Shown one piece after another: positions 1 through 56,265 of a stretch of 56,265 bases of DNA (position 1 is the first letter of the stretch; the number at the start of each line of letters is the position of its first letter). Origin of the DNA: Dehalococcoidia bacterium UBA1123. GTDB taxonomy: Bacteria > Chloroflexota > Dehalococcoidia > Lucifugimonadales > UBA1123. Location of the stretch: the NCBI GenBank assembly GCA_002313895.1, contig DCAW01000121.1:1-56265 (forward strand), given 5' to 3'. The notes below the pieces were generated by a model that worked only from the letters and a program-made list of their open reading frames with translations, had not been told where the DNA came from and searched no databases. The position numbers were made by a program, and so were the translations under genes.

Positions 1-362
1 GCCCGAACCATCAACGGCAATTCGGTGTCGAGCTTCGATGAAATTCGATAGACGAACCAGTACAGGAAACCTGCCGATGCAGCTGCTAACAGCGCGGACA
101 GCAGGTTACCTCTAAATGCGAAGTCGCCCACGGGAACCAGCGTGCCGAACGCTTTCAGCAACAGCATAAACGTCGGATATCCAGAGGGATGGGGCACTCC
201 CAGGGTGTAGGCTGACGCCAGTAAATCGCCGCCGTCAACGCCAATATCGCGCCATCCCCAGCTCAACGTTGGGGCGACTGTCAGTAGGTACAATCCAAGA
301 GCCGCCAGGGTTGTGATGAATCCGATGGGCGGTCCTGGTCCGAGTTGGCGAATTCGATTCAT
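1..362 (-). CDS. DUF2723 / glycosyltransferase-family-117-like integral membrane protein, N-terminal part only (continues beyond window start)
   Basis: My own minus-strand translation from ATG at 362-360 gives MNRIRQLGPGPPIGFITTLAALGLYLLTVAPTLSWGWRDIGVDGGDLLASAYTLGVPHPSGYPTFMLLLKAFG... It has hydrophobic helices and the G-D-x-G-[DE]-L...LGVxHPxGYP motif typical of DUF2723 proteins. It is absent from the ORF track because no stop lies in the window. Confidence 0.55.
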   Translation of the reverse strand, partial: MNRIRQLGPGPPIGFITTLAALGLYLLTVAPTLSWGWRDIGVDGGDLLASAYTLGVPHPSGYPTFMLLLKAFGTLVPVGDFAFRGNLLSALLAAASAGFLYWFVYRISSKLDTELPLMVR

Positions 363-394
363 GCTGCAACCATAATACATTAGCTATGGTGCCG

Positions 395-424
395 TTGACG
401 CTAATCCCGAACGGCGATTAGAAT
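395..424 (+). promoter_or_regulatory. candidate sigma70-type promoter for valS (TTGACG-18 nt-TAGAAT)
   Basis: TTGACG at 395-400 and TAGAAT at 419-424, about 40 nt upstream of the valS ATG, in the divergent intergenic region. Sequence match only. Confidence 0.3.
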
Positions 425-464
425 TAACTATTCTTGATCCTCGAATATCAACACAGGGGAAACC

Positions 465-3143
465 ATGACCCAGACTCAGCAACCGAACGAAATTCCAAGA
501 GCCTATGAGCCTGGCGCAGTCGAAGGGCGCATATACGATTTCTGGACTGAAGGCGGATATTTCACGCCTGAGATCGATAGGTCCAAGAAACCGTTCACAC
601 TCATCATGCCTCCGCCCAACGTTACGGGCGAACTTCACATGGGACACGCCCTCACAATCGCGCTTGAAGACCTGATGGTGCGCTGGCACCGGATGCAAGG
701 CGAGCCGACGCTCTACCTTCCGGGAACGGACCACGCGGGAATCGCGACTCAGGTGGTTGTCGAGAGGCTTTTGGCGTCCGACGGCATAACTCGCCATGAC
801 CTGGGACGAGACAAATTCGTGGAACGCATTTGGAGCTGGGTGGACGACTACGGAGACCGAATCTACACTCAGTTGGAACGGCTCGGCGCTTCATGCGATT
901 GGAGCCGTCGCAAGTTCACTCTTGACGGTGTCCCCAGCCTCGCGGTGCGGACGACGTTCGTGAACCTGTACAAAAAAGGGCTGATCTACAAGGGCAACCG
1001 GATCACCAACTGGTGCCCTCGGTGCCGGACCGCGTTGTCTGATCTAGAGGTCAAGCATCGAGAGGAGCAGGGCAATCTCTATTACCTCAACTACCCGTTA
1101 GCAGATGGCAATGGGCATGCGACGATTGCCACAACGCGACCCGAAACGATGTTGGGAGACACCGCGGTTGCAGTGAATCCTAATGACGACCGATTCAAAC
1201 ACCTGATTGGCAAAAGCGTGAAGCTGCCAATTGTCGGGCGGTTAATTCCCATAATCGGCGACGAAGCTGTGGACATGGAGTTCGGCACAGGCGCTCTGAA
1301 AGTCACGCCCGGACATGACCCTGCGGACTTTGAGATCGGCCAACGTCATAGTCTTGAGACGATCAACATCCTCAATAATGACGGGACGATCAACGAGAAT
1401 GGCGGAACATACGAAGGCCAGGACCGCCTTGAAGCACGCGCGCCGATAGTAGATCATTTGGACCGAGAATTTGCGCTAGAAAAGATCGAACCTTACAGCC
1501 ATTCGGTGGGTCACTGCGAGCGCTGCGATGAAGTCGTCGAACCTTTGGTGTCTGAACAATGGTACGTACGAATGGAGCCTCTTGCGAAACCGGCAAGGGC
1601 GTCGGTGGACGAGGGCCGCATCAAGATCGTGCCTGAGAGGTTCGACAAAATCTATTTCAACTGGCTCGACAACATCCGGGACTGGTGCATTAGTCGCCAG
1701 CTCTGGTGGGGCCATCGTATTCCTGTTTGCTACTGCGATGATTGCGGAGAACACATCGTCGAGATGGAGGACCCGACCGAGTGTCCAAATTGCGCCTCAT
1801 CCAGCCTCCACCGCGATCCTGACGTGCTTGACACCTGGTTTAGCTCTGCGCTGTGGACCCACTCGACTTTGGGATGGCCGGAACAGACCGAGGATTTAGA
1901 TTATTTCTACCCAACCGCGGTCATGGAGACGGGCCACGACATCCTGTTTTTCTGGGTGGCGCGGATGATCTTCAGCGGCCTTTTCAACATGGGCGAAGAG
2001 CCGTTCCACACGGTGTATCTCCATGGAATGGTGCTGGACCCGGACGGTGTCAAGATGAGCAAAGTTAAGGGCAATGTCCTCGATCCTTTGGAGATTATCG
2101 ACCTGTATGGCGCGGATGCGGTCAGATTCGCATTGACCACCGGCACAGCCCCTGGCAACAACATGAGGATGAACGAGGGCAAGCTGGAGGCTAGCCGAAA
2201 CTTCGCCAACAAACTGTGGAACGCTTCCCGATACGTGATGACCAACCTGCAAAAAGCGGATTCTCTTGAAGGTTGGGAAGACGTCGCCGATCTTCAACAT
2301 CGAGAAGACCGCTGGATCGTCAGTCGCCTGAATCGGGTGGCGGAGCAGGTCGACCAGCACATGCAGGAATACCAGTTCGGCGAAGCGCAAACTGCAATCC
2401 ACGACTTCCTGTGGAACGAGTATTGCGATTGGTACATCGAGATGTCCAAGATTCGCATAAGGGCAGGGGAGTCTCCATCGCCATTGCCAGTGTTGGCCCA
2501 TGTGCTTGAGCGGGTTCTAAGACTGCTACATCCATTCCTGCCATTTGTGACCGAGGAGATTTGGCAAGCTCTCAGCAACATTTTGCCTCAACAGGGCGAA
2601 AATTCCGGAGCGCTCATAGTGGCGGAATATCCGAAACCGGATGCCGGAAAATTCGACGATGCTGCCGAGCGCGAAATCGAAGCGGTCGTTGAGTTGACAC
2701 GCGCCGCAAGGAACCTCAGGGCGGTGTTCCGTATTCAGAACAATGAGAAAATACCTGCGACGGTCAACACGTCTGAGCAGTTTGCCAAAGTTTTCACTGA
2801 CTCAACGCGGTTCATCGAGTCCGAATCAGGAATCACGTTAACGCTGTCGTCCAGCGCCAACGGAGCAGGAAACACAGGCAACGAAGCCTCCCAGGTGATA
2901 ACCACCGGAACGCTTGCCATGTCCATTGGAGACCTCGTGGACATCGAAAAAGAAAAGACGCGCCTGACGGACGAGTTGAACGAACTGACTGGTTATCGCC
3001 GCAAGATTGCAGGGCGCCTCTCCAACGATCAGTTCCTATCCAAGGCTCCTCAGGAAGTTGTGGACAAGGACCGCGAGCGATTGGATGACGCCGACGCTCG
3101 CGCTGACAGGCTTACCGACATCCTAGATCGGCTATCGGCGTAA
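465..3143 (+). CDS. valS: valine--tRNA ligase
   Basis: 892 aa with class I aaRS signatures (PPPNVTGELHMGHAL as the HIGH-like motif, VKMSKVKGN as KMSKS), a CP1 editing region and a C-terminal coiled coil. Length is typical of ValRS. Confidence 0.97.
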   Translation: MTQTQQPNEIPRAYEPGAVEGRIYDFWTEGGYFTPEIDRSKKPFTLIMPPPNVTGELHMGHALTIALEDLMVRWHRMQGEPTLYLPGTDHAGIATQVVVERLLASDGITRHDLGRDKFVERIWSWVDDYGDRIYTQLERLGASCDWSRRKFTLDGVPSLAVRTTFVNLYKKGLIYKGNRITNWCPRCRTALSDLEVKHREEQGNLYYLNYPLADGNGHATIATTRPETMLGDTAVAVNPNDDRFKHLIGKSVKLPIVGRLIPIIGDEAVDMEFGTGALKVTPGHDPADFEIGQRHSLETINILNNDGTINENGGTYEGQDRLEARAPIVDHLDREFALEKIEPYSHSVGHCERCDEVVEPLVSEQWYVRMEPLAKPARASVDEGRIKIVPERFDKIYFNWLDNIRDWCISRQLWWGHRIPVCYCDDCGEHIVEMEDPTECPNCASSSLHRDPDVLDTWFSSALWTHSTLGWPEQTEDLDYFYPTAVMETGHDILFFWVARMIFSGLFNMGEEPFHTVYLHGMVLDPDGVKMSKVKGNVLDPLEIIDLYGADAVRFALTTGTAPGNNMRMNEGKLEASRNFANKLWNASRYVMTNLQKADSLEGWEDVADLQHREDRWIVSRLNRVAEQVDQHMQEYQFGEAQTAIHDFLWNEYCDWYIEMSKIRIRAGESPSPLPVLAHVLERVLRLLHPFLPFVTEEIWQALSNILPQQGENSGALIVAEYPKPDAGKFDDAAEREIEAVVELTRAARNLRAVFRIQNNEKIPATVNTSEQFAKVFTDSTRFIESESGITLTLSSSANGAGNTGNEASQVITTGTLAMSIGDLVDIEKEKTRLTDELNELTGYRRKIAGRLSNDQFLSKAPQEVVDKDRERLDDADARADRLTDILDRLSA

Positions 3144-3210
3144 CCTCCGAAGTCGTCAGCGGGAATCTCAATTTCGCAATTCGCGCTATCGGCTTGGCAG
3201 GCATTAGTGA

Positions 3211-4491
3211 ATGGCAGTCCGAATAAGTTCACGAATCTTTCCTTCGATGGACAGGGACGGCGCCGTGGTGATTGCCGCCTCGGCGCTGAGGTCGTTGGAC
3301 TACGGTTTTCTAAGCGTTTTTCTTGGTGTTTACCTGAGCATATTGGATTTCAGCGTGCTGCAGGCGGGACTGGTGTTCAGCGCGATAATGGGTGGCGGAA
3401 CGCTTTCCAACGCCATCGCCAGTTGGCGCGGGGACACCATCGGCAGAAAACGCATGCTGTTGGTCATGGCTGTTCTCATGGGCGTTGGAGGCTTGCTGTA
3501 CCCCTTCGCATCTAACGTAACTGGACTGGTTCTGATCTCACTCATCGCGATGACCACGTCTACTGGCGGGGATCGCACCGCGTTTTTGTCACTTGATATG
3601 TCGATTCTGGCCCAGGCAGTCGAGCCGAGGAGTCGGACGGCGGCGTTCTCCTGGTACAACATCATCGGTCGCCTCACCAAAGCCCTCGGCTCGCTGGTGA
3701 TTGCAGTCCCAGCCGTTTTGCAGGCCTGGTTCGGCATTGGAGAACTTGACTCCTTCAAAATGATGTTCTGGGCGTACGCCGGGGTCGCATTTTCCGGAGT
3801 TGGGGTTTACTGGTTGCTGACGCCAATGGCAGAGCGCAAGAAAATGGCCGCCAGCGATGTGCAGAGAACGATGCCTCGAGAGACGCGTAGTATGATGATC
3901 CGACTCACAGCATTGTTCTCCATGGACGCGCTGGGCGGAGGGTTCATGGTCAACGCGTTCATCTCTTTTTGGTTCACATCAAGATTCGGCGTCAGTCTTG
4001 AGTCGATCGCTTTGATATTCTTCGCCGGTCAGATTTTGAACAGTGTGTCGTTAGCGCTTGCCACTCCGCTTGCTGGGCGCATCGGGCTAATAGCCACGAT
4101 GGCATCCACTCAAGTGATATCGAATTCTTTCATGATATTTATGGCTCTGACGGGCAACTATTGGCTGGCAGTCGGTTTCTTCATGCTTCGCGAATTGTCC
4201 AACGAAATGGATGTCCCGACCCGCCAGTCGTACTCGATGGCAATTGTGCCACCGGAGGCACGAACTGCGACGGCCGGGATGACTAATCTGGGACGCACCT
4301 TCGCCCAAACGATAAGCCCCGCGTTAGCCGGGGTGGTCGCCCAGGCCACATTCATCGGCGCGCCGATGATTACGGGGGCTCTCATCAAATTAGCCTATAA
4401 CGCTGCGCTATACATGACTTTCAGAACCGTCAAAGCCCCAGAGGAAGAGGCTGTATCCGAGCTACAAACCCGCCAAACTGATCCTCGTTGA
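3211..4491 (+). CDS. MFS transporter
   Basis: 426 aa, about 12 hydrophobic segments, two-halves MFS architecture. The start could instead be the ATG at 3247. Confidence 0.8.
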   Translation: MAVRISSRIFPSMDRDGAVVIAASALRSLDYGFLSVFLGVYLSILDFSVLQAGLVFSAIMGGGTLSNAIASWRGDTIGRKRMLLVMAVLMGVGGLLYPFASNVTGLVLISLIAMTTSTGGDRTAFLSLDMSILAQAVEPRSRTAAFSWYNIIGRLTKALGSLVIAVPAVLQAWFGIGELDSFKMMFWAYAGVAFSGVGVYWLLTPMAERKKMAASDVQRTMPRETRSMMIRLTALFSMDALGGGFMVNAFISFWFTSRFGVSLESIALIFFAGQILNSVSLALATPLAGRIGLIATMASTQVISNSFMIFMALTGNYWLAVGFFMLRELSNEMDVPTRQSYSMAIVPPEARTATAGMTNLGRTFAQTISPALAGVVAQATFIGAPMITGALIKLAYNAALYMTFRTVKAPEEEAVSELQTRQTDPR

Positions 4492-4508
4492 TCTGTGTCC
4501 AGCGGCGC

Positions 4509-6044
4509 TCAGTCTGCCAGGTTGTATGTATAATGCGGGTCGCCAGTCTCCAGCGGCCATGCAGAGAACCATTTTTCGATGCTGGGCATCAATTGTTTGG
4601 ACAACGCGCCACGGCTGATTTCACGCTCGGTGAGTGGCCGGGCCAATGAATCTTTGAATCGAGCAATCACGTCGGCTTTGTCGAGACGTTCGAAGACCTT
4701 GTTTCGCAACAGCGCCTCACCGTCTACGATCACGGTGTCAACGTCAAGACCTTTGCCCCGGAACACCAAAGCGTCGACGATGTCTGTGTCAGGATGAAGA
4801 TACGGCTCCTCGATACGGTCCATGTTGATCAGAACGAGATCGGCCCTTTTCCCGGGTTCCAGAGTGCCTATCTGGTCTTCGAAGAACGTGATTTTCGAGC
4901 CGTTCACAGTGTTCAATTCGAATACCTGATGAGAAGTCGGAGACCTGGAAGATATGCCCGGTTCACGATGAATCTTCTGAGCCAGGCGCATCTCTTGGAT
5001 GATGTCGTTATCGTCGTTGATGCCAGCTTCATCGATTCCAATAGCGACGGTGACGTTCCTGTCCATCAGTCGATTTATCGGCGCGACGCCGCTCTTGAGA
5101 CGCAGGTTTGAGCTTGGATTGTGGCAGATCGCCGTCCCAGTCTCAGCCAGAATATCGACGTCCGATTCTGTGAGCCAGACCCCATGAGCGCACGAAACTT
5201 CCGGGCCAAGAACGCCAAGTTCCAGCAGATGGCCCAACGGAGTTTTGCTCCAATGACGACTGCCATACATCTTTTGATAGATCGTCTCTTGGAGATGGAT
5301 GTGCAGTCCCGTGTTATTGCGGCGAGCGAAGTCGCTCATCGCTCTCAGCATGTCGTCAGAGCACCAGTGAACGTTGTGCGGACTGATGAAAATGTTCGTC
5401 CTGTCTGACTGTTTCTTGTCCAGCAATTCCGCATTCGCGGTCAGGTAATCCTCCAGTGTTATTGGGCGGGCATTGATGTGATCGCGGACTCCGCTCGCCA
5501 ATTCTGACGGCAGGGTAGCCAGGAATTTCTCGTCATCTTCATAAACCAGATGGTTCTGGTCGCGGTGGGACAGGGAGAACGCCACCCGCATTCCAGAGTC
5601 TTCGTAGGCGTCAACAATCTGAGAGGCCGCATCGAACAGACCAACATCGGCAGGAAGTCTTGCGGCCATATGGTTGTGCATCACGGTTGTGATTCCCGAC
5701 TCAATCATCTGGATGGCGCAATACAAGGTGTCCAGGTATGGATCAACGTCCCGCATCGCCCACCGGGAGATAATCCAAGTTTCTAGCGGAGCATCGAGGG
5801 CTCCTAACTGGAACGGGGTCAACCCGACATGGTGATGAGCATTGATGAGGCCGGGGATCACCACTTGATTCGAGCCGCCGATCTCCTCGTCAACCTCGTA
5901 TTTGGCTCTCATGTCGCGGTAACTGCCAATCTCAATGATCTCGCCGTCTCGCTGGACAACTGCCCCGTCAGTAATTACCTCTGCGCTGGACGTTCCGGTT
6001 ATGCGGGTCACAACCTGCTTGCCCCAAATTAGGGTCGTGGTCAT
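4509..6044 (-). CDS. amidohydrolase-superfamily protein (chlorohydrolase / aminohydrolase-like)
   Basis: 511 aa. The N-terminal metal-binding motif PGLINAHHHV, later HLQE and internal His/Asp motifs are typical of cytosine/guanine-deaminase-like amidohydrolases. Confidence 0.85.
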   Translation of the reverse strand: MTTTLIWGKQVVTRITGTSSAEVITDGAVVQRDGEIIEIGSYRDMRAKYEVDEEIGGSNQVVIPGLINAHHHVGLTPFQLGALDAPLETWIISRWAMRDVDPYLDTLYCAIQMIESGITTVMHNHMAARLPADVGLFDAASQIVDAYEDSGMRVAFSLSHRDQNHLVYEDDEKFLATLPSELASGVRDHINARPITLEDYLTANAELLDKKQSDRTNIFISPHNVHWCSDDMLRAMSDFARRNNTGLHIHLQETIYQKMYGSRHWSKTPLGHLLELGVLGPEVSCAHGVWLTESDVDILAETGTAICHNPSSNLRLKSGVAPINRLMDRNVTVAIGIDEAGINDDNDIIQEMRLAQKIHREPGISSRSPTSHQVFELNTVNGSKITFFEDQIGTLEPGKRADLVLINMDRIEEPYLHPDTDIVDALVFRGKGLDVDTVIVDGEALLRNKVFERLDKADVIARFKDSLARPLTEREISRGALSKQLMPSIEKWFSAWPLETGDPHYTYNLAD

Positions 6045-6045
6045 A

Positions 6046-8601
6046 TCAATCCCCTTGATGATTACTCATAACACTGGAATATATCGCGTTGAAAAACAGC
6101 TTGTAAGTTCCACGCGCCTGCGCTCGGAAATGTGGCCTGAATCCGAAAATTACGATCTGGCCTTTGCCGAGCGGCACAGCCGCGACCGCCGTTGTCCCAG
6201 CTATTTTTTTGGACCCGATTAACAGACCACTCAATAGCGGTTTTTCCTTAGAATACGTTGCTATCGACTTGCCAATGTTCACACGCCAAGCCGGGCCGTT
6301 CATGAACAACGCCGCCGCATTGCTTGGCATGCCGTATGCGATCGGATGCTGGGTGTCGACTCGGATGTCCAATAAACTGCCCGGAACAAAAAAATCTGAG
6401 TGGGTCAGCCCGGCCAGCAAGTTGACCACCGGGAGGTCGAAATGCCGGGTCGCCCATCTGGCTGCTCCATCCCATGCGATCAGCGTGCCGCCGGCTTCGG
6501 CGAATTGTTTCAGCCTTGCAGCCCCAGCGTCCCCGAGACCCCCTGAATAGCGTTTTGAATACGAAGCCTGATTGAAGCCTCTTTGTATCTGCCTCACTGT
6601 CTGATGTGGAATGATGATAGCGTCGAAACGTCGGGACAGGTCAGTTTCTCGAATGGCCCAGTCCCAAACCGGTTCATGCTGAAATCCGTATTCGTCGAGG
6701 ATGAATCTGGTCCACCCTTCTTCCGTGGCAGGCACGTAACTCTGGTAGACGCCTATTTTCGGAGTCCTCAGTTCGATGGCGTTGGCGACAGGCTTGAAAT
6801 CTGTTCCCGAAATATCAGCAAATTTTCCATCACAAGCATCCCGCAAGGATTCAATCAACTGCTGGCTCGATTCAACCACAAAAGCGCCAGGCGGTAGCAA
6901 TTCGCTTCCGTTGTGCAGCGAATGCGAAACTCTTGAGACCTGAAATCCGGCAGCCAAAAGATGATTGACGATTTTTGCGGACGCGTTCGATTTGGGATTT
7001 ATCGCGTAAGCCGACGCTTCAGGAAACACTTGATCGTAGCAAAATGAGGCTTGTTTCCTGCGATCGGCCAACCGTGGCAACGGTTCGATTGGTTTATTTA
7101 GCTCATGCGCGGTGACTCCCATCGCTAGAGGCAAGCTGTGGGCGGTCGAATCGTATGGGTGTTTGGGAGGGCCACCAGGATAATGCCTGATGTCGGGATA
7201 CTTTTGAGTTTCCAGCATCGTCTGCGCGAATGTTCCAAATCGTTGAAGTGTCAACACTAGATGATCGCCCGGCTTGAGCACCAGGCCCTCATGCTCCACT
7301 TCCTTGGTCAATTCTTGAACTTCGACATCGGCAAACTCCAACACCTCTATCAATTCCTGCGCGGCGCCGGTATCGTGCTGTTCTTTTGGGATCACGTAGC
7401 CGTATGGGTTGCCCTGCTTAGTCACAGCCCGACGCAACACTTTGAACGAATTTCCGACCCAAGTGTCCCTGTTTCTCGCGGCGCTGTCCAGACATGCGAG
7501 AGAAGCTATCAGATCATATTCCACGATGTCCTTGAGGCTCCATTTCCCGCCAGTCCAAGGCATGGTGTGGTTCCAAGATTTCGCAGTCGGGCGTTCGCCT
7601 CGGTCACTCTTCAATTGGGTGCGATCAATTGAGATAGGCGACGCGATTCTCACGCCGGCGGCTTCAGACAGCACTCGTATGCCGCCATGGTAGTGAGAAT
7701 ACGACCTGCTGGGGCTATACGAGTCATACACGACGTTGACCGCAACACCGGATTTTCCGGCAGCCGTCAATTCAGATGCCATATGGGTCCCTAACGCGGC
7801 AAGCTCGCTCTGCAACACCGGATCAACATTGGGACCAACGGGGTCGACGAACGGAGGCAGAATCATACGCATCCCGTCGGAACGGGTCTGATGAATGTCG
7901 AAGATGATGTGTGGGCGCCACCGGTTATACAAGCGGTCTACGACCAGGCGAGTCTCGGCCTGTGTGAACATGAACCAATCACGGTTGTTATCGTGGCCAG
8001 TGTATTTGTTGTACAGGTAGGGTGGTATGGAGCCTTCGTAGTGCGTGTCGCGGGTCGCGTCGTACCAACGTTTCACTTTTATCAGGCCGTCGGGATTCAA
8101 ACTGGGCACGAGAATCAATATGACGTTGTCGAGGATCCTTCGAACACGAGAATCATCCTCTGATGCCAGTTGATGAGCCAGCGCCAACGACATCTGCGTC
8201 CCGCCGACCTCGGTTGCGTGGATGCTGCATGTAATTGCGACGACCGATCGCGCGTCAGCGATCAACTCATTTGCTTCGCTGTCGGATATTTTGTCAGGGT
8301 CAGCGAGCCGGCGCTGAGTTTCCATGTGCGAATCGAGATTCGCGATGTTGCCCGGAGAGCTGATGAACGTGAGGAGGAAAGGGTTGCCTTCGGTAGTTTT
8401 GCCGATTTCGATTGTCGAAACTCTGTCGGATTCCTGATCGAGCAGGCGCATGTAGTCGACTACTTGCGGCCAGTCAGCCAGTCGATGGTCGTCACCGACG
8501 GCAAAGCCCAGAAATTCGCTGGGCGTCGTAACTTCGAGGCCTCCAGTGTTTGACGATTCTCTTGACACGCTTCTCCACTCGACATAAATTGGCGGTGACA
8601 C
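6046..8601 (-). CDS. M14-family zinc carboxypeptidase with long C-terminal extension
   Basis: 851 aa. Contains the HxxE zinc motif SIHATEVGG and an M14-like core, followed by a C-terminal domain of about 270 aa. GTG start at 8601. Its stop is 1 nt from the amidohydrolase ATG. Confidence 0.8.
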   Translation of the reverse strand: MSPPIYVEWRSVSRESSNTGGLEVTTPSEFLGFAVGDDHRLADWPQVVDYMRLLDQESDRVSTIEIGKTTEGNPFLLTFISSPGNIANLDSHMETQRRLADPDKISDSEANELIADARSVVAITCSIHATEVGGTQMSLALAHQLASEDDSRVRRILDNVILILVPSLNPDGLIKVKRWYDATRDTHYEGSIPPYLYNKYTGHDNNRDWFMFTQAETRLVVDRLYNRWRPHIIFDIHQTRSDGMRMILPPFVDPVGPNVDPVLQSELAALGTHMASELTAAGKSGVAVNVVYDSYSPSRSYSHYHGGIRVLSEAAGVRIASPISIDRTQLKSDRGERPTAKSWNHTMPWTGGKWSLKDIVEYDLIASLACLDSAARNRDTWVGNSFKVLRRAVTKQGNPYGYVIPKEQHDTGAAQELIEVLEFADVEVQELTKEVEHEGLVLKPGDHLVLTLQRFGTFAQTMLETQKYPDIRHYPGGPPKHPYDSTAHSLPLAMGVTAHELNKPIEPLPRLADRRKQASFCYDQVFPEASAYAINPKSNASAKIVNHLLAAGFQVSRVSHSLHNGSELLPPGAFVVESSQQLIESLRDACDGKFADISGTDFKPVANAIELRTPKIGVYQSYVPATEEGWTRFILDEYGFQHEPVWDWAIRETDLSRRFDAIIIPHQTVRQIQRGFNQASYSKRYSGGLGDAGAARLKQFAEAGGTLIAWDGAARWATRHFDLPVVNLLAGLTHSDFFVPGSLLDIRVDTQHPIAYGMPSNAAALFMNGPAWRVNIGKSIATYSKEKPLLSGLLIGSKKIAGTTAVAAVPLGKGQIVIFGFRPHFRAQARGTYKLFFNAIYSSVMSNHQGD

Positions 8602-8637
8602 ACCGGGCTTGCGTCCACAGGATAGGATACACCATCA

Positions 8638-9939
8638 TTGGCGAACACTGACCATCGAAACGAGGAACCTCCGTCTCCTTCCCCCGGTCTGGTGGAATCG
8701 GCGCCCAAAAGCGCCTGGCTACAGAAGTTTCTGATCCCGTTCGCTTCGCTTGAAAACCGCAACTTCCGACTGTTGTGGTTGGGCATGCTGGGTCAGTCTT
8801 CAGCGATGTGGGCAGACCAGGTAGCTCGTAGCTGGCTCACATGGCAGCTTACAGAGTCCGCAACCGCCATCGGCCTGGTCAACGTATTTCGCGCGCTGCC
8901 GCTTATAACCGTCGGCCTTGTCGGCGGCGTAATCGCTGACAGATTCGACAAGCGCACTATCCTAATAGTGATCCAAACATGGAGCCTTTGCATTTACATC
9001 GCGATGGCGGCCCTGCTGCTTGGCGGTTGGATCGAATTGTGGCACGTATATCTCACCGCGTTTCTCCTCGGCATTGGCATGTCGATGAATCAACCGGTCA
9101 GGACATCGTTGATCCCTCAGTTGCTGGGAAGCGAATTGCTGCTCAACGCGCTGTCGTTGAACTCGATAGCCATAAACGTGTCCAAGCTAATCGGGCCTGC
9201 GGGAGTCGGTTTCCTGATCGCGGTGGCAGGGGATAATGTCGCGCCGGCGTACATCATCGCAGTGGTCGTCTATGTGTTGATAATCGGCGCCACCATCATG
9301 ATAGACCACGTATCCGTCGCTACTAGTCAGAAATCATTTTCATTCAGATCCGAGTTTGTTGAAGGGTTCCGATACCTGCTGGTGGAGAACCGGACTGCGC
9401 TGACTCTGGTGATTCTCGCCATCGGGCCACTGGCATTTGGCTTCAGTTACATAACGCTCCTGCCAGTGTTGGTGACTGAGGTATTGAACGCCAGTTCGTC
9501 TAGTTTCGGAGCGATCCAGTCGGTCGGAGCCATCGGAGCATTGGCCGGAGGATTCTGGCTAGCGGCATCCCACAAAGTTCGACGCAAAGGTTGGATCATG
9601 CTGTCAACCGGCCTGGCATATGGATGCGCGGTTATTCTCCTGGGCAGCGCGAATTGGCTGTTGGCCGCGTTCGCCGTGGCCGTCGTGATAGGCGGCTGCC
9701 AGACAATATTCCGAGCCGCCAACAATAGCACCCTGCTGGAAATCACGCCGCAACGTCTTCAGGGTCGGGTCGTCAGCATCACGTTCCTTGATATGGGTGT
9801 TCAGTCAGTCGCAGCAATTTTGGCTGGTGTCGTAAGTGACGCCTATGGAGTGTCTGTGGGGATGGCGATGCTTGGAGGCGTTTGCCTTGGCATTGTGGCA
9901 ATCGTGGGCATCAGCGTGCCGACGATCAGAAAGCTGTAG
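8638..9939 (+). CDS. MFS transporter (MFS_3 / EntS-like family)
   Basis: 433 aa, NRNFRLLWLGMLGQS N-terminal motif, 12 predicted TM segments. The start (TTG 8638 or a downstream GTG) is uncertain. Confidence 0.8.
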   Translation: MANTDHRNEEPPSPSPGLVESAPKSAWLQKFLIPFASLENRNFRLLWLGMLGQSSAMWADQVARSWLTWQLTESATAIGLVNVFRALPLITVGLVGGVIADRFDKRTILIVIQTWSLCIYIAMAALLLGGWIELWHVYLTAFLLGIGMSMNQPVRTSLIPQLLGSELLLNALSLNSIAINVSKLIGPAGVGFLIAVAGDNVAPAYIIAVVVYVLIIGATIMIDHVSVATSQKSFSFRSEFVEGFRYLLVENRTALTLVILAIGPLAFGFSYITLLPVLVTEVLNASSSSFGAIQSVGAIGALAGGFWLAASHKVRRKGWIMLSTGLAYGCAVILLGSANWLLAAFAVAVVIGGCQTIFRAANNSTLLEITPQRLQGRVVSITFLDMGVQSVAAILAGVVSDAYGVSVGMAMLGGVCLGIVAIVGISVPTIRKL

Positions 9940-10187
9940 GCTTGCGAAATCATCTACGTGGGCCGCATAATGTTCATAGGCGTGAGGCGCGCATCTGCTT
10001 GTCTTCTTGAATCGTAGCATACACCAGAGCGGAGCCGAGAGCGTGATGCCGCTCGCCTCGCCATGTCCACGATTCACTATTTTCTGATATTGCGCGCAAT
10101 CGAGCAAAACTTCTGCTAGCAATCAATCTGACGAATCGTCGATATTGAGAACACTAAATATGAAACGTCTCTTCGGAGGAGCGCCGA

Positions 10188-10661
10188 ATGCCAGCACGTC
10201 GATATTGGCTCGTAAAATCCGAACCTAGCGTCTATTCATTCCAAGAGCTACAGGCGGAGGAGGGCGGGGAAGCCGAGTGGGATGGCGTCCGCAACTATGC
10301 GGCGCGTAACACAATGCGCGACGATATGCAGGTGGGCGACGGTGTGCTGTTCTACCACTCCAACTCTAAACCGAACGCCATTGTGGGTTACGCCGTTGTG
10401 TCCCGCTCTGGTTATCCAGACCATACAGCGTGGGATCCAAAATCTGAACATCCTGACCTAAAAAGCACGCCCGAGGATCCGATATGGTACATGGTGGACA
10501 TAAAAGCCGAAGCGTTGTTCCGCAGTCCCATCAGCCTTACACAGGTGAAATTCGATAACGAATTGAAAGATATGGTGTTAGCTAAAAACTCCCGTCTTTC
10601 GGTGCAATCGGTGACACCGAAGGAGTGGAAGGTCATACTCACAATGGGTATGAGCGAGTAA
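10188..10661 (+). CDS. EVE (PUA-like) domain protein
   Basis: 157 aa. RYWLVKSEPSVYSF...WDGVRNYAARNTMRDDMQVGDGVLFYHSN is the canonical EVE/Thy28-like signature. A GGAGGA RBS lies 7 nt upstream. Confidence 0.85.
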   Translation: MPARRYWLVKSEPSVYSFQELQAEEGGEAEWDGVRNYAARNTMRDDMQVGDGVLFYHSNSKPNAIVGYAVVSRSGYPDHTAWDPKSEHPDLKSTPEDPIWYMVDIKAEALFRSPISLTQVKFDNELKDMVLAKNSRLSVQSVTPKEWKVILTMGMSE

Positions 10662-10662
10662 T

Positions 10663-11187
10663 TTGGAACGGCCTTTTCCAGACCCAGACCTCAGCCCCAC
10701 CAGCGACCGCGATTACGTCACAAACACAATTTTGCATCTCTCAGACGTCATCCACGGCAACCCCGACGACCGACGTGCATGGTTCTTGCGAGGAAACGCC
10801 TATCTGGACATTGGCGACTTCCACTCCGCCATTTCTGATTATTCCCGCGTCATAGAGCTAGACCCAACCGACAGAATTGCCATGAACAACCGAGGCATCG
10901 CGCACCGGGGGCTGGGAAATCCCGACGCCGCGATCGACGACTATGACCGAGCGCTGGAGTTGGACGCCAACTACCGCGACGCCTATAACAACCGAGGCAT
11001 CGCTGAGGCTGACAAGGACGACCTCGAAGCAGCGATAGAGGATTTCTCGACGGCAATTCGGTTGGACCCAGGCTTCTGGCACGCGTACGGCCAACGTGGG
11101 ATGGTTTTTTGGAAGTTGGGGAGAAGGGCCGAGGCCGAACGGGACTACGCGCTAGCTTCTAAACTGGCCCTAGGCAAGAAACCTTAG
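10663..11187 (+). CDS. tetratricopeptide-repeat protein
   Basis: 174 aa with about four consecutive 34-aa TPR units (A-x-x-D-Y-x-R-A-[IL]-E-L-D-P). TTG start 1 nt after the EVE stop; the start is uncertain. Confidence 0.75.
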   Translation: MERPFPDPDLSPTSDRDYVTNTILHLSDVIHGNPDDRRAWFLRGNAYLDIGDFHSAISDYSRVIELDPTDRIAMNNRGIAHRGLGNPDAAIDDYDRALELDANYRDAYNNRGIAEADKDDLEAAIEDFSTAIRLDPGFWHAYGQRGMVFWKLGRRAEAERDYALASKLALGKKP

Positions 11188-11408
11188 CTGCCGCAGTCCA
11201 AACAATCCTGCATTCGAATCTGCAAGATTCTGTCAGTTGGTGAACGTCACATAATCCTTCTCGTTTTGTTTGAAGACCAATTGTTCTAAACGCTAGTAAA
11301 AACGTCGTCAAACACCTTGACGCGAACATATGTACTGTTTTATTCTTATCCTCGAACCAGAGAATAGTGGAATTTCAAGCCAATTTCAAGATTTGAGGAG
11401 TAGCGAGA

Positions 11409-11771
11409 ATGGGACAACCGGTGGTGCATTGGGAAATTGCGGGCAAGGACGCCGTGAAGCTTCAGGAGTTTTACAGCGGTATTTTTGACTGGAAGGTCAA
11501 TGTTGACGAGGCATTGAATTACGGCATCGTCGAAACACGAGGGCAAGGCGGGATCGACGGCGGCATATTCGCTCCACCCAACGGCGCCGCGCCGTACACC
11601 ATGTTTTATGTCCATGTCGACGACATCCAGAAGTATCTCTACAAGATCGAATCACTCGGCGGAAAAACGATGATGCCGCCAAGGGAAATTCCAGGCGTCG
11701 GTTCTGCGGCCGTTTTCAGCGACCCAGATGGTAACTCAGTGGGTCTGTTCACCGGAGAGACCGTAAGTTAG
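11409..11771 (+). CDS. VOC / glyoxalase-bleomycin-resistance family protein
   Basis: 120 aa. VHWEI...FY..IFDW N-terminus and a DPDGN.VGL C-terminus are typical of the VOC fold. GAGGAG RBS present. Confidence 0.8.
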   Translation: MGQPVVHWEIAGKDAVKLQEFYSGIFDWKVNVDEALNYGIVETRGQGGIDGGIFAPPNGAAPYTMFYVHVDDIQKYLYKIESLGGKTMMPPREIPGVGSAAVFSDPDGNSVGLFTGETVS

Positions 11772-11877
11772 TCCCCCCGGACGAGGAGCCAAGTCAACTC
11801 CTCTCCCCTCATCGTCTATCTCTCTTCTTTCTCAAAGGCGGGGAGATAGACCAATTTGGTTTGTAGGAGGGTTTGTC

Positions 11878-12342
11878 ATGAAGGCGTCAGCCGCGGTGAC
11901 GATTTATGCGCCAATCGACCAGGTCTTCGATTTCATAGCGAATATCGAGAACAACGATCAGTGGATCAACGGCGTGACGGAGCCAGCTTGGACCTCCGTA
12001 TCGGTCATGGAAACCGGCGCGACATTTCAAAGTATGTACACCTATGGCGGCAAAACTCACGAGATCGCATATGAGATAACGGCTCTTGAAACTCCCAGGC
12101 TCATGGCGACGAGATCAACCAGTGGCCCGTTCCCTTTCGACTCAGAGGTCTCTTTGGAGTCAATGGATGACAAGACTCGAATCACGAACACACTGAACGC
12201 CAAAGCTACCAATTGGGGATTGGGATTGTGGTTCACGCTGTTTGGAGTGATGATTCGTCCATTTATGGCCAGACAGCTTCAACGAGAGTTGATGCTTGTC
12301 AAAACCTTGCTAGAGAATCCGGAAGATGCAACGCGGTCCTGA
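11878..12342 (+). CDS. SRPBCC-superfamily (polyketide cyclase/dehydrase-like) protein
   Basis: 154 aa. Size and the pattern (IxAPIDQVFDFIAN...) resemble the START/Bet v1-like ligand-binding fold. AGGAGG RBS present. Confidence 0.6.
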   Translation: MKASAAVTIYAPIDQVFDFIANIENNDQWINGVTEPAWTSVSVMETGATFQSMYTYGGKTHEIAYEITALETPRLMATRSTSGPFPFDSEVSLESMDDKTRITNTLNAKATNWGLGLWFTLFGVMIRPFMARQLQRELMLVKTLLENPEDATRS

Positions 12343-12344
12343 AC

Positions 12345-13937
12345 CTACCAGCCTATGGCCGCGCCGTCGGCACGTGGCTCGCTTCCGCCGGTCAGCACGC
12401 CAGATTCTGGGTCGCGCCGGATTATCTGTCCACTGCCAAAAAAGATGCCGTGAGGCTCGCGTACGGTAATCGGATGGCCTTTGGCTTGCAACCCTTTCAC
12501 AACTTCGGTGGTGACCAGGTCTTCGAGGAATATGCCTTCCTCGAACCGGACACTGAATCTAGGGGCGTTCAGCGCTTCTTGTGGATTTTTGTCGAAGTCG
12601 ACCATATTCGAGATGACCTGAAGGTGTCCCTGAGCCTGCTGCATCGAACCCATGACGCCATACGAAGCCCATAGCTCGTCGTTGCGAGTGACCATGCCTG
12701 GAATCAGCGTGTGGAAAGGCCGTTTCCGGGGGGCTAATGCGTTGGCATGTTCTGGGTCCAAAACAAACGACGAACCGCGATTGTGCAGGGCAATCCCTGT
12801 GGTCGGAACGACCAGGCCCGTGCCGAATCCCATGTAAACACTGTTGATGAATGAGCAAGCGTTGCCGTCGCCGTCGACACAAGTCAGATACACGGTGTCT
12901 GGATGGGATGGCGGCTTGCCGGGAGTGATTACCACCTGCGCGCGGTTGGGGTCGATCATGGCCCTTCGCGTGGCGGCATATTGCTTGGACAGCAACTCCG
13001 TCGAAGCGACGTTCATGTGCGCCGGATCCGCGATGTATTGCATGGCGTCGCCGAAAGAGAGGCGCATACTTTCGATGAGATGGTGGTATGCGTCAACGCT
13101 CTGGTACCCCATGTCCGCCAGATCGAATCCCTCGGCGATATTGAGCGCCATCAGGGTGTTCAATCCCTGGGTGGGAGGCGGGACTTGCCAGCAGTCGAAT
13201 CCGCGATAGGACGTGCAGCTTGGCTCGACCCATTCGGCGTAGTGGTCGGCCATGTCCTCGGTCGTGATCCAACCGCCCATTTTCTGGACGAAATTAGCTA
13301 TCTTCTCAGCGATAGGGCCATTGTAAAAGGCTTTGGCTCCGCCTTCAGCGACTGTTCGCAGAGTCTCTGCCAGCGTCGGATTCTGGAACACGTCTCCGGG
13401 TTTAGGAGGCTTGCCGTTGAGCAGCATCTCAGGGCCACCTGGCCCTCCTTCCAGACGGTATGCCGAGAAATCCCAGTGCCGCGAGATGATCTCTGAGACG
13501 GGGAATCCGTCCTCCGCGTATTCGATGGCAGGCTTCAAAACGTCAGCCAGTCCCATATTCCCGTAACGGTCTATGATGGCCTGCCACCCGCTGACCGCGC
13601 CGGGCACGGTGATCGCATAAGGACTCTGGTCTGAGATGACATCCATGCCTTGATTGACCAATTCATCCAACGACGCGGCCGCAGCCGAACGGCCGCTGGC
13701 ATTAAGGGCCGTCACCTGCCCGTCATGAGCCATCCGAACCAGAGCAAACATATCACCGCCGACTCCGGTGGATAATGGCTCCACCACGTTCAGCGCGGCG
13801 GCGGTCGCCACTGCCGCATCGACGGCGTTGCCGCCTCCCATGAGAACACGGATTCCAGCCATGGCCCCCAGAGGTTGGGTTGTCGAGACCATCCCGTTTC
13901 GTGCCATGACCGGAGATCGCCGTGAATCAAATTTCAT
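12345..13937 (-). CDS. ggt: gamma-glutamyltransferase-family Ntn hydrolase
   Basis: GGT motifs are present (GGNAVDAAVA, the autoprocessing region PDTVYLT, GSGGS-like C-terminus). I place the start at ATG 13937 (MKFDSRRSP...) rather than 14081, because the longer ORF overlaps the upstream gene. Confidence 0.88.
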   Translation of the reverse strand: MKFDSRRSPVMARNGMVSTTQPLGAMAGIRVLMGGGNAVDAAVATAAALNVVEPLSTGVGGDMFALVRMAHDGQVTALNASGRSAAAASLDELVNQGMDVISDQSPYAITVPGAVSGWQAIIDRYGNMGLADVLKPAIEYAEDGFPVSEIISRHWDFSAYRLEGGPGGPEMLLNGKPPKPGDVFQNPTLAETLRTVAEGGAKAFYNGPIAEKIANFVQKMGGWITTEDMADHYAEWVEPSCTSYRGFDCWQVPPPTQGLNTLMALNIAEGFDLADMGYQSVDAYHHLIESMRLSFGDAMQYIADPAHMNVASTELLSKQYAATRRAMIDPNRAQVVITPGKPPSHPDTVYLTCVDGDGNACSFINSVYMGFGTGLVVPTTGIALHNRGSSFVLDPEHANALAPRKRPFHTLIPGMVTRNDELWASYGVMGSMQQAQGHLQVISNMVDFDKNPQEALNAPRFSVRFEEGIFLEDLVTTEVVKGLQAKGHPITVREPHGIFFGSGQIIRRDPESGVLTGGSEPRADGAAIGW

Positions 13938-13980
13938 TTTGTCCTTAATTTTCAAGAATGCTGGATTCGAGAATATTCCC

Positions 13981-14961
13981 TCAGTCGCGCATATGTCCAA
14001 GCTCCGCCGCGGCCCTGAGTGTCTTGTTAACATCAACCACCAGAGGCCCGTCAGACGACAGCGTGACGCTGGCAGAATCACTGGGTTTTAAGCTTAGCGT
14101 TCGTTCGCCATCGAGCGCGATTGTTGAAGGTCTCAAGGTTACGATGGTGCTGTCCCCGGCATTTAGAGCCTGCCAAGACTTGATTTTCACAGGCAGAACC
14201 ATCCCAGGAGCCACCGGCGCCAATACCGAACCATCGCCATCGCCGAACTCAATGTGAACACCGCCTCCATCTCCGAGTGAAATCGGTTTTAGCTGCGCTC
14301 CGATAGCCGACAAGCCGATGCTCGATGGTTCGGCGCGGCACAGGAACACCTCGTGTAGCGTGCTCATATCCCATATCGCTCGCGCCCCGACGAACCTCTC
14401 GTAGGACACAGCCAGGTCAACCAGCGCGATGTGTTTGACGTCACCGTTTAGTTTGAGTTCCAGCTTGTTGGAACGCGTGGCAACAACTCGGACATCGACC
14501 ACGCCCTGGCTGACCAGTCCTGCCGCCATCCCCGCAACCGTGCCTTCGATCATCGACGGAAATACGTTGTTCGTGCCTGTAGAGATCGGCAATATCGGAA
14601 CTTCGGCCAAGTCCTTAGCTACAGCGCGATTAGTGCCGTCGCCTCCGAGAGTTATCACGCAACCGACGCCACGATCGCGCATATGTGCTGCCGCACGTGT
14701 CGAGTCTTCTTCGGCGTGGAATACCGGTATGTCGATAAATTCAGTTTCGAATTTGAAATTTGAGCCATCCAAAGCGCCACGGCCCAACATCCCAGAGTCC
14801 GGCATGAACAAGACGCTTTCAACGCCAACAGCATCCAGCCCGGCGAGAACGCGCTTGAGAATGTTAATCTTTTCGTTATTAGGAACAAAACGACCCTGAG
14901 CGACAATTCTGCGAATGTCCTTGCCGGCGGCGGGGTTGGCGATTATACCCACTGAGGCCAA
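13981..14961 (-). CDS. ATP-NAD kinase-fold protein, AcoX-like
   Basis: 326 aa with the GGDGT motif (VITLGGDGTNRAV). It lies directly after the E2 gene (3-nt spacer), as AcoX does in acetoin dehydrogenase clusters. TTG start. Confidence 0.7.
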   Translation of the reverse strand: MASVGIIANPAAGKDIRRIVAQGRFVPNNEKINILKRVLAGLDAVGVESVLFMPDSGMLGRGALDGSNFKFETEFIDIPVFHAEEDSTRAAAHMRDRGVGCVITLGGDGTNRAVAKDLAEVPILPISTGTNNVFPSMIEGTVAGMAAGLVSQGVVDVRVVATRSNKLELKLNGDVKHIALVDLAVSYERFVGARAIWDMSTLHEVFLCRAEPSSIGLSAIGAQLKPISLGDGGGVHIEFGDGDGSVLAPVAPGMVLPVKIKSWQALNAGDSTIVTLRPSTIALDGERTLSLKPSDSASVTLSSDGPLVVDVNKTLRAAAELGHMRD

Positions 14962-14964
14962 GCG

Positions 14965-16308
14965 TCAGGCCTCCAGCGCCCTAGCAGCCAGCCATTCCGC
15001 GGACTCCAAGCTGGACTTCAGAGTCCGCATAAATTCGGCCACGGGGACGCCGTCCAGCGCTCGATGATCAAAAGTAACGCTGGCGTGCATGGTTGAGCGC
15101 ACGACGATCTCGCCATCAACAGCGACAGGTTTTTGAGATATTCGTCCGATACCCAAAATCGCCACTTGAGGCGGATCAACCAAGGGCGTGAACACATCTA
15201 TATCGTAGTTCGACAACGATGTTATCGTGAAACCTGCGCCGGTCATGTCCTCGATCGTTAGCGAATTGTCGCGGGTCTTGCCGGCAAGTTCCCGGAGTCG
15301 TTTGGCGATGCCCAGAAGGCTGGCCTGGTCAACACAGTCAACTACCGGGACAACCAGTCCATCAGGCACGGCCATTGCAACGCCGATATTCACGTTTTTC
15401 AAAAGCATCACGGTGTCGTCCTGAAGGTACGCGTTGAGACGCGGATGCTGTTTCAGCGCATCGCCGGTTGCAGCGACAATCATATCCTGGTCCATCGGGC
15501 GCAATCTATCGGATCTCCACTTCGAAACCAAGGTTTCGCGTAGCTTCACAAGTTCTGTGGCGTCGATCTCTGTCGTCAACGTCACCTGCGCCATAGAGCG
15601 AACACTAAGTGACATCCGGTCTGAAATGATCTTGCGAAGGCCGGTGAGAGGAGTAGACTCAGCCACAGCGTCACCGTATGCGCTGGCAGGGTCTGAGGCG
15701 CTCAGCGCATTTTCCACGTCAGCTACCAGCACGCGACCGCCTGGACCTGTGCCTATCACATCGGCAAGATCAATGTTGTGTTGTCGAGCCAATTGCCGGG
15801 CTTTGGGGACAACCTGGCGATTTTCTGCTGAGGACTGTGTGTCACGCGCGGCCATTGCCGCCCTAATGTCGTCCTCGGTAATGCGACCTCGCGGCCCGGT
15901 GCCAGTCACGTTATCAAGATCGATGTCATTGTCTTTTGCAAGGCGGCGCGCGATTGGCGTCACCTGCGCTTTTGAACCGGCCCCTTTGGTCTCCTGTGGA
16001 GCGGCAGCACGACGCCTGCCTGAACCGCCAGCCCTGGGCGAAGCCGATTCGGGTTTTGGGGGATTTTCGTCCGGCGCCCCGATCACAACAACGATGTCGC
16101 CGACCTTCACGACAGTGCCTTCCTCGGACATGATGTGGGCAACCACTCCGGCGGTCGGGGATTCAAGCTCAGAGTTGATCTTGGCGGTCTCAATTTCGAC
16201 AAGAGGTTGACCTGGCTGGACCTCGTCGCCTTCCTTCACCAGCCATTTGACTAACGTGCCATCATCCATGTTCATGCCCCATTGCGGGAGCAATACGTTT
16301 GTAGCCAT
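14965..16308 (-). CDS. dihydrolipoamide acyltransferase (E2) of a 2-oxoacid/acetoin dehydrogenase complex
   Basis: 447 aa. Contains a lipoyl domain (VEIETAKINSELESP), two peripheral-subunit-binding domains, and a catalytic domain with DHRALDG. Confidence 0.92.
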   Translation of the reverse strand: MATNVLLPQWGMNMDDGTLVKWLVKEGDEVQPGQPLVEIETAKINSELESPTAGVVAHIMSEEGTVVKVGDIVVVIGAPDENPPKPESASPRAGGSGRRRAAAPQETKGAGSKAQVTPIARRLAKDNDIDLDNVTGTGPRGRITEDDIRAAMAARDTQSSAENRQVVPKARQLARQHNIDLADVIGTGPGGRVLVADVENALSASDPASAYGDAVAESTPLTGLRKIISDRMSLSVRSMAQVTLTTEIDATELVKLRETLVSKWRSDRLRPMDQDMIVAATGDALKQHPRLNAYLQDDTVMLLKNVNIGVAMAVPDGLVVPVVDCVDQASLLGIAKRLRELAGKTRDNSLTIEDMTGAGFTITSLSNYDIDVFTPLVDPPQVAILGIGRISQKPVAVDGEIVVRSTMHASVTFDHRALDGVPVAEFMRTLKSSLESAEWLAARALEA

Positions 16309-16359
16309 GAGTCACTCCTTGGGGGTCACGATTATTTTATGCCTCATAGAGTTACTCGA

Positions 16360-17322
16360 TCATTCAAGAGCAGCGTTGATCGCGTCGGCGATCTTGTCTT
16401 CGTTGGGATACACCAGATGCTCCAGCGCCGGGCTGAACGGGAAGTGAACGTCCAGGCTTGTGACACGTTGGATGGGCGCCTGCAAGCTCCAGAACCCCTC
16501 TTGGGCGACAATGCTGGAAATTTCCGATGCGACACTGCAACTTTGGTGCGCGGGGTCCACGATGACGAGCCTTCCGGTCTTCTCCACCGAATCCAAAATC
16601 GTTTTGGTGTCCAGAGGAACGATGGTTCGAGGGTCGATGACCTCCACGGATACTCCATCGGCCTCCATTTCCTCAGCCACGGTAATAGTTGGCCTGACGC
16701 TGCCTGCGATGCTCACGACGGTGACGTCGGTTCCTTCACGGATTACCGACGCCTGCCCGAACGGCACGCAAACATCATCATCCGGGACTTCGCCCCGCCA
16801 ACCGGCGAGGTTGTTATCCTCGAAGAACATCACCGGGTCGTTGTCGCGAATGGCAGTCTTGAGCAATCCTCTAGCATCGGCGGGCGAAGCAGGAATCGCT
16901 ATTTTCAGACCAGGGATCCCCATGAACAGAGGATATGGCCGATCAGCGTGATGCGCGGCGACATTATTTCCGTAAATCATACCCCACCTGTACACGATTG
17001 GCAGGCTAACCTGACCGCCAAACATATACCTCATCTTCGCGGCCTGACTTATCAATTGGTCCATTGCCACGTACGCGAAACTGGCGAGCGACGTGACTAT
17101 GGGCCTCATGCCAACCGCCGCCGCGCCAACTGCCGCACCCATGAACCCGGCTTCCGAAAGCGGGGTGTCAATGACTCGATCGTCAAATTCCTGAGAAAGT
17201 CCGCCTGTGACGCCATATATTCCGCCGCGAATGCTCTCGCCCATTAAGAAGACTTTGTCGTCTCTTCTCATCTCTTCTTTGATCGCGAGATTCAACGCGT
17301 CGCTGTATGTCATTTCGGTCAT
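16360..17322 (-). CDS. 2-oxoacid/acetoin dehydrogenase E1 component beta subunit
   Basis: 320 aa with a transketolase-like pyrimidine-binding and C-terminal domain pattern typical of E1 beta. Confidence 0.93.
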   Translation of the reverse strand: MTEMTYSDALNLAIKEEMRRDDKVFLMGESIRGGIYGVTGGLSQEFDDRVIDTPLSEAGFMGAAVGAAAVGMRPIVTSLASFAYVAMDQLISQAAKMRYMFGGQVSLPIVYRWGMIYGNNVAAHHADRPYPLFMGIPGLKIAIPASPADARGLLKTAIRDNDPVMFFEDNNLAGWRGEVPDDDVCVPFGQASVIREGTDVTVVSIAGSVRPTITVAEEMEADGVSVEVIDPRTIVPLDTKTILDSVEKTGRLVIVDPAHQSCSVASEISSIVAQEGFWSLQAPIQRVTSLDVHFPFSPALEHLVYPNEDKIADAINAALE

Positions 17323-17380
17323 GATGTGCCCCTAAGCGTGAGAATGTTTTGAGTTGAGTGTAATAACGAAATCCTCGCGA

Positions 17381-18370
17381 TTAGCGGGCTGGCAGTGGGT
17401 CGGAATAGAGATCGGTGAATAGGTCTTCGGGTTCAGGATATGGGCTCTGACGGGCAAATTCCAGCGCGTCCTCGATGGCCTGTCTTACATCGTTCCTGAC
17501 TGCCTCGATCTCTTCTTGTGTCGCCACTTCTTGTTCGATTAGCCATGCGGAGTGGAGTTTGATGGGGTCGCGTTCTTTCCATCGCGCCACTTCTTCCTCT
17601 GTCCTGTACGGTTCTCGTAAGATGCGGTTCAAACCTTCTGAATGGTCCTCGTAGCGGTATGTTCGGGCTTCCAGGAGAGTCGGTCCACCGCCGTCCCTGG
17701 CCCGTTGGACGGCCTGTACTGTCGCCTCATAAACCGCCATAACGTCCTGGCCATCGACCAGAACTCCAGGCATGTCGTAGGCGACAGCCCGATCCGCAAT
17801 GTTTTCAACTGCCACTGTGTCCCGGTACGACGTTGTCACCGCGTACTGATTGTTCTCGCACAAAAATATGACGGGGAGTTTCCAGACTGAGGCGAGATTC
17901 ATCGCCTCGTGGCATGCTCCCTGGTTGCTTGCCCCGTCTCCGAAGAACGAAACGACAACTCTGTCGTTGTTTTGCATTTTGCTTCCCAGCGCCGCGCCGA
18001 CAGCCACTGGAAGAGCCGACGCAAGAATCCCAGATTCTCCGAGGATGCCGATGTCGAAGTCGGCAAGGTGCATCGAACCGCCTTTGCCTTTGCAGTATCC
18101 CGTCGCTTTGCCAAGGAGTTCCGCCATTGCTCGTCGAACGTCGCCGCCCTTTGAGATCGGGTGACCATGCGAACGGTGGTTGCCGGTGATGTAATCGTCG
18201 TCGCGCAACGCAGTGCATGCCCCGACAGCTACAGCTTCTTCGCCGATGTAAACGTGGGCCATGCCTACCAATTCAGCGCTCTGGACCATGGTTTGGACTG
18301 TTTCGTCGAATCGGCGAATTAGCATCATTCGCCGCAACTGGAGCATGTACAGTTCTTTACCTTCGGGCAT
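17381..18370 (-). CDS. thiamine-diphosphate-dependent 2-oxoacid/acetoin dehydrogenase E1 component alpha subunit
   Basis: 329 aa with the TPP-binding motif FFGDGASNQG...CENNQYA. A GGAGG RBS lies 5 nt upstream. Confidence 0.93.
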   Translation of the reverse strand: MPEGKELYMLQLRRMMLIRRFDETVQTMVQSAELVGMAHVYIGEEAVAVGACTALRDDDYITGNHRSHGHPISKGGDVRRAMAELLGKATGYCKGKGGSMHLADFDIGILGESGILASALPVAVGAALGSKMQNNDRVVVSFFGDGASNQGACHEAMNLASVWKLPVIFLCENNQYAVTTSYRDTVAVENIADRAVAYDMPGVLVDGQDVMAVYEATVQAVQRARDGGGPTLLEARTYRYEDHSEGLNRILREPYRTEEEVARWKERDPIKLHSAWLIEQEVATQEEIEAVRNDVRQAIEDALEFARQSPYPEPEDLFTDLYSDPLPAR

Positions 18371-18413
18371 TTCGGCCTCCGCATCGAAAAGGAGTGATCA
18401 ATCGGTGAGGACG

Positions 18414-18443
18414 ATTATAGCGCCAAAGTTTTGGATTTGTCTG
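18414..18443 (-). promoter_or_regulatory. candidate promoter of the E1alpha operon (CAGACA-18 nt-TATAAT on minus strand)
   Basis: A perfect TATAAT (complement of 18414-18419) with a weak -35 (complement of 18438-18443), about 40 nt upstream of ATG 18370. Sequence match only. Confidence 0.3.
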
Positions 18444-18540
18444 GTTCTGTGACAGGGGAGGTCGGGAGCGGCAATCATAACTAATCGAGAGAGACAGCTG
18501 CCAAAAACTAAAAGATGAGAAATCGATGCTACGCGCTTGG

Positions 18541-19536
18541 TTACTCTTCCATCACGTTTTCCAGGATCCGCAACCGTTTGACCAGACCGGATCTATCCAA
18601 TTCTACGGCGGCTAGGTCCATGCGCCAATCGGTCCATGTGGTCTCACAATCCTGAAGATACTGCTGGGCTGTTGCAATCATTTTCTGTTGTTTAGAGCGG
18701 GTCAGTGACTCGACGGGGCCGACCATGCCGCCTCGTTGACGAGCGCGAACCTCAACAAACACCAGCGTTTCGTCCTGAGACGCAATTATGTCAATCTCGC
18801 CAAGTCGTGTCGAGTAGTTGGTCTCGATGACCCGGTATCCGTGGAATCTCAAGTGTGTGACGACGATCTGCTCGGTATGGCGCCCGATTGTCGCAGCGTC
18901 AGAAGATTCGCCCGATGCTGACTCGCGCACGCGTTTGAAGGTGAGTCTGTGGACCGGCGTCGGCCCGAACTTGGTGATGGCGGTCAAATGCGCGGGCGTC
19001 CCATAGCCTTTATTGTTCGCGAAATCGTACTGCGGATATGCAGAGGCGTATCGAACCATAAGTCGATCGCGTTCAACTTTCGCCGCGATTGACGCCGCCG
19101 CGATTGACAGGGAAATGGCGTCGCCCTTTTTGATGGCCATTTGAGGAAGGTTGATCTCTGGAATCGAGAACGCGTCCAAAAGCAGGTAATGTGGCCGCGA
19201 AGGAATCTTCTCCAAAGCCCGCCGAATCGCCAACCGAGTGGCAGAGGAGATGCCCAGGGAGTCAATTTCCTGAGATGAACTGAAGCCGACGCTCAACGCC
19301 ACCGCTTCGGTCTGGAGTTGATGATATGCCAATTCGCGCTGGGCCGGACTCAGTTTTTTGCTGTCGTTGACAAGACCTACCCAGTCGCCAGAAAGCTTTT
19401 GAGGAAGAATGGCGATCCCTGCGCTGACCGGGCCTGCGAGCGGTCCACGTCCTGCCTCATCAATGCCTGCAACCAACGCGTAACCCTGGGAATGTAACCG
19501 GCGCTCCAGATCGAAGTGAGGCCGGTCGGGAATCAT
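18541..19536 (-). CDS. rnhB: ribonuclease HII fused to a YraN/UPF0102 (PD-(D/E)xK endonuclease-like) domain
   Basis: I place the start at ATG 19536 (MIPDRPHFDLERRLHSQGYALVAGIDEAGRGPLAGPV, the RNase HII active-site motif), which overlaps the DinB stop as ATGA. The C-terminal ~120 aa (GRHTEQIVVTHLRFHGYRVIETNY..LGEIDIIA....LVFVEVRAR) is a YraN-family domain in the same uninterrupted frame. Confidence 0.85.
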   Translation of the reverse strand: MIPDRPHFDLERRLHSQGYALVAGIDEAGRGPLAGPVSAGIAILPQKLSGDWVGLVNDSKKLSPAQRELAYHQLQTEAVALSVGFSSSQEIDSLGISSATRLAIRRALEKIPSRPHYLLLDAFSIPEINLPQMAIKKGDAISLSIAAASIAAKVERDRLMVRYASAYPQYDFANNKGYGTPAHLTAITKFGPTPVHRLTFKRVRESASGESSDAATIGRHTEQIVVTHLRFHGYRVIETNYSTRLGEIDIIASQDETLVFVEVRARQRGGMVGPVESLTRSKQQKMIATAQQYLQDCETTWTDWRMDLAAVELDRSGLVKRLRILENVMEE

Positions 19537-20042
19537 TTGTCGAGTCCGCGCTGTATTCCTCGAATGTAGGCCACCTGGCCGAGGTGCTCGGCTTCCTCGA
19601 TCATCACATGACCCCACATATCCATCAAAGTCACGCCGGGTCTGCGGGGATGAGGCTCGGTGGAAAGGTCCGACTCCGACATTGCATTGAGGAAGGCGTT
19701 CGTGTTTACTCTGACCGCGTCGAAATACTCCAGCATCTGATCCATATCGAAGGTCGGCAGGTCCCGGACTTGCTCTGAGGAATATCCGAATCCGCTTTCC
19801 CGCTCTGGCATGCCAAACCGAGTGTGCCAATCGTCTCGTTGCCATACGGTCGGATTCTGCTGGGCAAATCGCTGGACCCAATCGTCTTCCACTCGAGCCA
19901 TGTGCCAGACGACGAAGTCGATGTGATGGGAGTCGGGCGAAGGCTGGAATCTACGTTCCTCAGGCGTGAGAGTCTCAAGAGATTTCTTTAGCTCTTCCAG
20001 AAATTGGTCGAATCCTTTATGCACAATATCTTTGAAATCCAT
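19533..20042 (-). CDS. DinB-family (DinB_2 four-helix-bundle) protein
   Basis: Conserved His pattern (VVWHMARVED ... WGHVMIEEAEHLGQ). ATG 20042 is preferred over TTG 20063, which would overlap mnmA. Confidence 0.75.
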   Translation of the reverse strand: MDFKDIVHKGFDQFLEELKKSLETLTPEERRFQPSPDSHHIDFVVWHMARVEDDWVQRFAQQNPTVWQRDDWHTRFGMPERESGFGYSSEQVRDLPTFDMDQMLEYFDAVRVNTNAFLNAMSESDLSTEPHPRRPGVTLMDMWGHVMIEEAEHLGQVAYIRGIQRGLDK

Positions 20043-20049
20043 CTGAGAA

Positions 20050-21156
20050 TCAGCCTCCCGCAATTTCCTGTAGCATAGGCGCCTCGCGCTCGATTATTCC
20101 GCCGCCAAGCACCACATCGCCTTGATAGAAAACCACAGCCTGTCCCGGCGTGACGGCCCTCTGTGGTTCGTCAAATCGTATTTCCGCCCAATCGCCGCGT
20201 GGCGTCAGGGTCGCCGTCGACACGCCTGCGTTATAACGAATCTTCGCGTCGACGGTTACAGGCTCGCTAGGAGGTTTTTCACCCACGAATGTAACCCTGG
20301 ACGCCCATAACTGGCGCTCGTCGAGGTCTCTGACTGAGCCCAGGACGATCTGGTGAGTCTCTGGAATTATCCGGATGACAAACAACGGCTTTCCTGTGTT
20401 TCCGTTGAGACCTAACCGCCTCCGCTGGCCGACCGTGAAGAATTGAATCCCCGGATGCTGACCGAGAACGTTTCCGTCTGAGTCAATAAAGTCGCCAGGC
20501 GTAGGCTTCGTGCGCTCTCCGACGAATTTCCGGTAGTCTCCATCTGGAATGAAACAGATTTCCTGGCTGTCAGGTTTGTCAGCCACGGGCAGGCCAGCCT
20601 CGGCTGCAATCTCACGGATTTCGCTCTTCGGATATTCGCCGATTGGCAACAGCAATCGGGCAAGCTCCTGTTGTTTGAGCGTAAACAGCACGTATGACTG
20701 GTCCTTGTCGCCATCGATGCCTTTCAGCAGCTCGAACTGGCTTCCGGTATGACGAATCCGCGCGTAATGTCCGGTCGCGATATAGTCGGCGTCGAGGAAC
20801 ATTGCTCGGCGCAGTAGAAAGTCGAATTTCATCTTGTCGTTGCAGGCAAGGCAAGGGTGGGGCGTGCGCCCACGGTCATACTCTTGGACGAAGTAATCGA
20901 CAACGTGAGTCTGAAACTCACGCTCGAAGTTTTGGAAGTAGTGAGGAGCTCCGATGACGCTGCACACGCGACGGGCATCCTCGACATCCTCTACGCTGCA
21001 ACATCGTTTATTGGCCTGAGGAACATCCTCTCGTTCGAGAGCCCACAGGCGCATGGTGACGCCGATGACTTCATACCCCTCGCGCTTCAACAACAGCGCC
21101 GCGACGGACGAATCGACACCACCACTCATGGCTACAATTACGCGACCTTTACTCAT
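20050..21156 (-). CDS. mnmA: tRNA 2-thiouridine(34) synthase
   Basis: 368 aa with the PP-loop VAMSGGVDSSVAA and catalytic Cys residues. Full-length MnmA pattern. Confidence 0.95.
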   Translation of the reverse strand: MSKGRVIVAMSGGVDSSVAALLLKREGYEVIGVTMRLWALEREDVPQANKRCCSVEDVEDARRVCSVIGAPHYFQNFEREFQTHVVDYFVQEYDRGRTPHPCLACNDKMKFDFLLRRAMFLDADYIATGHYARIRHTGSQFELLKGIDGDKDQSYVLFTLKQQELARLLLPIGEYPKSEIREIAAEAGLPVADKPDSQEICFIPDGDYRKFVGERTKPTPGDFIDSDGNVLGQHPGIQFFTVGQRRRLGLNGNTGKPLFVIRIIPETHQIVLGSVRDLDERQLWASRVTFVGEKPPSEPVTVDAKIRYNAGVSTATLTPRGDWAEIRFDEPQRAVTPGQAVVFYQGDVVLGGGIIEREAPMLQEIAGG

Positions 21157-21217
21157 AACAGACAGCGTAACATAGGCTTAAAGACGCCTTCAACATATCC
21201 AGCCGCAGTCAATTCCG

Positions 21218-21246
21218 TTGACCGTGGCATATGCCTTCAATATAAT
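21218..21246 (+). promoter_or_regulatory. near-consensus sigma70 promoter (TTGACC-17 nt-TATAAT) predicting a leaderless rsfS mRNA
   Basis: TTGACC at 21218-21223, a 17-nt spacer, and TATAAT at 21241-21246. Only 6 nt (AACTGC) separate it from ATG 21253, with no SD-like sequence. Confidence 0.55.
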
Positions 21247-21252
21247 AACTGC

Positions 21253-21615
21253 ATGGCCGAACAACTGGCGCTCCAACCCATAGACTACGCCCACGAAATC
21301 GTCGAGGCAGCATCTGAGATGCAGGCGTCCGACATTGTGCTTTTGGACGTCCACGAAGCGTGTGATTTCACCGACTATTTCGTGATTATGACCGCCGAGT
21401 CATCCCGTCAGATACGCGCATTGCAGGACGACATCCAACAGGCGATGAAACTCAACGGATTGCCGCCTCATCATGTGGAGGGAACACGGGACAGCGGTTG
21501 GATTTTGTTGGACTTCGGCGATGTTATCGCACATTTAATGGGGCCAGACGAGCGAGAGTTTTACGACCTCGAGGGAGTATGGCCCGCGGCGGTAGAACTG
21601 CTCAGGCTTCAATAA
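21253..21615 (+). CDS. rsfS: ribosome silencing factor
   Basis: 120 aa. The pattern ...ASDIVLLDV...[23 protein letters not shown]...[15 protein letters not shown]...REFYDLE..W is canonical RsfS/Iojap. The ORF track's longer 20857 start runs through mnmA on the opposite strand. No other start codon exists in the intergenic part. Confidence 0.9.
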
Positions 21616-22054
21616 TCCACGGATCAGTATCCCGCGAATAGTCCACAAGTTCTCCCTCGGTGAAGAACAGCGAGAGTTCTCGTTTAGCGGACTCATCTGA
21701 ATCAGAACCGTGGATCAGATTGCGCCCGATGTCCACGCCCAGGTCACCTCGAATTGTCCCTGGCGCGGAGTCTGCTGGATTGGTCTCACCGACGGTAGTC
21801 CGGACCAGTCCAACGACATTATTCCCTTCGATCGCCATCGCGACGATAGGCCCGGATGTTATGAACCCGACCAGCCCAGCGAAGAAAGGTTTGCCTTCGT
21901 GCTCGCCGTAGTGGCGGTTCGCAAGCTCCCCAGACACCTGCATGAGCTTCATTCCGACTATTTTTAACCCTCTGCGTTCCAGACGCGAGATGATCTCGCC
22001 TATGAGACCCCTCTGCACCCCGTCGGGTTTGACCAGCACCAGTGTTCGATCCAT
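21602..22054 (-). CDS. ndk: nucleoside-diphosphate kinase
   Basis: 150 aa with [16 protein letters not shown] N-terminus and the active-site NLIHGSDS. Confidence 0.97.
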
Positions 22055-22093
22055 GTTTTTCGTCTCCGTGAATAATTAAATTTGGACATAATG

Positions 22094-22804
22094 TCATTCG
22101 GTTTTCGTATTCGGCCATCGGCGAGCCGCAGACGCGACCTGAGAGCTTCGCAGGTAAATCGGCTCAATATCAGCAAGATCGGTTGTGTCTCCTGATTTTA
22201 GCTTCGCGTGCCCAATTTCAGCCATGACACTGGCAGACCGTGTCGGTGGAGGCGCCGAGACAATTTTGTAATCAGGTCCCAACCGACCTATAAGTTCGCT
22301 GCGGAGTTCAGCCACAGCTTCTCCGCAGAAAATTGAATCGACGGGCAGGTTTTCTAAGAATTTATCTCGATCTTCGAGATACACATGACCGTTACTCAAC
22401 GAATCTTCTCTCTTGAAAGTTCCGATATACAGCCGAGTTCGGCCCGCTCCGATGATCGCGGTCACATCCTGGCCTAGATCGAGGTAAGGATGAACCTCAA
22501 TCTCCAGCGTTCCAATCGTAATTATCGGAATATCCCGTCCCGTTGCCATCGCCATTGCAGTGCTCATCCCGACCCGTAGGGCGCTGAATGCCCCTGGCCC
22601 AATTGCAATGTGGATCACTGTAATGTCTTCGATGCTAACGTGAGCTTGAGCCAACGTTCGCTGTATCGCCGGAACAAGCTCTACGCTGTGATTCCGGTCG
22701 GACCGCCATGACAATTCGGCAATCGACTGGCCGTCCCTCGATACACCGACGACAGCGTATCTGGTCGATGTGTCTATCGCCAGGGCAATATCCTGATCAC
22801 TCAT
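22094..22804 (-). CDS. tsaB: tRNA t6A37 biosynthesis protein TsaB
   Basis: 236 aa with LAIDTST..., GPGAFSALRVG and an ASKHA-fold pattern. Sits next to tsaE. Confidence 0.9.
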   Translation of the reverse strand: MSDQDIALAIDTSTRYAVVGVSRDGQSIAELSWRSDRNHSVELVPAIQRTLAQAHVSIEDITVIHIAIGPGAFSALRVGMSTAMAMATGRDIPIITIGTLEIEVHPYLDLGQDVTAIIGAGRTRLYIGTFKREDSLSNGHVYLEDRDKFLENLPVDSIFCGEAVAELRSELIGRLGPDYKIVSAPPPTRSASVMAEIGHAKLKSGDTTDLADIEPIYLRSSQVASAARRWPNTKTE

Positions 22805-23267
22805 CAGCGCCGCCTGCGATCGCCATGACCAATCGGTCCAGATGTGCTGTCTCAGATGAGACGGTGACGCGCCTTGTCTGGTCGTCTATCACTTCCAACT
22901 GGACCACCGCATGATTCACCGGAAAATATCCCGGCGCCTTGTCAGCCCACTCGACGACACATAGGTCATTGCCGTAAAGATAGTCATCCAATCCCAAGTC
23001 CTCGATTTCTTCAATCGAGTTCAGTCGATACAAGTCCATGTGGTACAGCGTCAATCGGGCAGGGTACTCATTCACCAGTACAAACGTCGGACTTCGAGCA
23101 TATTCTGTTCCTCCCAACCCCCAAAGAATTCCCTGCGTGAGCGTAGTCTTGCCCGCTCCCAGATCGCCAACCAGCAACAAAACATCGCCGGATTGAGCTT
23201 TCGTTCCAATCCGCCTGCCGATCTTGTGTGTGTCCTTGGGAGAGTAACTCCGTATGGATCTTTCCAT
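22797..23267 (-). CDS. tsaE: tRNA t6A37 biosynthesis ATPase TsaE
   Basis: 156 aa with the P-loop GDLGAGKTTLTQGI and SPTF.LV..Y. 8-nt overlap with tsaB. Confidence 0.9.
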   Translation of the reverse strand: MERSIRSYSPKDTHKIGRRIGTKAQSGDVLLLVGDLGAGKTTLTQGILWGLGGTEYARSPTFVLVNEYPARLTLYHMDLYRLNSIEEIEDLGLDDYLYGNDLCVVEWADKAPGYFPVNHAVVQLEVIDDQTRRVTVSSETAHLDRLVMAIAGGADE

Positions 23268-23523
23268 TTATTTCTTCGATTCCGCCGTGTGGTTGAAACG
23301 ACATCAGACCAGGTGGTCGATATTAGCCGAGCCGTAACGCGGTGTCGATCCTCTGCTGTTTCCCTCGATTATTGGCCAATAATTTGGTTGGATGTCGGCA
23401 TACCTGGCCAGCACGCTCGGTCTAATAGAGGGCGTCCTAGTCATCGGCAGCATAGTTAACGACTCAACAGTCGTGTATTATAGATTGGCCACTGAGCAAA
23501 TTCCAGCAAGAGGCCCAAAGGTA

Positions 23524-24258
23524 TTGAACGCCCTTATCGTCTCGGACGTCCACAGCAACATCGAAGCCTTCCAAAGCGTTGTAAATGACGCCGACCGCCA
23601 CGGCGGATTTGACGAAATTTGGTCTCTCGGCGATCTCATCGGTTACGGCCCCGACCCCAGCGCTGTTATCGGGTTGCTGGGGCAGCACAAACATAAAGCG
23701 GTCATCGGCAATCATGACCTGGCCTCTATAGGCAAACTGAGTCTTGAAGCGTTCAACCCGTACGCTAAAGAAGCGAATCTCTGGACCGGCAGACAGCTTA
23801 CATCCGACGAACGAAATTTCCTAGACCGACAACCTCAGATTATCGAAGAGGGCGAATTTGTGATGTGTCACGGAAGCCCCCGCGACCCAGTCTGGGAGTA
23901 TGTCGTGTCCATAACCGCGGCTGTTGCCAGCTTTAACCACTTCGACACATACCGCTGTCTTCTAGGCCATTCGCACATCCCATTCATCTGCAGGCCCAAA
24001 GGCGATGACAGCGCAGAGTTTCAGACTCCGCAATTTGGAGTTCCGTTGCCTCTGAACTCCGACCGTATGATTATCAATCCGGGGGGCGTGGGTCAACCTC
24101 GGGACGGCGACCCCAGAGCCAGCTACGCAATTTACGATTCGGAGCCTGAGACCGTCACCCACTATCGCGTGGATTACGATATCAAGACGACACAGGACAA
24201 AATGCGCGAACACAAACTCCCGGAATTTTTGATCGAGCGACTGGAGTTTGGCAAATAG
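23524..24258 (+). CDS. metallophosphoesterase (YfcE/MJ0936-like)
   Basis: Motifs VSDVHSN, GDLIGYGP, GNHD and GHSH. I prefer TTG 23524 (M-NALIVSDVHSN) over the track's 23392, since homologs begin right at the DxH motif. The start is uncertain. Confidence 0.78.
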   Translation: MNALIVSDVHSNIEAFQSVVNDADRHGGFDEIWSLGDLIGYGPDPSAVIGLLGQHKHKAVIGNHDLASIGKLSLEAFNPYAKEANLWTGRQLTSDERNFLDRQPQIIEEGEFVMCHGSPRDPVWEYVVSITAAVASFNHFDTYRCLLGHSHIPFICRPKGDDSAEFQTPQFGVPLPLNSDRMIINPGGVGQPRDGDPRASYAIYDSEPETVTHYRVDYDIKTTQDKMREHKLPEFLIERLEFGK

Positions 24259-24267
24259 CCGAATGAC

Positions 24268-25005
24268 CTATTCGTCCTCTTCGTCGGGAGAATGAGGGGC
24301 AAGAGCTGACCACGACGACGAACGAGAACTGCTTCGTTTGGGCTGGACCTGTCTCATATTTCCCCTGATCTCTCTTATGGTATCGGCGTCATCTAATGCC
24401 ACCAGAAGCGCGTTCACACCCGCGTTCCTGAGCGCCGTGATCTCAGAAGTAGCGTAAACTCGCGAGCCTCTGACCAGCAACGGCCCTTCGACCTGAGCTT
24501 GCAACTTAGCGAGATCAATTAATTGTTGGACGTCCAGGGACGAGCCTGCAAGTGCATCAACTAACGATAATCCTGTGAACCCCAGTACGTTGACAGCTGC
24601 CGCTGTCATTCGGTCAAGCTCACCGGACACGTGAAGGAAACTGGATAGATCGTCATCGTTGACCGCCATTGATGACGTGGCTGCTGCATCAAAGATCAGG
24701 AAATCGCACCCTTGGCCCTTCAATTCCTCGATGCCTTCGGCGTCGAACTGGGCGTTCTCGCTCCCCCAAACCGCGTTCTCCAAAGCATTGGCGGCGGTCT
24801 TGGAAACCGCTTTGCCGCCTGAATCTAAAACGATGGCATCTACGTCTGTCTTGCTGAGTTCTGGAGACTTGGAGATGTCTTGCGATCTGGCATAGCCGAT
24901 TAGCAGGATTCCAGAGCCTGACTCGTCTCTCGCGGCGGTTCCGAATCCCAGTGGCTGGGGCGTGCGCGTCGCCGCTCGCCTGAAAAGGTCTTCTAGCTTG
25001 CTCAT
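24268..25005 (-). CDS. hypothetical protein with acidic/Ser-rich tail
   Basis: 245-aa ORF with coding-like composition and alternating beta/alpha-like hydrophobic stretches (ILLIGYA, DAIVLDSGG, CDFLIFDAAA, VNALLVALDD). I recognise no family signature. Confidence 0.55.
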   Translation of the reverse strand: MSKLEDLFRRAATRTPQPLGFGTAARDESGSGILLIGYARSQDISKSPELSKTDVDAIVLDSGGKAVSKTAANALENAVWGSENAQFDAEGIEELKGQGCDFLIFDAAATSSMAVNDDDLSSFLHVSGELDRMTAAAVNVLGFTGLSLVDALAGSSLDVQQLIDLAKLQAQVEGPLLVRGSRVYATSEITALRNAGVNALLVALDDADTIREIRGNMRQVQPKRSSSRSSSWSALAPHSPDEEDE

Positions 25006-25229
25006 TCTTACCTCGTTTGTTCCGAATTTTGTGTATCTATGGTCGATCTCTGTGGACGACTGGGCATGAAAAAGTGAAGCTCCAGTCTCGTCTTTCGCCG
25101 AGTAACTCGAAAACGGCTTTGCTTGCTGTTCGGACGATTCTATTCTACCGGATTCTCGCGTTCAACCGTGACTCTTGCCATTGTATTCATCCGGTATTAC
25201 CCTTGTGCTGGAAAGGAGCGCAACTAAAC

Positions 25230-25916
25230 GTGCAAACTAAAGAAATTCAGGGCCAGTCACTGCTTTACCTGGCCGTCGAACCCGACAACTACGATCCCGA
25301 TGCTGAATATCCAGTGGTGATACTCCTGCACGGGTACGGAGCCAGCATGAGCGATCTCGCTGGGCTTTCGCCGTCGATTCATTCCACAGGATACGTCTTC
25401 ATATTTCCCAACGCTCCCATACCGATGCAGGCTGGATTGGGGATGACAGGGTACGCATGGACCCCGCCTCAGGACTCTGGAACAGAAGAGGACGAAGTCA
25501 ATTCGCAGGAAATGCTCGAAATTCTGTTTGATGAGGTTCAGGAACGCTACAACGTCGAGGGTGGAAACATCCTGCTGGGCGGCTTCTCGCAGGGCGGCAT
25601 GATGACCTATCGATGCGGTCTGACTAGACCCGACCTGTTCGCAGGGCTGTTGATTCTCAGTTCTCGCTTGCCTACGGACGCGGCGATCACAGACAATCTC
25701 CCTGAAGACCGCAATCAGCCTATTTTCGTCGCCCACGGAACCTCCGACATGATGATCTCAGTCAACGACGCACGGCGATCGCGGGAGTTTCTGGAGAATG
25801 AGGGCTACGCCCCGGAGTATCATGAATACGAGATGGGTCACGAAATCAACCAAGCCGTTATTGACGACATGGTTGTCTGGCTCGGAAACGTGCTGCCGCC
25901 AGGCCCAGAGAACTAG
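25230..25916 (+). CDS. phospholipase/carboxylesterase-family alpha/beta hydrolase
   Basis: GTG 25230 preceded by AAGGAG. Contains VVILLHGYGAS, the nucleophile elbow GGFSQGG, and HGTSD...GHEI as the catalytic Asp/His region. Confidence 0.8.
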   Translation: MQTKEIQGQSLLYLAVEPDNYDPDAEYPVVILLHGYGASMSDLAGLSPSIHSTGYVFIFPNAPIPMQAGLGMTGYAWTPPQDSGTEEDEVNSQEMLEILFDEVQERYNVEGGNILLGGFSQGGMMTYRCGLTRPDLFAGLLILSSRLPTDAAITDNLPEDRNQPIFVAHGTSDMMISVNDARRSREFLENEGYAPEYHEYEMGHEINQAVIDDMVVWLGNVLPPGPEN

Positions 25917-25920
25917 CATA

Positions 25921-27201
25921 GTGCCGAAAATCGCTTTCATCGGAGCGGGGAGTGTCGTGTTCACCAGAAGGTTGTTGGGCGACGTGTTGTCGTTTCCATC
26001 ACTCGCCGATTCAAAAATCGCGCTCATGGACATCGACGCTGAACACTTGGAGTTGATCTCAGGACTGGCAAACCGCCTGGTCACAGATTCGAAGATCGGA
26101 GTTCAGATAGAAGCCACTAATGATCGCGTTAAGGCTCTGGAGGGCGCAGATTTTGTGATCACGACTATTCCTGTCGGAGACGATGACGGTGTGGCCAGGG
26201 GCATACCTCAGCGCCTGGGAATCGACCAGGCTGTGGGGGACACAATTGGCCCAGGCGGAATCATTAAGGCATTGAGAACAGTTCCCGAGCTGCTGGACAT
26301 CTGCCATGACATGGAGCGGCTTTGCCCTCACGCCTGGTTGCTAAATTACGCCAATCCAATGGCGATTGCTTGCTGGGCGATCGGCGAAGCCACAACCTTC
26401 CCCAACGTCTGCCTGTGCCACAGTGTTCAAAACACAACCCGCCAACTCTCGGAGTACATCGGCGCTGACCAGTCTGGGATGTCCTACTGAAAGGCGGGAA
26501 TAAATCACATGGCATGGTTCCTTAAGCTCGAACGAAACGGCGTTGATGCCTACCTAAACCTCTTTGAAGCCATGGACGACCCTCAAAAAATTTCCATGGA
26601 TACCGTTCCGTTCGAAGTGTTGAGGCAGGCGGAATATTTCGTCTCAGAATCGACCCGGCACATGTCAGAATACGTCCCATACTTTCAGGGCGACCCGATC
26701 AGAATGGAGCGGTTCAACCTAGCGCCATTTGATCTTGGCGCCCGCGCCCAGCAACTAAGAGTCGACGCGCATTACGAAACGATCCACGAAGAGTTGGAAT
26801 CCGACGCTCCGATGGTGGCTCAACGCACCAATGAGTATGCGGCGTACATCATTGACTCGACGGAGACCGGGACACTCAAGTAAGTGAACGTAAACGTAAA
26901 AAATACGGGGTTGGTTCCTAATTTGCCCGATGTATCATGCGTGGAATTGCCGTGTTTGGTCGACGACACCTGCGTTCACCCATGCTCCGTAGGAGAGCTT
27001 CCAGAGCAGTGCGCCGCTCTGTTTCAGACCAATATCAACGTCCAGCGATTGACGGTCAAATCAATATTAGAGCAGAATTGCGAGGCCGCGATTCATGCTG
27101 CCATGCTCGATCCGCTAACGTCCTCCAAACTCGCGATGCGCGAAATACGCTCAATGATGAACGAAATGTTCTCCGACCAGCTTGAATTTATCAATTCTTA
27201 A
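25921..27201 (+). pseudogene. family-4 glycoside hydrolase (alpha-glucosidase/alpha-galactosidase, MelA-like) interrupted by two in-frame stops
   Basis: One frame carries PKIAFIGAGSVVF (Rossmann fold), NYANPMAI, CHSVQ, then Y-TGA(26488-26490)-KAGINHMAW, then GTLK-TAA(26881-26883)-VNVNVKNTGLVPNLP..CVELPCLVD...AAMLDPLTS. The three track ORFs (25798, 26509, 26884) are all in the same frame. Confidence 0.8.
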
Positions 27202-27275
27202 ACTTTTTTGAGTTTTGGTTTAGTAACGCAACCAACTATTTAAAGCAAATCCACTTAATCACAGGAGACGAAATA

Positions 27276-28022
27276 ATGCCTAACACCCGAAAAAACAAGA
27301 TTCTCGCCAAGAACCGTGATGGCAAACTAGGTGTAGGCTTAGGGCTTGTTTTCCCAAGCGCCGAGTCAATAGGGCTTGTTGGCCTGTTGGGAGGATTCGA
27401 CTTCATAAACCTGGATGGCGAACATGGCCTGTTTTCTCCCGAGTCGATCGACGAAATGGTCCGCACAGCCGACGGATACGGGCTGACAGTGACGGCCCGT
27501 GTTCCAAACATTCAAAGTTCGACCATCAACCTGTTCCTCGACCGCGGGGTGATGGGCATACTCGGTCCTCACGTCGAGACTGCCGCACAGGCAAAGCAGT
27601 TGGTTGATGCTTGCAGGTTCGTGCCAGAAGGGCAACGTTCCTGGGGCGGCGGGCAGGGCACTTTCTACAACGATGGCCGACTACTGGATCAGCCAGGGCT
27701 GAAGAGAACCGAATGGATGGCGGCGACGAACAAAGAGATGATCGTATCGGCGCAGCTTGAGACAGCGTTATCTTTCGAGAACCTTGACGAAATCCTTGCC
27801 GTCGATGGAATCGACGCGTTTGCGTGGGGTTCCAACGACCTTGCTCAGTCGATGGGACTTCCTGGACAACCAGACCATCCCGACGTCAAAGCCGCGGAAA
27901 CGTCTGTGCAAGACCGGATACATGCTGCTGGTCGCAAGATGGCTTGGGACATGCAGACTGCCATAAATCTGCCATCACTAATCCTCGACGGAGCAGAAGC
28001 ATTCGCCAAGGCGAACGCATAG
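27276..28022 (+). CDS. HpcH/HpaI-family 2-keto-3-deoxy-acid aldolase
   Basis: 248 aa with GFDFINLDGEHG, VTARVP and a QLET...AWGSNDL pattern. AGGAGA RBS present. Confidence 0.85.
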   Translation: MPNTRKNKILAKNRDGKLGVGLGLVFPSAESIGLVGLLGGFDFINLDGEHGLFSPESIDEMVRTADGYGLTVTARVPNIQSSTINLFLDRGVMGILGPHVETAAQAKQLVDACRFVPEGQRSWGGGQGTFYNDGRLLDQPGLKRTEWMAATNKEMIVSAQLETALSFENLDEILAVDGIDAFAWGSNDLAQSMGLPGQPDHPDVKAAETSVQDRIHAAGRKMAWDMQTAINLPSLILDGAEAFAKANA

Positions 28023-28105
28023 TTATTTTCCTATCACCGAACCCGTGATCCGTCGCCTGGTATTGTTTGCGTTGGATCAACATTTGGCACGAAGAGGAGA
28101 CCGCA

Positions 28106-29146
28106 ATGACAACGATGACAGCCGCATTTTTCGACGGCAAAGGCAAGATGGAACTTCGCGACCATCCGAAACCTGTAGTCGGCCCAGAAGACATCATCCT
28201 GAACGTCAAGGCCACTGGAATATGCGGCTCTGACCTCCAGATGAATATGGACAAGGACGCTCCCGACAAATTGCCTGTTGGTCACGAGGTTGCTGGCATC
28301 ATTGAAGAGATTGGGGAGAATGTCGACCCCAAGCTGCTGGGACAGCGTGTTGCTGTCGAGATCATCGGCCATGGTCGCGCCTGCACTACCTGCTGGTACT
28401 GTCGGCAGGGCCAATTCAAACTGTGCACAAATATGGCCCCGCCTGAAGGCGGCGGCTTCGCTGAGTTCATGAAACGCAAGGCTATCGGTTGCTATCGGGT
28501 GCCGGATTCAATGAGTTGGGAGGAAGCCGCGCTGGTCGAGCCTCTGGCGGTGTCGATACACGGTGTTCGTCGCGGGGATATGAAGGGCGGAGAAGTGGTT
28601 GCGGTCCTGGGTTCCGGAACCATCGGATTGACCGCGATTGCCGCAGCCAAGGCGCTGGGCGCAGAAAAGGTATTTGCGACGGCCCGGTATGAACAACAGG
28701 CGACGTTGGCGAAACAGTTGGGGGCGGATGGGGTTCTTCCGGACGACGGCCCCGCATTCTGGGAAACGATCGCTGACGCCACAGACGGTCGGGGTGCCGA
28801 TGTGACCATCGAGACGGTTGGCGGTTATCAATCAGCGACGATGCATCAGGCGGTGACGGTCACGCGTGACCAGGGCCGGATCGTGGTCATTGGCGGATTC
28901 CGGAGGCCCTTTGAGTTTAATTTCCTGACGCCGATGATTAGCGAACAGTCGATAATCTTCAGTTCATGCTATGCAGTGCTGGAAGGTCGCCATGACTATG
29001 AATTGGCCATAGACATGATCGCTTCTGGCAAAGCGCCCATCGAGCAGATGGTGACTCACACTTACGGCTTGGACCAGATACAACAGGGATTCGAGACTTC
29101 TTACGACAAGTCGACTGGCGCAGTCAAAGTGCAGATACTCCAGTAA
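28106..29146 (+). CDS. zinc-dependent MDR alcohol/polyol dehydrogenase
   Basis: Contains GICGSD, GHEVAGIIEEIG, a structural-zinc Cys cluster (CTTCWYCRQGQFKLC) and GSGTIGL. ATG 28106 follows GAGGAGA. Confidence 0.86.
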   Translation: MTTMTAAFFDGKGKMELRDHPKPVVGPEDIILNVKATGICGSDLQMNMDKDAPDKLPVGHEVAGIIEEIGENVDPKLLGQRVAVEIIGHGRACTTCWYCRQGQFKLCTNMAPPEGGGFAEFMKRKAIGCYRVPDSMSWEEAALVEPLAVSIHGVRRGDMKGGEVVAVLGSGTIGLTAIAAAKALGAEKVFATARYEQQATLAKQLGADGVLPDDGPAFWETIADATDGRGADVTIETVGGYQSATMHQAVTVTRDQGRIVVIGGFRRPFEFNFLTPMISEQSIIFSSCYAVLEGRHDYELAIDMIASGKAPIEQMVTHTYGLDQIQQGFETSYDKSTGAVKVQILQ

Positions 29147-29194
29147 TCACAAACCTTGTGCGGGCCCCGACGCCTGAGTTTTAATGAAAAACAC

Positions 29195-30145
29195 ATGGAA
29201 TACAGAAACTTTGGAGACTCGGACCTCAAGACATCGGTGATCGGGTTCGGCGGATGGCCGATGGGCAAGGGTCACTATGGCTCATTTGATGAAGACGAGG
29301 TCGTTCGCGCAATCCATGCGGCTATCGATAGTGGCATCACTCTATTTGACACAGCCGCCGTTTACGGCTGGGGCGAGGGCGAAAAGCTTCTCGGCAAGGC
29401 CCTCAAAGGCAAGCGTGACCAGGTAGTCCTAGTCAGCAAGGGCGGCCTATTCGGGGACGAAGCAGGAGCGGCTTCCCAACGAAATAGCTCGAAAGAACAC
29501 CTCTCTGATGGCCTTGAGGAGAGTTTGCGAAATCTCCAGACTGACTATATGGACCTGTATCTAATCCACTGGCCTGACGAATCGCGTCCGTACTCCGAGC
29601 CGATGGAGGCGTTCGCTGATTTCAAGAGCCAGGGTGAAATCCGACAGGGCGGAGTCAGCAACTTCACGCCAGCCATGATGGAAGAGAGCAGAAACACATT
29701 CAAAATAGTGACAAACCAGGTCGGCTACCACCTGTTCGATTTCCGGCCGGAAGCTGAGAACATGCCATTTTGCCGCGAGAATAACATGGGCATCATGGCC
29801 TACGGTTCTCAGGCTCACGGTCTGCTTACTGGAGCGATGTCGCCGGAGACGAAGTTCGAGGATGATGACTGGCGCGGAAGCCTTATGGCATTCGGCCAGT
29901 CACTGTTCAAGGGCGAAACGTTCCTGGACAACCTTCGCAAAGTCGACGCCTTAAAGGAAATCGCCGCATCCCGAAATATGAGCATTGCTCAACTGGCCCT
30001 GTCTTGGGTTATTTCTGAGCCTGTCGTCAGTGTCGGGCTGGTCGGCGCTCGACCGCCCGCTGAGATTGAAGAAAACGTCAAAGCCGCCGACTGGATTATG
30101 ATCGAATCCGAACGCGAAGAGCTAAGGGCCGTGCTTACCGGTTGA
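29195..30145 (+). CDS. aldo/keto reductase
   Basis: MEYRNFGDSDLKTSVIGFGGW..., DTAAVYG, LYLIHWPD and a C-terminal VGARPPAEIEENV. Typical AKR11/13-like pattern. Confidence 0.88.
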   Translation: MEYRNFGDSDLKTSVIGFGGWPMGKGHYGSFDEDEVVRAIHAAIDSGITLFDTAAVYGWGEGEKLLGKALKGKRDQVVLVSKGGLFGDEAGAASQRNSSKEHLSDGLEESLRNLQTDYMDLYLIHWPDESRPYSEPMEAFADFKSQGEIRQGGVSNFTPAMMEESRNTFKIVTNQVGYHLFDFRPEAENMPFCRENNMGIMAYGSQAHGLLTGAMSPETKFEDDDWRGSLMAFGQSLFKGETFLDNLRKVDALKEIAASRNMSIAQLALSWVISEPVVSVGLVGARPPAEIEENVKAADWIMIESEREELRAVLTG

Positions 30146-30167
30146 CGCGCGAGCCACTACCATAATA

Positions 30168-31877
30168 TCAACCGGCTGAAAAATCCTTCCTCAAGAAGTC
30201 GAAATCGCATCCCTGGTCGGCTTGGAGGATGTGTTGGGCGAACATCCAGCCGTAGCCTCGTTCAAACGGTTGCTTCGTCGGCGGCGACTCGGAAAGCCGC
30301 CGCTGAATCTCGCGGTCTTCGACTAGCAGTTCCAGGCGGCGATTCGGAACATCTAGAGATATGGTGTCTCCGTTTTGCACAGCCGCTAGCGGGCCACCCT
30401 TGGCAGACTCTGGCGTGACATGCACCACTACGGTCCCGAACGCAGTGCCGCTCATGCGAGCGTCGCTCAGGCGGACCATGTCTCGAACTCCTGACGCCAG
30501 TATCTTTTTGGGCAAGGGCAGGAATCCCCACTCCGGCATTCCGGGCGCTCCTATCGGGCCACTGTTTCGCATCACTAGAACGTCATCTGGGTGAACGTCG
30601 AGGTTGGGGTCATCTATTCTTGCGGCCAGATCGTCGTGGTCCTCGAACACAATTGCACGGCCCTGGTGAGTCAGCAACTCAGGCGAGGCTGCGGTGGGCT
30701 TGATAAGCGCTCCGTCGGGTGCGAGGTTGCCGTTTAAGAGCGCCAAGCCGCCTTCTGGGTCCAATGGGGCATCCAATGATTTCACGACGTCTGGATTGTA
30801 ATTTATTGCGCTTGCAATATTTGCTCCCAACGATCGTCCGGTTACCGTCATCGCATCGGCGTGCAACAGAGGACTTATCTCTTTAAGCAGAGCCGCCAAC
30901 CCTCCTGCATACTGAAAATCCTCCATCAGGTATTGGCCCGAGGGCTTCAAATTGAGGATGAACGGCGTGGTGCGGGATAGATCGTCGAACACGGAAAGTG
31001 GCAGATCAACGCCCAATCGACCAGCGATGGCGGTTAGATGGACGATTGCATTCGTCGAACCGCCGATAGCGTGCATCGTGCGAATCGCGTTCTCCATAGC
31101 TGGGCGCGTCATGATCTTCGAGGGCGTGAGTCCTTGTTCAACAACCCGCATGATCTGACGTCCGGCGGCTTCCGCCAGACGTGCGCGGCCAGAATCGACG
31201 GCTGGGATTGTTGCGTTGCCGGGGAGGGCAATGCCCATCGCCTCGGCCATCGCCGCCATCGTGGATGCCGTGCCCATCACCATGCAGTGGCCAGGACTGC
31301 GAACGATGCAGGTCTGAAGCTCTGACCAGTCCTCCTCGGTGATGCGCCCCGCGCGAAGCTCAATCTCGTAGCGCCTGCAGTCAGTGCAAGACCCCAATTC
31401 TTCGCCTCGCCAGTTGGCCTTCAACTGCGGCCCTCCAGTGACCAGAATTGCCGGGATGTCGGCACTTGCCGCGCCCATCAACAGCGCCGGGGTTGTCTTG
31501 TCACAGCCACCCAACAAAACGACTCCATCTAGCGGATTGGCCTTGATCGACTCCTCAACGTCCATGCTCATGAGATTACGATAAAGCATGGTCGTGGGGC
31601 GCATGTTGTACTCACCGAGGGACATCACCGGAAACTCCATAGGATACCCGCCTGACATCCAGACTCCGCGCTTGACGGCCTCGGCCAGTTCGCGAAGGTG
31701 AGCGTTGCAGTGAGTCAACTCGCTCCAGGAGTTGCAAATGCCGATAATAGGCTTCCCGCGATACGACTCAGTCTCGTGGCCCTGAGCCATGAACGCGGCT
31801 TCTCGAAGCCAGCCGTAAAGCTCCGGCGTGTCGAACCATTCTCTGCTCCTCAGGGGATTTCCGTTCGGACGTTCCAT
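30168..31877 (-). CDS. IlvD/Edd-family dehydratase (sugar-acid dehydratase-like)
   Basis: 569 aa with LLGGCDKTTPALLMGA, the Fe-S ligand pattern, and TDGRFSG-like SDARMSGTAFG. Confidence 0.9.
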   Translation of the reverse strand: MERPNGNPLRSREWFDTPELYGWLREAAFMAQGHETESYRGKPIIGICNSWSELTHCNAHLRELAEAVKRGVWMSGGYPMEFPVMSLGEYNMRPTTMLYRNLMSMDVEESIKANPLDGVVLLGGCDKTTPALLMGAASADIPAILVTGGPQLKANWRGEELGSCTDCRRYEIELRAGRITEEDWSELQTCIVRSPGHCMVMGTASTMAAMAEAMGIALPGNATIPAVDSGRARLAEAAGRQIMRVVEQGLTPSKIMTRPAMENAIRTMHAIGGSTNAIVHLTAIAGRLGVDLPLSVFDDLSRTTPFILNLKPSGQYLMEDFQYAGGLAALLKEISPLLHADAMTVTGRSLGANIASAINYNPDVVKSLDAPLDPEGGLALLNGNLAPDGALIKPTAASPELLTHQGRAIVFEDHDDLAARIDDPNLDVHPDDVLVMRNSGPIGAPGMPEWGFLPLPKKILASGVRDMVRLSDARMSGTAFGTVVVHVTPESAKGGPLAAVQNGDTISLDVPNRRLELLVEDREIQRRLSESPPTKQPFERGYGWMFAQHILQADQGCDFDFLRKDFSAG

Positions 31878-31933
31878 TCAGAATTTTCTCCATCTCGGTC
31901 ACATATTAGATTCATCCGCCGGCCAGAATCCGG

Positions 31934-32587
31934 CTACGATTCCGTCGTTTGCGGTTCAGACTGCTTGACGGGTTGTTCGGCCTGGATTTGAGCGTCCATC
32001 CATCGCTTTAGCGCATCCAGTCCAGGTGGGGCGACATAAAATACCTGAATATCGGATGGGAACTGGACACGATGATCTTCTCTGATGAACAGCGCCGCAG
32101 TCTCTCCATCTTGAAGCGTTTCGCCGATTCGTTCGCCGATTCTGTCGAATCGCTGCTGAAGGGTGTTGTTGAAGCCTTCGATTGCCATGGTCGAGATTTT
32201 CTGAGACATCAGACCAATCGACAAGATTCTCTGCCAGTCGATATGCTCCTCGACTACCTCTCGATCCTCGGCTGCTTCCAGCGTTGCGGATCCACTCCGC
32301 ATGGCCTGGATGAACACGGAGCCGTGGGGATTCAGTGACTCCAACATAGCAACCGCGTCATCGTCTTTGACATAAATCATCTCGTGATAAATTCGGCTGA
32401 CCTTACCCAAGCTTCTTTCCAGATTCGCGATGGCGTCTCGAACCTCGGACCAGTAACGCTCCAAGTGTGCAACGCCTTCCTCAGGGATACCTGGCGGAAG
32501 GACGTAATTGGGCACGAGGAATATCTTCCTAGTGCCGTCGTATTGTGTGGCAGACGGTTTTTCGAATTGAGATATCGGTTGCGTCAT
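31934..32587 (-). CDS. hypothetical protein (tail gene of the formate dehydrogenase/AOR block)
   Basis: 217-aa ORF with coding-like composition and no family signature I recognise. Same strand, 93 nt downstream of the FdhA-like gene. Confidence 0.55.
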   Translation of the reverse strand: MTQPISQFEKPSATQYDGTRKIFLVPNYVLPPGIPEEGVAHLERYWSEVRDAIANLERSLGKVSRIYHEMIYVKDDDAVAMLESLNPHGSVFIQAMRSGSATLEAAEDREVVEEHIDWQRILSIGLMSQKISTMAIEGFNNTLQQRFDRIGERIGETLQDGETAALFIREDHRVQFPSDIQVFYVAPPGLDALKRWMDAQIQAEQPVKQSEPQTTES

Positions 32588-32680
32588 GGCGAGGTTGCAC
32601 CTTGTGAGTCGATTGCGTCAATTTCTCTCAAGAGTATATAACGCTATGTGCCCGAGGTTCGAGTGTCACGGAGGTGAAAA

Positions 32681-35431
32681 TTAGACCCTCACCCGCCGCC
32701 TTCGACCGTCGGAGACGACTTCGCCATTTACTAGCTTATCTACGCGCACCGCGCATACCTTGTATTCGGGAATCCTGGAGGTTGGGTCCAACGCGGGATT
32801 CGTCAAGTAATTGGCGGCGTGTTCCTGGAGCTTTGCGAATGGGACAAACAGTTCACCCGGAGCCTGTTTATCACTAAACAGAGCTCGTGCCTCCATGTCC
32901 CCTCTCCGAGAGCGAACGCGAACCCAGTCGCCATCGTCGATTCCATACTTTTGGGCGTCTTCAGCATTAATGGCAAGCTCAAGCTCTGGGGACCGAGCCA
33001 TCAAATTCGACGCTCTCCGGGTGATCGTCCCGCCGTGCCAGTGATACAGGATTCGTCCGGTGTTCAGGATCAGCGGGAAGCGTTCCGTGGGAACTTCGTC
33101 AGCCGCAGGCCCTTGATCGAACGCAACGAACTTGGCCTTCGGTCCCCTCGGAAAATCAGATTCGTAGAGGTATCGGGTACCGGGATGGTCAGAAGTCGGG
33201 CACGGCCATTGAATCCCGCCTTCCTGCTCCAACCGATCATAGGTGATGCCACCCATGATGGGAGTCAGGCCTGACAATTCGTCGAATATTTCCGAGGGGT
33301 GCGAATAGTCAAACTCGTGCTTAAGCTCCAGTCCCAGCTTGTCGCTGATACGTCGCCCTAGCTCGCCGATGATGCCCCAGTCCGGCCTGCTGTCGCCAAC
33401 AGGCTCGATCACCTTGCGGACACGCTGGACTCTGCGTTCGCTGTTGGTGAAGGTGCCGTCCTTCTCGGCGAATGTGGTAGCGGGAAGCACAACATCAGCG
33501 ATCTGAGCAGTTTCGTGAAGGAATATGTCCTGCACGACGAGGAAGTCCAGTTTCTTGAACGCGGCCTCGGCATGGGTGAGATCGGGCTCGCTCAATAGCG
33601 GATTCTCTCCAACCACGTACATGGATTTTATGCGACCGTCATCCATCGCCGTGACCATATCGGTAATGACCAGGCCATGCTCCCTAGGGAGTGGCTGGTT
33701 GCTCCAAGCATTTTCAAACTTGGAGATTGTGTCATCACTCAACACCTGATATCCGGGGAACGAGTTGGGTACACATCCGGCATCTCCGCAACCCTGAACG
33801 TTATTCTGGCCTCGAAGCGGGGAGATTCCTGACCCAGGCTTACCCAACTGACCGGACACGAAAGCGAGATTGAGGAGTCCGTGAGCGTTTGCGGTCCCCA
33901 TCGTGTGCTGCGTGACACCCATGCCCCAGATGAGGCATGACCCACTGAAAGGCGGTTGGGCATACATCCGGGCCGCGTTGGCGATATCGTTGGCTCGAAC
34001 CCCTGTGATTCCTTCGGCGTATTCGAGGGTGTACTTTTCAACCACTTCGCGCCACTCGTCGAAACCTTCGGTGCGGTCATCAACGAAACTGGTGTCTGCC
34101 AGCCCCTCGTCGAGGATTACTTTGGCCATCGCATTCAACAACGCCACGTCGGTTCCCGGACGAGGCCTGAGCCAGATGTCGGCGTAGTCGCACATATCAA
34201 TACGCCTGGGGTTGATGACTATCAGTTTCGCGCCGCGTTCGACTACCGCTCGGCGCATCCGAGAGGCCGCAACCGGATGGTTCGATGTAGCGTCAGAACC
34301 CACGACTACCAGACAGCCAGCCTCCTCATAGTCGACGTAGCTGTTAGATGTCGCTCCGCTTCCCAGGGCCGTCAACATCGCCTCGACGGAAGGGGAGTGG
34401 CATAAGCGTGTGCAGTGATCGATGTGGTTGCTCTGCATTATCAGTCGGGCGAATTTCTGTTGGATATAGCCATCCTCGTTGGTTGCTTTGGCAGAGGCCA
34501 GAGTGCCGAAAGCATCGCCGCGATATTTGATCAAGTTGTCAGCGACATACTCCATCGCCTCTTCCCAACTCACCGGTGTCAGTTCTCCGTCTTTGCGAAT
34601 CAGAGGAGACTTGATCCTGTCTTCATGGTTCACGAACGAGAAACCGAACCTGCCTTTGACGCACAACATTCCGACGCTTGAGAGGTTGTCAGGGTCGTCT
34701 TCGATCTCGATGATTTGGTCTTTGGCGTCCACTTTGGCCTTTATTCCGCATCCAACTCCGCAGTAGGGGCAAGTCGTTGTGACGGTTTTGATCTCTTGGG
34801 CTGGCGCGAACTTTACGTCTATGGCGCCTGTGGGGCAGGACGCAAGGCACGAGCCGCAGGTGGTGCAAACGGACTCTAGCAAAGGTTTGTCCATGAATGT
34901 GCCGATACGCGAAGATTGTCCGGCGCCAAGAAAATCGATGGCTCCAATAAATTGATGGCCATCCTGGCACGCCTGGGCACATCGGCCACACAAGATGCAG
35001 GAGTCCATAGCGATGTTGAAGACCGGGTTGCTATCGTCGACGGTTTCGCGCTCGCGAGGCTCCCACCGGGATTTATCTATGTTGTAATGATTCGCGGCGA
35101 CCGAAAGCTCTTGGAAGTCGCTGGGGCCGTCCTGAACATTCTCACCGACCATCGACAACGTCAACTCTACGACGCCGCGACGAATCGAGTCCAGTTCAGG
35201 AGTATCGGTCCAGATCTTCATGCCATCCGATGCCGGAGTCGAACACGAAGCCGGGTATCCTCGGACTCCCTCGATCTGCACTAGGCAGGTCCGACATGCG
35301 CCGATGGCCTTCATGTCAGGGTCTTTGCAAAGCTGCGAGATGTAGGTTCCCGAGATGTTGACCACGTCCAAAACCGACGAGCCCTCGGGGGCGTCGATCT
35401 GGTTGGCGTTTATCGAAAGGGTGATACTCAT
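32681..35431 (-). CDS. fdhA: formate dehydrogenase alpha subunit, FdsA/NuoG-like (2Fe-2S + 4Fe-4S N-terminus, Mo/W-bisPGD catalytic domain), Cys type
   Basis: 916 aa. Contains an N-terminal 2Fe-2S ferredoxin-like domain, CILCGRCAQAC and CTTCGSCLASCP clusters, TTCPYCGVGCG, and the active-site stretch HCTRLCHSPSV with Cys rather than Sec. Confidence 0.92.
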   Translation of the reverse strand: MSITLSINANQIDAPEGSSVLDVVNISGTYISQLCKDPDMKAIGACRTCLVQIEGVRGYPASCSTPASDGMKIWTDTPELDSIRRGVVELTLSMVGENVQDGPSDFQELSVAANHYNIDKSRWEPRERETVDDSNPVFNIAMDSCILCGRCAQACQDGHQFIGAIDFLGAGQSSRIGTFMDKPLLESVCTTCGSCLASCPTGAIDVKFAPAQEIKTVTTTCPYCGVGCGIKAKVDAKDQIIEIEDDPDNLSSVGMLCVKGRFGFSFVNHEDRIKSPLIRKDGELTPVSWEEAMEYVADNLIKYRGDAFGTLASAKATNEDGYIQQKFARLIMQSNHIDHCTRLCHSPSVEAMLTALGSGATSNSYVDYEEAGCLVVVGSDATSNHPVAASRMRRAVVERGAKLIVINPRRIDMCDYADIWLRPRPGTDVALLNAMAKVILDEGLADTSFVDDRTEGFDEWREVVEKYTLEYAEGITGVRANDIANAARMYAQPPFSGSCLIWGMGVTQHTMGTANAHGLLNLAFVSGQLGKPGSGISPLRGQNNVQGCGDAGCVPNSFPGYQVLSDDTISKFENAWSNQPLPREHGLVITDMVTAMDDGRIKSMYVVGENPLLSEPDLTHAEAAFKKLDFLVVQDIFLHETAQIADVVLPATTFAEKDGTFTNSERRVQRVRKVIEPVGDSRPDWGIIGELGRRISDKLGLELKHEFDYSHPSEIFDELSGLTPIMGGITYDRLEQEGGIQWPCPTSDHPGTRYLYESDFPRGPKAKFVAFDQGPAADEVPTERFPLILNTGRILYHWHGGTITRRASNLMARSPELELAINAEDAQKYGIDDGDWVRVRSRRGDMEARALFSDKQAPGELFVPFAKLQEHAANYLTNPALDPTSRIPEYKVCAVRVDKLVNGEVVSDGRRRRVRV

Positions 35432-35483
35432 TAACGCAGTTCCTGTTCAATCGGTCTTAGGTTTGAATCACACCGGGCGAATG

Positions 35484-37070
35484 TCATGCCGTCGTCAGCA
35501 TCGCCAGTTCATCGCCAAAGAAATGCAGAGCGCTGAGGATTGGATTTCCTGCGGCCTGGCCCAGACCACATAACGACGCAGAGTTCACTACGCGAGCGAG
35601 GTACTCCATTTCCTCAATGTCCTGAGATTTGCCATCGCCGGCCGCGATCTTGTCTACCAAATTCACCATGCGAGGCGTTCCTTCACGGCAAGGCGTGCAT
35701 TTACCGCAGGATTCGTTGGCATTGTAAGAGGCGAGATTTCGCATGACTTCGAGTAGGCTCACGCGATCGTCCAGAACGATTACGCCTCCGGCGCCTAACA
35801 TGACCCCAGATTCGTGTAACATGCCACCCTTGATAGGCGTGTCCAGCATAGAAACCGGAAAAACCCCGCTGGACGGCCCACCGACACCCAACATGCGTAG
35901 GGAGCTGCCTGCTTTGGGACCGCCCCCCACCTGATCGACGATGTCCCGTAGCGTTGTGCCCATCGGCAACTCGGCGACACCAGATCGATTGACTACACCA
36001 CTTAGGCTTATGATTTTGGTGCCGGCGTCAGCTTCTGTCCCGATCGCTTTGAATACCGAAGCGCCATTCTTCAAGATGTAAGGAAGACTGGCCAGCGTTT
36101 CGGGGTTATTTATGACCGTTGGTTTCGCATTTAGTCCGGCTTCAGTTGGAAAAGGCGGCTTCAAACGCGGCTCTCTTCGGTAGCCTTCCAATGTGTTCAG
36201 GAGCGTCGTCTCTTCGCCACAAACATACCCTCCAGCGCCGCGCCTGATTTCCACTTCAAGATCGAATCCAGACTCAAGGATATTTTTCCCGATCAGCCCC
36301 AGCGCTCGCGCGGCCAGGATCGCCGACCCCATGCGTTCAGCGGACAACTCAGCCTCGGCGTTGATATAGATTATTGCCTCTGTGACTCCGGCGGCGTAGG
36401 ACGCGATCATCGCGCCTTCGAGAATCCGGTGAGGAACGCCTTCCATCAGATGACGGTCTTTGAAAATTCCAGGCTCGCCCTCCTCGCAATTTACTACCAG
36501 GTACTTTGGTGTGTTGCGAACGTTGCGCGCGGCTTCCCATTTCAGCGCCGCCGGAAAGTACGCTCCGCCCCGACCTCGAAGGCCGGAGGCTTTGACCTCT
36601 TCAATGACCTGCTCTGGAGCGCTCTGAAGGGACGCGGCGAGACCTGAATAGCCACCGTTGCTGATGTAATCGTCGATGTGTGTGGATTCCAGTGTTCCGC
36701 AACCGTCTAGCGCTATGCGGGTCTGGCGAGAGAAGAATGGATGGGATTCGGCGGCTGGTTGGGAATGGACATTTGCAAGGTTGCTTAGGATGTCGGGGAT
36801 GTCCTCAGGGGCCACACGGACATGCCTGACGTTTCCGACTGTAACGACCGGTGCTTCATAACATGCCCCGTCGCATCCTGAAACGACTAGAACGGCGGAT
36901 TCCGACAGTTGCGAGGCGAGTTGTTCAGCGATTGACTCGACTCCCGCAGATGCCGAACAGTGACTCCATTGCACGATCACGCGAGATTTGTCGGAAAACC
37001 TGGCAGATATGTTCTCGTTGGATGATTTGAATATTGCGTTAAAGGCGGCTTTGACATCTTGATCGCTCAT
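35484..37070 (-). CDS. NuoF-like NAD(H)/FMN-binding subunit (FdsB-type)
   Basis: 528 aa with GRGGAYFP, GAGGYVCGEETTLLNTLEG and a C-terminal 4Fe-4S motif (ESCGKCTPCREG). Confidence 0.92.
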   Translation of the reverse strand: MSDQDVKAAFNAIFKSSNENISARFSDKSRVIVQWSHCSASAGVESIAEQLASQLSESAVLVVSGCDGACYEAPVVTVGNVRHVRVAPEDIPDILSNLANVHSQPAAESHPFFSRQTRIALDGCGTLESTHIDDYISNGGYSGLAASLQSAPEQVIEEVKASGLRGRGGAYFPAALKWEAARNVRNTPKYLVVNCEEGEPGIFKDRHLMEGVPHRILEGAMIASYAAGVTEAIIYINAEAELSAERMGSAILAARALGLIGKNILESGFDLEVEIRRGAGGYVCGEETTLLNTLEGYRREPRLKPPFPTEAGLNAKPTVINNPETLASLPYILKNGASVFKAIGTEADAGTKIISLSGVVNRSGVAELPMGTTLRDIVDQVGGGPKAGSSLRMLGVGGPSSGVFPVSMLDTPIKGGMLHESGVMLGAGGVIVLDDRVSLLEVMRNLASYNANESCGKCTPCREGTPRMVNLVDKIAAGDGKSQDIEEMEYLARVVNSASLCGLGQAAGNPILSALHFFGDELAMLTTA

Positions 37071-37576
37071 GAGCTCATTGCCTCTTTGATGAGCCTCGAT
37101 GCATCATCCGACGAGACTCTGCCATGCCATGCGCCATCCATCTCAATTGCAGGGGCGAGCGCGCACACGAATCCGCAGGGAATTTCTTCCAGGGTGAATT
37201 GTCCGTCATCGGTGGTTGAGCCAGAATGCATGTCGAATCGCGATTGCAAGGATGCGAGAACGTCGCTTGCTCCGTTCGCCCAGCAACTTAGTCCGGTGCA
37301 AACCCGCACGATGTGCTTCCCGGGCTTGTCGATTCGCAGCTCGGTGTAGCTCGTGGCTGCTCCGTAAACTTCAGATGCGGCAATCCCGAGATGCCAGCTA
37401 ACGACCTCCATCGCCCATTCAGGCAGGTGTCCGAATTGGTGGTGTAGGTAGTGCAACGCGGGCAGAAGTTGCCCATGATCTCTCGGGAAGTTTTCCCGAA
37501 GCTCGCGCCTCAAGATGTTTCGTTCTGACGTCAAATTGGCCCCTTTACACGTTGGTCGTTTCAGCATTTTGGACAA
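37067..37576 (-). CDS. NuoE-like 2Fe-2S subunit (FdsG-type)
   Basis: About 165 aa with LLPALHYLHHQFGHLP and the cysteines VCTGLSCWANG and CGFVCALAP. ATGA overlap with the NuoF-like gene. The annotated start lies 32 nt inside the AOR gene; the exact start is uncertain. Confidence 0.85.
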   Translation of the reverse strand: MSKMLKRPTCKGANLTSERNILRRELRENFPRDHGQLLPALHYLHHQFGHLPEWAMEVVSWHLGIAASEVYGAATSYTELRIDKPGKHIVRVCTGLSCWANGASDVLASLQSRFDMHSGSTTDDGQFTLEEIPCGFVCALAPAIEMDGAWHGRVSSDDASRLIKEAMSS

Positions 37577-39389
37577 TCATGTCGAGGCCCAGTTCTTCCA
37601 ATTTCGATGCAGGTATGTCGCCTTCGAACGTCCAACCTCGGACACGGTAATAACCAGCGATCATCATGTCCAAGTCATCGTGGCTCAAGCCTACGCCTTT
37701 GCCGACGCCATCCACAAGGTTCTCAGACAAGACCCGACCCGGCAGGGTGTCATCATCGCGAACCCAGCCTTCGCGGATGTTGAACAGCTTTTTCATATTG
37801 TTGATTCTCTCGCCGGCTAGCTTCAACTCGTCCGGAGTTATCGGATAGCCGGTAATTTGCTGAAATACGGAAGCGGACTCGCCGTAAAAATCGTCGAACG
37901 CCTTGCGCAAGAATTTGCACCATATCAGAGAGTCGAGGACGGCTGAGAAGTCCTCACCGTCCATTGTGATCTGCCCTCTAGCATCGTCAGCAGAGAAACG
38001 GTCGACCCGTGCCGAGAAATCCGCTTCGTAGGCTGACGACCGGTTGTGGCAAGCCCCTTTGGTGCTTACCGCCAACCCCAGCGCCATCGTCTTGAGCGAA
38101 CGAGGCTCATATCCGGGCATCTCAAGCCCCTTGACCTGCATGGCCCAGGCGTCGGACCCGCCGCCGACAGACCGTGCTGCTCGAAGACTGCCTTCAGCCA
38201 GGAGATTGCCTATCCCGTCTCTCTTGGCGATCATCTGAAGGCATTCTATCACTGCTTCGGCATTGCCAAAACGCAGGTCGATGCCGCCGGTGTCTTCTAA
38301 TGTGATCAGGCCGCGCTCGAAGGACTCCATCGCCCACGCGATCGTCGCTCCTGCGCTGATCGTGTCCATTCCCATTTCGTCACAAAAGGTTGAAGCTCTG
38401 ATCACTGCGTTTGGATCACCGACGCCCACCAACGAGCCCAGAGCGAAGGCGCTTTCATATTCCATGCGGCCTTGTTTCTTGGTCCCGCCGTCCGTAGTGA
38501 CGACGATCTTCTCACAGCCGATTGTGCAGTTGGCGCAGTGGGAGTTTTTTACGAAATGAGTCTCGTGAAACTCCTCGCCACTAACTTCCTGGGCCGATTC
38601 AAATGTGGTCTGCTGGAAGTTTCGAGTCGGAAGCGTTCCGAGGGCATCAAACACAGCTACATTGGCGAGCGTTCCCAGCGTTCTATATTTCTCAGTGGCA
38701 GGCCCCAGGCTCCGACGGGACAGATCACGGCCAACTTCGTTCAGGCCGTCGGGATCGTACACATCCGGCAAACTGCCGCCCCGCACACCGATTGCTTTGA
38801 GGTTCTTGGACCCCATGACCGCGCCCGTGCCGGTGCGACCCGCCTGACGGCCCCCGTCATTGGCGATGCTGGCGTATCGGACCATGCGTTCTCCGGCTGG
38901 GCCAATGCAGGCTACACGAGTCCAGTGTCCGATCTGTTTTTTAACTTTTGTTTCGGTCTCAAATGTATCGAGGCCCATCAGTCGGGATGCGTCATGAAAA
39001 TTGACTTCGCCGTCGAGGATCGTGAGCAACGTGGGAGTTTCGCTCCGCCCTTTTATTATCAGGGCGTCGCAACCCGACTTCTTCATCTCGACAGCGATAA
39101 AACTGGATGACAAAGAATCGCCGATCATCCCGGTCAATGGAGATTTCGTGAGCACCGCGAATTTGCTGGACGTCGTCAACCTGCTACCGACCAATGGACT
39201 TCCGACAAATATCAGGGGATTGTCGGGGTGAAAAGGATCAACGCCAGCCGGGCAATGTCGGTAGAGCAGATACGCGCCCAGGCCGGTGCCGCCGATGAAC
39301 TTGCGGAGGATTGACTCTGGTATCGCTTCCCATTCGGTTGACTTGGCGCTCAGGTCAACGATTAATGCTCTGCCGTGGTACCCGTACAC
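37545..39389 (-). CDS. aor: tungsten-type aldehyde:ferredoxin oxidoreductase family protein
   Basis: 614 aa. The N-terminus YGYHGRALIVDLS...GGTGLGAYLL, the 4Fe-4S ligands CANCTIGC and KGACHNRS, and full AOR N- and C-domain length are all present. GTG start. Confidence 0.92.
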   Translation of the reverse strand: MYGYHGRALIVDLSAKSTEWEAIPESILRKFIGGTGLGAYLLYRHCPAGVDPFHPDNPLIFVGSPLVGSRLTTSSKFAVLTKSPLTGMIGDSLSSSFIAVEMKKSGCDALIIKGRSETPTLLTILDGEVNFHDASRLMGLDTFETETKVKKQIGHWTRVACIGPAGERMVRYASIANDGGRQAGRTGTGAVMGSKNLKAIGVRGGSLPDVYDPDGLNEVGRDLSRRSLGPATEKYRTLGTLANVAVFDALGTLPTRNFQQTTFESAQEVSGEEFHETHFVKNSHCANCTIGCEKIVVTTDGGTKKQGRMEYESAFALGSLVGVGDPNAVIRASTFCDEMGMDTISAGATIAWAMESFERGLITLEDTGGIDLRFGNAEAVIECLQMIAKRDGIGNLLAEGSLRAARSVGGGSDAWAMQVKGLEMPGYEPRSLKTMALGLAVSTKGACHNRSSAYEADFSARVDRFSADDARGQITMDGEDFSAVLDSLIWCKFLRKAFDDFYGESASVFQQITGYPITPDELKLAGERINNMKKLFNIREGWVRDDDTLPGRVLSENLVDGVGKGVGLSHDDLDMMIAGYYRVRGWTFEGDIPASKLEELGLDMIVQNAETTNV

Positions 39390-39391
39390 GC

Positions 39392-39724
39392 TCAGCCTCC
39401 AGCCTGACTAGAAAATAAAAGAATCTCGTCTCCTGATCGCAGTTCCACCTCTCCATCAATAAATGCCACTCCATTGAGGTTGAATGTGTGGCTGGTCTTC
39501 AATCTTAAAGTATCGATGTCGATAACGGGGCCAACGAGCGAGGGAATCGAACTTTGGATCAGGCGAGCTAACTGGAGTTCTGAACATCTCGCAGGAGCAG
39601 CAATCTCAAGGTGGGTCATCCCGGCGGCGCGCCTCGCCGTTCCGAACAATCGCACCGTGATTTGGACAGTGGCAGAGTTGTCAGGGCCGCGCGTCAATGT
39701 GATATCCAGGTTGTCAGCATTCAT
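39392..39724 (-). CDS. MoaD/ThiS-family ubiquitin-like sulfur-carrier protein (C-terminal Gly-Gly)
   Basis: About 110 aa from ATG 39724, ending ...EILLFSSQAGG-stop. Beta-grasp-like pattern VRLFGTARRAAG. 2-nt spacer to the AOR start. Confidence 0.7.
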   Translation of the reverse strand: MNADNLDITLTRGPDNSATVQITVRLFGTARRAAGMTHLEIAAPARCSELQLARLIQSSIPSLVGPVIDIDTLRLKTSHTFNLNGVAFIDGEVELRSGDEILLFSSQAGG

Positions 39725-40328
39725 TTGCGTGTTGGTTTGCTCTGTCGAGATCGTCCTGGGTGTTGACGTTAAAAAAGCTGAACCTCTGGGGATCAATCCT
39801 TTCCACTTCGTCCTGAGGAATGCTGGTCACTGCCACGTCATCGAAGAATCCGGCGATCTTCAGTCGGCCACTTTCGATTTTTCCGCGGATGTGAGGAATG
39901 CAGACTTTTGAATAGGCCGCGTGAGTCGGCTCCGGCCTGCCATCCAACACAGGGACAACTACGTCAGAGTCTCGGCGATTGTCTACCAGAAGTTTTAGAA
40001 GTTTCTTGTTCAGAAATGGCAAATCACAGGCGACAACCACAATCCATGGCGTCCTGGCTCTGGAGAGACCAGTGTAAATCCCCCCAAGCGAACCGGTGTC
40101 AGGATACTCGTCCACTACAGATTTCACACTAGGAGGCAAGTCTAGCTCCTGGGACCGCTGGTCGTTATTCACGACAACTAGAATCTGATTTGCCACAGAA
40201 CCCACCCGCTCGATAACACGACTGATCAACGGACGTCCTCCAACCAGTTCCAACGCCTTGTTTCGACCGAGCCTTCTGCTCATGCCTCCAGCGAGGATTA
40301 CGCCTGTTATTTCGTCGTTCGATGTCAT
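39714..40328 (-). CDS. mobA: molybdenum cofactor guanylyltransferase
   Basis: ITGVILAGGMSRRLGRNKA N-terminal motif and MobA length. ATG 40328 preferred; GTG 40358 is possible. Confidence 0.85.
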   Translation of the reverse strand: MTSNDEITGVILAGGMSRRLGRNKALELVGGRPLISRVIERVGSVANQILVVVNNDQRSQELDLPPSVKSVVDEYPDTGSLGGIYTGLSRARTPWIVVVACDLPFLNKKLLKLLVDNRRDSDVVVPVLDGRPEPTHAAYSKVCIPHIRGKIESGRLKIAGFFDDVAVTSIPQDEVERIDPQRFSFFNVNTQDDLDRANQHANEC

Positions 40329-40359
40329 GATATCGCCTGTAAAATCAGCGTAACACACC

Positions 40360-42315
40360 TCATTTTAGTGGGCCAGCAATTCTGGCGATCACTTCTCCCA
40401 TTTGCCCGGCGTCATAACCGCCCAACTCCTCTACTTTAATCCGGAAATCCGATGATTGAATCAATTGCAACATGGGGGCAAGAAGTTCTGAATCGTAAAT
40501 ATCTTCAGGTATTGCAAGATCGTACCTTTCGTTGAACAGTGGAATGAAATCCATGCCGATGGCCCGAGCCGCCGACAAGATGCCGAGTCCGACGTTGGCT
40601 CTTCCTCCGGCGACTGCCGCCGCGACAGCAAGGTGCGTATATTCCTCTCGTTCGTAACCGGTGACTTGTTGAGTGTCTATACCAGCCGCAACAAGTTTGT
40701 AATCTAGAAGAACTCTGGTGCCTGAACCGCGTTGTCGGTTAACGAACACGATGTCTTCTCGGGCAAGGTCGTTGAGCGATTCGATACTGGCGGGATTTCC
40801 TTTCGGAATTATGAACCCCTGCACCCGATGCACGAGATTTACCAGGACGACACACTGGTTTCGCACGTAACGTCGCAAAAATGAGACGTTGTACTCGCCA
40901 GACTCTTCGTCCAGCAAATGAGTCCCAGCCAAATGGGCTTCGCCTCGATCAATTGCTCTGAGACCTCCCAAACTGCCGACATTGGAGCTTGCGAATGAAA
41001 CACCGCCTGTGCCGGTTAACTCGCTGGCGATGAGATCAAGCACTAGATCATGGCTTCCTGTCGCGACGATTGTGTGTTCAATGGCTTCCAATGGTCTCAA
41101 TAGGTTAACTGTAACTTGCGTCCCGGCCTCAACGCCTTCACTGAGTCGTGGAATTTTCACCAGTCCGTCGGCTCTAACCAGAGACATAATCACTCCGGCG
41201 CCTCGCTGTATTGGCGTCGCCACCATGCGCTCTCGGACCCGTCCCAATTTGACTCTCAGATATTCGTCTTCTCCCAAAGGAGAATGCACGTTACGAGCTA
41301 TCGTCGCGTCGGCGATATCGCGCGACACTTCTCGGAGACCGAGCGCCTTTTCAATCAGGGGTTTGACGAATAGTTCGCATGACAGAGCGGCAGAGACCGG
41401 ATAGCCAGGGATGCCGAGAGTCGGTTTGCCATTCACGACACCCAACACGACCGGATGTCCAGGTCGGATGGCGACTCCGTGAACCGCAAGCTCACCCAGA
41501 TCAGCGACAATTTCGGCTGTGTAGTCCTCCGAACCGGCGGAAGAGCCTGCGTTGACCAACACGATGTCAGATTCGACAGCCGCATTGGACACAGCGGTCT
41601 TGATCGCTTCGTAGTCGTCAGCCACGGGCGGCGACGTCTGAGAACTGCCTCCCCATTCGTCCACCAAACCTCCGATAATCAGCGAGTTGAATTCAACGAT
41701 GTCACCCGGTTTCAGTGTCGCGCCAATGGGCACAAGTTCCGTGCCTGTGGGAATTATCGTCACCACGGGCTTTCGACTAACCGACACATCAGTTAATCCA
41801 GCGGCGGCGCATGCTCCTAGATCAACTGGTCGAAGGACATGGTTCTTAGGCAGAATCAACTCGGTGGCGACAATATCTTCGCCGATGGGGCGAACGTGAT
41901 GGTAGGGCGGCACAGGCGCTTGAATCTCGATGGTTGCATCGTCGAGTTCGTGGACATGCTCGACCATTATCACCGAGTCGAAACCATCCGGCATCGGATC
42001 GCCGGTGTCGACCCATCTAACCTGATCTGGTGAAGAGAGTCTAAGCGGAGAAGACTCAGTAGCGCCAATCGTCTCTTTGGCTCGGACAGCGATGCCATCC
42101 ATCGCGGCAGCGTCATAGTGAGGCGAGGACGCGACTGCCCAAACTGGCGCCGCTGTGACTCTGCCGCGGGCTTCGATCAACGGAATGGTTTCAAAAGCAG
42201 TGGTTAAGGCGACCCCAGACTGATCGAGTTGGGCGCTGAATCGTTCGAGCGCCTCATCCAGGGGCAAGTCGCTGAGGTAGTAATCTCTTCCGTGGCGATG
42301 ACCTTGTTGACGCAT
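40360..42315 (-). CDS. moeA: molybdopterin molybdo/tungsto-transferase MoeA fused to a C-terminal periplasmic-binding-protein-like (molybdate-binding-type) domain
   Basis: The MoeA core (AAMDGIAVRA, IIPTGTELV, GIPGYPVSA) is followed by about 225 aa resembling type-2 PBP / COG1910-like domains (IVATGSHDLVLDL...VNRQRGSGTRVLLD). ATG 42315 avoids overlap with the upstream moeA. Confidence 0.83.
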   Translation of the reverse strand: MRQQGHRHGRDYYLSDLPLDEALERFSAQLDQSGVALTTAFETIPLIEARGRVTAAPVWAVASSPHYDAAAMDGIAVRAKETIGATESSPLRLSSPDQVRWVDTGDPMPDGFDSVIMVEHVHELDDATIEIQAPVPPYHHVRPIGEDIVATELILPKNHVLRPVDLGACAAAGLTDVSVSRKPVVTIIPTGTELVPIGATLKPGDIVEFNSLIIGGLVDEWGGSSQTSPPVADDYEAIKTAVSNAAVESDIVLVNAGSSAGSEDYTAEIVADLGELAVHGVAIRPGHPVVLGVVNGKPTLGIPGYPVSAALSCELFVKPLIEKALGLREVSRDIADATIARNVHSPLGEDEYLRVKLGRVRERMVATPIQRGAGVIMSLVRADGLVKIPRLSEGVEAGTQVTVNLLRPLEAIEHTIVATGSHDLVLDLIASELTGTGGVSFASSNVGSLGGLRAIDRGEAHLAGTHLLDEESGEYNVSFLRRYVRNQCVVLVNLVHRVQGFIIPKGNPASIESLNDLAREDIVFVNRQRGSGTRVLLDYKLVAAGIDTQQVTGYEREEYTHLAVAAAVAGGRANVGLGILSAARAIGMDFIPLFNERYDLAIPEDIYDSELLAPMLQLIQSSDFRIKVEELGGYDAGQMGEVIARIAGPLK

Positions 42316-42322
42316 GATCGAT

Positions 42323-43564
42323 TCACGGACCGCCGTGCAGCCGGACCTCGACTTGTTCGCCAGCGTATCGGCCACCATCGTCCATTGGAATTGCCATCAT
42401 TCCATCGGAGTTAACCAGCGTGAAAATCAGATTCGACTTGCCGAACACCGGCTCAGCGCATAGGACTCCATTTTCTCGATGAAGGCGAACAGGGATGTGG
42501 TCTTCTCGACCCGCGACGGAGGGAACATCTCTGGAGAGAATCGCCATGACAGGGGGCCAGGCCGGCGACTCTGTTAATCCCGATACAAGATGGATAATCG
42601 GCCTGACCACCAGATCAAACACAACGACCGCCGACACCGGATTGCCGGGCAGTCCGAACAGCGGCTTACCTTTTGCAATGCCCACAATGGTTGGCTTGCC
42701 AGGCTTGATTGATATGCCATGCACGAGCGCTCCGGGTTCGCCCAGACGATTCAACACGTCGATAGTCATATCGCGGCTGCTCAGAGAACTACCGGCTGAA
42801 AATATCAAGACATCAGCTGAATCAAAAGCCCTTTGCGCCACTGCGAGTTGGGCTTCAAAGTTGTCCGGCACCAGATCATAGTTGACCGGCACGGCGCCAC
42901 ATTCCGTGACGCGGGCCGCAATCGTGTAGCTGTTGATGTCACGAACCTGGCCGGGCTTTGGCGTTTCATCGGGCATGACTAACTCGTCGCCTGTAGAGAT
43001 AATTGCAACCCTGGGTTTGCGGACTACTTCGACCTCGGTGATGCCAAGCGCGAGCATGCCACCGACGTCCTGAGAGCGTATTCGGTGGGCTGAAGGCAAA
43101 ACGACATCACCCAACTCGACGTCCTCGGACACCTGAACGACGTTTTCACCTGGAGCCACCGGCGATGTTACTTCGATCGTGTTTTCATCCACGGTCAACG
43201 TGCGCTCGATCATGACCACAGCGTCGGCGCCTTGCGCCAGCATGCCCCCTGTATAGGCCACGGCCGCCTCTCCGATTCTCAGAGAAACTGACGATTGCTG
43301 GCCGGTTGGCACGTCGCCAACGACAGTCAGCAACGCAGGTAGGGACTCCGATGCTCCGTAGGTGTCCTGTGCTCGCACGGAATAACCATCCATGCTAGAC
43401 CTAGCGAATGAAGGTAGTTCTTCCGTCGAAATCACCAATGCGCTAGTAACACGGTGTAGTGAGTCCACCGCTGGTATGGGCTCTGAATGTAGTCGCCGAT
43501 CCAGCCGGCATTTGAGCACCGCCACTGCGTCGGCTGGGGCAACCGTGTTGAAGAATTCGGGCAC
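42323..43564 (-). CDS. moeA: molybdopterin molybdotransferase MoeA (stand-alone paralog)
   Basis: 413 aa with SSMDGYSVRA, ISTGDELV and GLPGNPVSA. Canonical four-domain MoeA length. Confidence 0.9.
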   Translation of the reverse strand: MPEFFNTVAPADAVAVLKCRLDRRLHSEPIPAVDSLHRVTSALVISTEELPSFARSSMDGYSVRAQDTYGASESLPALLTVVGDVPTGQQSSVSLRIGEAAVAYTGGMLAQGADAVVMIERTLTVDENTIEVTSPVAPGENVVQVSEDVELGDVVLPSAHRIRSQDVGGMLALGITEVEVVRKPRVAIISTGDELVMPDETPKPGQVRDINSYTIAARVTECGAVPVNYDLVPDNFEAQLAVAQRAFDSADVLIFSAGSSLSSRDMTIDVLNRLGEPGALVHGISIKPGKPTIVGIAKGKPLFGLPGNPVSAVVVFDLVVRPIIHLVSGLTESPAWPPVMAILSRDVPSVAGREDHIPVRLHRENGVLCAEPVFGKSNLIFTLVNSDGMMAIPMDDGGRYAGEQVEVRLHGGP

Positions 43565-43628
43565 AGGCGCGTCTCAATAGTTTAAAGTGTACCCATTATA
43601 ACTCGTGGAGTCCTATAGCGCGCCAGTA

Positions 43629-45251
43629 TTACAATCCCAGGATGTTGCCCCTCTCGTCGACGTCCAATTGGCGAGGACTGCCGGGCAAACCAGGCATGGT
43701 CACGATATTCCCAGCGATGGGGTAAATGAATCCTGCGCCCACCGAAGCCCGGATGTCGGAAACCTCGAAGGTGTAGTTAGAAGGTCGCCCTTTGAGTGCC
43801 GCCCGGTGGGAGATGGACAGATGGGTTTTCGCCATGCAGATTGGCAGGTTGCCCCAGCCGTTCTCTTCAAACTGCCGCCTGAGCCGTCTGGCTGGTAGCG
43901 CCCACTGAACCCCGTCGGCATTGTAAACAAGTTTCGCGAGCGCTTGCACTTTGTCCAGTATAGGCGCCTCGACATCATAAGCGTAGTTGATCTCAGGGTC
44001 TTCGCCCTCGGTGGCTTCAAGCAGAGCTTGGGCAAGCTCCATGCCGCCTGCTCCGCCTTCGGCGAAAACTTTGCTTTCTACGGCGGCAAACGCTCCGGCT
44101 TCTTCAGCGGCTTTTTTGACAATGGCTGTCTCAGCCGGCGTGTCGGTGGGGAAGTGGTTCAGCGCCACGACAACAGGAAGGTTGAACGACTTTATGACTC
44201 CGATGAGATGTTCGAGATTTTCGACACCCTTTTGCACTGCTTCTTCGTTAGGCGTGTCCAGGTCTCTTGGGCGAACGCCTCCGTGGTACTTGACTGCCCG
44301 CACGGAGGCGACGAGCACCGCAGCGCTGGGCTCCAGGTCATTGAATCGAGCCTTTATGTGCATGAATTTTTCGAATCCGAGGTCCGCCCCGAATCCTGCT
44401 TCTGACAACACGTAATCGGCGTAACCAAGAGCAAGCCTGTCGCCCACCACCGAACTGCATCCGTGGGCTATGTTTCCGAACGGTCCGGCGTGAACGATAA
44501 CGGGCTGACCTTCTGTGGTCTGCACGATGTTGGGTTGGATGGCGTATCTAAGCAGCGCCATCATCGAGCCGACGGCGTTGACGTCGGCGGCAGTGACGGG
44601 TTTGTTGTCGCCGGTGTAGCCGACTACGATGCGACTGATGCGCTCTCGCAAGTTCTCCAAATCGCGGGCCAGCGCGAGGATAGCCATTATCTCGGACGCG
44701 GTAACGATGTCGAATCCTGTTTCGCGCAGAGGGGCGTTGTTCGAGCCGCCGACTCCAGCGATGATCGAACGAATAGCTCGGTCCTCAACATCCATTACAC
44801 GGCGCCAAGTCATACCTTCAGGGCGGAATCCGTCCACCTGGCCTCTCTGCGCAGCGTTATCGGTGAGCGCCGCCAGTAAGTTGTGGGCCGATGCGACTGC
44901 ATGAGCATCGCCTGTGAAATGGATGTTCACCTCGTCTTCGGGTTGAATCAGGGATTTTCCGCCGCCGGTCCCTCCACCTTTGATTCCAAATATAGGGCCA
45001 AGCGAAGGTTCCCGCAAAGTGGCGACCACCTTTTTCCCTAGTCGTCCGAGGCTCTGGGTCAACCCTACGGTCGTTGTTGTTTTGCCTTCTCCTGCCGGGG
45101 TCGGCGTGATCCCAGTGACGACGACCATCTTGCCGCGACGACCACCTTTTTTGATGGCACTCAGCTCAATCTTCGCCTTGAAGTGACCATAGGGAATTAC
45201 CGATTCCCGGTCAAGCCCCAACTCCTCCGCAACCTCGGTGATCGGACGCAT
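43629..45251 (-). CDS. fhs: formate--tetrahydrofolate ligase
   Basis: 540 aa with the P-loop TPAGEGKTTTTVGL and FTHFS family motifs throughout. GGAGGA RBS present. Confidence 0.96.
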   Translation of the reverse strand: MRPITEVAEELGLDRESVIPYGHFKAKIELSAIKKGGRRGKMVVVTGITPTPAGEGKTTTTVGLTQSLGRLGKKVVATLREPSLGPIFGIKGGGTGGGKSLIQPEDEVNIHFTGDAHAVASAHNLLAALTDNAAQRGQVDGFRPEGMTWRRVMDVEDRAIRSIIAGVGGSNNAPLRETGFDIVTASEIMAILALARDLENLRERISRIVVGYTGDNKPVTAADVNAVGSMMALLRYAIQPNIVQTTEGQPVIVHAGPFGNIAHGCSSVVGDRLALGYADYVLSEAGFGADLGFEKFMHIKARFNDLEPSAAVLVASVRAVKYHGGVRPRDLDTPNEEAVQKGVENLEHLIGVIKSFNLPVVVALNHFPTDTPAETAIVKKAAEEAGAFAAVESKVFAEGGAGGMELAQALLEATEGEDPEINYAYDVEAPILDKVQALAKLVYNADGVQWALPARRLRRQFEENGWGNLPICMAKTHLSISHRAALKGRPSNYTFEVSDIRASVGAGFIYPIAGNIVTMPGLPGSPRQLDVDERGNILGL

Positions 45252-45418
45252 GTGCTATCCTCCGAATTTGTTCTCGATTCGATGCCCTTGAAGAACGGAC
45301 GCGCGAATTGTAGCATAAGCACTCTCTAAGTCAATTTCAGGAAATTTCGGTCTGTCAAGTTGGAACATCGGCAGTTTCGAAGCCGAATATCGAAGATTTC
45401 GTTTGTGGAGGGATTACC

Positions 45419-46447
45419 GTGAAAGGCGTTGTGTTTTTGGGCGACAGTGAATTGGAAATTCGTGAACTGCCAAAGCCGTCCGCAGGCTCGGGAGAAGTCG
45501 TAATCGAGATGAAGGCGTCCGGGTTGTGTGGCAGTGACTTGCGGCCTTATCGGATGCCCAAGACGGAAAAGGCCTCTCCCGAGCTCCTGCATGTCGGAGG
45601 CCACGAACCCTGCGGCGTCATCGCGGAAATAGGCCCAAACGTGACGCAGGTGAAGGTCGGAGACCGTGTCATGATGCACCATTACACCGGATGCGGCGCT
45701 TGCTCGATGTGCCGAATCGGGTACACGCAGATGTGCCTCCATCATCACGAAGTATATGGTTCAACAGAGGACGGAGGGCATCAGGACTATCTGCTATGCC
45801 CAGAATCTACGTGTATCAAGATGCCGGACGCGTTGACCTTTGAACAAGGGGCGGCGTGCGCCTGCGGAAGCGGAACCGCGTTCCACGCCCTCAAGAGACT
45901 GGGCATCAGTGCGATGGACACTATCGCCATTTTCGGTCAGGGCCCGGTGGGAGCATCCGGAACGCTGTTCGCCAAGTCGATGGGCGCTCGCGTGATCGCA
46001 GTTGACGTTGTGCCTGAACGGCTGGAACTTGCCAAAAAGTTGGGAGCGGATGCCGTTGTCAATGCCTCAGATGGCAACTCGGTTGAAGCTATCCGGCAAC
46101 TGACTCATGGCGAAGGCCCTGATGCGACACTGGACGCCACCGGCATCTCACAGGTGCGGAACGATGCGGTTGACGCCGTGAAATACTGGGGCCGCGTGTG
46201 TTTTGTTGGGGAGGGCAACACGACGAAGTTTGACGTCAGCCCGCAAATCATTCACAAACAACTGACGATTTATGGCTCGTGGACATTCAGCACTGGCGGT
46301 CTTGCTGAGGTCGCAGATTTCGTTGTTGAGCGAAATGTGCCGCTGGACGATCTGATTACCCAGCGGTTCCAACTAGATCAGGCGGTGGAAGCATACGAGC
46401 TTTTCACAGGCGCGACGACTGGCAAAGTACTGTTCACCTGGGGTTGA
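45419..46447 (+). CDS. zinc-dependent MDR alcohol dehydrogenase
   Basis: 342 aa with GLCGSD, GHEPCGVIAEIG, structural zinc CGACSMC and GQGPVG. GTG start after GGAGGG. Confidence 0.88.
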   Translation: MKGVVFLGDSELEIRELPKPSAGSGEVVIEMKASGLCGSDLRPYRMPKTEKASPELLHVGGHEPCGVIAEIGPNVTQVKVGDRVMMHHYTGCGACSMCRIGYTQMCLHHHEVYGSTEDGGHQDYLLCPESTCIKMPDALTFEQGAACACGSGTAFHALKRLGISAMDTIAIFGQGPVGASGTLFAKSMGARVIAVDVVPERLELAKKLGADAVVNASDGNSVEAIRQLTHGEGPDATLDATGISQVRNDAVDAVKYWGRVCFVGEGNTTKFDVSPQIIHKQLTIYGSWTFSTGGLAEVADFVVERNVPLDDLITQRFQLDQAVEAYELFTGATTGKVLFTWG

Positions 46448-46506
46448 GTCGTGAAATTGCCTTAGATGCGCGACGATTTGCCCGCGCCTGGAGCGGAAAA
46501 TAACTC

Positions 46507-47253
46507 CTAGCGCGAAATGAATCCACCATCAATCACAAGCTCGGTGGCCGTGATGAACGAGGCCTCATCAGATGCCAGAAACAACACTCCGTTCGCCACT
46601 TCATGAACCTCTCCCGTCCTTCGCAATGGGGTCAGGCGGATATGCTCGTCCCGTTGGGGCCGTTGTGGCGTCGCCGTGGTCATCGGTGGCATGAATCCTG
46701 GATGAACCGAGTTGGCCCGAATACCGTCGGGGCCGTACTTGACCGCGATAGCTTTTGTGAATATTCGCACTGCGCCTTTTGAGGCGTGGTAAGCGGGGTG
46801 CCCGCCCTCGCCACCGACGAAACCCATGATCGAGGAAATGTTGACGATAGATCCGCCGCCAGCTTCTTTCATCGCCGGAATCGCAGCGCGGGTTCCCAAA
46901 AATACCCCTGTGGCGTTCACGTCCATAATGTGAGTCCAGCCATCAATGTCCATTGGGTCAGCGTAAGCGGTGCTGCTGATGCCCGCGTTGTTCACCAGTA
47001 TATTCAGTTTCCCAAATTGTGAAACCGTCTGATCAACCAGCCGTTGCCAATCGGACTCGCTGGTCACGTCGGTATGGACGTAGACGCCTGTTCCGCCTGA
47101 TGCGGCGATCTGGGTCACCACAGCCTCGCCGTCCTCGTCTCGCATGTCTGCAACGACGACTGTGGCCCCTTCTCTGGCGAACATTCGGGCTTCCTCGGCC
47201 CCCATGCCATTTGCTCCACCGGTGATGATCGCAACTTTATCTTCCAGACGCAT
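46507..47253 (-). CDS. classical SDR-family oxidoreductase
   Basis: 248 aa from ATG 47253 with TGGANGMG, NNAG and the S...YHASK catalytic residues. Confidence 0.9.
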   Translation of the reverse strand: MRLEDKVAIITGGANGMGAEEARMFAREGATVVVADMRDEDGEAVVTQIAASGGTGVYVHTDVTSESDWQRLVDQTVSQFGKLNILVNNAGISSTAYADPMDIDGWTHIMDVNATGVFLGTRAAIPAMKEAGGGSIVNISSIMGFVGGEGGHPAYHASKGAVRIFTKAIAVKYGPDGIRANSVHPGFMPPMTTATPQRPQRDEHIRLTPLRRTGEVHEVANGVLFLASDEASFITATELVIDGGFISR

Positions 47254-47387
47254 TTTGCACCTCTCAAGTGTGTTGGCGGTAATTGTGGGCGAAATTCCCC
47301 GGTCTGTCCACTTATAGTTTACGCCCACAGGCATAGAGGATATAATCGCGGAAAATTCCAACCCTTACCCGGCGGGAGGTTTCTGAA

Positions 47388-48179
47388 ATGGCAGAACGCG
47401 GAGACGTAATTATAGGCGATGGCAACATCAAGTTTGGAATGGAGTACCGCGACTTGCTCTCCGACCAAGGCCTGTGCATCCATGCGCTGGGCGATGTGGA
47501 CGGGGAAGAAGTTGAGTTGCTCAGGTTCGATTGTTTCGACCACGCGCCTCACTATCACTATGGCCCGGCGAAGCGCAATGAGCGTCTGATGCTCGACCAG
47601 ACCACCGAAGGCAATCCACTGGACTGGACGATTTCCCAACTACGCAACCAACTGCCTGAGATGGTGCGCCGCGCAGGTTACGAAGAATTGGCGGATAGTA
47701 TCGACACCGATGCGCTCGCCTCTACGCTCGACGAGACCGAAGCGAAGGCTCGTGAGATGTCGCAAGAAGGTCGGAGAATCGTGATCCACAACCGTGGCGA
47801 TGTGATCGTAGAAGCTGGGCCTGTCCGGTTTGGCATCGAGTACCGTCACCTCGGCGGGGACGAAGGCATCGCAATTCACGTAATGGGCGATATCGGCGGC
47901 GAGGAGCGAGAGCTACTCACCTTCGATTGTTTCCAAAAAGCTCCCCACTATCACTACGGGCCGCGCGCGAAGAATCAGCGTCTCTACCTGGACAAGACCG
48001 CGGTGCCCGATCCATTGGAGTGGGCGCTGGACCTTTTCCGCGGTGGCAAACTTGCTCCGATGCTCGACAGGGCGGGCTACCGCGACCACGCGGCGGGTTT
48101 GAACCCGGCGGTGGTTGCACAGAGCGTCGCTCAGGTCGCAGAAATTGCGACTAAGATGGAATCTGAGAATAACTCCTAG
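47388..48179 (+). CDS. hypothetical protein built from two tandem ~130-aa repeats
   Basis: 263 aa. Residues 4-~125 and 136-~255 align with each other (RGDVI...FG[MI]EYR...G[LI].IH.[LM]GD..GEE.ELL.FDCF..APHYHYGP....RL.LD......PL.W...). GGGAGG RBS present. I recognise no family. Confidence 0.65.
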   Translation: MAERGDVIIGDGNIKFGMEYRDLLSDQGLCIHALGDVDGEEVELLRFDCFDHAPHYHYGPAKRNERLMLDQTTEGNPLDWTISQLRNQLPEMVRRAGYEELADSIDTDALASTLDETEAKAREMSQEGRRIVIHNRGDVIVEAGPVRFGIEYRHLGGDEGIAIHVMGDIGGEERELLTFDCFQKAPHYHYGPRAKNQRLYLDKTAVPDPLEWALDLFRGGKLAPMLDRAGYRDHAAGLNPAVVAQSVAQVAEIATKMESENNS

Positions 48180-48202
48180 ACCACTAATTCGACGAATCGA
48201 CG

Positions 48203-48241
48203 AACGTGAAGAGGCGATCGATATGATCGCCTCTTCACGTT
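48203..48241. terminator. perfect 17-bp stem / 5-nt loop hairpin downstream of the 47388..48179 gene
   Basis: AACGTGAAGAGGCGATC-GATAT-GATCGCCTCTTCACGTT starts 24 nt after the stop at 48179. No U-tract follows, so it is either an atypical terminator or an RNA-stability/protein-binding palindrome. Confidence 0.5.
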
Positions 48242-48321
48242 AAGCCTGAATCTCCACACCCCGATTCGGTCAGCGAGTCGATATCCGTAGATGCCATCGC
48301 CAATTTGCGCCCACGGAAAGC

Positions 48322-49541
48322 GTGAGCTTGTTGAACCCACTCTGTGATCACACACAGGTAAGGACAATCACCGAGGCAGAGTTTCCTACTTGGTAGTGCA
48401 GGCTGCCCTGGGTTTCGGCGAGCATACGACTGAAGCCAGACAAATTCAGACTAGGGGCACAACTGAAATCAGCCGGACCATCGGCGCTTTCCACAACGAC
48501 AGGATCGTTGGGACCACATCTGCTCACACATTCCAGATTACCGTTCCAGGCGGCGCGGTTCCGTTAGCATACGTAGATTGGGTGTCCGTCTTGCCTACGC
48601 ATCGAAGACGAGGCATCCCCACCAGAATGACCGAACTCCAATTGGCCGATTTCCACGACCGGGCAGAGGCTATCGCCGGTCTCACCGCGACGGAGAGCTC
48701 GATCTAGGAGAGGTTTGGTTACGGGATCGCCTCACGGACCGAAAACTGGACAATACGCCGCGACCATACAGCGATCGCGCACACTAAAGAATTCGAAGGT
48801 CCAACGCGATTTGTCGATCCTGTGGAAGCTCGGACAATTTGGCCTTTCATACACAACTGCGTCAGTCCGATGCGCGTAGGCATGTTCAATTACACTGACC
48901 AGTGGTGGGACGCATTCGTATCCGATCCTGAACATTGGCGCGAGGGCAGCAGCGAGTTGTTCCACGTCGTGGTCGAGAGCAACAACGCCACGGAAGGGAT
49001 CGTATCCTACCGTATCCGAAACCAAAAAGAAGTAATCGTAATTTTGCGACTCGGAACGACAGCGGCAGCAGAACCCGCGTTGTGGCGACATTGTTTCGGA
49101 ATCGACCTTAAGGATTCAATATCGGCATCGAACCGTCCACTAGATGACCCTTTGCCAATGCTGCTCGAGGACGCACAGCGGCTAGAACATTCAGTCGAAG
49201 ACGGTCTTTGGCTCCGATTAATCGACGTATCAAGGGCACTATCAAATCGAGGCTACGCGTCCGAGTGCCACATCGTCCTCCGGGTCCGCGACCTGTTGTG
49301 CGATTGGAACCACGGCTGTATCGATACCGAGACCAACGCCGCAGGCGCAATATGCACACCAACTAGCAAATCGCCAGACGTTGAACTCTCGGTCAGTAAC
49401 TTGGCTTCGATCTACTTGGGAGGCACGACGCTGGCAACGCTCCTGCGCGCCGGACGAATCGAAGAGCGCAAGACAGGGTCGGTTCGAAATTTTGACCGCG
49501 CGTTGGCAACCCTACAGTATCCGTGGACACCCGAGTTCTGA
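48322..49541 (+). pseudogene. Eis-like GNAT N-acetyltransferase (GNAT + SCP2-like C-terminus) with an in-frame TAG and a probable N-terminal frameshift
   Basis: Track ORFs 48390 and 48822 share a frame. The sequence reads ...VLPTHRRRGIPTRM...LTATESSI-TAG(48705-48707)-ERFGYGIASR...WWDAFVSDPEHWREGSS..., matching the Eis-family order, with TAG where homologs have Tyr. Upstream, ...ITEAEFPTW-TAG (48367-48396) lies in a different frame, which suggests an additional 1-nt indel near 48390. Confidence 0.7.
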
Positions 49542-49585
49542 CGAGCTATTCCCCAGAATCAGCGCCTTTTATTCGTTGAAGCACC

Positions 49586-50998
49586 TCAGCGAATCGAGCG
49601 CAGATGCTTCTGGGTGACCAGTATCAAGGTCGTGATGATCAGCAACATCACGGCAAGGGTGCCGATTGCAATTCGTGGCCCGAACGCGTCGGCCATCAGG
49701 CCGGTTGGGAGCACGCCCAGAGGCATCAGCCCGAAGTTCATCATGAACACGCTCATGACGCGCCCTCGGAACTGATCCTCAACAACCTCCATCATCATCG
49801 ACTGGTTCAGCGTGCGCCGGGTTGAATCACCGATTCCCAGAATCAACATGATGGCCGCCGCCGCATAATAAAACGGGAACAGCACGAGCAGCAAGAGCGC
49901 TATGCCAGACGCGAAACTGCCGAGGATGAGCAACATGCCTCGCTTCCAGTTCCCCAGCGCCGCGATGACCAGTGACCCGGCGAGCGAGCCTGCGCCCATG
50001 ACTGCTATTAACAGTCCCATCGCCCTGGAGTCGAGATTATATACATCCACAACGAACACCGGCATCAAGAACCGGAATGGCATCGCGAGGAGTGACGTCG
50101 CCAGTCCCATGAACAAAAGCACCATGACGAGATTGTTTCTGCGGATATACAACAGCCCTTCGCCGATGTCTCTTAGCATTGCGGGCTTGCGAGTCCGCTG
50201 CGGAGCAGAGGGCGACCGGATGAATGATGTCACAATCAGCGCGACAATACCGAGACCGCCAATAATGAAATACACCTTGTCCGGGCCTGCCCAGGCATAA
50301 AGACCTCCCGCTAACGCGGGAGCCAGGAGTGTCATCACGCTCATACCAGCAGCATTGAGCGCCATCGCGTTCGTGAGTTTGTCCCGCCCTACCAATTGGG
50401 GTATTATCGCCTGTCTAGCAGGCATCATAAACGACCAAGCCGTGCCTTGAACGAGGCCGGATATCATCAAATACCACCACTCGATGTGGTCAGTGTAAAT
50501 GGCAATTGCAACGACCAAAGATAGAACGCCAGCGACACCCTGACCGATCTGTATCAGGCGTTTTCGTTGAACCCTGTCGGCGATAGCGCCTCCGAACAAG
50601 GCCAAAACGAGCATGGGAATCGACGAACCTGCATTCACAACGCCGAGAAGCGTGGCCGACCCGGTGAGGTCGTACACGAGATAACCCCTGGCGAGCATTT
50701 GCATCTGCATGCCGCCCATTAGCGCGAGCATTCCCAGCCACAGGTACATAAAGTCTCGGTCTTTGAGGGAGGAAAATGTGTCTCGCCAACTGGACCGTGG
50801 GCCAGGTTTCAGAGGGCGAACGGCAGAGGCGGTGGCGCCATTTGTTGGGAGGGATGTTGATTCATTAACCGAACTGCCATCGTTGGATGAACGGTTGTCG
50901 TTTCGGGAGTCCAATCCTGCTGAAAAATTGGGAGTTGAAGGTTCCGAACCTTCGCTCGAATCGCTGGCGCTCGATTGAGCGCCTGAATCATCATTCAT
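49586..50998 (-). CDS. MFS transporter (MFS_3 / EntS-like; paralog of 8638..9939) with Ser/Asn-rich N-terminal tail
   Basis: 470 aa with the DRDFMYLWLGMLALMGG motif and 12 TM segments. The first ~75 aa are low-complexity (S/N/D-rich). The true start is uncertain. Confidence 0.8.
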   Translation of the reverse strand: MNDDSGAQSSASDSSEGSEPSTPNFSAGLDSRNDNRSSNDGSSVNESTSLPTNGATASAVRPLKPGPRSSWRDTFSSLKDRDFMYLWLGMLALMGGMQMQMLARGYLVYDLTGSATLLGVVNAGSSIPMLVLALFGGAIADRVQRKRLIQIGQGVAGVLSLVVAIAIYTDHIEWWYLMISGLVQGTAWSFMMPARQAIIPQLVGRDKLTNAMALNAAGMSVMTLLAPALAGGLYAWAGPDKVYFIIGGLGIVALIVTSFIRSPSAPQRTRKPAMLRDIGEGLLYIRRNNLVMVLLFMGLATSLLAMPFRFLMPVFVVDVYNLDSRAMGLLIAVMGAGSLAGSLVIAALGNWKRGMLLILGSFASGIALLLLVLFPFYYAAAAIMLILGIGDSTRRTLNQSMMMEVVEDQFRGRVMSVFMMNFGLMPLGVLPTGLMADAFGPRIAIGTLAVMLLIITTLILVTQKHLRSIR

Positions 50999-51067
50999 GA
51001 AGTAATCTTACATTTTTGAGCCTATCACGGCAAGGCGTAGGCGTGGCACGGTTGAAGAAATTAAAAG

Positions 51068-51135
51068 GGGCCCGAACTGCGAGCGGCGCTCAATCGCCGA
51101 GGCGACAGGCGCTCACAGGTGTTCAGTTCGGACCC
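51068..51135 (-). promoter_or_regulatory. 68-nt structured element (12-bp closing stem) in the divergent MFS/AKR intergenic region
   Basis: GGGCCCGAACTG (51068-51079) pairs with CAGTTCGGACCC (51124-51135). The single non-Watson-Crick position is a G-U wobble in the minus-strand transcript but a C-A mismatch in the plus-strand transcript. The interior is GC-rich with a GAGCGCC direct repeat. Confidence 0.3.
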
Positions 51136-51244
51136 GAAATCATCAACTGCTGAGGTCGCCACCTGAGCAACCCCGCAGATGATAACATAGCGACCAGTCG
51201 TCCTCCAAACTCAGTCAATGATCTCAATAAAGAAACGAGGTTTT

Positions 51245-52093
51245 ATGGAATACGTTCGATTCGGGCGGACTGAGGCAACTGTCAGCCGATCGGGGTTTGG
51301 CGGCGCTCCCGCTGGTCTCAGAAATTATCTGGAGCAACACGACCCCAAGGTTGAAGTAGGCCGGCAAGGCGTCATCGACGCAGTGTTGCGCGCTGTTGAA
51401 CTTGGACTAACGTATTTCGACACGGCCGCAGGTTACGGGAACGGTGAGGGCGAGGCCATTTTCAGCGAAGCGTTATCTCAGATCGGGAATAGAGTCTTCT
51501 TGGCTACGAAACTGCCTCCCAGCACACAGGGCGCCGGGCGCAGCGTGGCAAATAATCTGGAGAGATTGCGTATGGACGATCTGGACCTGATTCAGATTCA
51601 TGGGTCGTCATATAGCGATGAGGTGACCCCATCTATTCTCAGTGAAGGCGGGTTGCTTGCGGAATTGGAGGCTTTGCGCGACGAGGGGCTTGTGCGGTTC
51701 AACGGGTTCACAACCGAAGACAATAACGCCGGAGTCTACAAATTTATCCGGTCGGGCCGATTCGACTCTGTCCAAATGACGTACAATCTGCTGCATCAAC
51801 ACCCTGCGGAACAAACTCGACCCTTTGGCAGCATGTTTTAGGCGGAAGATCAGGACATGGGCATCTGCACGATGCGGAGCCTCACCTCGGGGATTTTTCA
51901 GAAGTGGGTCAAGCAAGTGAATCGAAATGATAATCATGATTACACTGGAGACCTGCTAAGTTTCGTTCTGTCCAATCCTCTGGTGGAAGTAGCCCTTGTT
52001 GGCATGAGGACGCAGGAAATGGTTGAAGCCAATGTGTGCGAGGATTCGAGCCGGAGAGTCGATCTCGCGCAACTGCATGAAAAGTATGTCTGA
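51245..52093 (+). pseudogene. aldo/keto reductase interrupted by one in-frame TAG
   Basis: MEYVRFGRTEATVSRSGFGGAP..., DTAAGYG, LIQIHG, ...RPFGSMF-TAG(51839-51841)-AEDQDMGICTMRSLTSG...VALVGMRTQEMVEANV. Track ORFs 51218 and 51857 are in the same frame. The combined length of about 283 aa equals a normal AKR. Confidence 0.75.
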
Positions 52094-52129
52094 AACGATC
52101 GAAGAACCACAGATATCGAGACGAGGGAT

Positions 52130-53221
52130 ATGAGCAACACACTCGGAGAAATGTTTCGCATTAGCACATGGGGAGAGTCCCACGGCGACGCCATCGGTGT
52201 CACAGTGGATGGTTGTCCTCCCAGGTTGCCGTTGGACGTTGCAGATATTCAAAAGGAGCTAGACAGGCGCAGGCCGGGTCAAAGCGAAATTTCGACTCAG
52301 AGAAAAGAAGGCGACCAGGCAGAAATTTTGTCAGGAGTTTTCGAAGGCCTGACTCTCGGAACTCCGATTCTGGTGTCTGTCTGGAATCGCGACGCACGAA
52401 GTCGCGATTACGAGCATATGCGAACGACCTATCGGCCATCCCACGCCGACTACACGTACGACGCAAAATATGGAATCCGCAACTGGATGGGTGGAGGACG
52501 AGCCAGCGCTCGGGAGACGATTGGCCGGGTCGCGGCTGGCGCCATTGCCAAGAAGTTCCTGGCGGCGGCGTTCGGGGTGGAGATTGTCGGTTACGTCAAA
52601 CAGGTCTGGACGATCAACGCTCAGGTCGACCCGGACACAGTCACGCAGGCCGACGTTGAGTCCAATATAGTCCGATGCCCAGACGAAGACGTTGCTTTTC
52701 AGATGATCGAACGTATCAAAGAGGCCCGCAAAGATGGGGACTCCTTGGGGGGAGTAGTGGAGTGCGTTGCGCGAAACGTTCCACCCGGACTGGGCGAGCC
52801 GGTGTTCGACAAACTGGAGGCTGACCTTGCAAAATCGTTGCTCTCAATGCCTGCGTGCAAGGGATTTGAGGTTGGTTCCGGGTTCGCGGGAACCACAATG
52901 ACAGGCTCGACCCACAATGACCCGTTTTACAATGATGGTGGCCGAATTCGCACTCGGACCAACTACTCAGGCGGAATCCAGGGCGGCATCAGCAACGGCG
53001 AAAATATCGTCATTCGTGGAGCGTTCAAACCCACCGCGACCATCCTCCAGGCGCAGGAGACTGTCGACAACGAAGGCAACACCGCCGTAATGAAGGGCAG
53101 GGGCCGTCATGACCCTTGTGTGCTACCCAGGGCCGTTCCAATCGTCGAGTCGATGATGGCCCTCGTTCTGGCAGATCACGCGCTCAGGCATCAGGGTCAA
53201 ACCGGGATCACATTCGAGTGA
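52130..53221 (+). CDS. aroC: chorismate synthase
   Basis: 363 aa with [39 protein letters not shown] and GRHDPCV. Confidence 0.96.
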
Positions 53222-53300
53222 AATGGTCGAAATGCAAAACGTGTCGACCATGTGATCCAGACCGACACGTCATGATTTCCAATAATGGAGGCATCAAAAC

Positions 53301-54092
53301 CTAGACGACTGGTGATGTCCCTCCGTCGATGTTGACTGCGATTCCTGTCAGATAGCTGGCCCTCTCGGACGCCAGGAACGCTATGACGTCGCCAGCCTCG
53401 GCGGCTTCGCCTACGCGGCCCAAAGGCACGCGGCTACCCATGCTCTCGTACATTCCTTCGAGTGTGTTGTCGGGGTTGTCAGACATTGTGCGCTCAAACC
53501 GAGATTCGTGCTGTCCGCTTTTGATCAATCCGATGCAAACGGTGTTTACCAGGATGTTATCCGGAGCGAATTCCTTGGACATGGCTTTGGTCACGGCAAT
53601 GCCTGCTGCTCGGCTCACTGAGGTAGGAACCGATGCCGCGGCCGGCGCCTTCGCGCCCAGGTTGGTCACGTTGATAATCCTTCCGCCACCCTGTTCTCTC
53701 ATGTGCGGAATCGCCAGGCGACAGAATCTTATGGCTCCGAAGAGTTTCAGGTCCAAGTCCGTTTGCCAACCTTCGTCTGTCACGCTCTCGAAGGGGCCGG
53801 CCGCAGACGTGCCGGCGTTGTTCACGAGAATGTCCAGACGACCGAACTGCGACAGCGTGGCGTCGATCACCTTCTGGACGCCCTCGGCAGTGCTGACATC
53901 CGCCGTTACGGCCAACACCTCGCCCCCGGTCGCCGCGCGGATTTCGTCAGCCGCAGCGTTCAAGACGTCTTCGCGCCGCGCGCAGATAGTCGCCTTGGCG
54001 CCCTCAGCGACCATCGAAAGCGCCGCTGCCTTGCCGATTCCTTCACTGCCACCTGTAACCAGTGCGACTTTTCCTGTCAATCCCAGGTCCAT
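53301..54092 (-). CDS. SDR-fold oxidoreductase, atypical (no obvious YxxxK)
   Basis: 263 aa. TGGSEGIGKA and NNAG are present. Where classical SDRs have Y-x-x-x-K, the sequence reads PTSVSRAAGIAVTK. GAGGAGA RBS present. Lies 37 nt downstream of glcF. Confidence 0.85.
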   Translation of the reverse strand: MDLGLTGKVALVTGGSEGIGKAAALSMVAEGAKATICARREDVLNAAADEIRAATGGEVLAVTADVSTAEGVQKVIDATLSQFGRLDILVNNAGTSAAGPFESVTDEGWQTDLDLKLFGAIRFCRLAIPHMREQGGGRIINVTNLGAKAPAAASVPTSVSRAAGIAVTKAMSKEFAPDNILVNTVCIGLIKSGQHESRFERTMSDNPDNTLEGMYESMGSRVPLGRVGEAAEAGDVIAFLASERASYLTGIAVNIDGGTSPVV

Positions 54093-54129
54093 GAAACTCT
54101 CCTCTCGGAATTGGTAATTTCTTTGCCTA

Positions 54130-55458
54130 CTATTCTTTTTCTTCTTTGCGGTACGCCTCGTCTAACAGGTCTGTGACATAGCGGACCTCGACGGGCATAT
54201 TATTTTCCCCAACGCCCATCTGTAACTGCATCAAGCAACCCGGATTGGCCGTCGCGACGATGTTGGCTCCGGTCTCCGCCACGGCTTCCATCTTCGTTTT
54301 CAAGATTCGGAGTGAAAGATTGCGTTCGGTGATCATGTAAGTTCCACCACCGCCGCAGCAGATCGAGGCATTGGGAAGCTCGACGAATTCAACGCCTGGG
54401 ATCGAGTTGAGAATGATTCGTGGCGGGGCAGTGACCCGTTGGGCGTTGGAGAGGTGACACGAGTCCTGGTACGTCACCCGACAATCCAGGCTGGCATCGG
54501 GAGGCTCATAGGGTAGTTCTACCAGATACTCATGGATGTCCTTGATTTTGCTAGATAGTTCGAGAGCTTTCTCAGCGTATTCGCTGTCGTCCTGGAGCAG
54601 TTCATGATATTCCTTCATTCTCGACCCGCATCCCGCTGACGCAACGATGATCGCGTCTACATCCTCAGCCAGGAATCCGTCAATGTTTCTGCGAGCGAGA
54701 TCGCGGGCGGTGGACAGGTCGCCGATGTGAGAGTTCATGGCTCCGCAACAAACTTGATTTTTGGGAACCACCACCTCAACGCCGTTGCGGGTCAACACCC
54801 GGACGACGGCGTTCATCTGTGGACCGTGCACCAAAGGCATGACACAACCGGAGAGAATAGCGACGCGATTGGTTTTTTCGCCTTTGGCGGGAATCACCTG
54901 GCCGCTTGCTTTGAAGGTCGTCGATGGAATCTTCGGCATTGAGCTTTCCATGTCGGCGAGGTCGGGGGAAACGCGCTTGAGCAGGCCTGACTTTCGGACC
55001 ATATTTTGCAGTCCCGAGTTCTGATAAAAACGCGCCACGCCGACGGCCAAGCTTAATCGGCCTTGCTCCGGCACGACCCACTTCAAAACAGCGTCAGTCG
55101 CCATGCCCTTAACAGAATTCCTGCGTTTTTCCGAAACCTCGGCCATCGTCGTTTCTATAAGTTTGCCGTATGGCACCCCAGACGGGCAGGCGACTTCACA
55201 AGCGCGGCACTGAACGCACAGATCCCAGTGGCGCATCACCGGTTCCGTCATCTCGATACGACCCTCGTTGACCGCTTTCATCAGTGCAATGCGGCCTCGC
55301 GGGGATTCAGTCTCAAGACCGGTTTCAAGATACGTCGGGCACGCTTGCAGGCAGAACCCGCAGTGGACACACTTGTAAAGGTCTGATTCGTCTGCGCCTC
55401 CCAGGCCTGAAAAGAGACGTGAAATGCTGGGTTTTTGCTGTTCGTTCGGCATTGTCAT
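54130..55458 (-). CDS. glcF: glycolate oxidase iron-sulfur subunit (CCG-domain Fe-S protein)
   Basis: 442 aa with CVHCGFCLQACPTY and CVQCRACEVACPSG ferredoxin-type clusters plus two C-terminal Cys-rich CCG repeats. Confidence 0.88.
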   Translation of the reverse strand: MTMPNEQQKPSISRLFSGLGGADESDLYKCVHCGFCLQACPTYLETGLETESPRGRIALMKAVNEGRIEMTEPVMRHWDLCVQCRACEVACPSGVPYGKLIETTMAEVSEKRRNSVKGMATDAVLKWVVPEQGRLSLAVGVARFYQNSGLQNMVRKSGLLKRVSPDLADMESSMPKIPSTTFKASGQVIPAKGEKTNRVAILSGCVMPLVHGPQMNAVVRVLTRNGVEVVVPKNQVCCGAMNSHIGDLSTARDLARRNIDGFLAEDVDAIIVASAGCGSRMKEYHELLQDDSEYAEKALELSSKIKDIHEYLVELPYEPPDASLDCRVTYQDSCHLSNAQRVTAPPRIILNSIPGVEFVELPNASICCGGGGTYMITERNLSLRILKTKMEAVAETGANIVATANPGCLMQLQMGVGENNMPVEVRYVTDLLDEAYRKEEKE

Positions 55459-56265
55459 CAGATTCGTCCAATGAAACGACCAGGGTTAAGAATGCCCTTA
55501 GGGTCGTACTGCTGTTTCATTCTTCGCATTATTTCGATGGAGTCTCCTGCTTCTCCCCACACATCAAATTCGGATTTCAACTCGACAGGGCATCGTTCGA
55601 TAATTGCTGAGCCTCCAAGGCTGACAGCTCCTCCACGCAATGCTCGAATCGCATTACCTGATGATTCCAGCTTGTTGTTTGTGTTTCCTGATTGCCAAAA
55701 TACCATGACGTTGCCATAACCCGGACTAGCCACGAAGGAAGGAGCATTGTCAGCCAGCGACGCTTTGATCGCGTCAATATATGTCTGGACTTGGTTCGGA
55801 ACCAAGGACACGCGAAGCACGACTTCTGGCGGCGGCTGATCAACCCATCCGAAGTCAGAAATTCGCCTCCAGAGATCAAGAGCAAAACCGCCATCTACGA
55901 TTTCAATGGTCGTTCCGCCGCCTGCCCGGCTGGCCTGAATGGTTTCGTCTACCATACGGGCCAGACCGCGAGGCCTGCCGCCCAATCTGACAGCCAAATA
56001 CTGCTCGCCTTCAATATTGCTCATGCCTGTTGCCGATAACACTCCGCGGTCGAACACATTCAAAGCCAGTGGTGTCACTTGTCCATTGAAGATGGAAAGC
56101 GCGACGTCGCCGCATGATTTCGAATTGTCGAACGCGGCCAACACCGTCTTCTCATTGGCAGGTTTAGGCGTCAGCTTGAACGATACTTCGCATACTACTC
56201 CCAGGCTTCCTAAGCCGCCTACATGCAACCTTGCCATATCGTATCCGCTGACGTTCTTCACGACC
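55458..56265 (-). CDS. glcE: FAD-linked oxidase, GlcE-like subunit, C-terminal part (continues beyond window end)
   Basis: FAD-oxidase C-terminal domain pattern (KNVSGYDMARLHVGGLGSLGVV... GILNPGRFI). Its TGA shares one base with the glcF ATG (TGATG). Confidence 0.8.
   Translation of the reverse strand, partial: VVKNVSGYDMARLHVGGLGSLGVVCEVSFKLTPKPANEKTVLAAFDNSKSCGDVALSIFNGQVTPLALNVFDRGVLSATGMSNIEGEQYLAVRLGGRPRGLARMVDETIQASRAGGGTTIEIVDGGFALDLWRRISDFGWVDQPPPEVVLRVSLVPNQVQTYIDAIKASLADNAPSFVASPGYGNVMVFWQSGNTNNKLESSGNAIRALRGGAVSLGGSAIIERCPVELKSEFDVWGEAGDSIEIMRRMKQQYDPKGILNPGRFIGRI

Follow-up and report, generated by a model that had tools for sequence, protein, structure and literature searches.

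A Class I tungsten-type aldehyde oxidoreductase encoded among cofactor and formate dehydrogenase genes in SAR202 bacteria

Introduction

Class I tungsten oxidoreductases (WORs), such as P. furiosus aldehyde oxidoreductase (PfAOR) and BmWOR of Brevibacillus massiliensis, comprise a single WorL with one [4Fe-4S] cluster and have no WorS; BmWOR provides a precedent for such an enzyme in an aerobe (PMC13328260). The moaD-AOR pair is known to form a mobile neighbourhood with genes for the tungsten cofactor (Iyer, Burroughs and Aravind 2006, PMC1779556). This neighbourhood features a strictly adjacent ThiS/MoaD-like gene with a Gly-Gly end and nearby MoeA-type genes, and ferredoxin and pyridine-nucleotide-disulfide oxidoreductase genes are also listed.

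Every structurally characterised multi-subunit enzyme of the AOR family is wired via a polyferredoxin of the WorS/AorA/BamC type (PMC12318220, PMC13328260). WorABCSL of Acetomicrobium mobile (PDB 9mqx), other Class IV WORs and BamBCDEFGHI place an AOR-family subunit beside NuoE-, NuoF- and NuoG-like genes; WorA of WorABCSL is a short protein that has a zinc finger and, at its C-terminus, an adaptor helix. The Class III enzyme AorABC (Aromatoleum aromaticum, PDB 8c0z) is a mesophilic tungsten AOR from a bacterium and can be linked to NAD+; its operon holds genes for a polyferredoxin (AorA), an FAD subunit (AorC) and a MoaD-like protein. A first-pass annotation of the present locus cited the Aor and Bam systems as the two known exceptions to ferredoxin use in the AOR family and missed a third known NAD-linked AOR, WorABCSL.

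NAD+-dependent formate dehydrogenases (FDHs) of the FdsGBA/Fdh1AB type, from Rhodobacter capsulatus and Cupriavidus necator (both FdsABG) and from Methylorubrum extorquens (FDH1), combine NuoE-, NuoF- and NuoG-like/bis-MGD subunits. Tungsten FDH1 requires a dedicated MoeA paralogue (MoeA1), MobB and FdhD, and MobA is placed in that pathway too (PMC13197769). Methyloversatilis, an aerobic methylotroph, has a tungsten AOR for which formaldehyde oxidation has been proposed; its transcript rose with that of ftfL, although the genes do not adjoin fds (PMC5023235).

No description of an AOR within a formate dehydrogenase and cofactor operon was found in the literature searched. Here, we describe such a neighbourhood in a window of 56,265 nucleotides (contig DCAW01000121.1) from SAR202 (Dehalococcoidia), an abundant marine bacterium.

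Results

Organisation of the locus

ORF and domain annotation of the window gives the minus-strand order worX(moaD-like)-aor-nuoE-nuoF-fdhA. The first-pass annotation had identified an AOR, NuoE-like and NuoF-like proteins and FdhA on a single strand, and Pfam and NCBIfam domains confirm this. It had treated the four genes as a free-standing unit; they instead make up the central part of a 15-kb block of 11 genes on one strand (30168-45251), fhs-moeA-moeA/PBP-mobA-worX-aor-fdsG-fdsB-fdsA-orf217-ilvD, which opens with fhs and four cofactor genes (Table 1). A promoter and terminator scan of the region revealed no terminator-like site in the intergenic gaps, and counts of both elements did not exceed those in shuffled sequence, in line with the earlier view that the genes leave no room for either. 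The evidence for the candidate operon promoter is a match to the consensus at 10 of 12 positions, and the regional total of such sites is no higher than in shuffles.

Table 1. Features of the minus-strand block and its candidate promoter
Feature	Position	Strand	Product	Evidence or remarks
Promoter-like site	45307..45334	-	Candidate operon promoter	TTGACT-16-TACAAT, TG extension, about 55 nt 5' of fhs
fhs	43629..45251	-	Formate-tetrahydrofolate ligase, 540 aa	PF01268 729 bits; NF010030 697 bits, above cutoff
moeA (paralogue 1)	42323..43564	-	Pterin-cofactor metal insertase, 413 aa	MoeA_N, MoCF_biosynth, MoeA_C
moeA/PBP (paralogue 2)	40360..42378	-	MoeA fused to PBP-like (oxyanion-binding type) domain, 672 aa	MoeA domains and PF12727 PBP_like; NF011068 767 bits, above cutoff
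mobA	39714..40358	-	Molybdopterin guanylyltransferase, longest ORF 214 aa	PF12804
worX	39392..39724	-	MoaD/ThiS-like, 110 aa, Gly-Gly end	Sequence; adjoins AOR
aor (worL)	37545..39389	-	Tungsten-type aldehyde oxidoreductase, 614 aa	AFOR_N, AFOR_C
fdsG (nuoE-like)	37067..37534	-	[2Fe-2S] subunit, 155 aa from TTG 37534	PF01257
fdsB (nuoF-like)	35484..37070	-	FMN and [4Fe-4S] subunit, 528 aa	Pfam; PDB alignments
fdsA (fdhA)	32681..35431	-	Cys-type bis-MGD formate dehydrogenase alpha subunit, 916 aa	TIGR01591 780 bits, cutoff 666
orf217	31934..32587	-	Hypothetical protein, 217 aa, no Cys	Conserved, SAR202-restricted; 93 nt 3' of fdhA
ilvD	30168..31877	-	ilvD/edd-family dehydratase, 569 aa, closes block	PF00920 and PF24877 in public gene calls

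The positions of fhs and ilvD are constant in SAR202 loci, and fhs is missing from non-SAR202 AOR-FDH islands. The ilvD gene seems unrelated to the functional unit, and the 15-kb collinearity is in part simply lineage history in SAR202. Family profile searches gave no match for orf217; its 514 homologues, where named, are nearly all Chloroflexi hypothetical proteins, and its confident AF2 model has no PDB fold match. Its membership of the functional unit is uncertain. Genes for Zn-dependent alcohol dehydrogenases, a short-chain dehydrogenase and an aldo-keto reductase border the block in public gene calls.

The aldehyde oxidoreductase and the cofactor genes

The aor gene starts with GTG, preceded by a GGAGG ribosome-binding site. 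Its [4Fe-4S] ligands are C285, C288 and C292, from the CANCTIGC motif, and C491, which aligns with PfAOR C494. Of the two motifs assigned to the cluster in the first-pass annotation, CANCTIGC indeed supplies three ligands; GACHNRS is not a ligand motif, H448 of its GACH being a pterin-site residue. With T240, E312, Y427 and H448 kept, the protein has the full set of cluster and active-site residues of aldehyde-oxidising WORs. Its best PDB matches are WorL (9mqx_D, 404 bits) and PfAOR (399 bits), compared with 325 bits for AorB and 315 bits for P. furiosus FOR. It shares the single WorL, one [4Fe-4S] cluster, catalytic residues and lack of WorS of Class I enzymes; the bridging-iron His383 of the PfAOR dimer is not conserved.

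The worX gene begins with an ATG that overlaps the stop codon of mobA, and it ends 2 nt ahead of the AOR GTG. The window copy has no Pfam match; its orthologue in locus L055 attains the Pfam ThiS cutoff. In most clade members a GG-ended ORF lies 2-20 nt 5' of AOR, at a distance of about 100 nt or more in about 12 SAR202 loci. The window AOR is assigned as a complete Class I enzyme, WorL with a ThiS-like WorX. A ThiS-like ORF directly precedes AOR across the clade, as fits Class I WORs with WorX (PMC13328260) and the mobile neighbourhood of MoaD, AOR and tungsten-cofactor genes (PMC1779556). The window cassette differs from described ones in lying between mobA and NAD-dependent FDH genes, an embedding conserved in three phyla, and in lacking the ferredoxin and disulfide oxidoreductase genes of the 2006 neighbourhood.

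Public gene calls shorten mobA to 204 aa, with a start near 40328, and its MobA NCBIfam matches all fall below their cutoffs. The bis-MGD cofactor of FdhA requires MobA; AOR does not. Outside FdhA and a distant ORF (54130-55458), the window contains no CxxCxxCxxxC ferredoxin or polyferredoxin ORF, and public gene calls show no Fer4-only or FAD subunit gene among the neighbours. The locus thus encodes no WorS/AorA/BamC-type polyferredoxin, unlike WorABCSL and BamBCDEFGHI, and neither AorA nor AorC of AorABC. No electron-acceptor gene for AOR was found nearby.

The formate dehydrogenase

FdhA carries a NuoG-like Fe-S N-terminus, and against PDB entries it scores highest with the tungsten Fdh1A from M. 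extorquens (696 bits), followed by FdsA from R. capsulatus (648 bits). Its Cys-His motif at the active site, DHCTRLCHSPS, is nearly identical to DHCTRLCHASS of Fdh1A, with which it aligns, and the Cys aligns with the selenocysteine of 9t1s_L. This subunit is a full formate dehydrogenase, in contrast to the short WorA. Among NCBIfam families, FdsG matches formate dehydrogenase subunit gamma best, with a score short of the cutoff. The window enzyme shares with the FdsGBA/Fdh1AB systems the subunit types, the FMN and N3-cluster domains and the dependence on MoeA-type maturation genes, with MobA in the pathway (PMC13197769). It differs in that the block has no FdsD or FdsC/FdhD gene and in that AOR is interposed upstream of fdsG.

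The longest nuoE ORF extends to TTG 37576, which produced the 32-nt overlap with AOR previously reported. The likely start is TTG 37534, 10 nt past the AOR stop: AAAGGGG precedes it, it is the start chosen in public gene calls for identical contigs, and homology with relatives begins after it. The nuoE/nuoF ATGA overlap and the 52-nt nuoF-fdhA gap of the earlier description stand.

NuoF has a BfuB-type N-terminal thioredoxin-like domain with four Cys (C38, C66, C70, C124), which are conserved in SAR202 and lost together in L012. R. capsulatus-type FdsB (9wxb_C) has no such domain, and NuoF scores higher against 9bov_B (455 bits) and StnB (436 bits) than against FdsB (315-323 bits). However, it ends at residue 528, 6 residues after NADH_4Fe-4S, and has no counterpart of the 2x[4Fe-4S] ferredoxin domain at the BfuB C-terminus (e.g. 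StnB residues 526-577), which also sets it apart from WorABCSL and BamBCDEFGHI.

Conservation and rearrangement

AOR and FDH genes are adjacent at 36 of 41 informative loci in the window AOR clade and 0 of 24 in other clades (Fisher p = 3e-13, phylogeny uncorrected). MobA or MoeA-PBP genes flank AOR at 42/54 and 0/58 loci, respectively. In both comparisons, detection thresholds for FDH, MoeA and MobA were tuned to window proteins, and divergent genes could be missed in other AOR clades. Near AOR, the constancy of MobA and MoeA genes equals that of FDH genes.

The search for conserved order proposed in the first-pass annotation gives a positive result: gene order is kept in SAR202 down to 54% AOR identity, and the whole block, including ilvD, is collinear. 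The adjacency recurs, rearranged, in Actinomycetota, Kofleriaceae and other metagenome contigs, spanning three phyla, at least two of them beyond that of SAR202. It persists through at least five gene orders, with split NuoE and NuoF or fused NuoE-NuoF, and is often immediate (10-70 nt); AOR-FdhA spacing is about 26 nt in L044 and about 40 nt in L039. The moeA/PBP fusion accompanies AOR and FDH in the other phyla. Non-SAR202 islands have Fdh1B-type fused beta subunits without the four-Cys N-terminal or the C-terminal ferredoxin domain.

The moaD-aor cassette is nevertheless separable. In L042, L043, L046 and L055 it lies in reverse orientation between mobA and the fdh genes, resulting in divergent transcription. 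A lineage nested in SAR202 (L018, L020, L021, L030) keeps moaD-aor and mobA with no FDH genes nearby, and in L033 (68% identity) FDH genes are likewise missing from the flanks, which cover 8.6 kb downstream and 2.3 kb upstream. In relatives, toxin-antitoxin-like and other ORFs (DUF433/DUF5615, RelB-like, luciferase-like) separate nuoF from fdhA, and ORFs without family match separate aor from nuoE. The tails at the AOR C-terminus, NuoE N-terminus and FdhA C-terminus are not conserved in tblastn ranges. A single AOR-FdhA fusion was indicated, P0210, and it proved to be an artefact of a frameshift.

Discussion

The adjacency of AOR and FDH genes in at least two phyla beyond that of SAR202, under other gene orders and orientations, makes some functional link between them likely. 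Our preferred reading, to which we give a probability of about 55%, is that two independent pterin enzymes are maintained side by side in an island for tungsten cofactor and formate, rather than forming a four-gene hybrid enzyme. One transcript, probably from upstream of fhs, would carry the whole island. Two MoeA metal insertases, one with an oxyanion-binding-type domain, would finish the cofactors together with MobA and WorX. AOR would act as a stand-alone Class I WorL with one [4Fe-4S] cluster and a W-bis-pterin, oxidising aldehydes, possibly including formaldehyde, to acids and passing electrons through its own cluster to a soluble acceptor presumably encoded elsewhere. FdsGBA is predicted to be a conventional, non-bifurcating formate dehydrogenase that alone uses the NuoEF module to reduce NAD+. 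Formate-THF ligase would be the fourth island component, and formate may be supplied by Fhs and perhaps also by AOR. The clustering would then reflect a common metal-insertion pathway and simultaneous need, not common subunits.

The first-pass annotation had favoured sharing of NuoEF by AOR and FdhA. In such a hybrid, WorL would dock directly on the FdsGBA Fe-S chain without a WorS-type polyferredoxin, so that aldehyde and formate feed one FMN/NAD+ site; if true, this would define a novel class of NAD-linked tungsten oxidoreductases that do not bifurcate. The clade-specific adjacency, its survival across gene orders and NuoE/NuoF architectures, the tight spacing and the lack of a nearby ferredoxin gene fit such a complex, as do the conserved four-Cys domain of SAR202 NuoF, the top PDB match to WorL of WorABCSL and the precedents of WorABCSL and BamB-I, which wire AOR-family enzymes to NuoEFG-like modules (PMC12318220, PMC9304861). 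However, in all solved multi-subunit WORs electrons pass from L2 to S1 of WorS/AorA/BamC (PMC12318220), and no such adaptor is encoded. The WorL score is close to that of ferredoxin-dependent PfAOR, the cassette is inverted or stands without FDH genes in several loci, ORFs interrupt the genes in relatives, the four-Cys domain is missing from the fused beta subunits, the sole fusion is an artefact and the subunit tails are not conserved. Sharing is also disfavoured because MobA/MoeA genes are as constant as FDH genes and the moaD-AOR-cofactor association is known to be mobile (PMC1779556); we consider it possible but unlikely. Flavin-based electron bifurcation, also raised earlier, gains from the BfuB-like scores of NuoF and its B2-type N-terminal Cys pattern. 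SAR202 bacteria are aerobes, which argues against it, and the non-SAR202 beta subunits have neither extra domain. NuoF also lacks the C-terminal domain, and non-bifurcating homologues are defined by missing B2-B5 clusters (PMC9304861), making bifurcation extremely unlikely.

Alternatively, the link could be metabolic, with AOR as a formaldehyde oxidoreductase in a terminal C1-oxidation module and the cofactor genes as passengers. AOR would convert formaldehyde to formate, Fhs formyl-THF to formate, and FDH formate to CO2 with NADH. The conserved place of fhs at the operon head in SAR202 is consistent with this, as are the dehydrogenase and aldo-keto reductase genes bordering the block, the predicted oxidation of methyl groups by SAR202 via THF, formaldehyde and formate (PMC5395668), and the Methyloversatilis precedent (PMC5023235). 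Yet AOR resembles broad-specificity PfAOR and WorL more than FOR, islands outside SAR202 lack fhs, the most constant neighbours are cofactor genes, and sequence gives no readout of substrate specificity; we regard this module as distinctly improbable. That the order has no functional meaning, being a frozen accident of vertical inheritance, agrees with the collinearity of a block that includes the apparently unrelated ilvD. It is contradicted by loci in Actinomycetota, Kofleriaceae and other contigs, where this AOR clade stands beside FDH and MoeA/MobA in different orders, orientations and FDH subunit architectures, and is very unlikely.

Several observations also weigh against the island reading. 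The adjacency survives rearrangements and two FDH architectures, which is stronger than a loose cofactor island requires, and AORs of the other clades, for which the tungsten cofactor is needed too, show neither FDH nor MoeA/MobA neighbours. The absence of a nearby acceptor gene counts against it as well, and the four-Cys domain of SAR202 NuoF could be an extra electron entry point. We infer tungsten, not molybdenum, as the metal. In favour of the island reading, a Tup/Mod-like ABC transporter adjoins AOR-FdhA on contig L116, whose AOR and FdhA have Actinomycetota matches at 72-82%.

Organization of the gene block

The aor, nuoE, nuoF and fdhA genes lie within a block of 11 genes on a single strand, with gaps of at most 93 nt and opposite-strand genes on either side. 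The ORF scan, translations, and Pfam and NCBIfam searches bear out the four minus-strand genes of the first-pass annotation, together with its ATGA overlap between nuoE and nuoF (spacing -4 nt) and its 52-nt gap between nuoF and fdhA. The 32-nt overlap that it reported between aor and nuoE holds for the longest ORF only. The likely nuoE start is instead a TTG codon 10 nt past the aor stop, which is preceded by AAAGGGG and is the start chosen in public gene calls for contigs with the identical protein; in tblastn, NuoE similarity to its relatives starts downstream of this codon.

Five same-strand genes lie directly upstream of aor: fhs (formate-THF ligase), a pair of moeA paralogues of which the second carries a fused PBP-like domain, mobA, and a 110-aa ORF ending in GG. 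This ORF begins with an ATG that overlaps the mobA stop and ends 2 nt before the aor GTG, which sits behind GGAGG. Downstream of fdhA come a 217-aa hypothetical gene (orf217) and an ilvD/edd-family dehydratase gene. Internal promoters and terminators were considered and rejected, as the intergenic gaps of the block hold no terminator-like hairpin and promoter and terminator counts are not above those of shuffled sequences. Upstream of fhs, a promoter-like site has 10 of 12 consensus matches, in a scan whose total does not exceed the shuffles. A search of the whole window against Rfam at gathering thresholds returned no family, and thus no Moco or Wco riboswitch was found. At least 23 marine metagenome contigs, TARA Oceans scaffolds included, carry the exact AOR protein with identical gene order.

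Features of the window and of the compared loci (L numbers)
Feature	Locus	Position	Strand	Description
11-gene block	window	30168-45251	-	fhs to ilvD
aor	window	37545-39389	-	614 aa; AFOR_N + AFOR_C
nuoE (fdsG)	window	TTG start 37534	-	155 aa; thioredoxin-type [2Fe-2S]; PF01257
nuoF (fdsB)	window	35484-37070	-	528 aa; Complex1_51K, SLBB, NADH_4Fe-4S
NuoF N-terminal domain	window	36690-37070	-	residues 1-127; thioredoxin-like
fdhA (fdsA)	window	32681-35431	-	FDH alpha, 916 aa; TIGR01591, 780 bits (cutoff 666)
orf217	window	31934-32587	-	217 aa, Cys-free; directly downstream of fdhA
Flanking genes	window	45419-46447; 28067-30145	+	dehydrogenase, reductase and aldolase flanks
Second NuoE- and NuoF-like genes	L001	9278-10824		just after fdhA
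Toxin-antitoxin-like inserts or spacer ORFs	L002	13930-14993
	L003	13932-14713
	L011	14245-14691
	L022	14237-14836
	L008	11769-12035
Insert between nuoF and fdhA	L013	14180-17550		2-3.4 kb in this sublineage
	L014	14070-16140
	L015	14440-16580
Long GG-ended ORF	L039	5935-6792		283-342 aa in these islands
	L040	1128-1979
	L044	834-1862
	L059	5649-6500
Tup/Mod-like transporter genes	L116	3515-5809		upstream of AOR-FdhA
Gene arrangement	L039			AOR>FdhA>beta>MoeA>MoeA-PBP
	L044			AOR>FdhA, ~26 nt apart
	L040			AOR>aldo-keto reductase>FdhA
	L048			beta>FdhA>AOR
	L042, L043, L046, L055			moaD-aor pair inverted, between mobA and fdh genes

An AOR of Class I type with a MoaD-like neighbour

The AOR is a full-length member of the AOR/WOR family, with PF02730 (241 bits) and PF01314 (404 bits) spanning residues 6-602. 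Its [4Fe-4S] ligands C285, C288, C292 and C491 align with C288, C291, C295 and C494 of the P. furiosus enzyme (PfAOR) and are invariant among seven diverse members of the AOR clade. Of the two motifs originally read as cluster ligands, CANCTIGC does supply three (C285, C288, C292), whereas the Cys of GACHNRS is not a ligand and C491 is the fourth; His448 of GACHNRS is an active-site residue. In PfAOR, Thr243, Glu313, Tyr427 and His448 mark aldehyde-oxidising members (PMC13328260). Alignment to PfAOR (PDB 1aor) finds these aldehyde-oxidiser residues as T240, E312, Y427 and H448, with T240 and H448 invariant in the seven clade members. The PfAOR dimer iron-site His is not conserved. That the predicted bis-pterin site would hold tungsten rather than molybdenum is indicated only indirectly, by two MoeA paralogues, one of them PBP-fused, and by an FdhA nearest to a tungsten enzyme.

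The best PDB scores are nearly equal for WorL, the catalytic subunit of bifurcating WorABCSL (9mqx_D, 404 bits), and for the ferredoxin-dependent P. furiosus AOR (399 bits); AorB (325 bits), FOR (315 bits) and BamB (163 bits) score lower. In the 2026 WOR classification (PMC13328260), Class I is defined by the absence of the polyferredoxin adaptor WorS next to WorL, a ThiS-like WorX neighbour being optional. The window AOR, with no adjacent WorS and with the GG-ended ThiS-like ORF 2 nt upstream, matches Class I plus WorX. Class III (AorABC type) combines a WorS/AorA polyferredoxin with an FAD-containing NAD(P)-binding subunit; in contrast, the block has neither a Fer4-only gene nor an FAD/pyridine-nucleotide oxidoreductase gene. 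Class IV (WorABCSL/Bam type) comprises WorS and WorABC, with a 4Fe-4S ferredoxin-type domain (IPR017896) in WorB, whereas the window is without WorS and its NuoF-like protein is without a Fer4 domain. A motif scan of all window ORFs of at least 40 aa found no ferredoxin or polyferredoxin besides FdhA and an unrelated ORF (54130-55458), which rules out such a gene as the AOR partner within the window.

The window also matches the mobile MoaD-AOR-tungsten-cofactor neighbourhood described in 2006 (PMC1779556), with the MoaD-like gene strictly adjacent and two moeA genes and mobA directly upstream. In most clade members 2-20 nt separate the GG-ended ORF from the AOR gene downstream, the distance being ~100 nt or more in roughly a dozen SAR202 loci, and its orthologue in L055 reaches the Pfam ThiS cutoff. 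In several Actinomycetota-like islands the GG-ended ORF upstream of AOR is much longer when taken as a longest ORF, so that the ThiS-like domain may be joined there to a larger protein, perhaps one like MobA.

A predicted non-bifurcating, NAD-linked formate dehydrogenase

FdhA contains Fer2_4, Fer4, Molybdop_Fe4S4, Molybdopterin and Molydop_binding domains, combining a NuoG-like Fe-S N-terminus with a bis-MGD module. Its CTRLCH motif aligns with the Sec-His of 9t1s_L, placing Cys opposite selenocysteine, and the Arg motif PLRGQNNVQG is conserved. The nearest PDB match is the tungsten Fdh1A of M. extorquens (696 bits), nearly identical over the active-site stretch, and R. capsulatus FdsA scores 648 bits. 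Predicted diaphorase subunits are encoded with the alpha subunit: PF01512 and PF10589 identify the FMN and [4Fe-4S] beta subunit and PF01257 the [2Fe-2S] gamma, and NuoE has a CxxxxC...CxxxC pattern. FdsD and FdsC/FdhD are absent among the 11 block genes and flanks, so that the operon is not of the fdsGBACD type; an FDH of the Fdh1AB type does not require them as operon genes. Maturation of the M. extorquens FDH requires a dedicated MoeA paralogue (MoeA1), MobB and FdhD, with MobA in the same pathway (PMC13197769).

The NuoF-like protein scores higher against BfuB-type structures (455-432 bits), which belong to the bifurcating NuoEFG-like Bfu family, than against FdsB (315-323 bits). However, a bifurcating BfuB holds clusters B2-B5 besides B1 (PMC9304861), and BfuB proteins run ~75 residues further than the window protein, with an extra 2x[4Fe-4S] C-terminal domain that the latter lacks: it ends at residue 528, 6 residues past the N3-cluster domain. 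By this measure it is not a bifurcating BfuB, and Bfu-type electron bifurcation, which had been raised as a possibility, is rejected. In its N-terminal thioredoxin-like domain, C38, C66, C70 and C124 align with BfuB Cys residues. Three of these four are kept in 24 of 25 SAR202 orthologues; all are lost together in L012. The CxxxC pair is absent from R. capsulatus-type FdsB, whereas SAR202 NuoF keeps a B2-like four-Cys pattern, which suggests an extra [2Fe-2S] cluster in an otherwise non-bifurcating predicted FDH.

Conservation within SAR202

The locus nearest to the window AOR, at 85% identity, is from a SAR202 cluster MAG, and 29 of the 32 genome matches are SAR202, Dehalococcoidia or Chloroflexi MAGs. 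The aor-nuoE-nuoF-fdhA order singled out by the first-pass annotation is kept in close relatives. When the 32 genome loci were searched by tblastn with window proteins as queries, the order fhs-moeA-moeA/PBP-mobA-moaD-aor-nuoE-nuoF-fdhA(-orf217-ilvD) recurred in all SAR202 loci that are long enough, at AOR identities as low as 54%, with some exceptions. At 57-59% AOR identity, L018, L020, L021 and L030 keep mobA and aor with the GG-ended ORF before aor, followed by opposite-strand genes (from ORF translations, enolase-like in all four and rsmG-like in L020 and L021). These loci are nested in the SAR202 clade of the AOR tree, so the FDH adjacency was lost secondarily.

The spacers vary. Between nuoF and fdhA, several genomes carry either DUF433/DUF5615 and RelB-like modules or genes for a luciferase-like monooxygenase and a cupin. 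Unassigned ORFs of 85-143 aa, some of them of 85-88 aa, occur between aor and nuoE. Such toxin-antitoxin-like modules and small ORFs indicate that the aor-nuoE and nuoF-fdhA spacers tolerate insertions. In the sublineage of L013, L014 and L015, the same-strand monooxygenase gene and opposite-strand cupin gene split nuoF from fdhA; aor-nuoE-nuoF is still contiguous.

L001, the SAR202 MAG locus nearest to the window (AOR 85% identical), has a second NuoE-like and a second NuoF-like gene where the window has orf217 and ilvD. The second NuoF-like gene bears an N-terminal thioredoxin-like [2Fe-2S] domain.

The neighbourhood outside SAR202

A metagenome scan with an AOR alignment gathered 80 diverse loci. 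AORs of 46-53% identity group with the SAR202 AORs in one clade of a neighbour-joining tree, and they again adjoin NAD-type FDH and MobA/MoeA-PBP genes, in other arrangements. Like M. extorquens FDH1, these islands have NuoE and NuoF fused into a single beta subunit. Judged by named relatives, L048 belongs to Kofleriaceae (Myxococcota) and L044 to Actinomycetota, the FdhA of L044 being 92% identical to MBO0814867.1. Among loci that either have at least 3 kb of sequence on each side or contain FDH, AOR and FDH are adjacent in 36 of 41 of this clade versus 0 of 24 elsewhere (Fisher p 3e-13, the loci being phylogenetically non-independent). A MobA or MoeA-PBP gene lies in the flanks of 42 of 54 loci of this clade versus 0 of 58 in other clades, with detection thresholds set on the window proteins, so that strongly diverged cofactor genes may have escaped detection.

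At 90% identity, the L044 AOR (P0148/P0149) clusters together with pure FdhA proteins (P0153, P0155, P0159), and a chimeric query joining the AOR C-terminus to the FdhA N-terminus retrieved one AFOR_C+Fer2_4 protein, P0210. This candidate Rosetta-stone fusion proved to be a frameshift artefact, with fragmented AOR pieces on its contig and an out-of-frame linker sequence. The mixed cluster is most likely a database artefact as well, in which frameshifted read-through ORFs like P0210 bridged both genes during clustering. The same frameshift-rich contig (L116), whose AOR and FdhA are 72-82% identical to Actinomycetota sequences, encodes a PBP_like_2/SBP_bac_11 protein, a permease and an ABC ATPase. 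This Tup/Mod-like oxyanion transporter supports the reading of the neighbourhood as a metal-cofactor island.

Two enzymes or one complex

We favour, with a probability of roughly 0.55, two independent enzymes maintained side by side in a tungsten-cofactor and formate island. No neighbours are more constant than the cofactor genes, and the moaD-aor cassette is separable: one lineage has it inverted, and another has it without neighbouring FDH genes. Both points weigh against the hybrid complex proposed in the first-pass annotation. We regard direct coupling of AOR and FDH as unlikely but as a live minority hypothesis, given the strong and broad AOR-FDH adjacency, the tight gene spacing, the lack of a nearby acceptor gene for AOR, and the precedents of WorABCSL and Bam. 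However, multi-subunit WORs of known structure all route electrons via a WorS/AorA/BamC polyferredoxin (PMC12318220), which neither the window nor any related locus inspected encodes. The extra NuoF domain speaks for coupling in SAR202, but the non-SAR202 islands do not have it; AOR, NuoE and FdhA show no conservation in their terminal tails, and the sole apparent AOR-FdhA fusion is artefactual.

Coupling might dispense with an adaptor, the AOR [4Fe-4S] cluster feeding the FdsA/FdsB/FdsG chain, perhaps via the B2-like NuoF domain in SAR202. The result would be a two-headed tungsten enzyme that handles aldehydes and formate at one FMN/NAD+ site, or one that drives acid reduction with formate. 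We consider such a complex improbable; if true, it would constitute a sixth WOR class, in one of the most abundant dark-ocean bacterial groups. A specifically C1-metabolic rationale for the operon is an unlikely, partly overlapping alternative. Methyloversatilis offers a proposed precedent for it: on methanol, transcript levels of a tungsten AOR and of ftfL increased in parallel (PMC5023235). As a neighbourhood variant the locus is of moderate interest, which would become high only once a direct complex is demonstrated.

Novelty and significance

In the deep, oxygenated ocean, SAR202 bacteria rank with the most abundant cells (PMC5395668). If the island is as it appears, these aerobes would keep a conserved set of two oxygen-tolerant pterin enzymes and a dedicated metal-insertion pathway. 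Such an island would be relevant to how aldehydes and C1 compounds are turned over in dissolved organic matter and to the ocean's demand for tungsten or molybdenum, and separate enzymes would offer a clear natural case of co-maturation of bis-MPT and bis-MGD enzymes. The AOR-FDH-MoeA/MobA neighbourhood, which is clade-specific and conserved across Chloroflexota, Actinomycetota and Myxococcota, is also a defined, testable candidate for a new wiring of AOR to NAD+.

Every component comes from a known family, and MoaD-AOR-cofactor neighbourhoods are already known. Searches of SAR202 papers, of the WOR classification with supplementary material and of the Bfu paper, together with wider literature searches, turned up no AOR embedded in an NAD-FDH operon; nor did the literature searched link SAR202 with tungsten enzymes. 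Within the BfuB clade to which the Firmicutes Wor-Bfu group belongs, the Bfu survey reports a sub-clade of bifunctional formate dehydrogenase/[FeFe]-hydrogenase type, and it describes no AOR gene embedded in an fdsGBA-type operon (PMC9304861).

orf217 and flanking genes

orf217 has no Pfam or NCBIfam match and only 514 homologues, most of them nameless and the named ones nearly all Chloroflexi hypothetical proteins. Its AF2 model is confident (pLDDT 87.8, pTM 0.82), and Foldseek returned no PDB match for it (best TM 0.28). The gene is kept beside fdhA in most SAR202 loci; in L002-L007 and L017 an opposite-strand DUF429 gene separates the two. The flanks of the window block and of L113 encode two Zn-dependent alcohol dehydrogenases, a short-chain dehydrogenase, an aldo-keto reductase and an HpcH/HpaI aldolase. 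Together with the aldo-keto reductase that L040 has between AOR and FdhA, they could serve as aldehyde sources or sinks for AOR.
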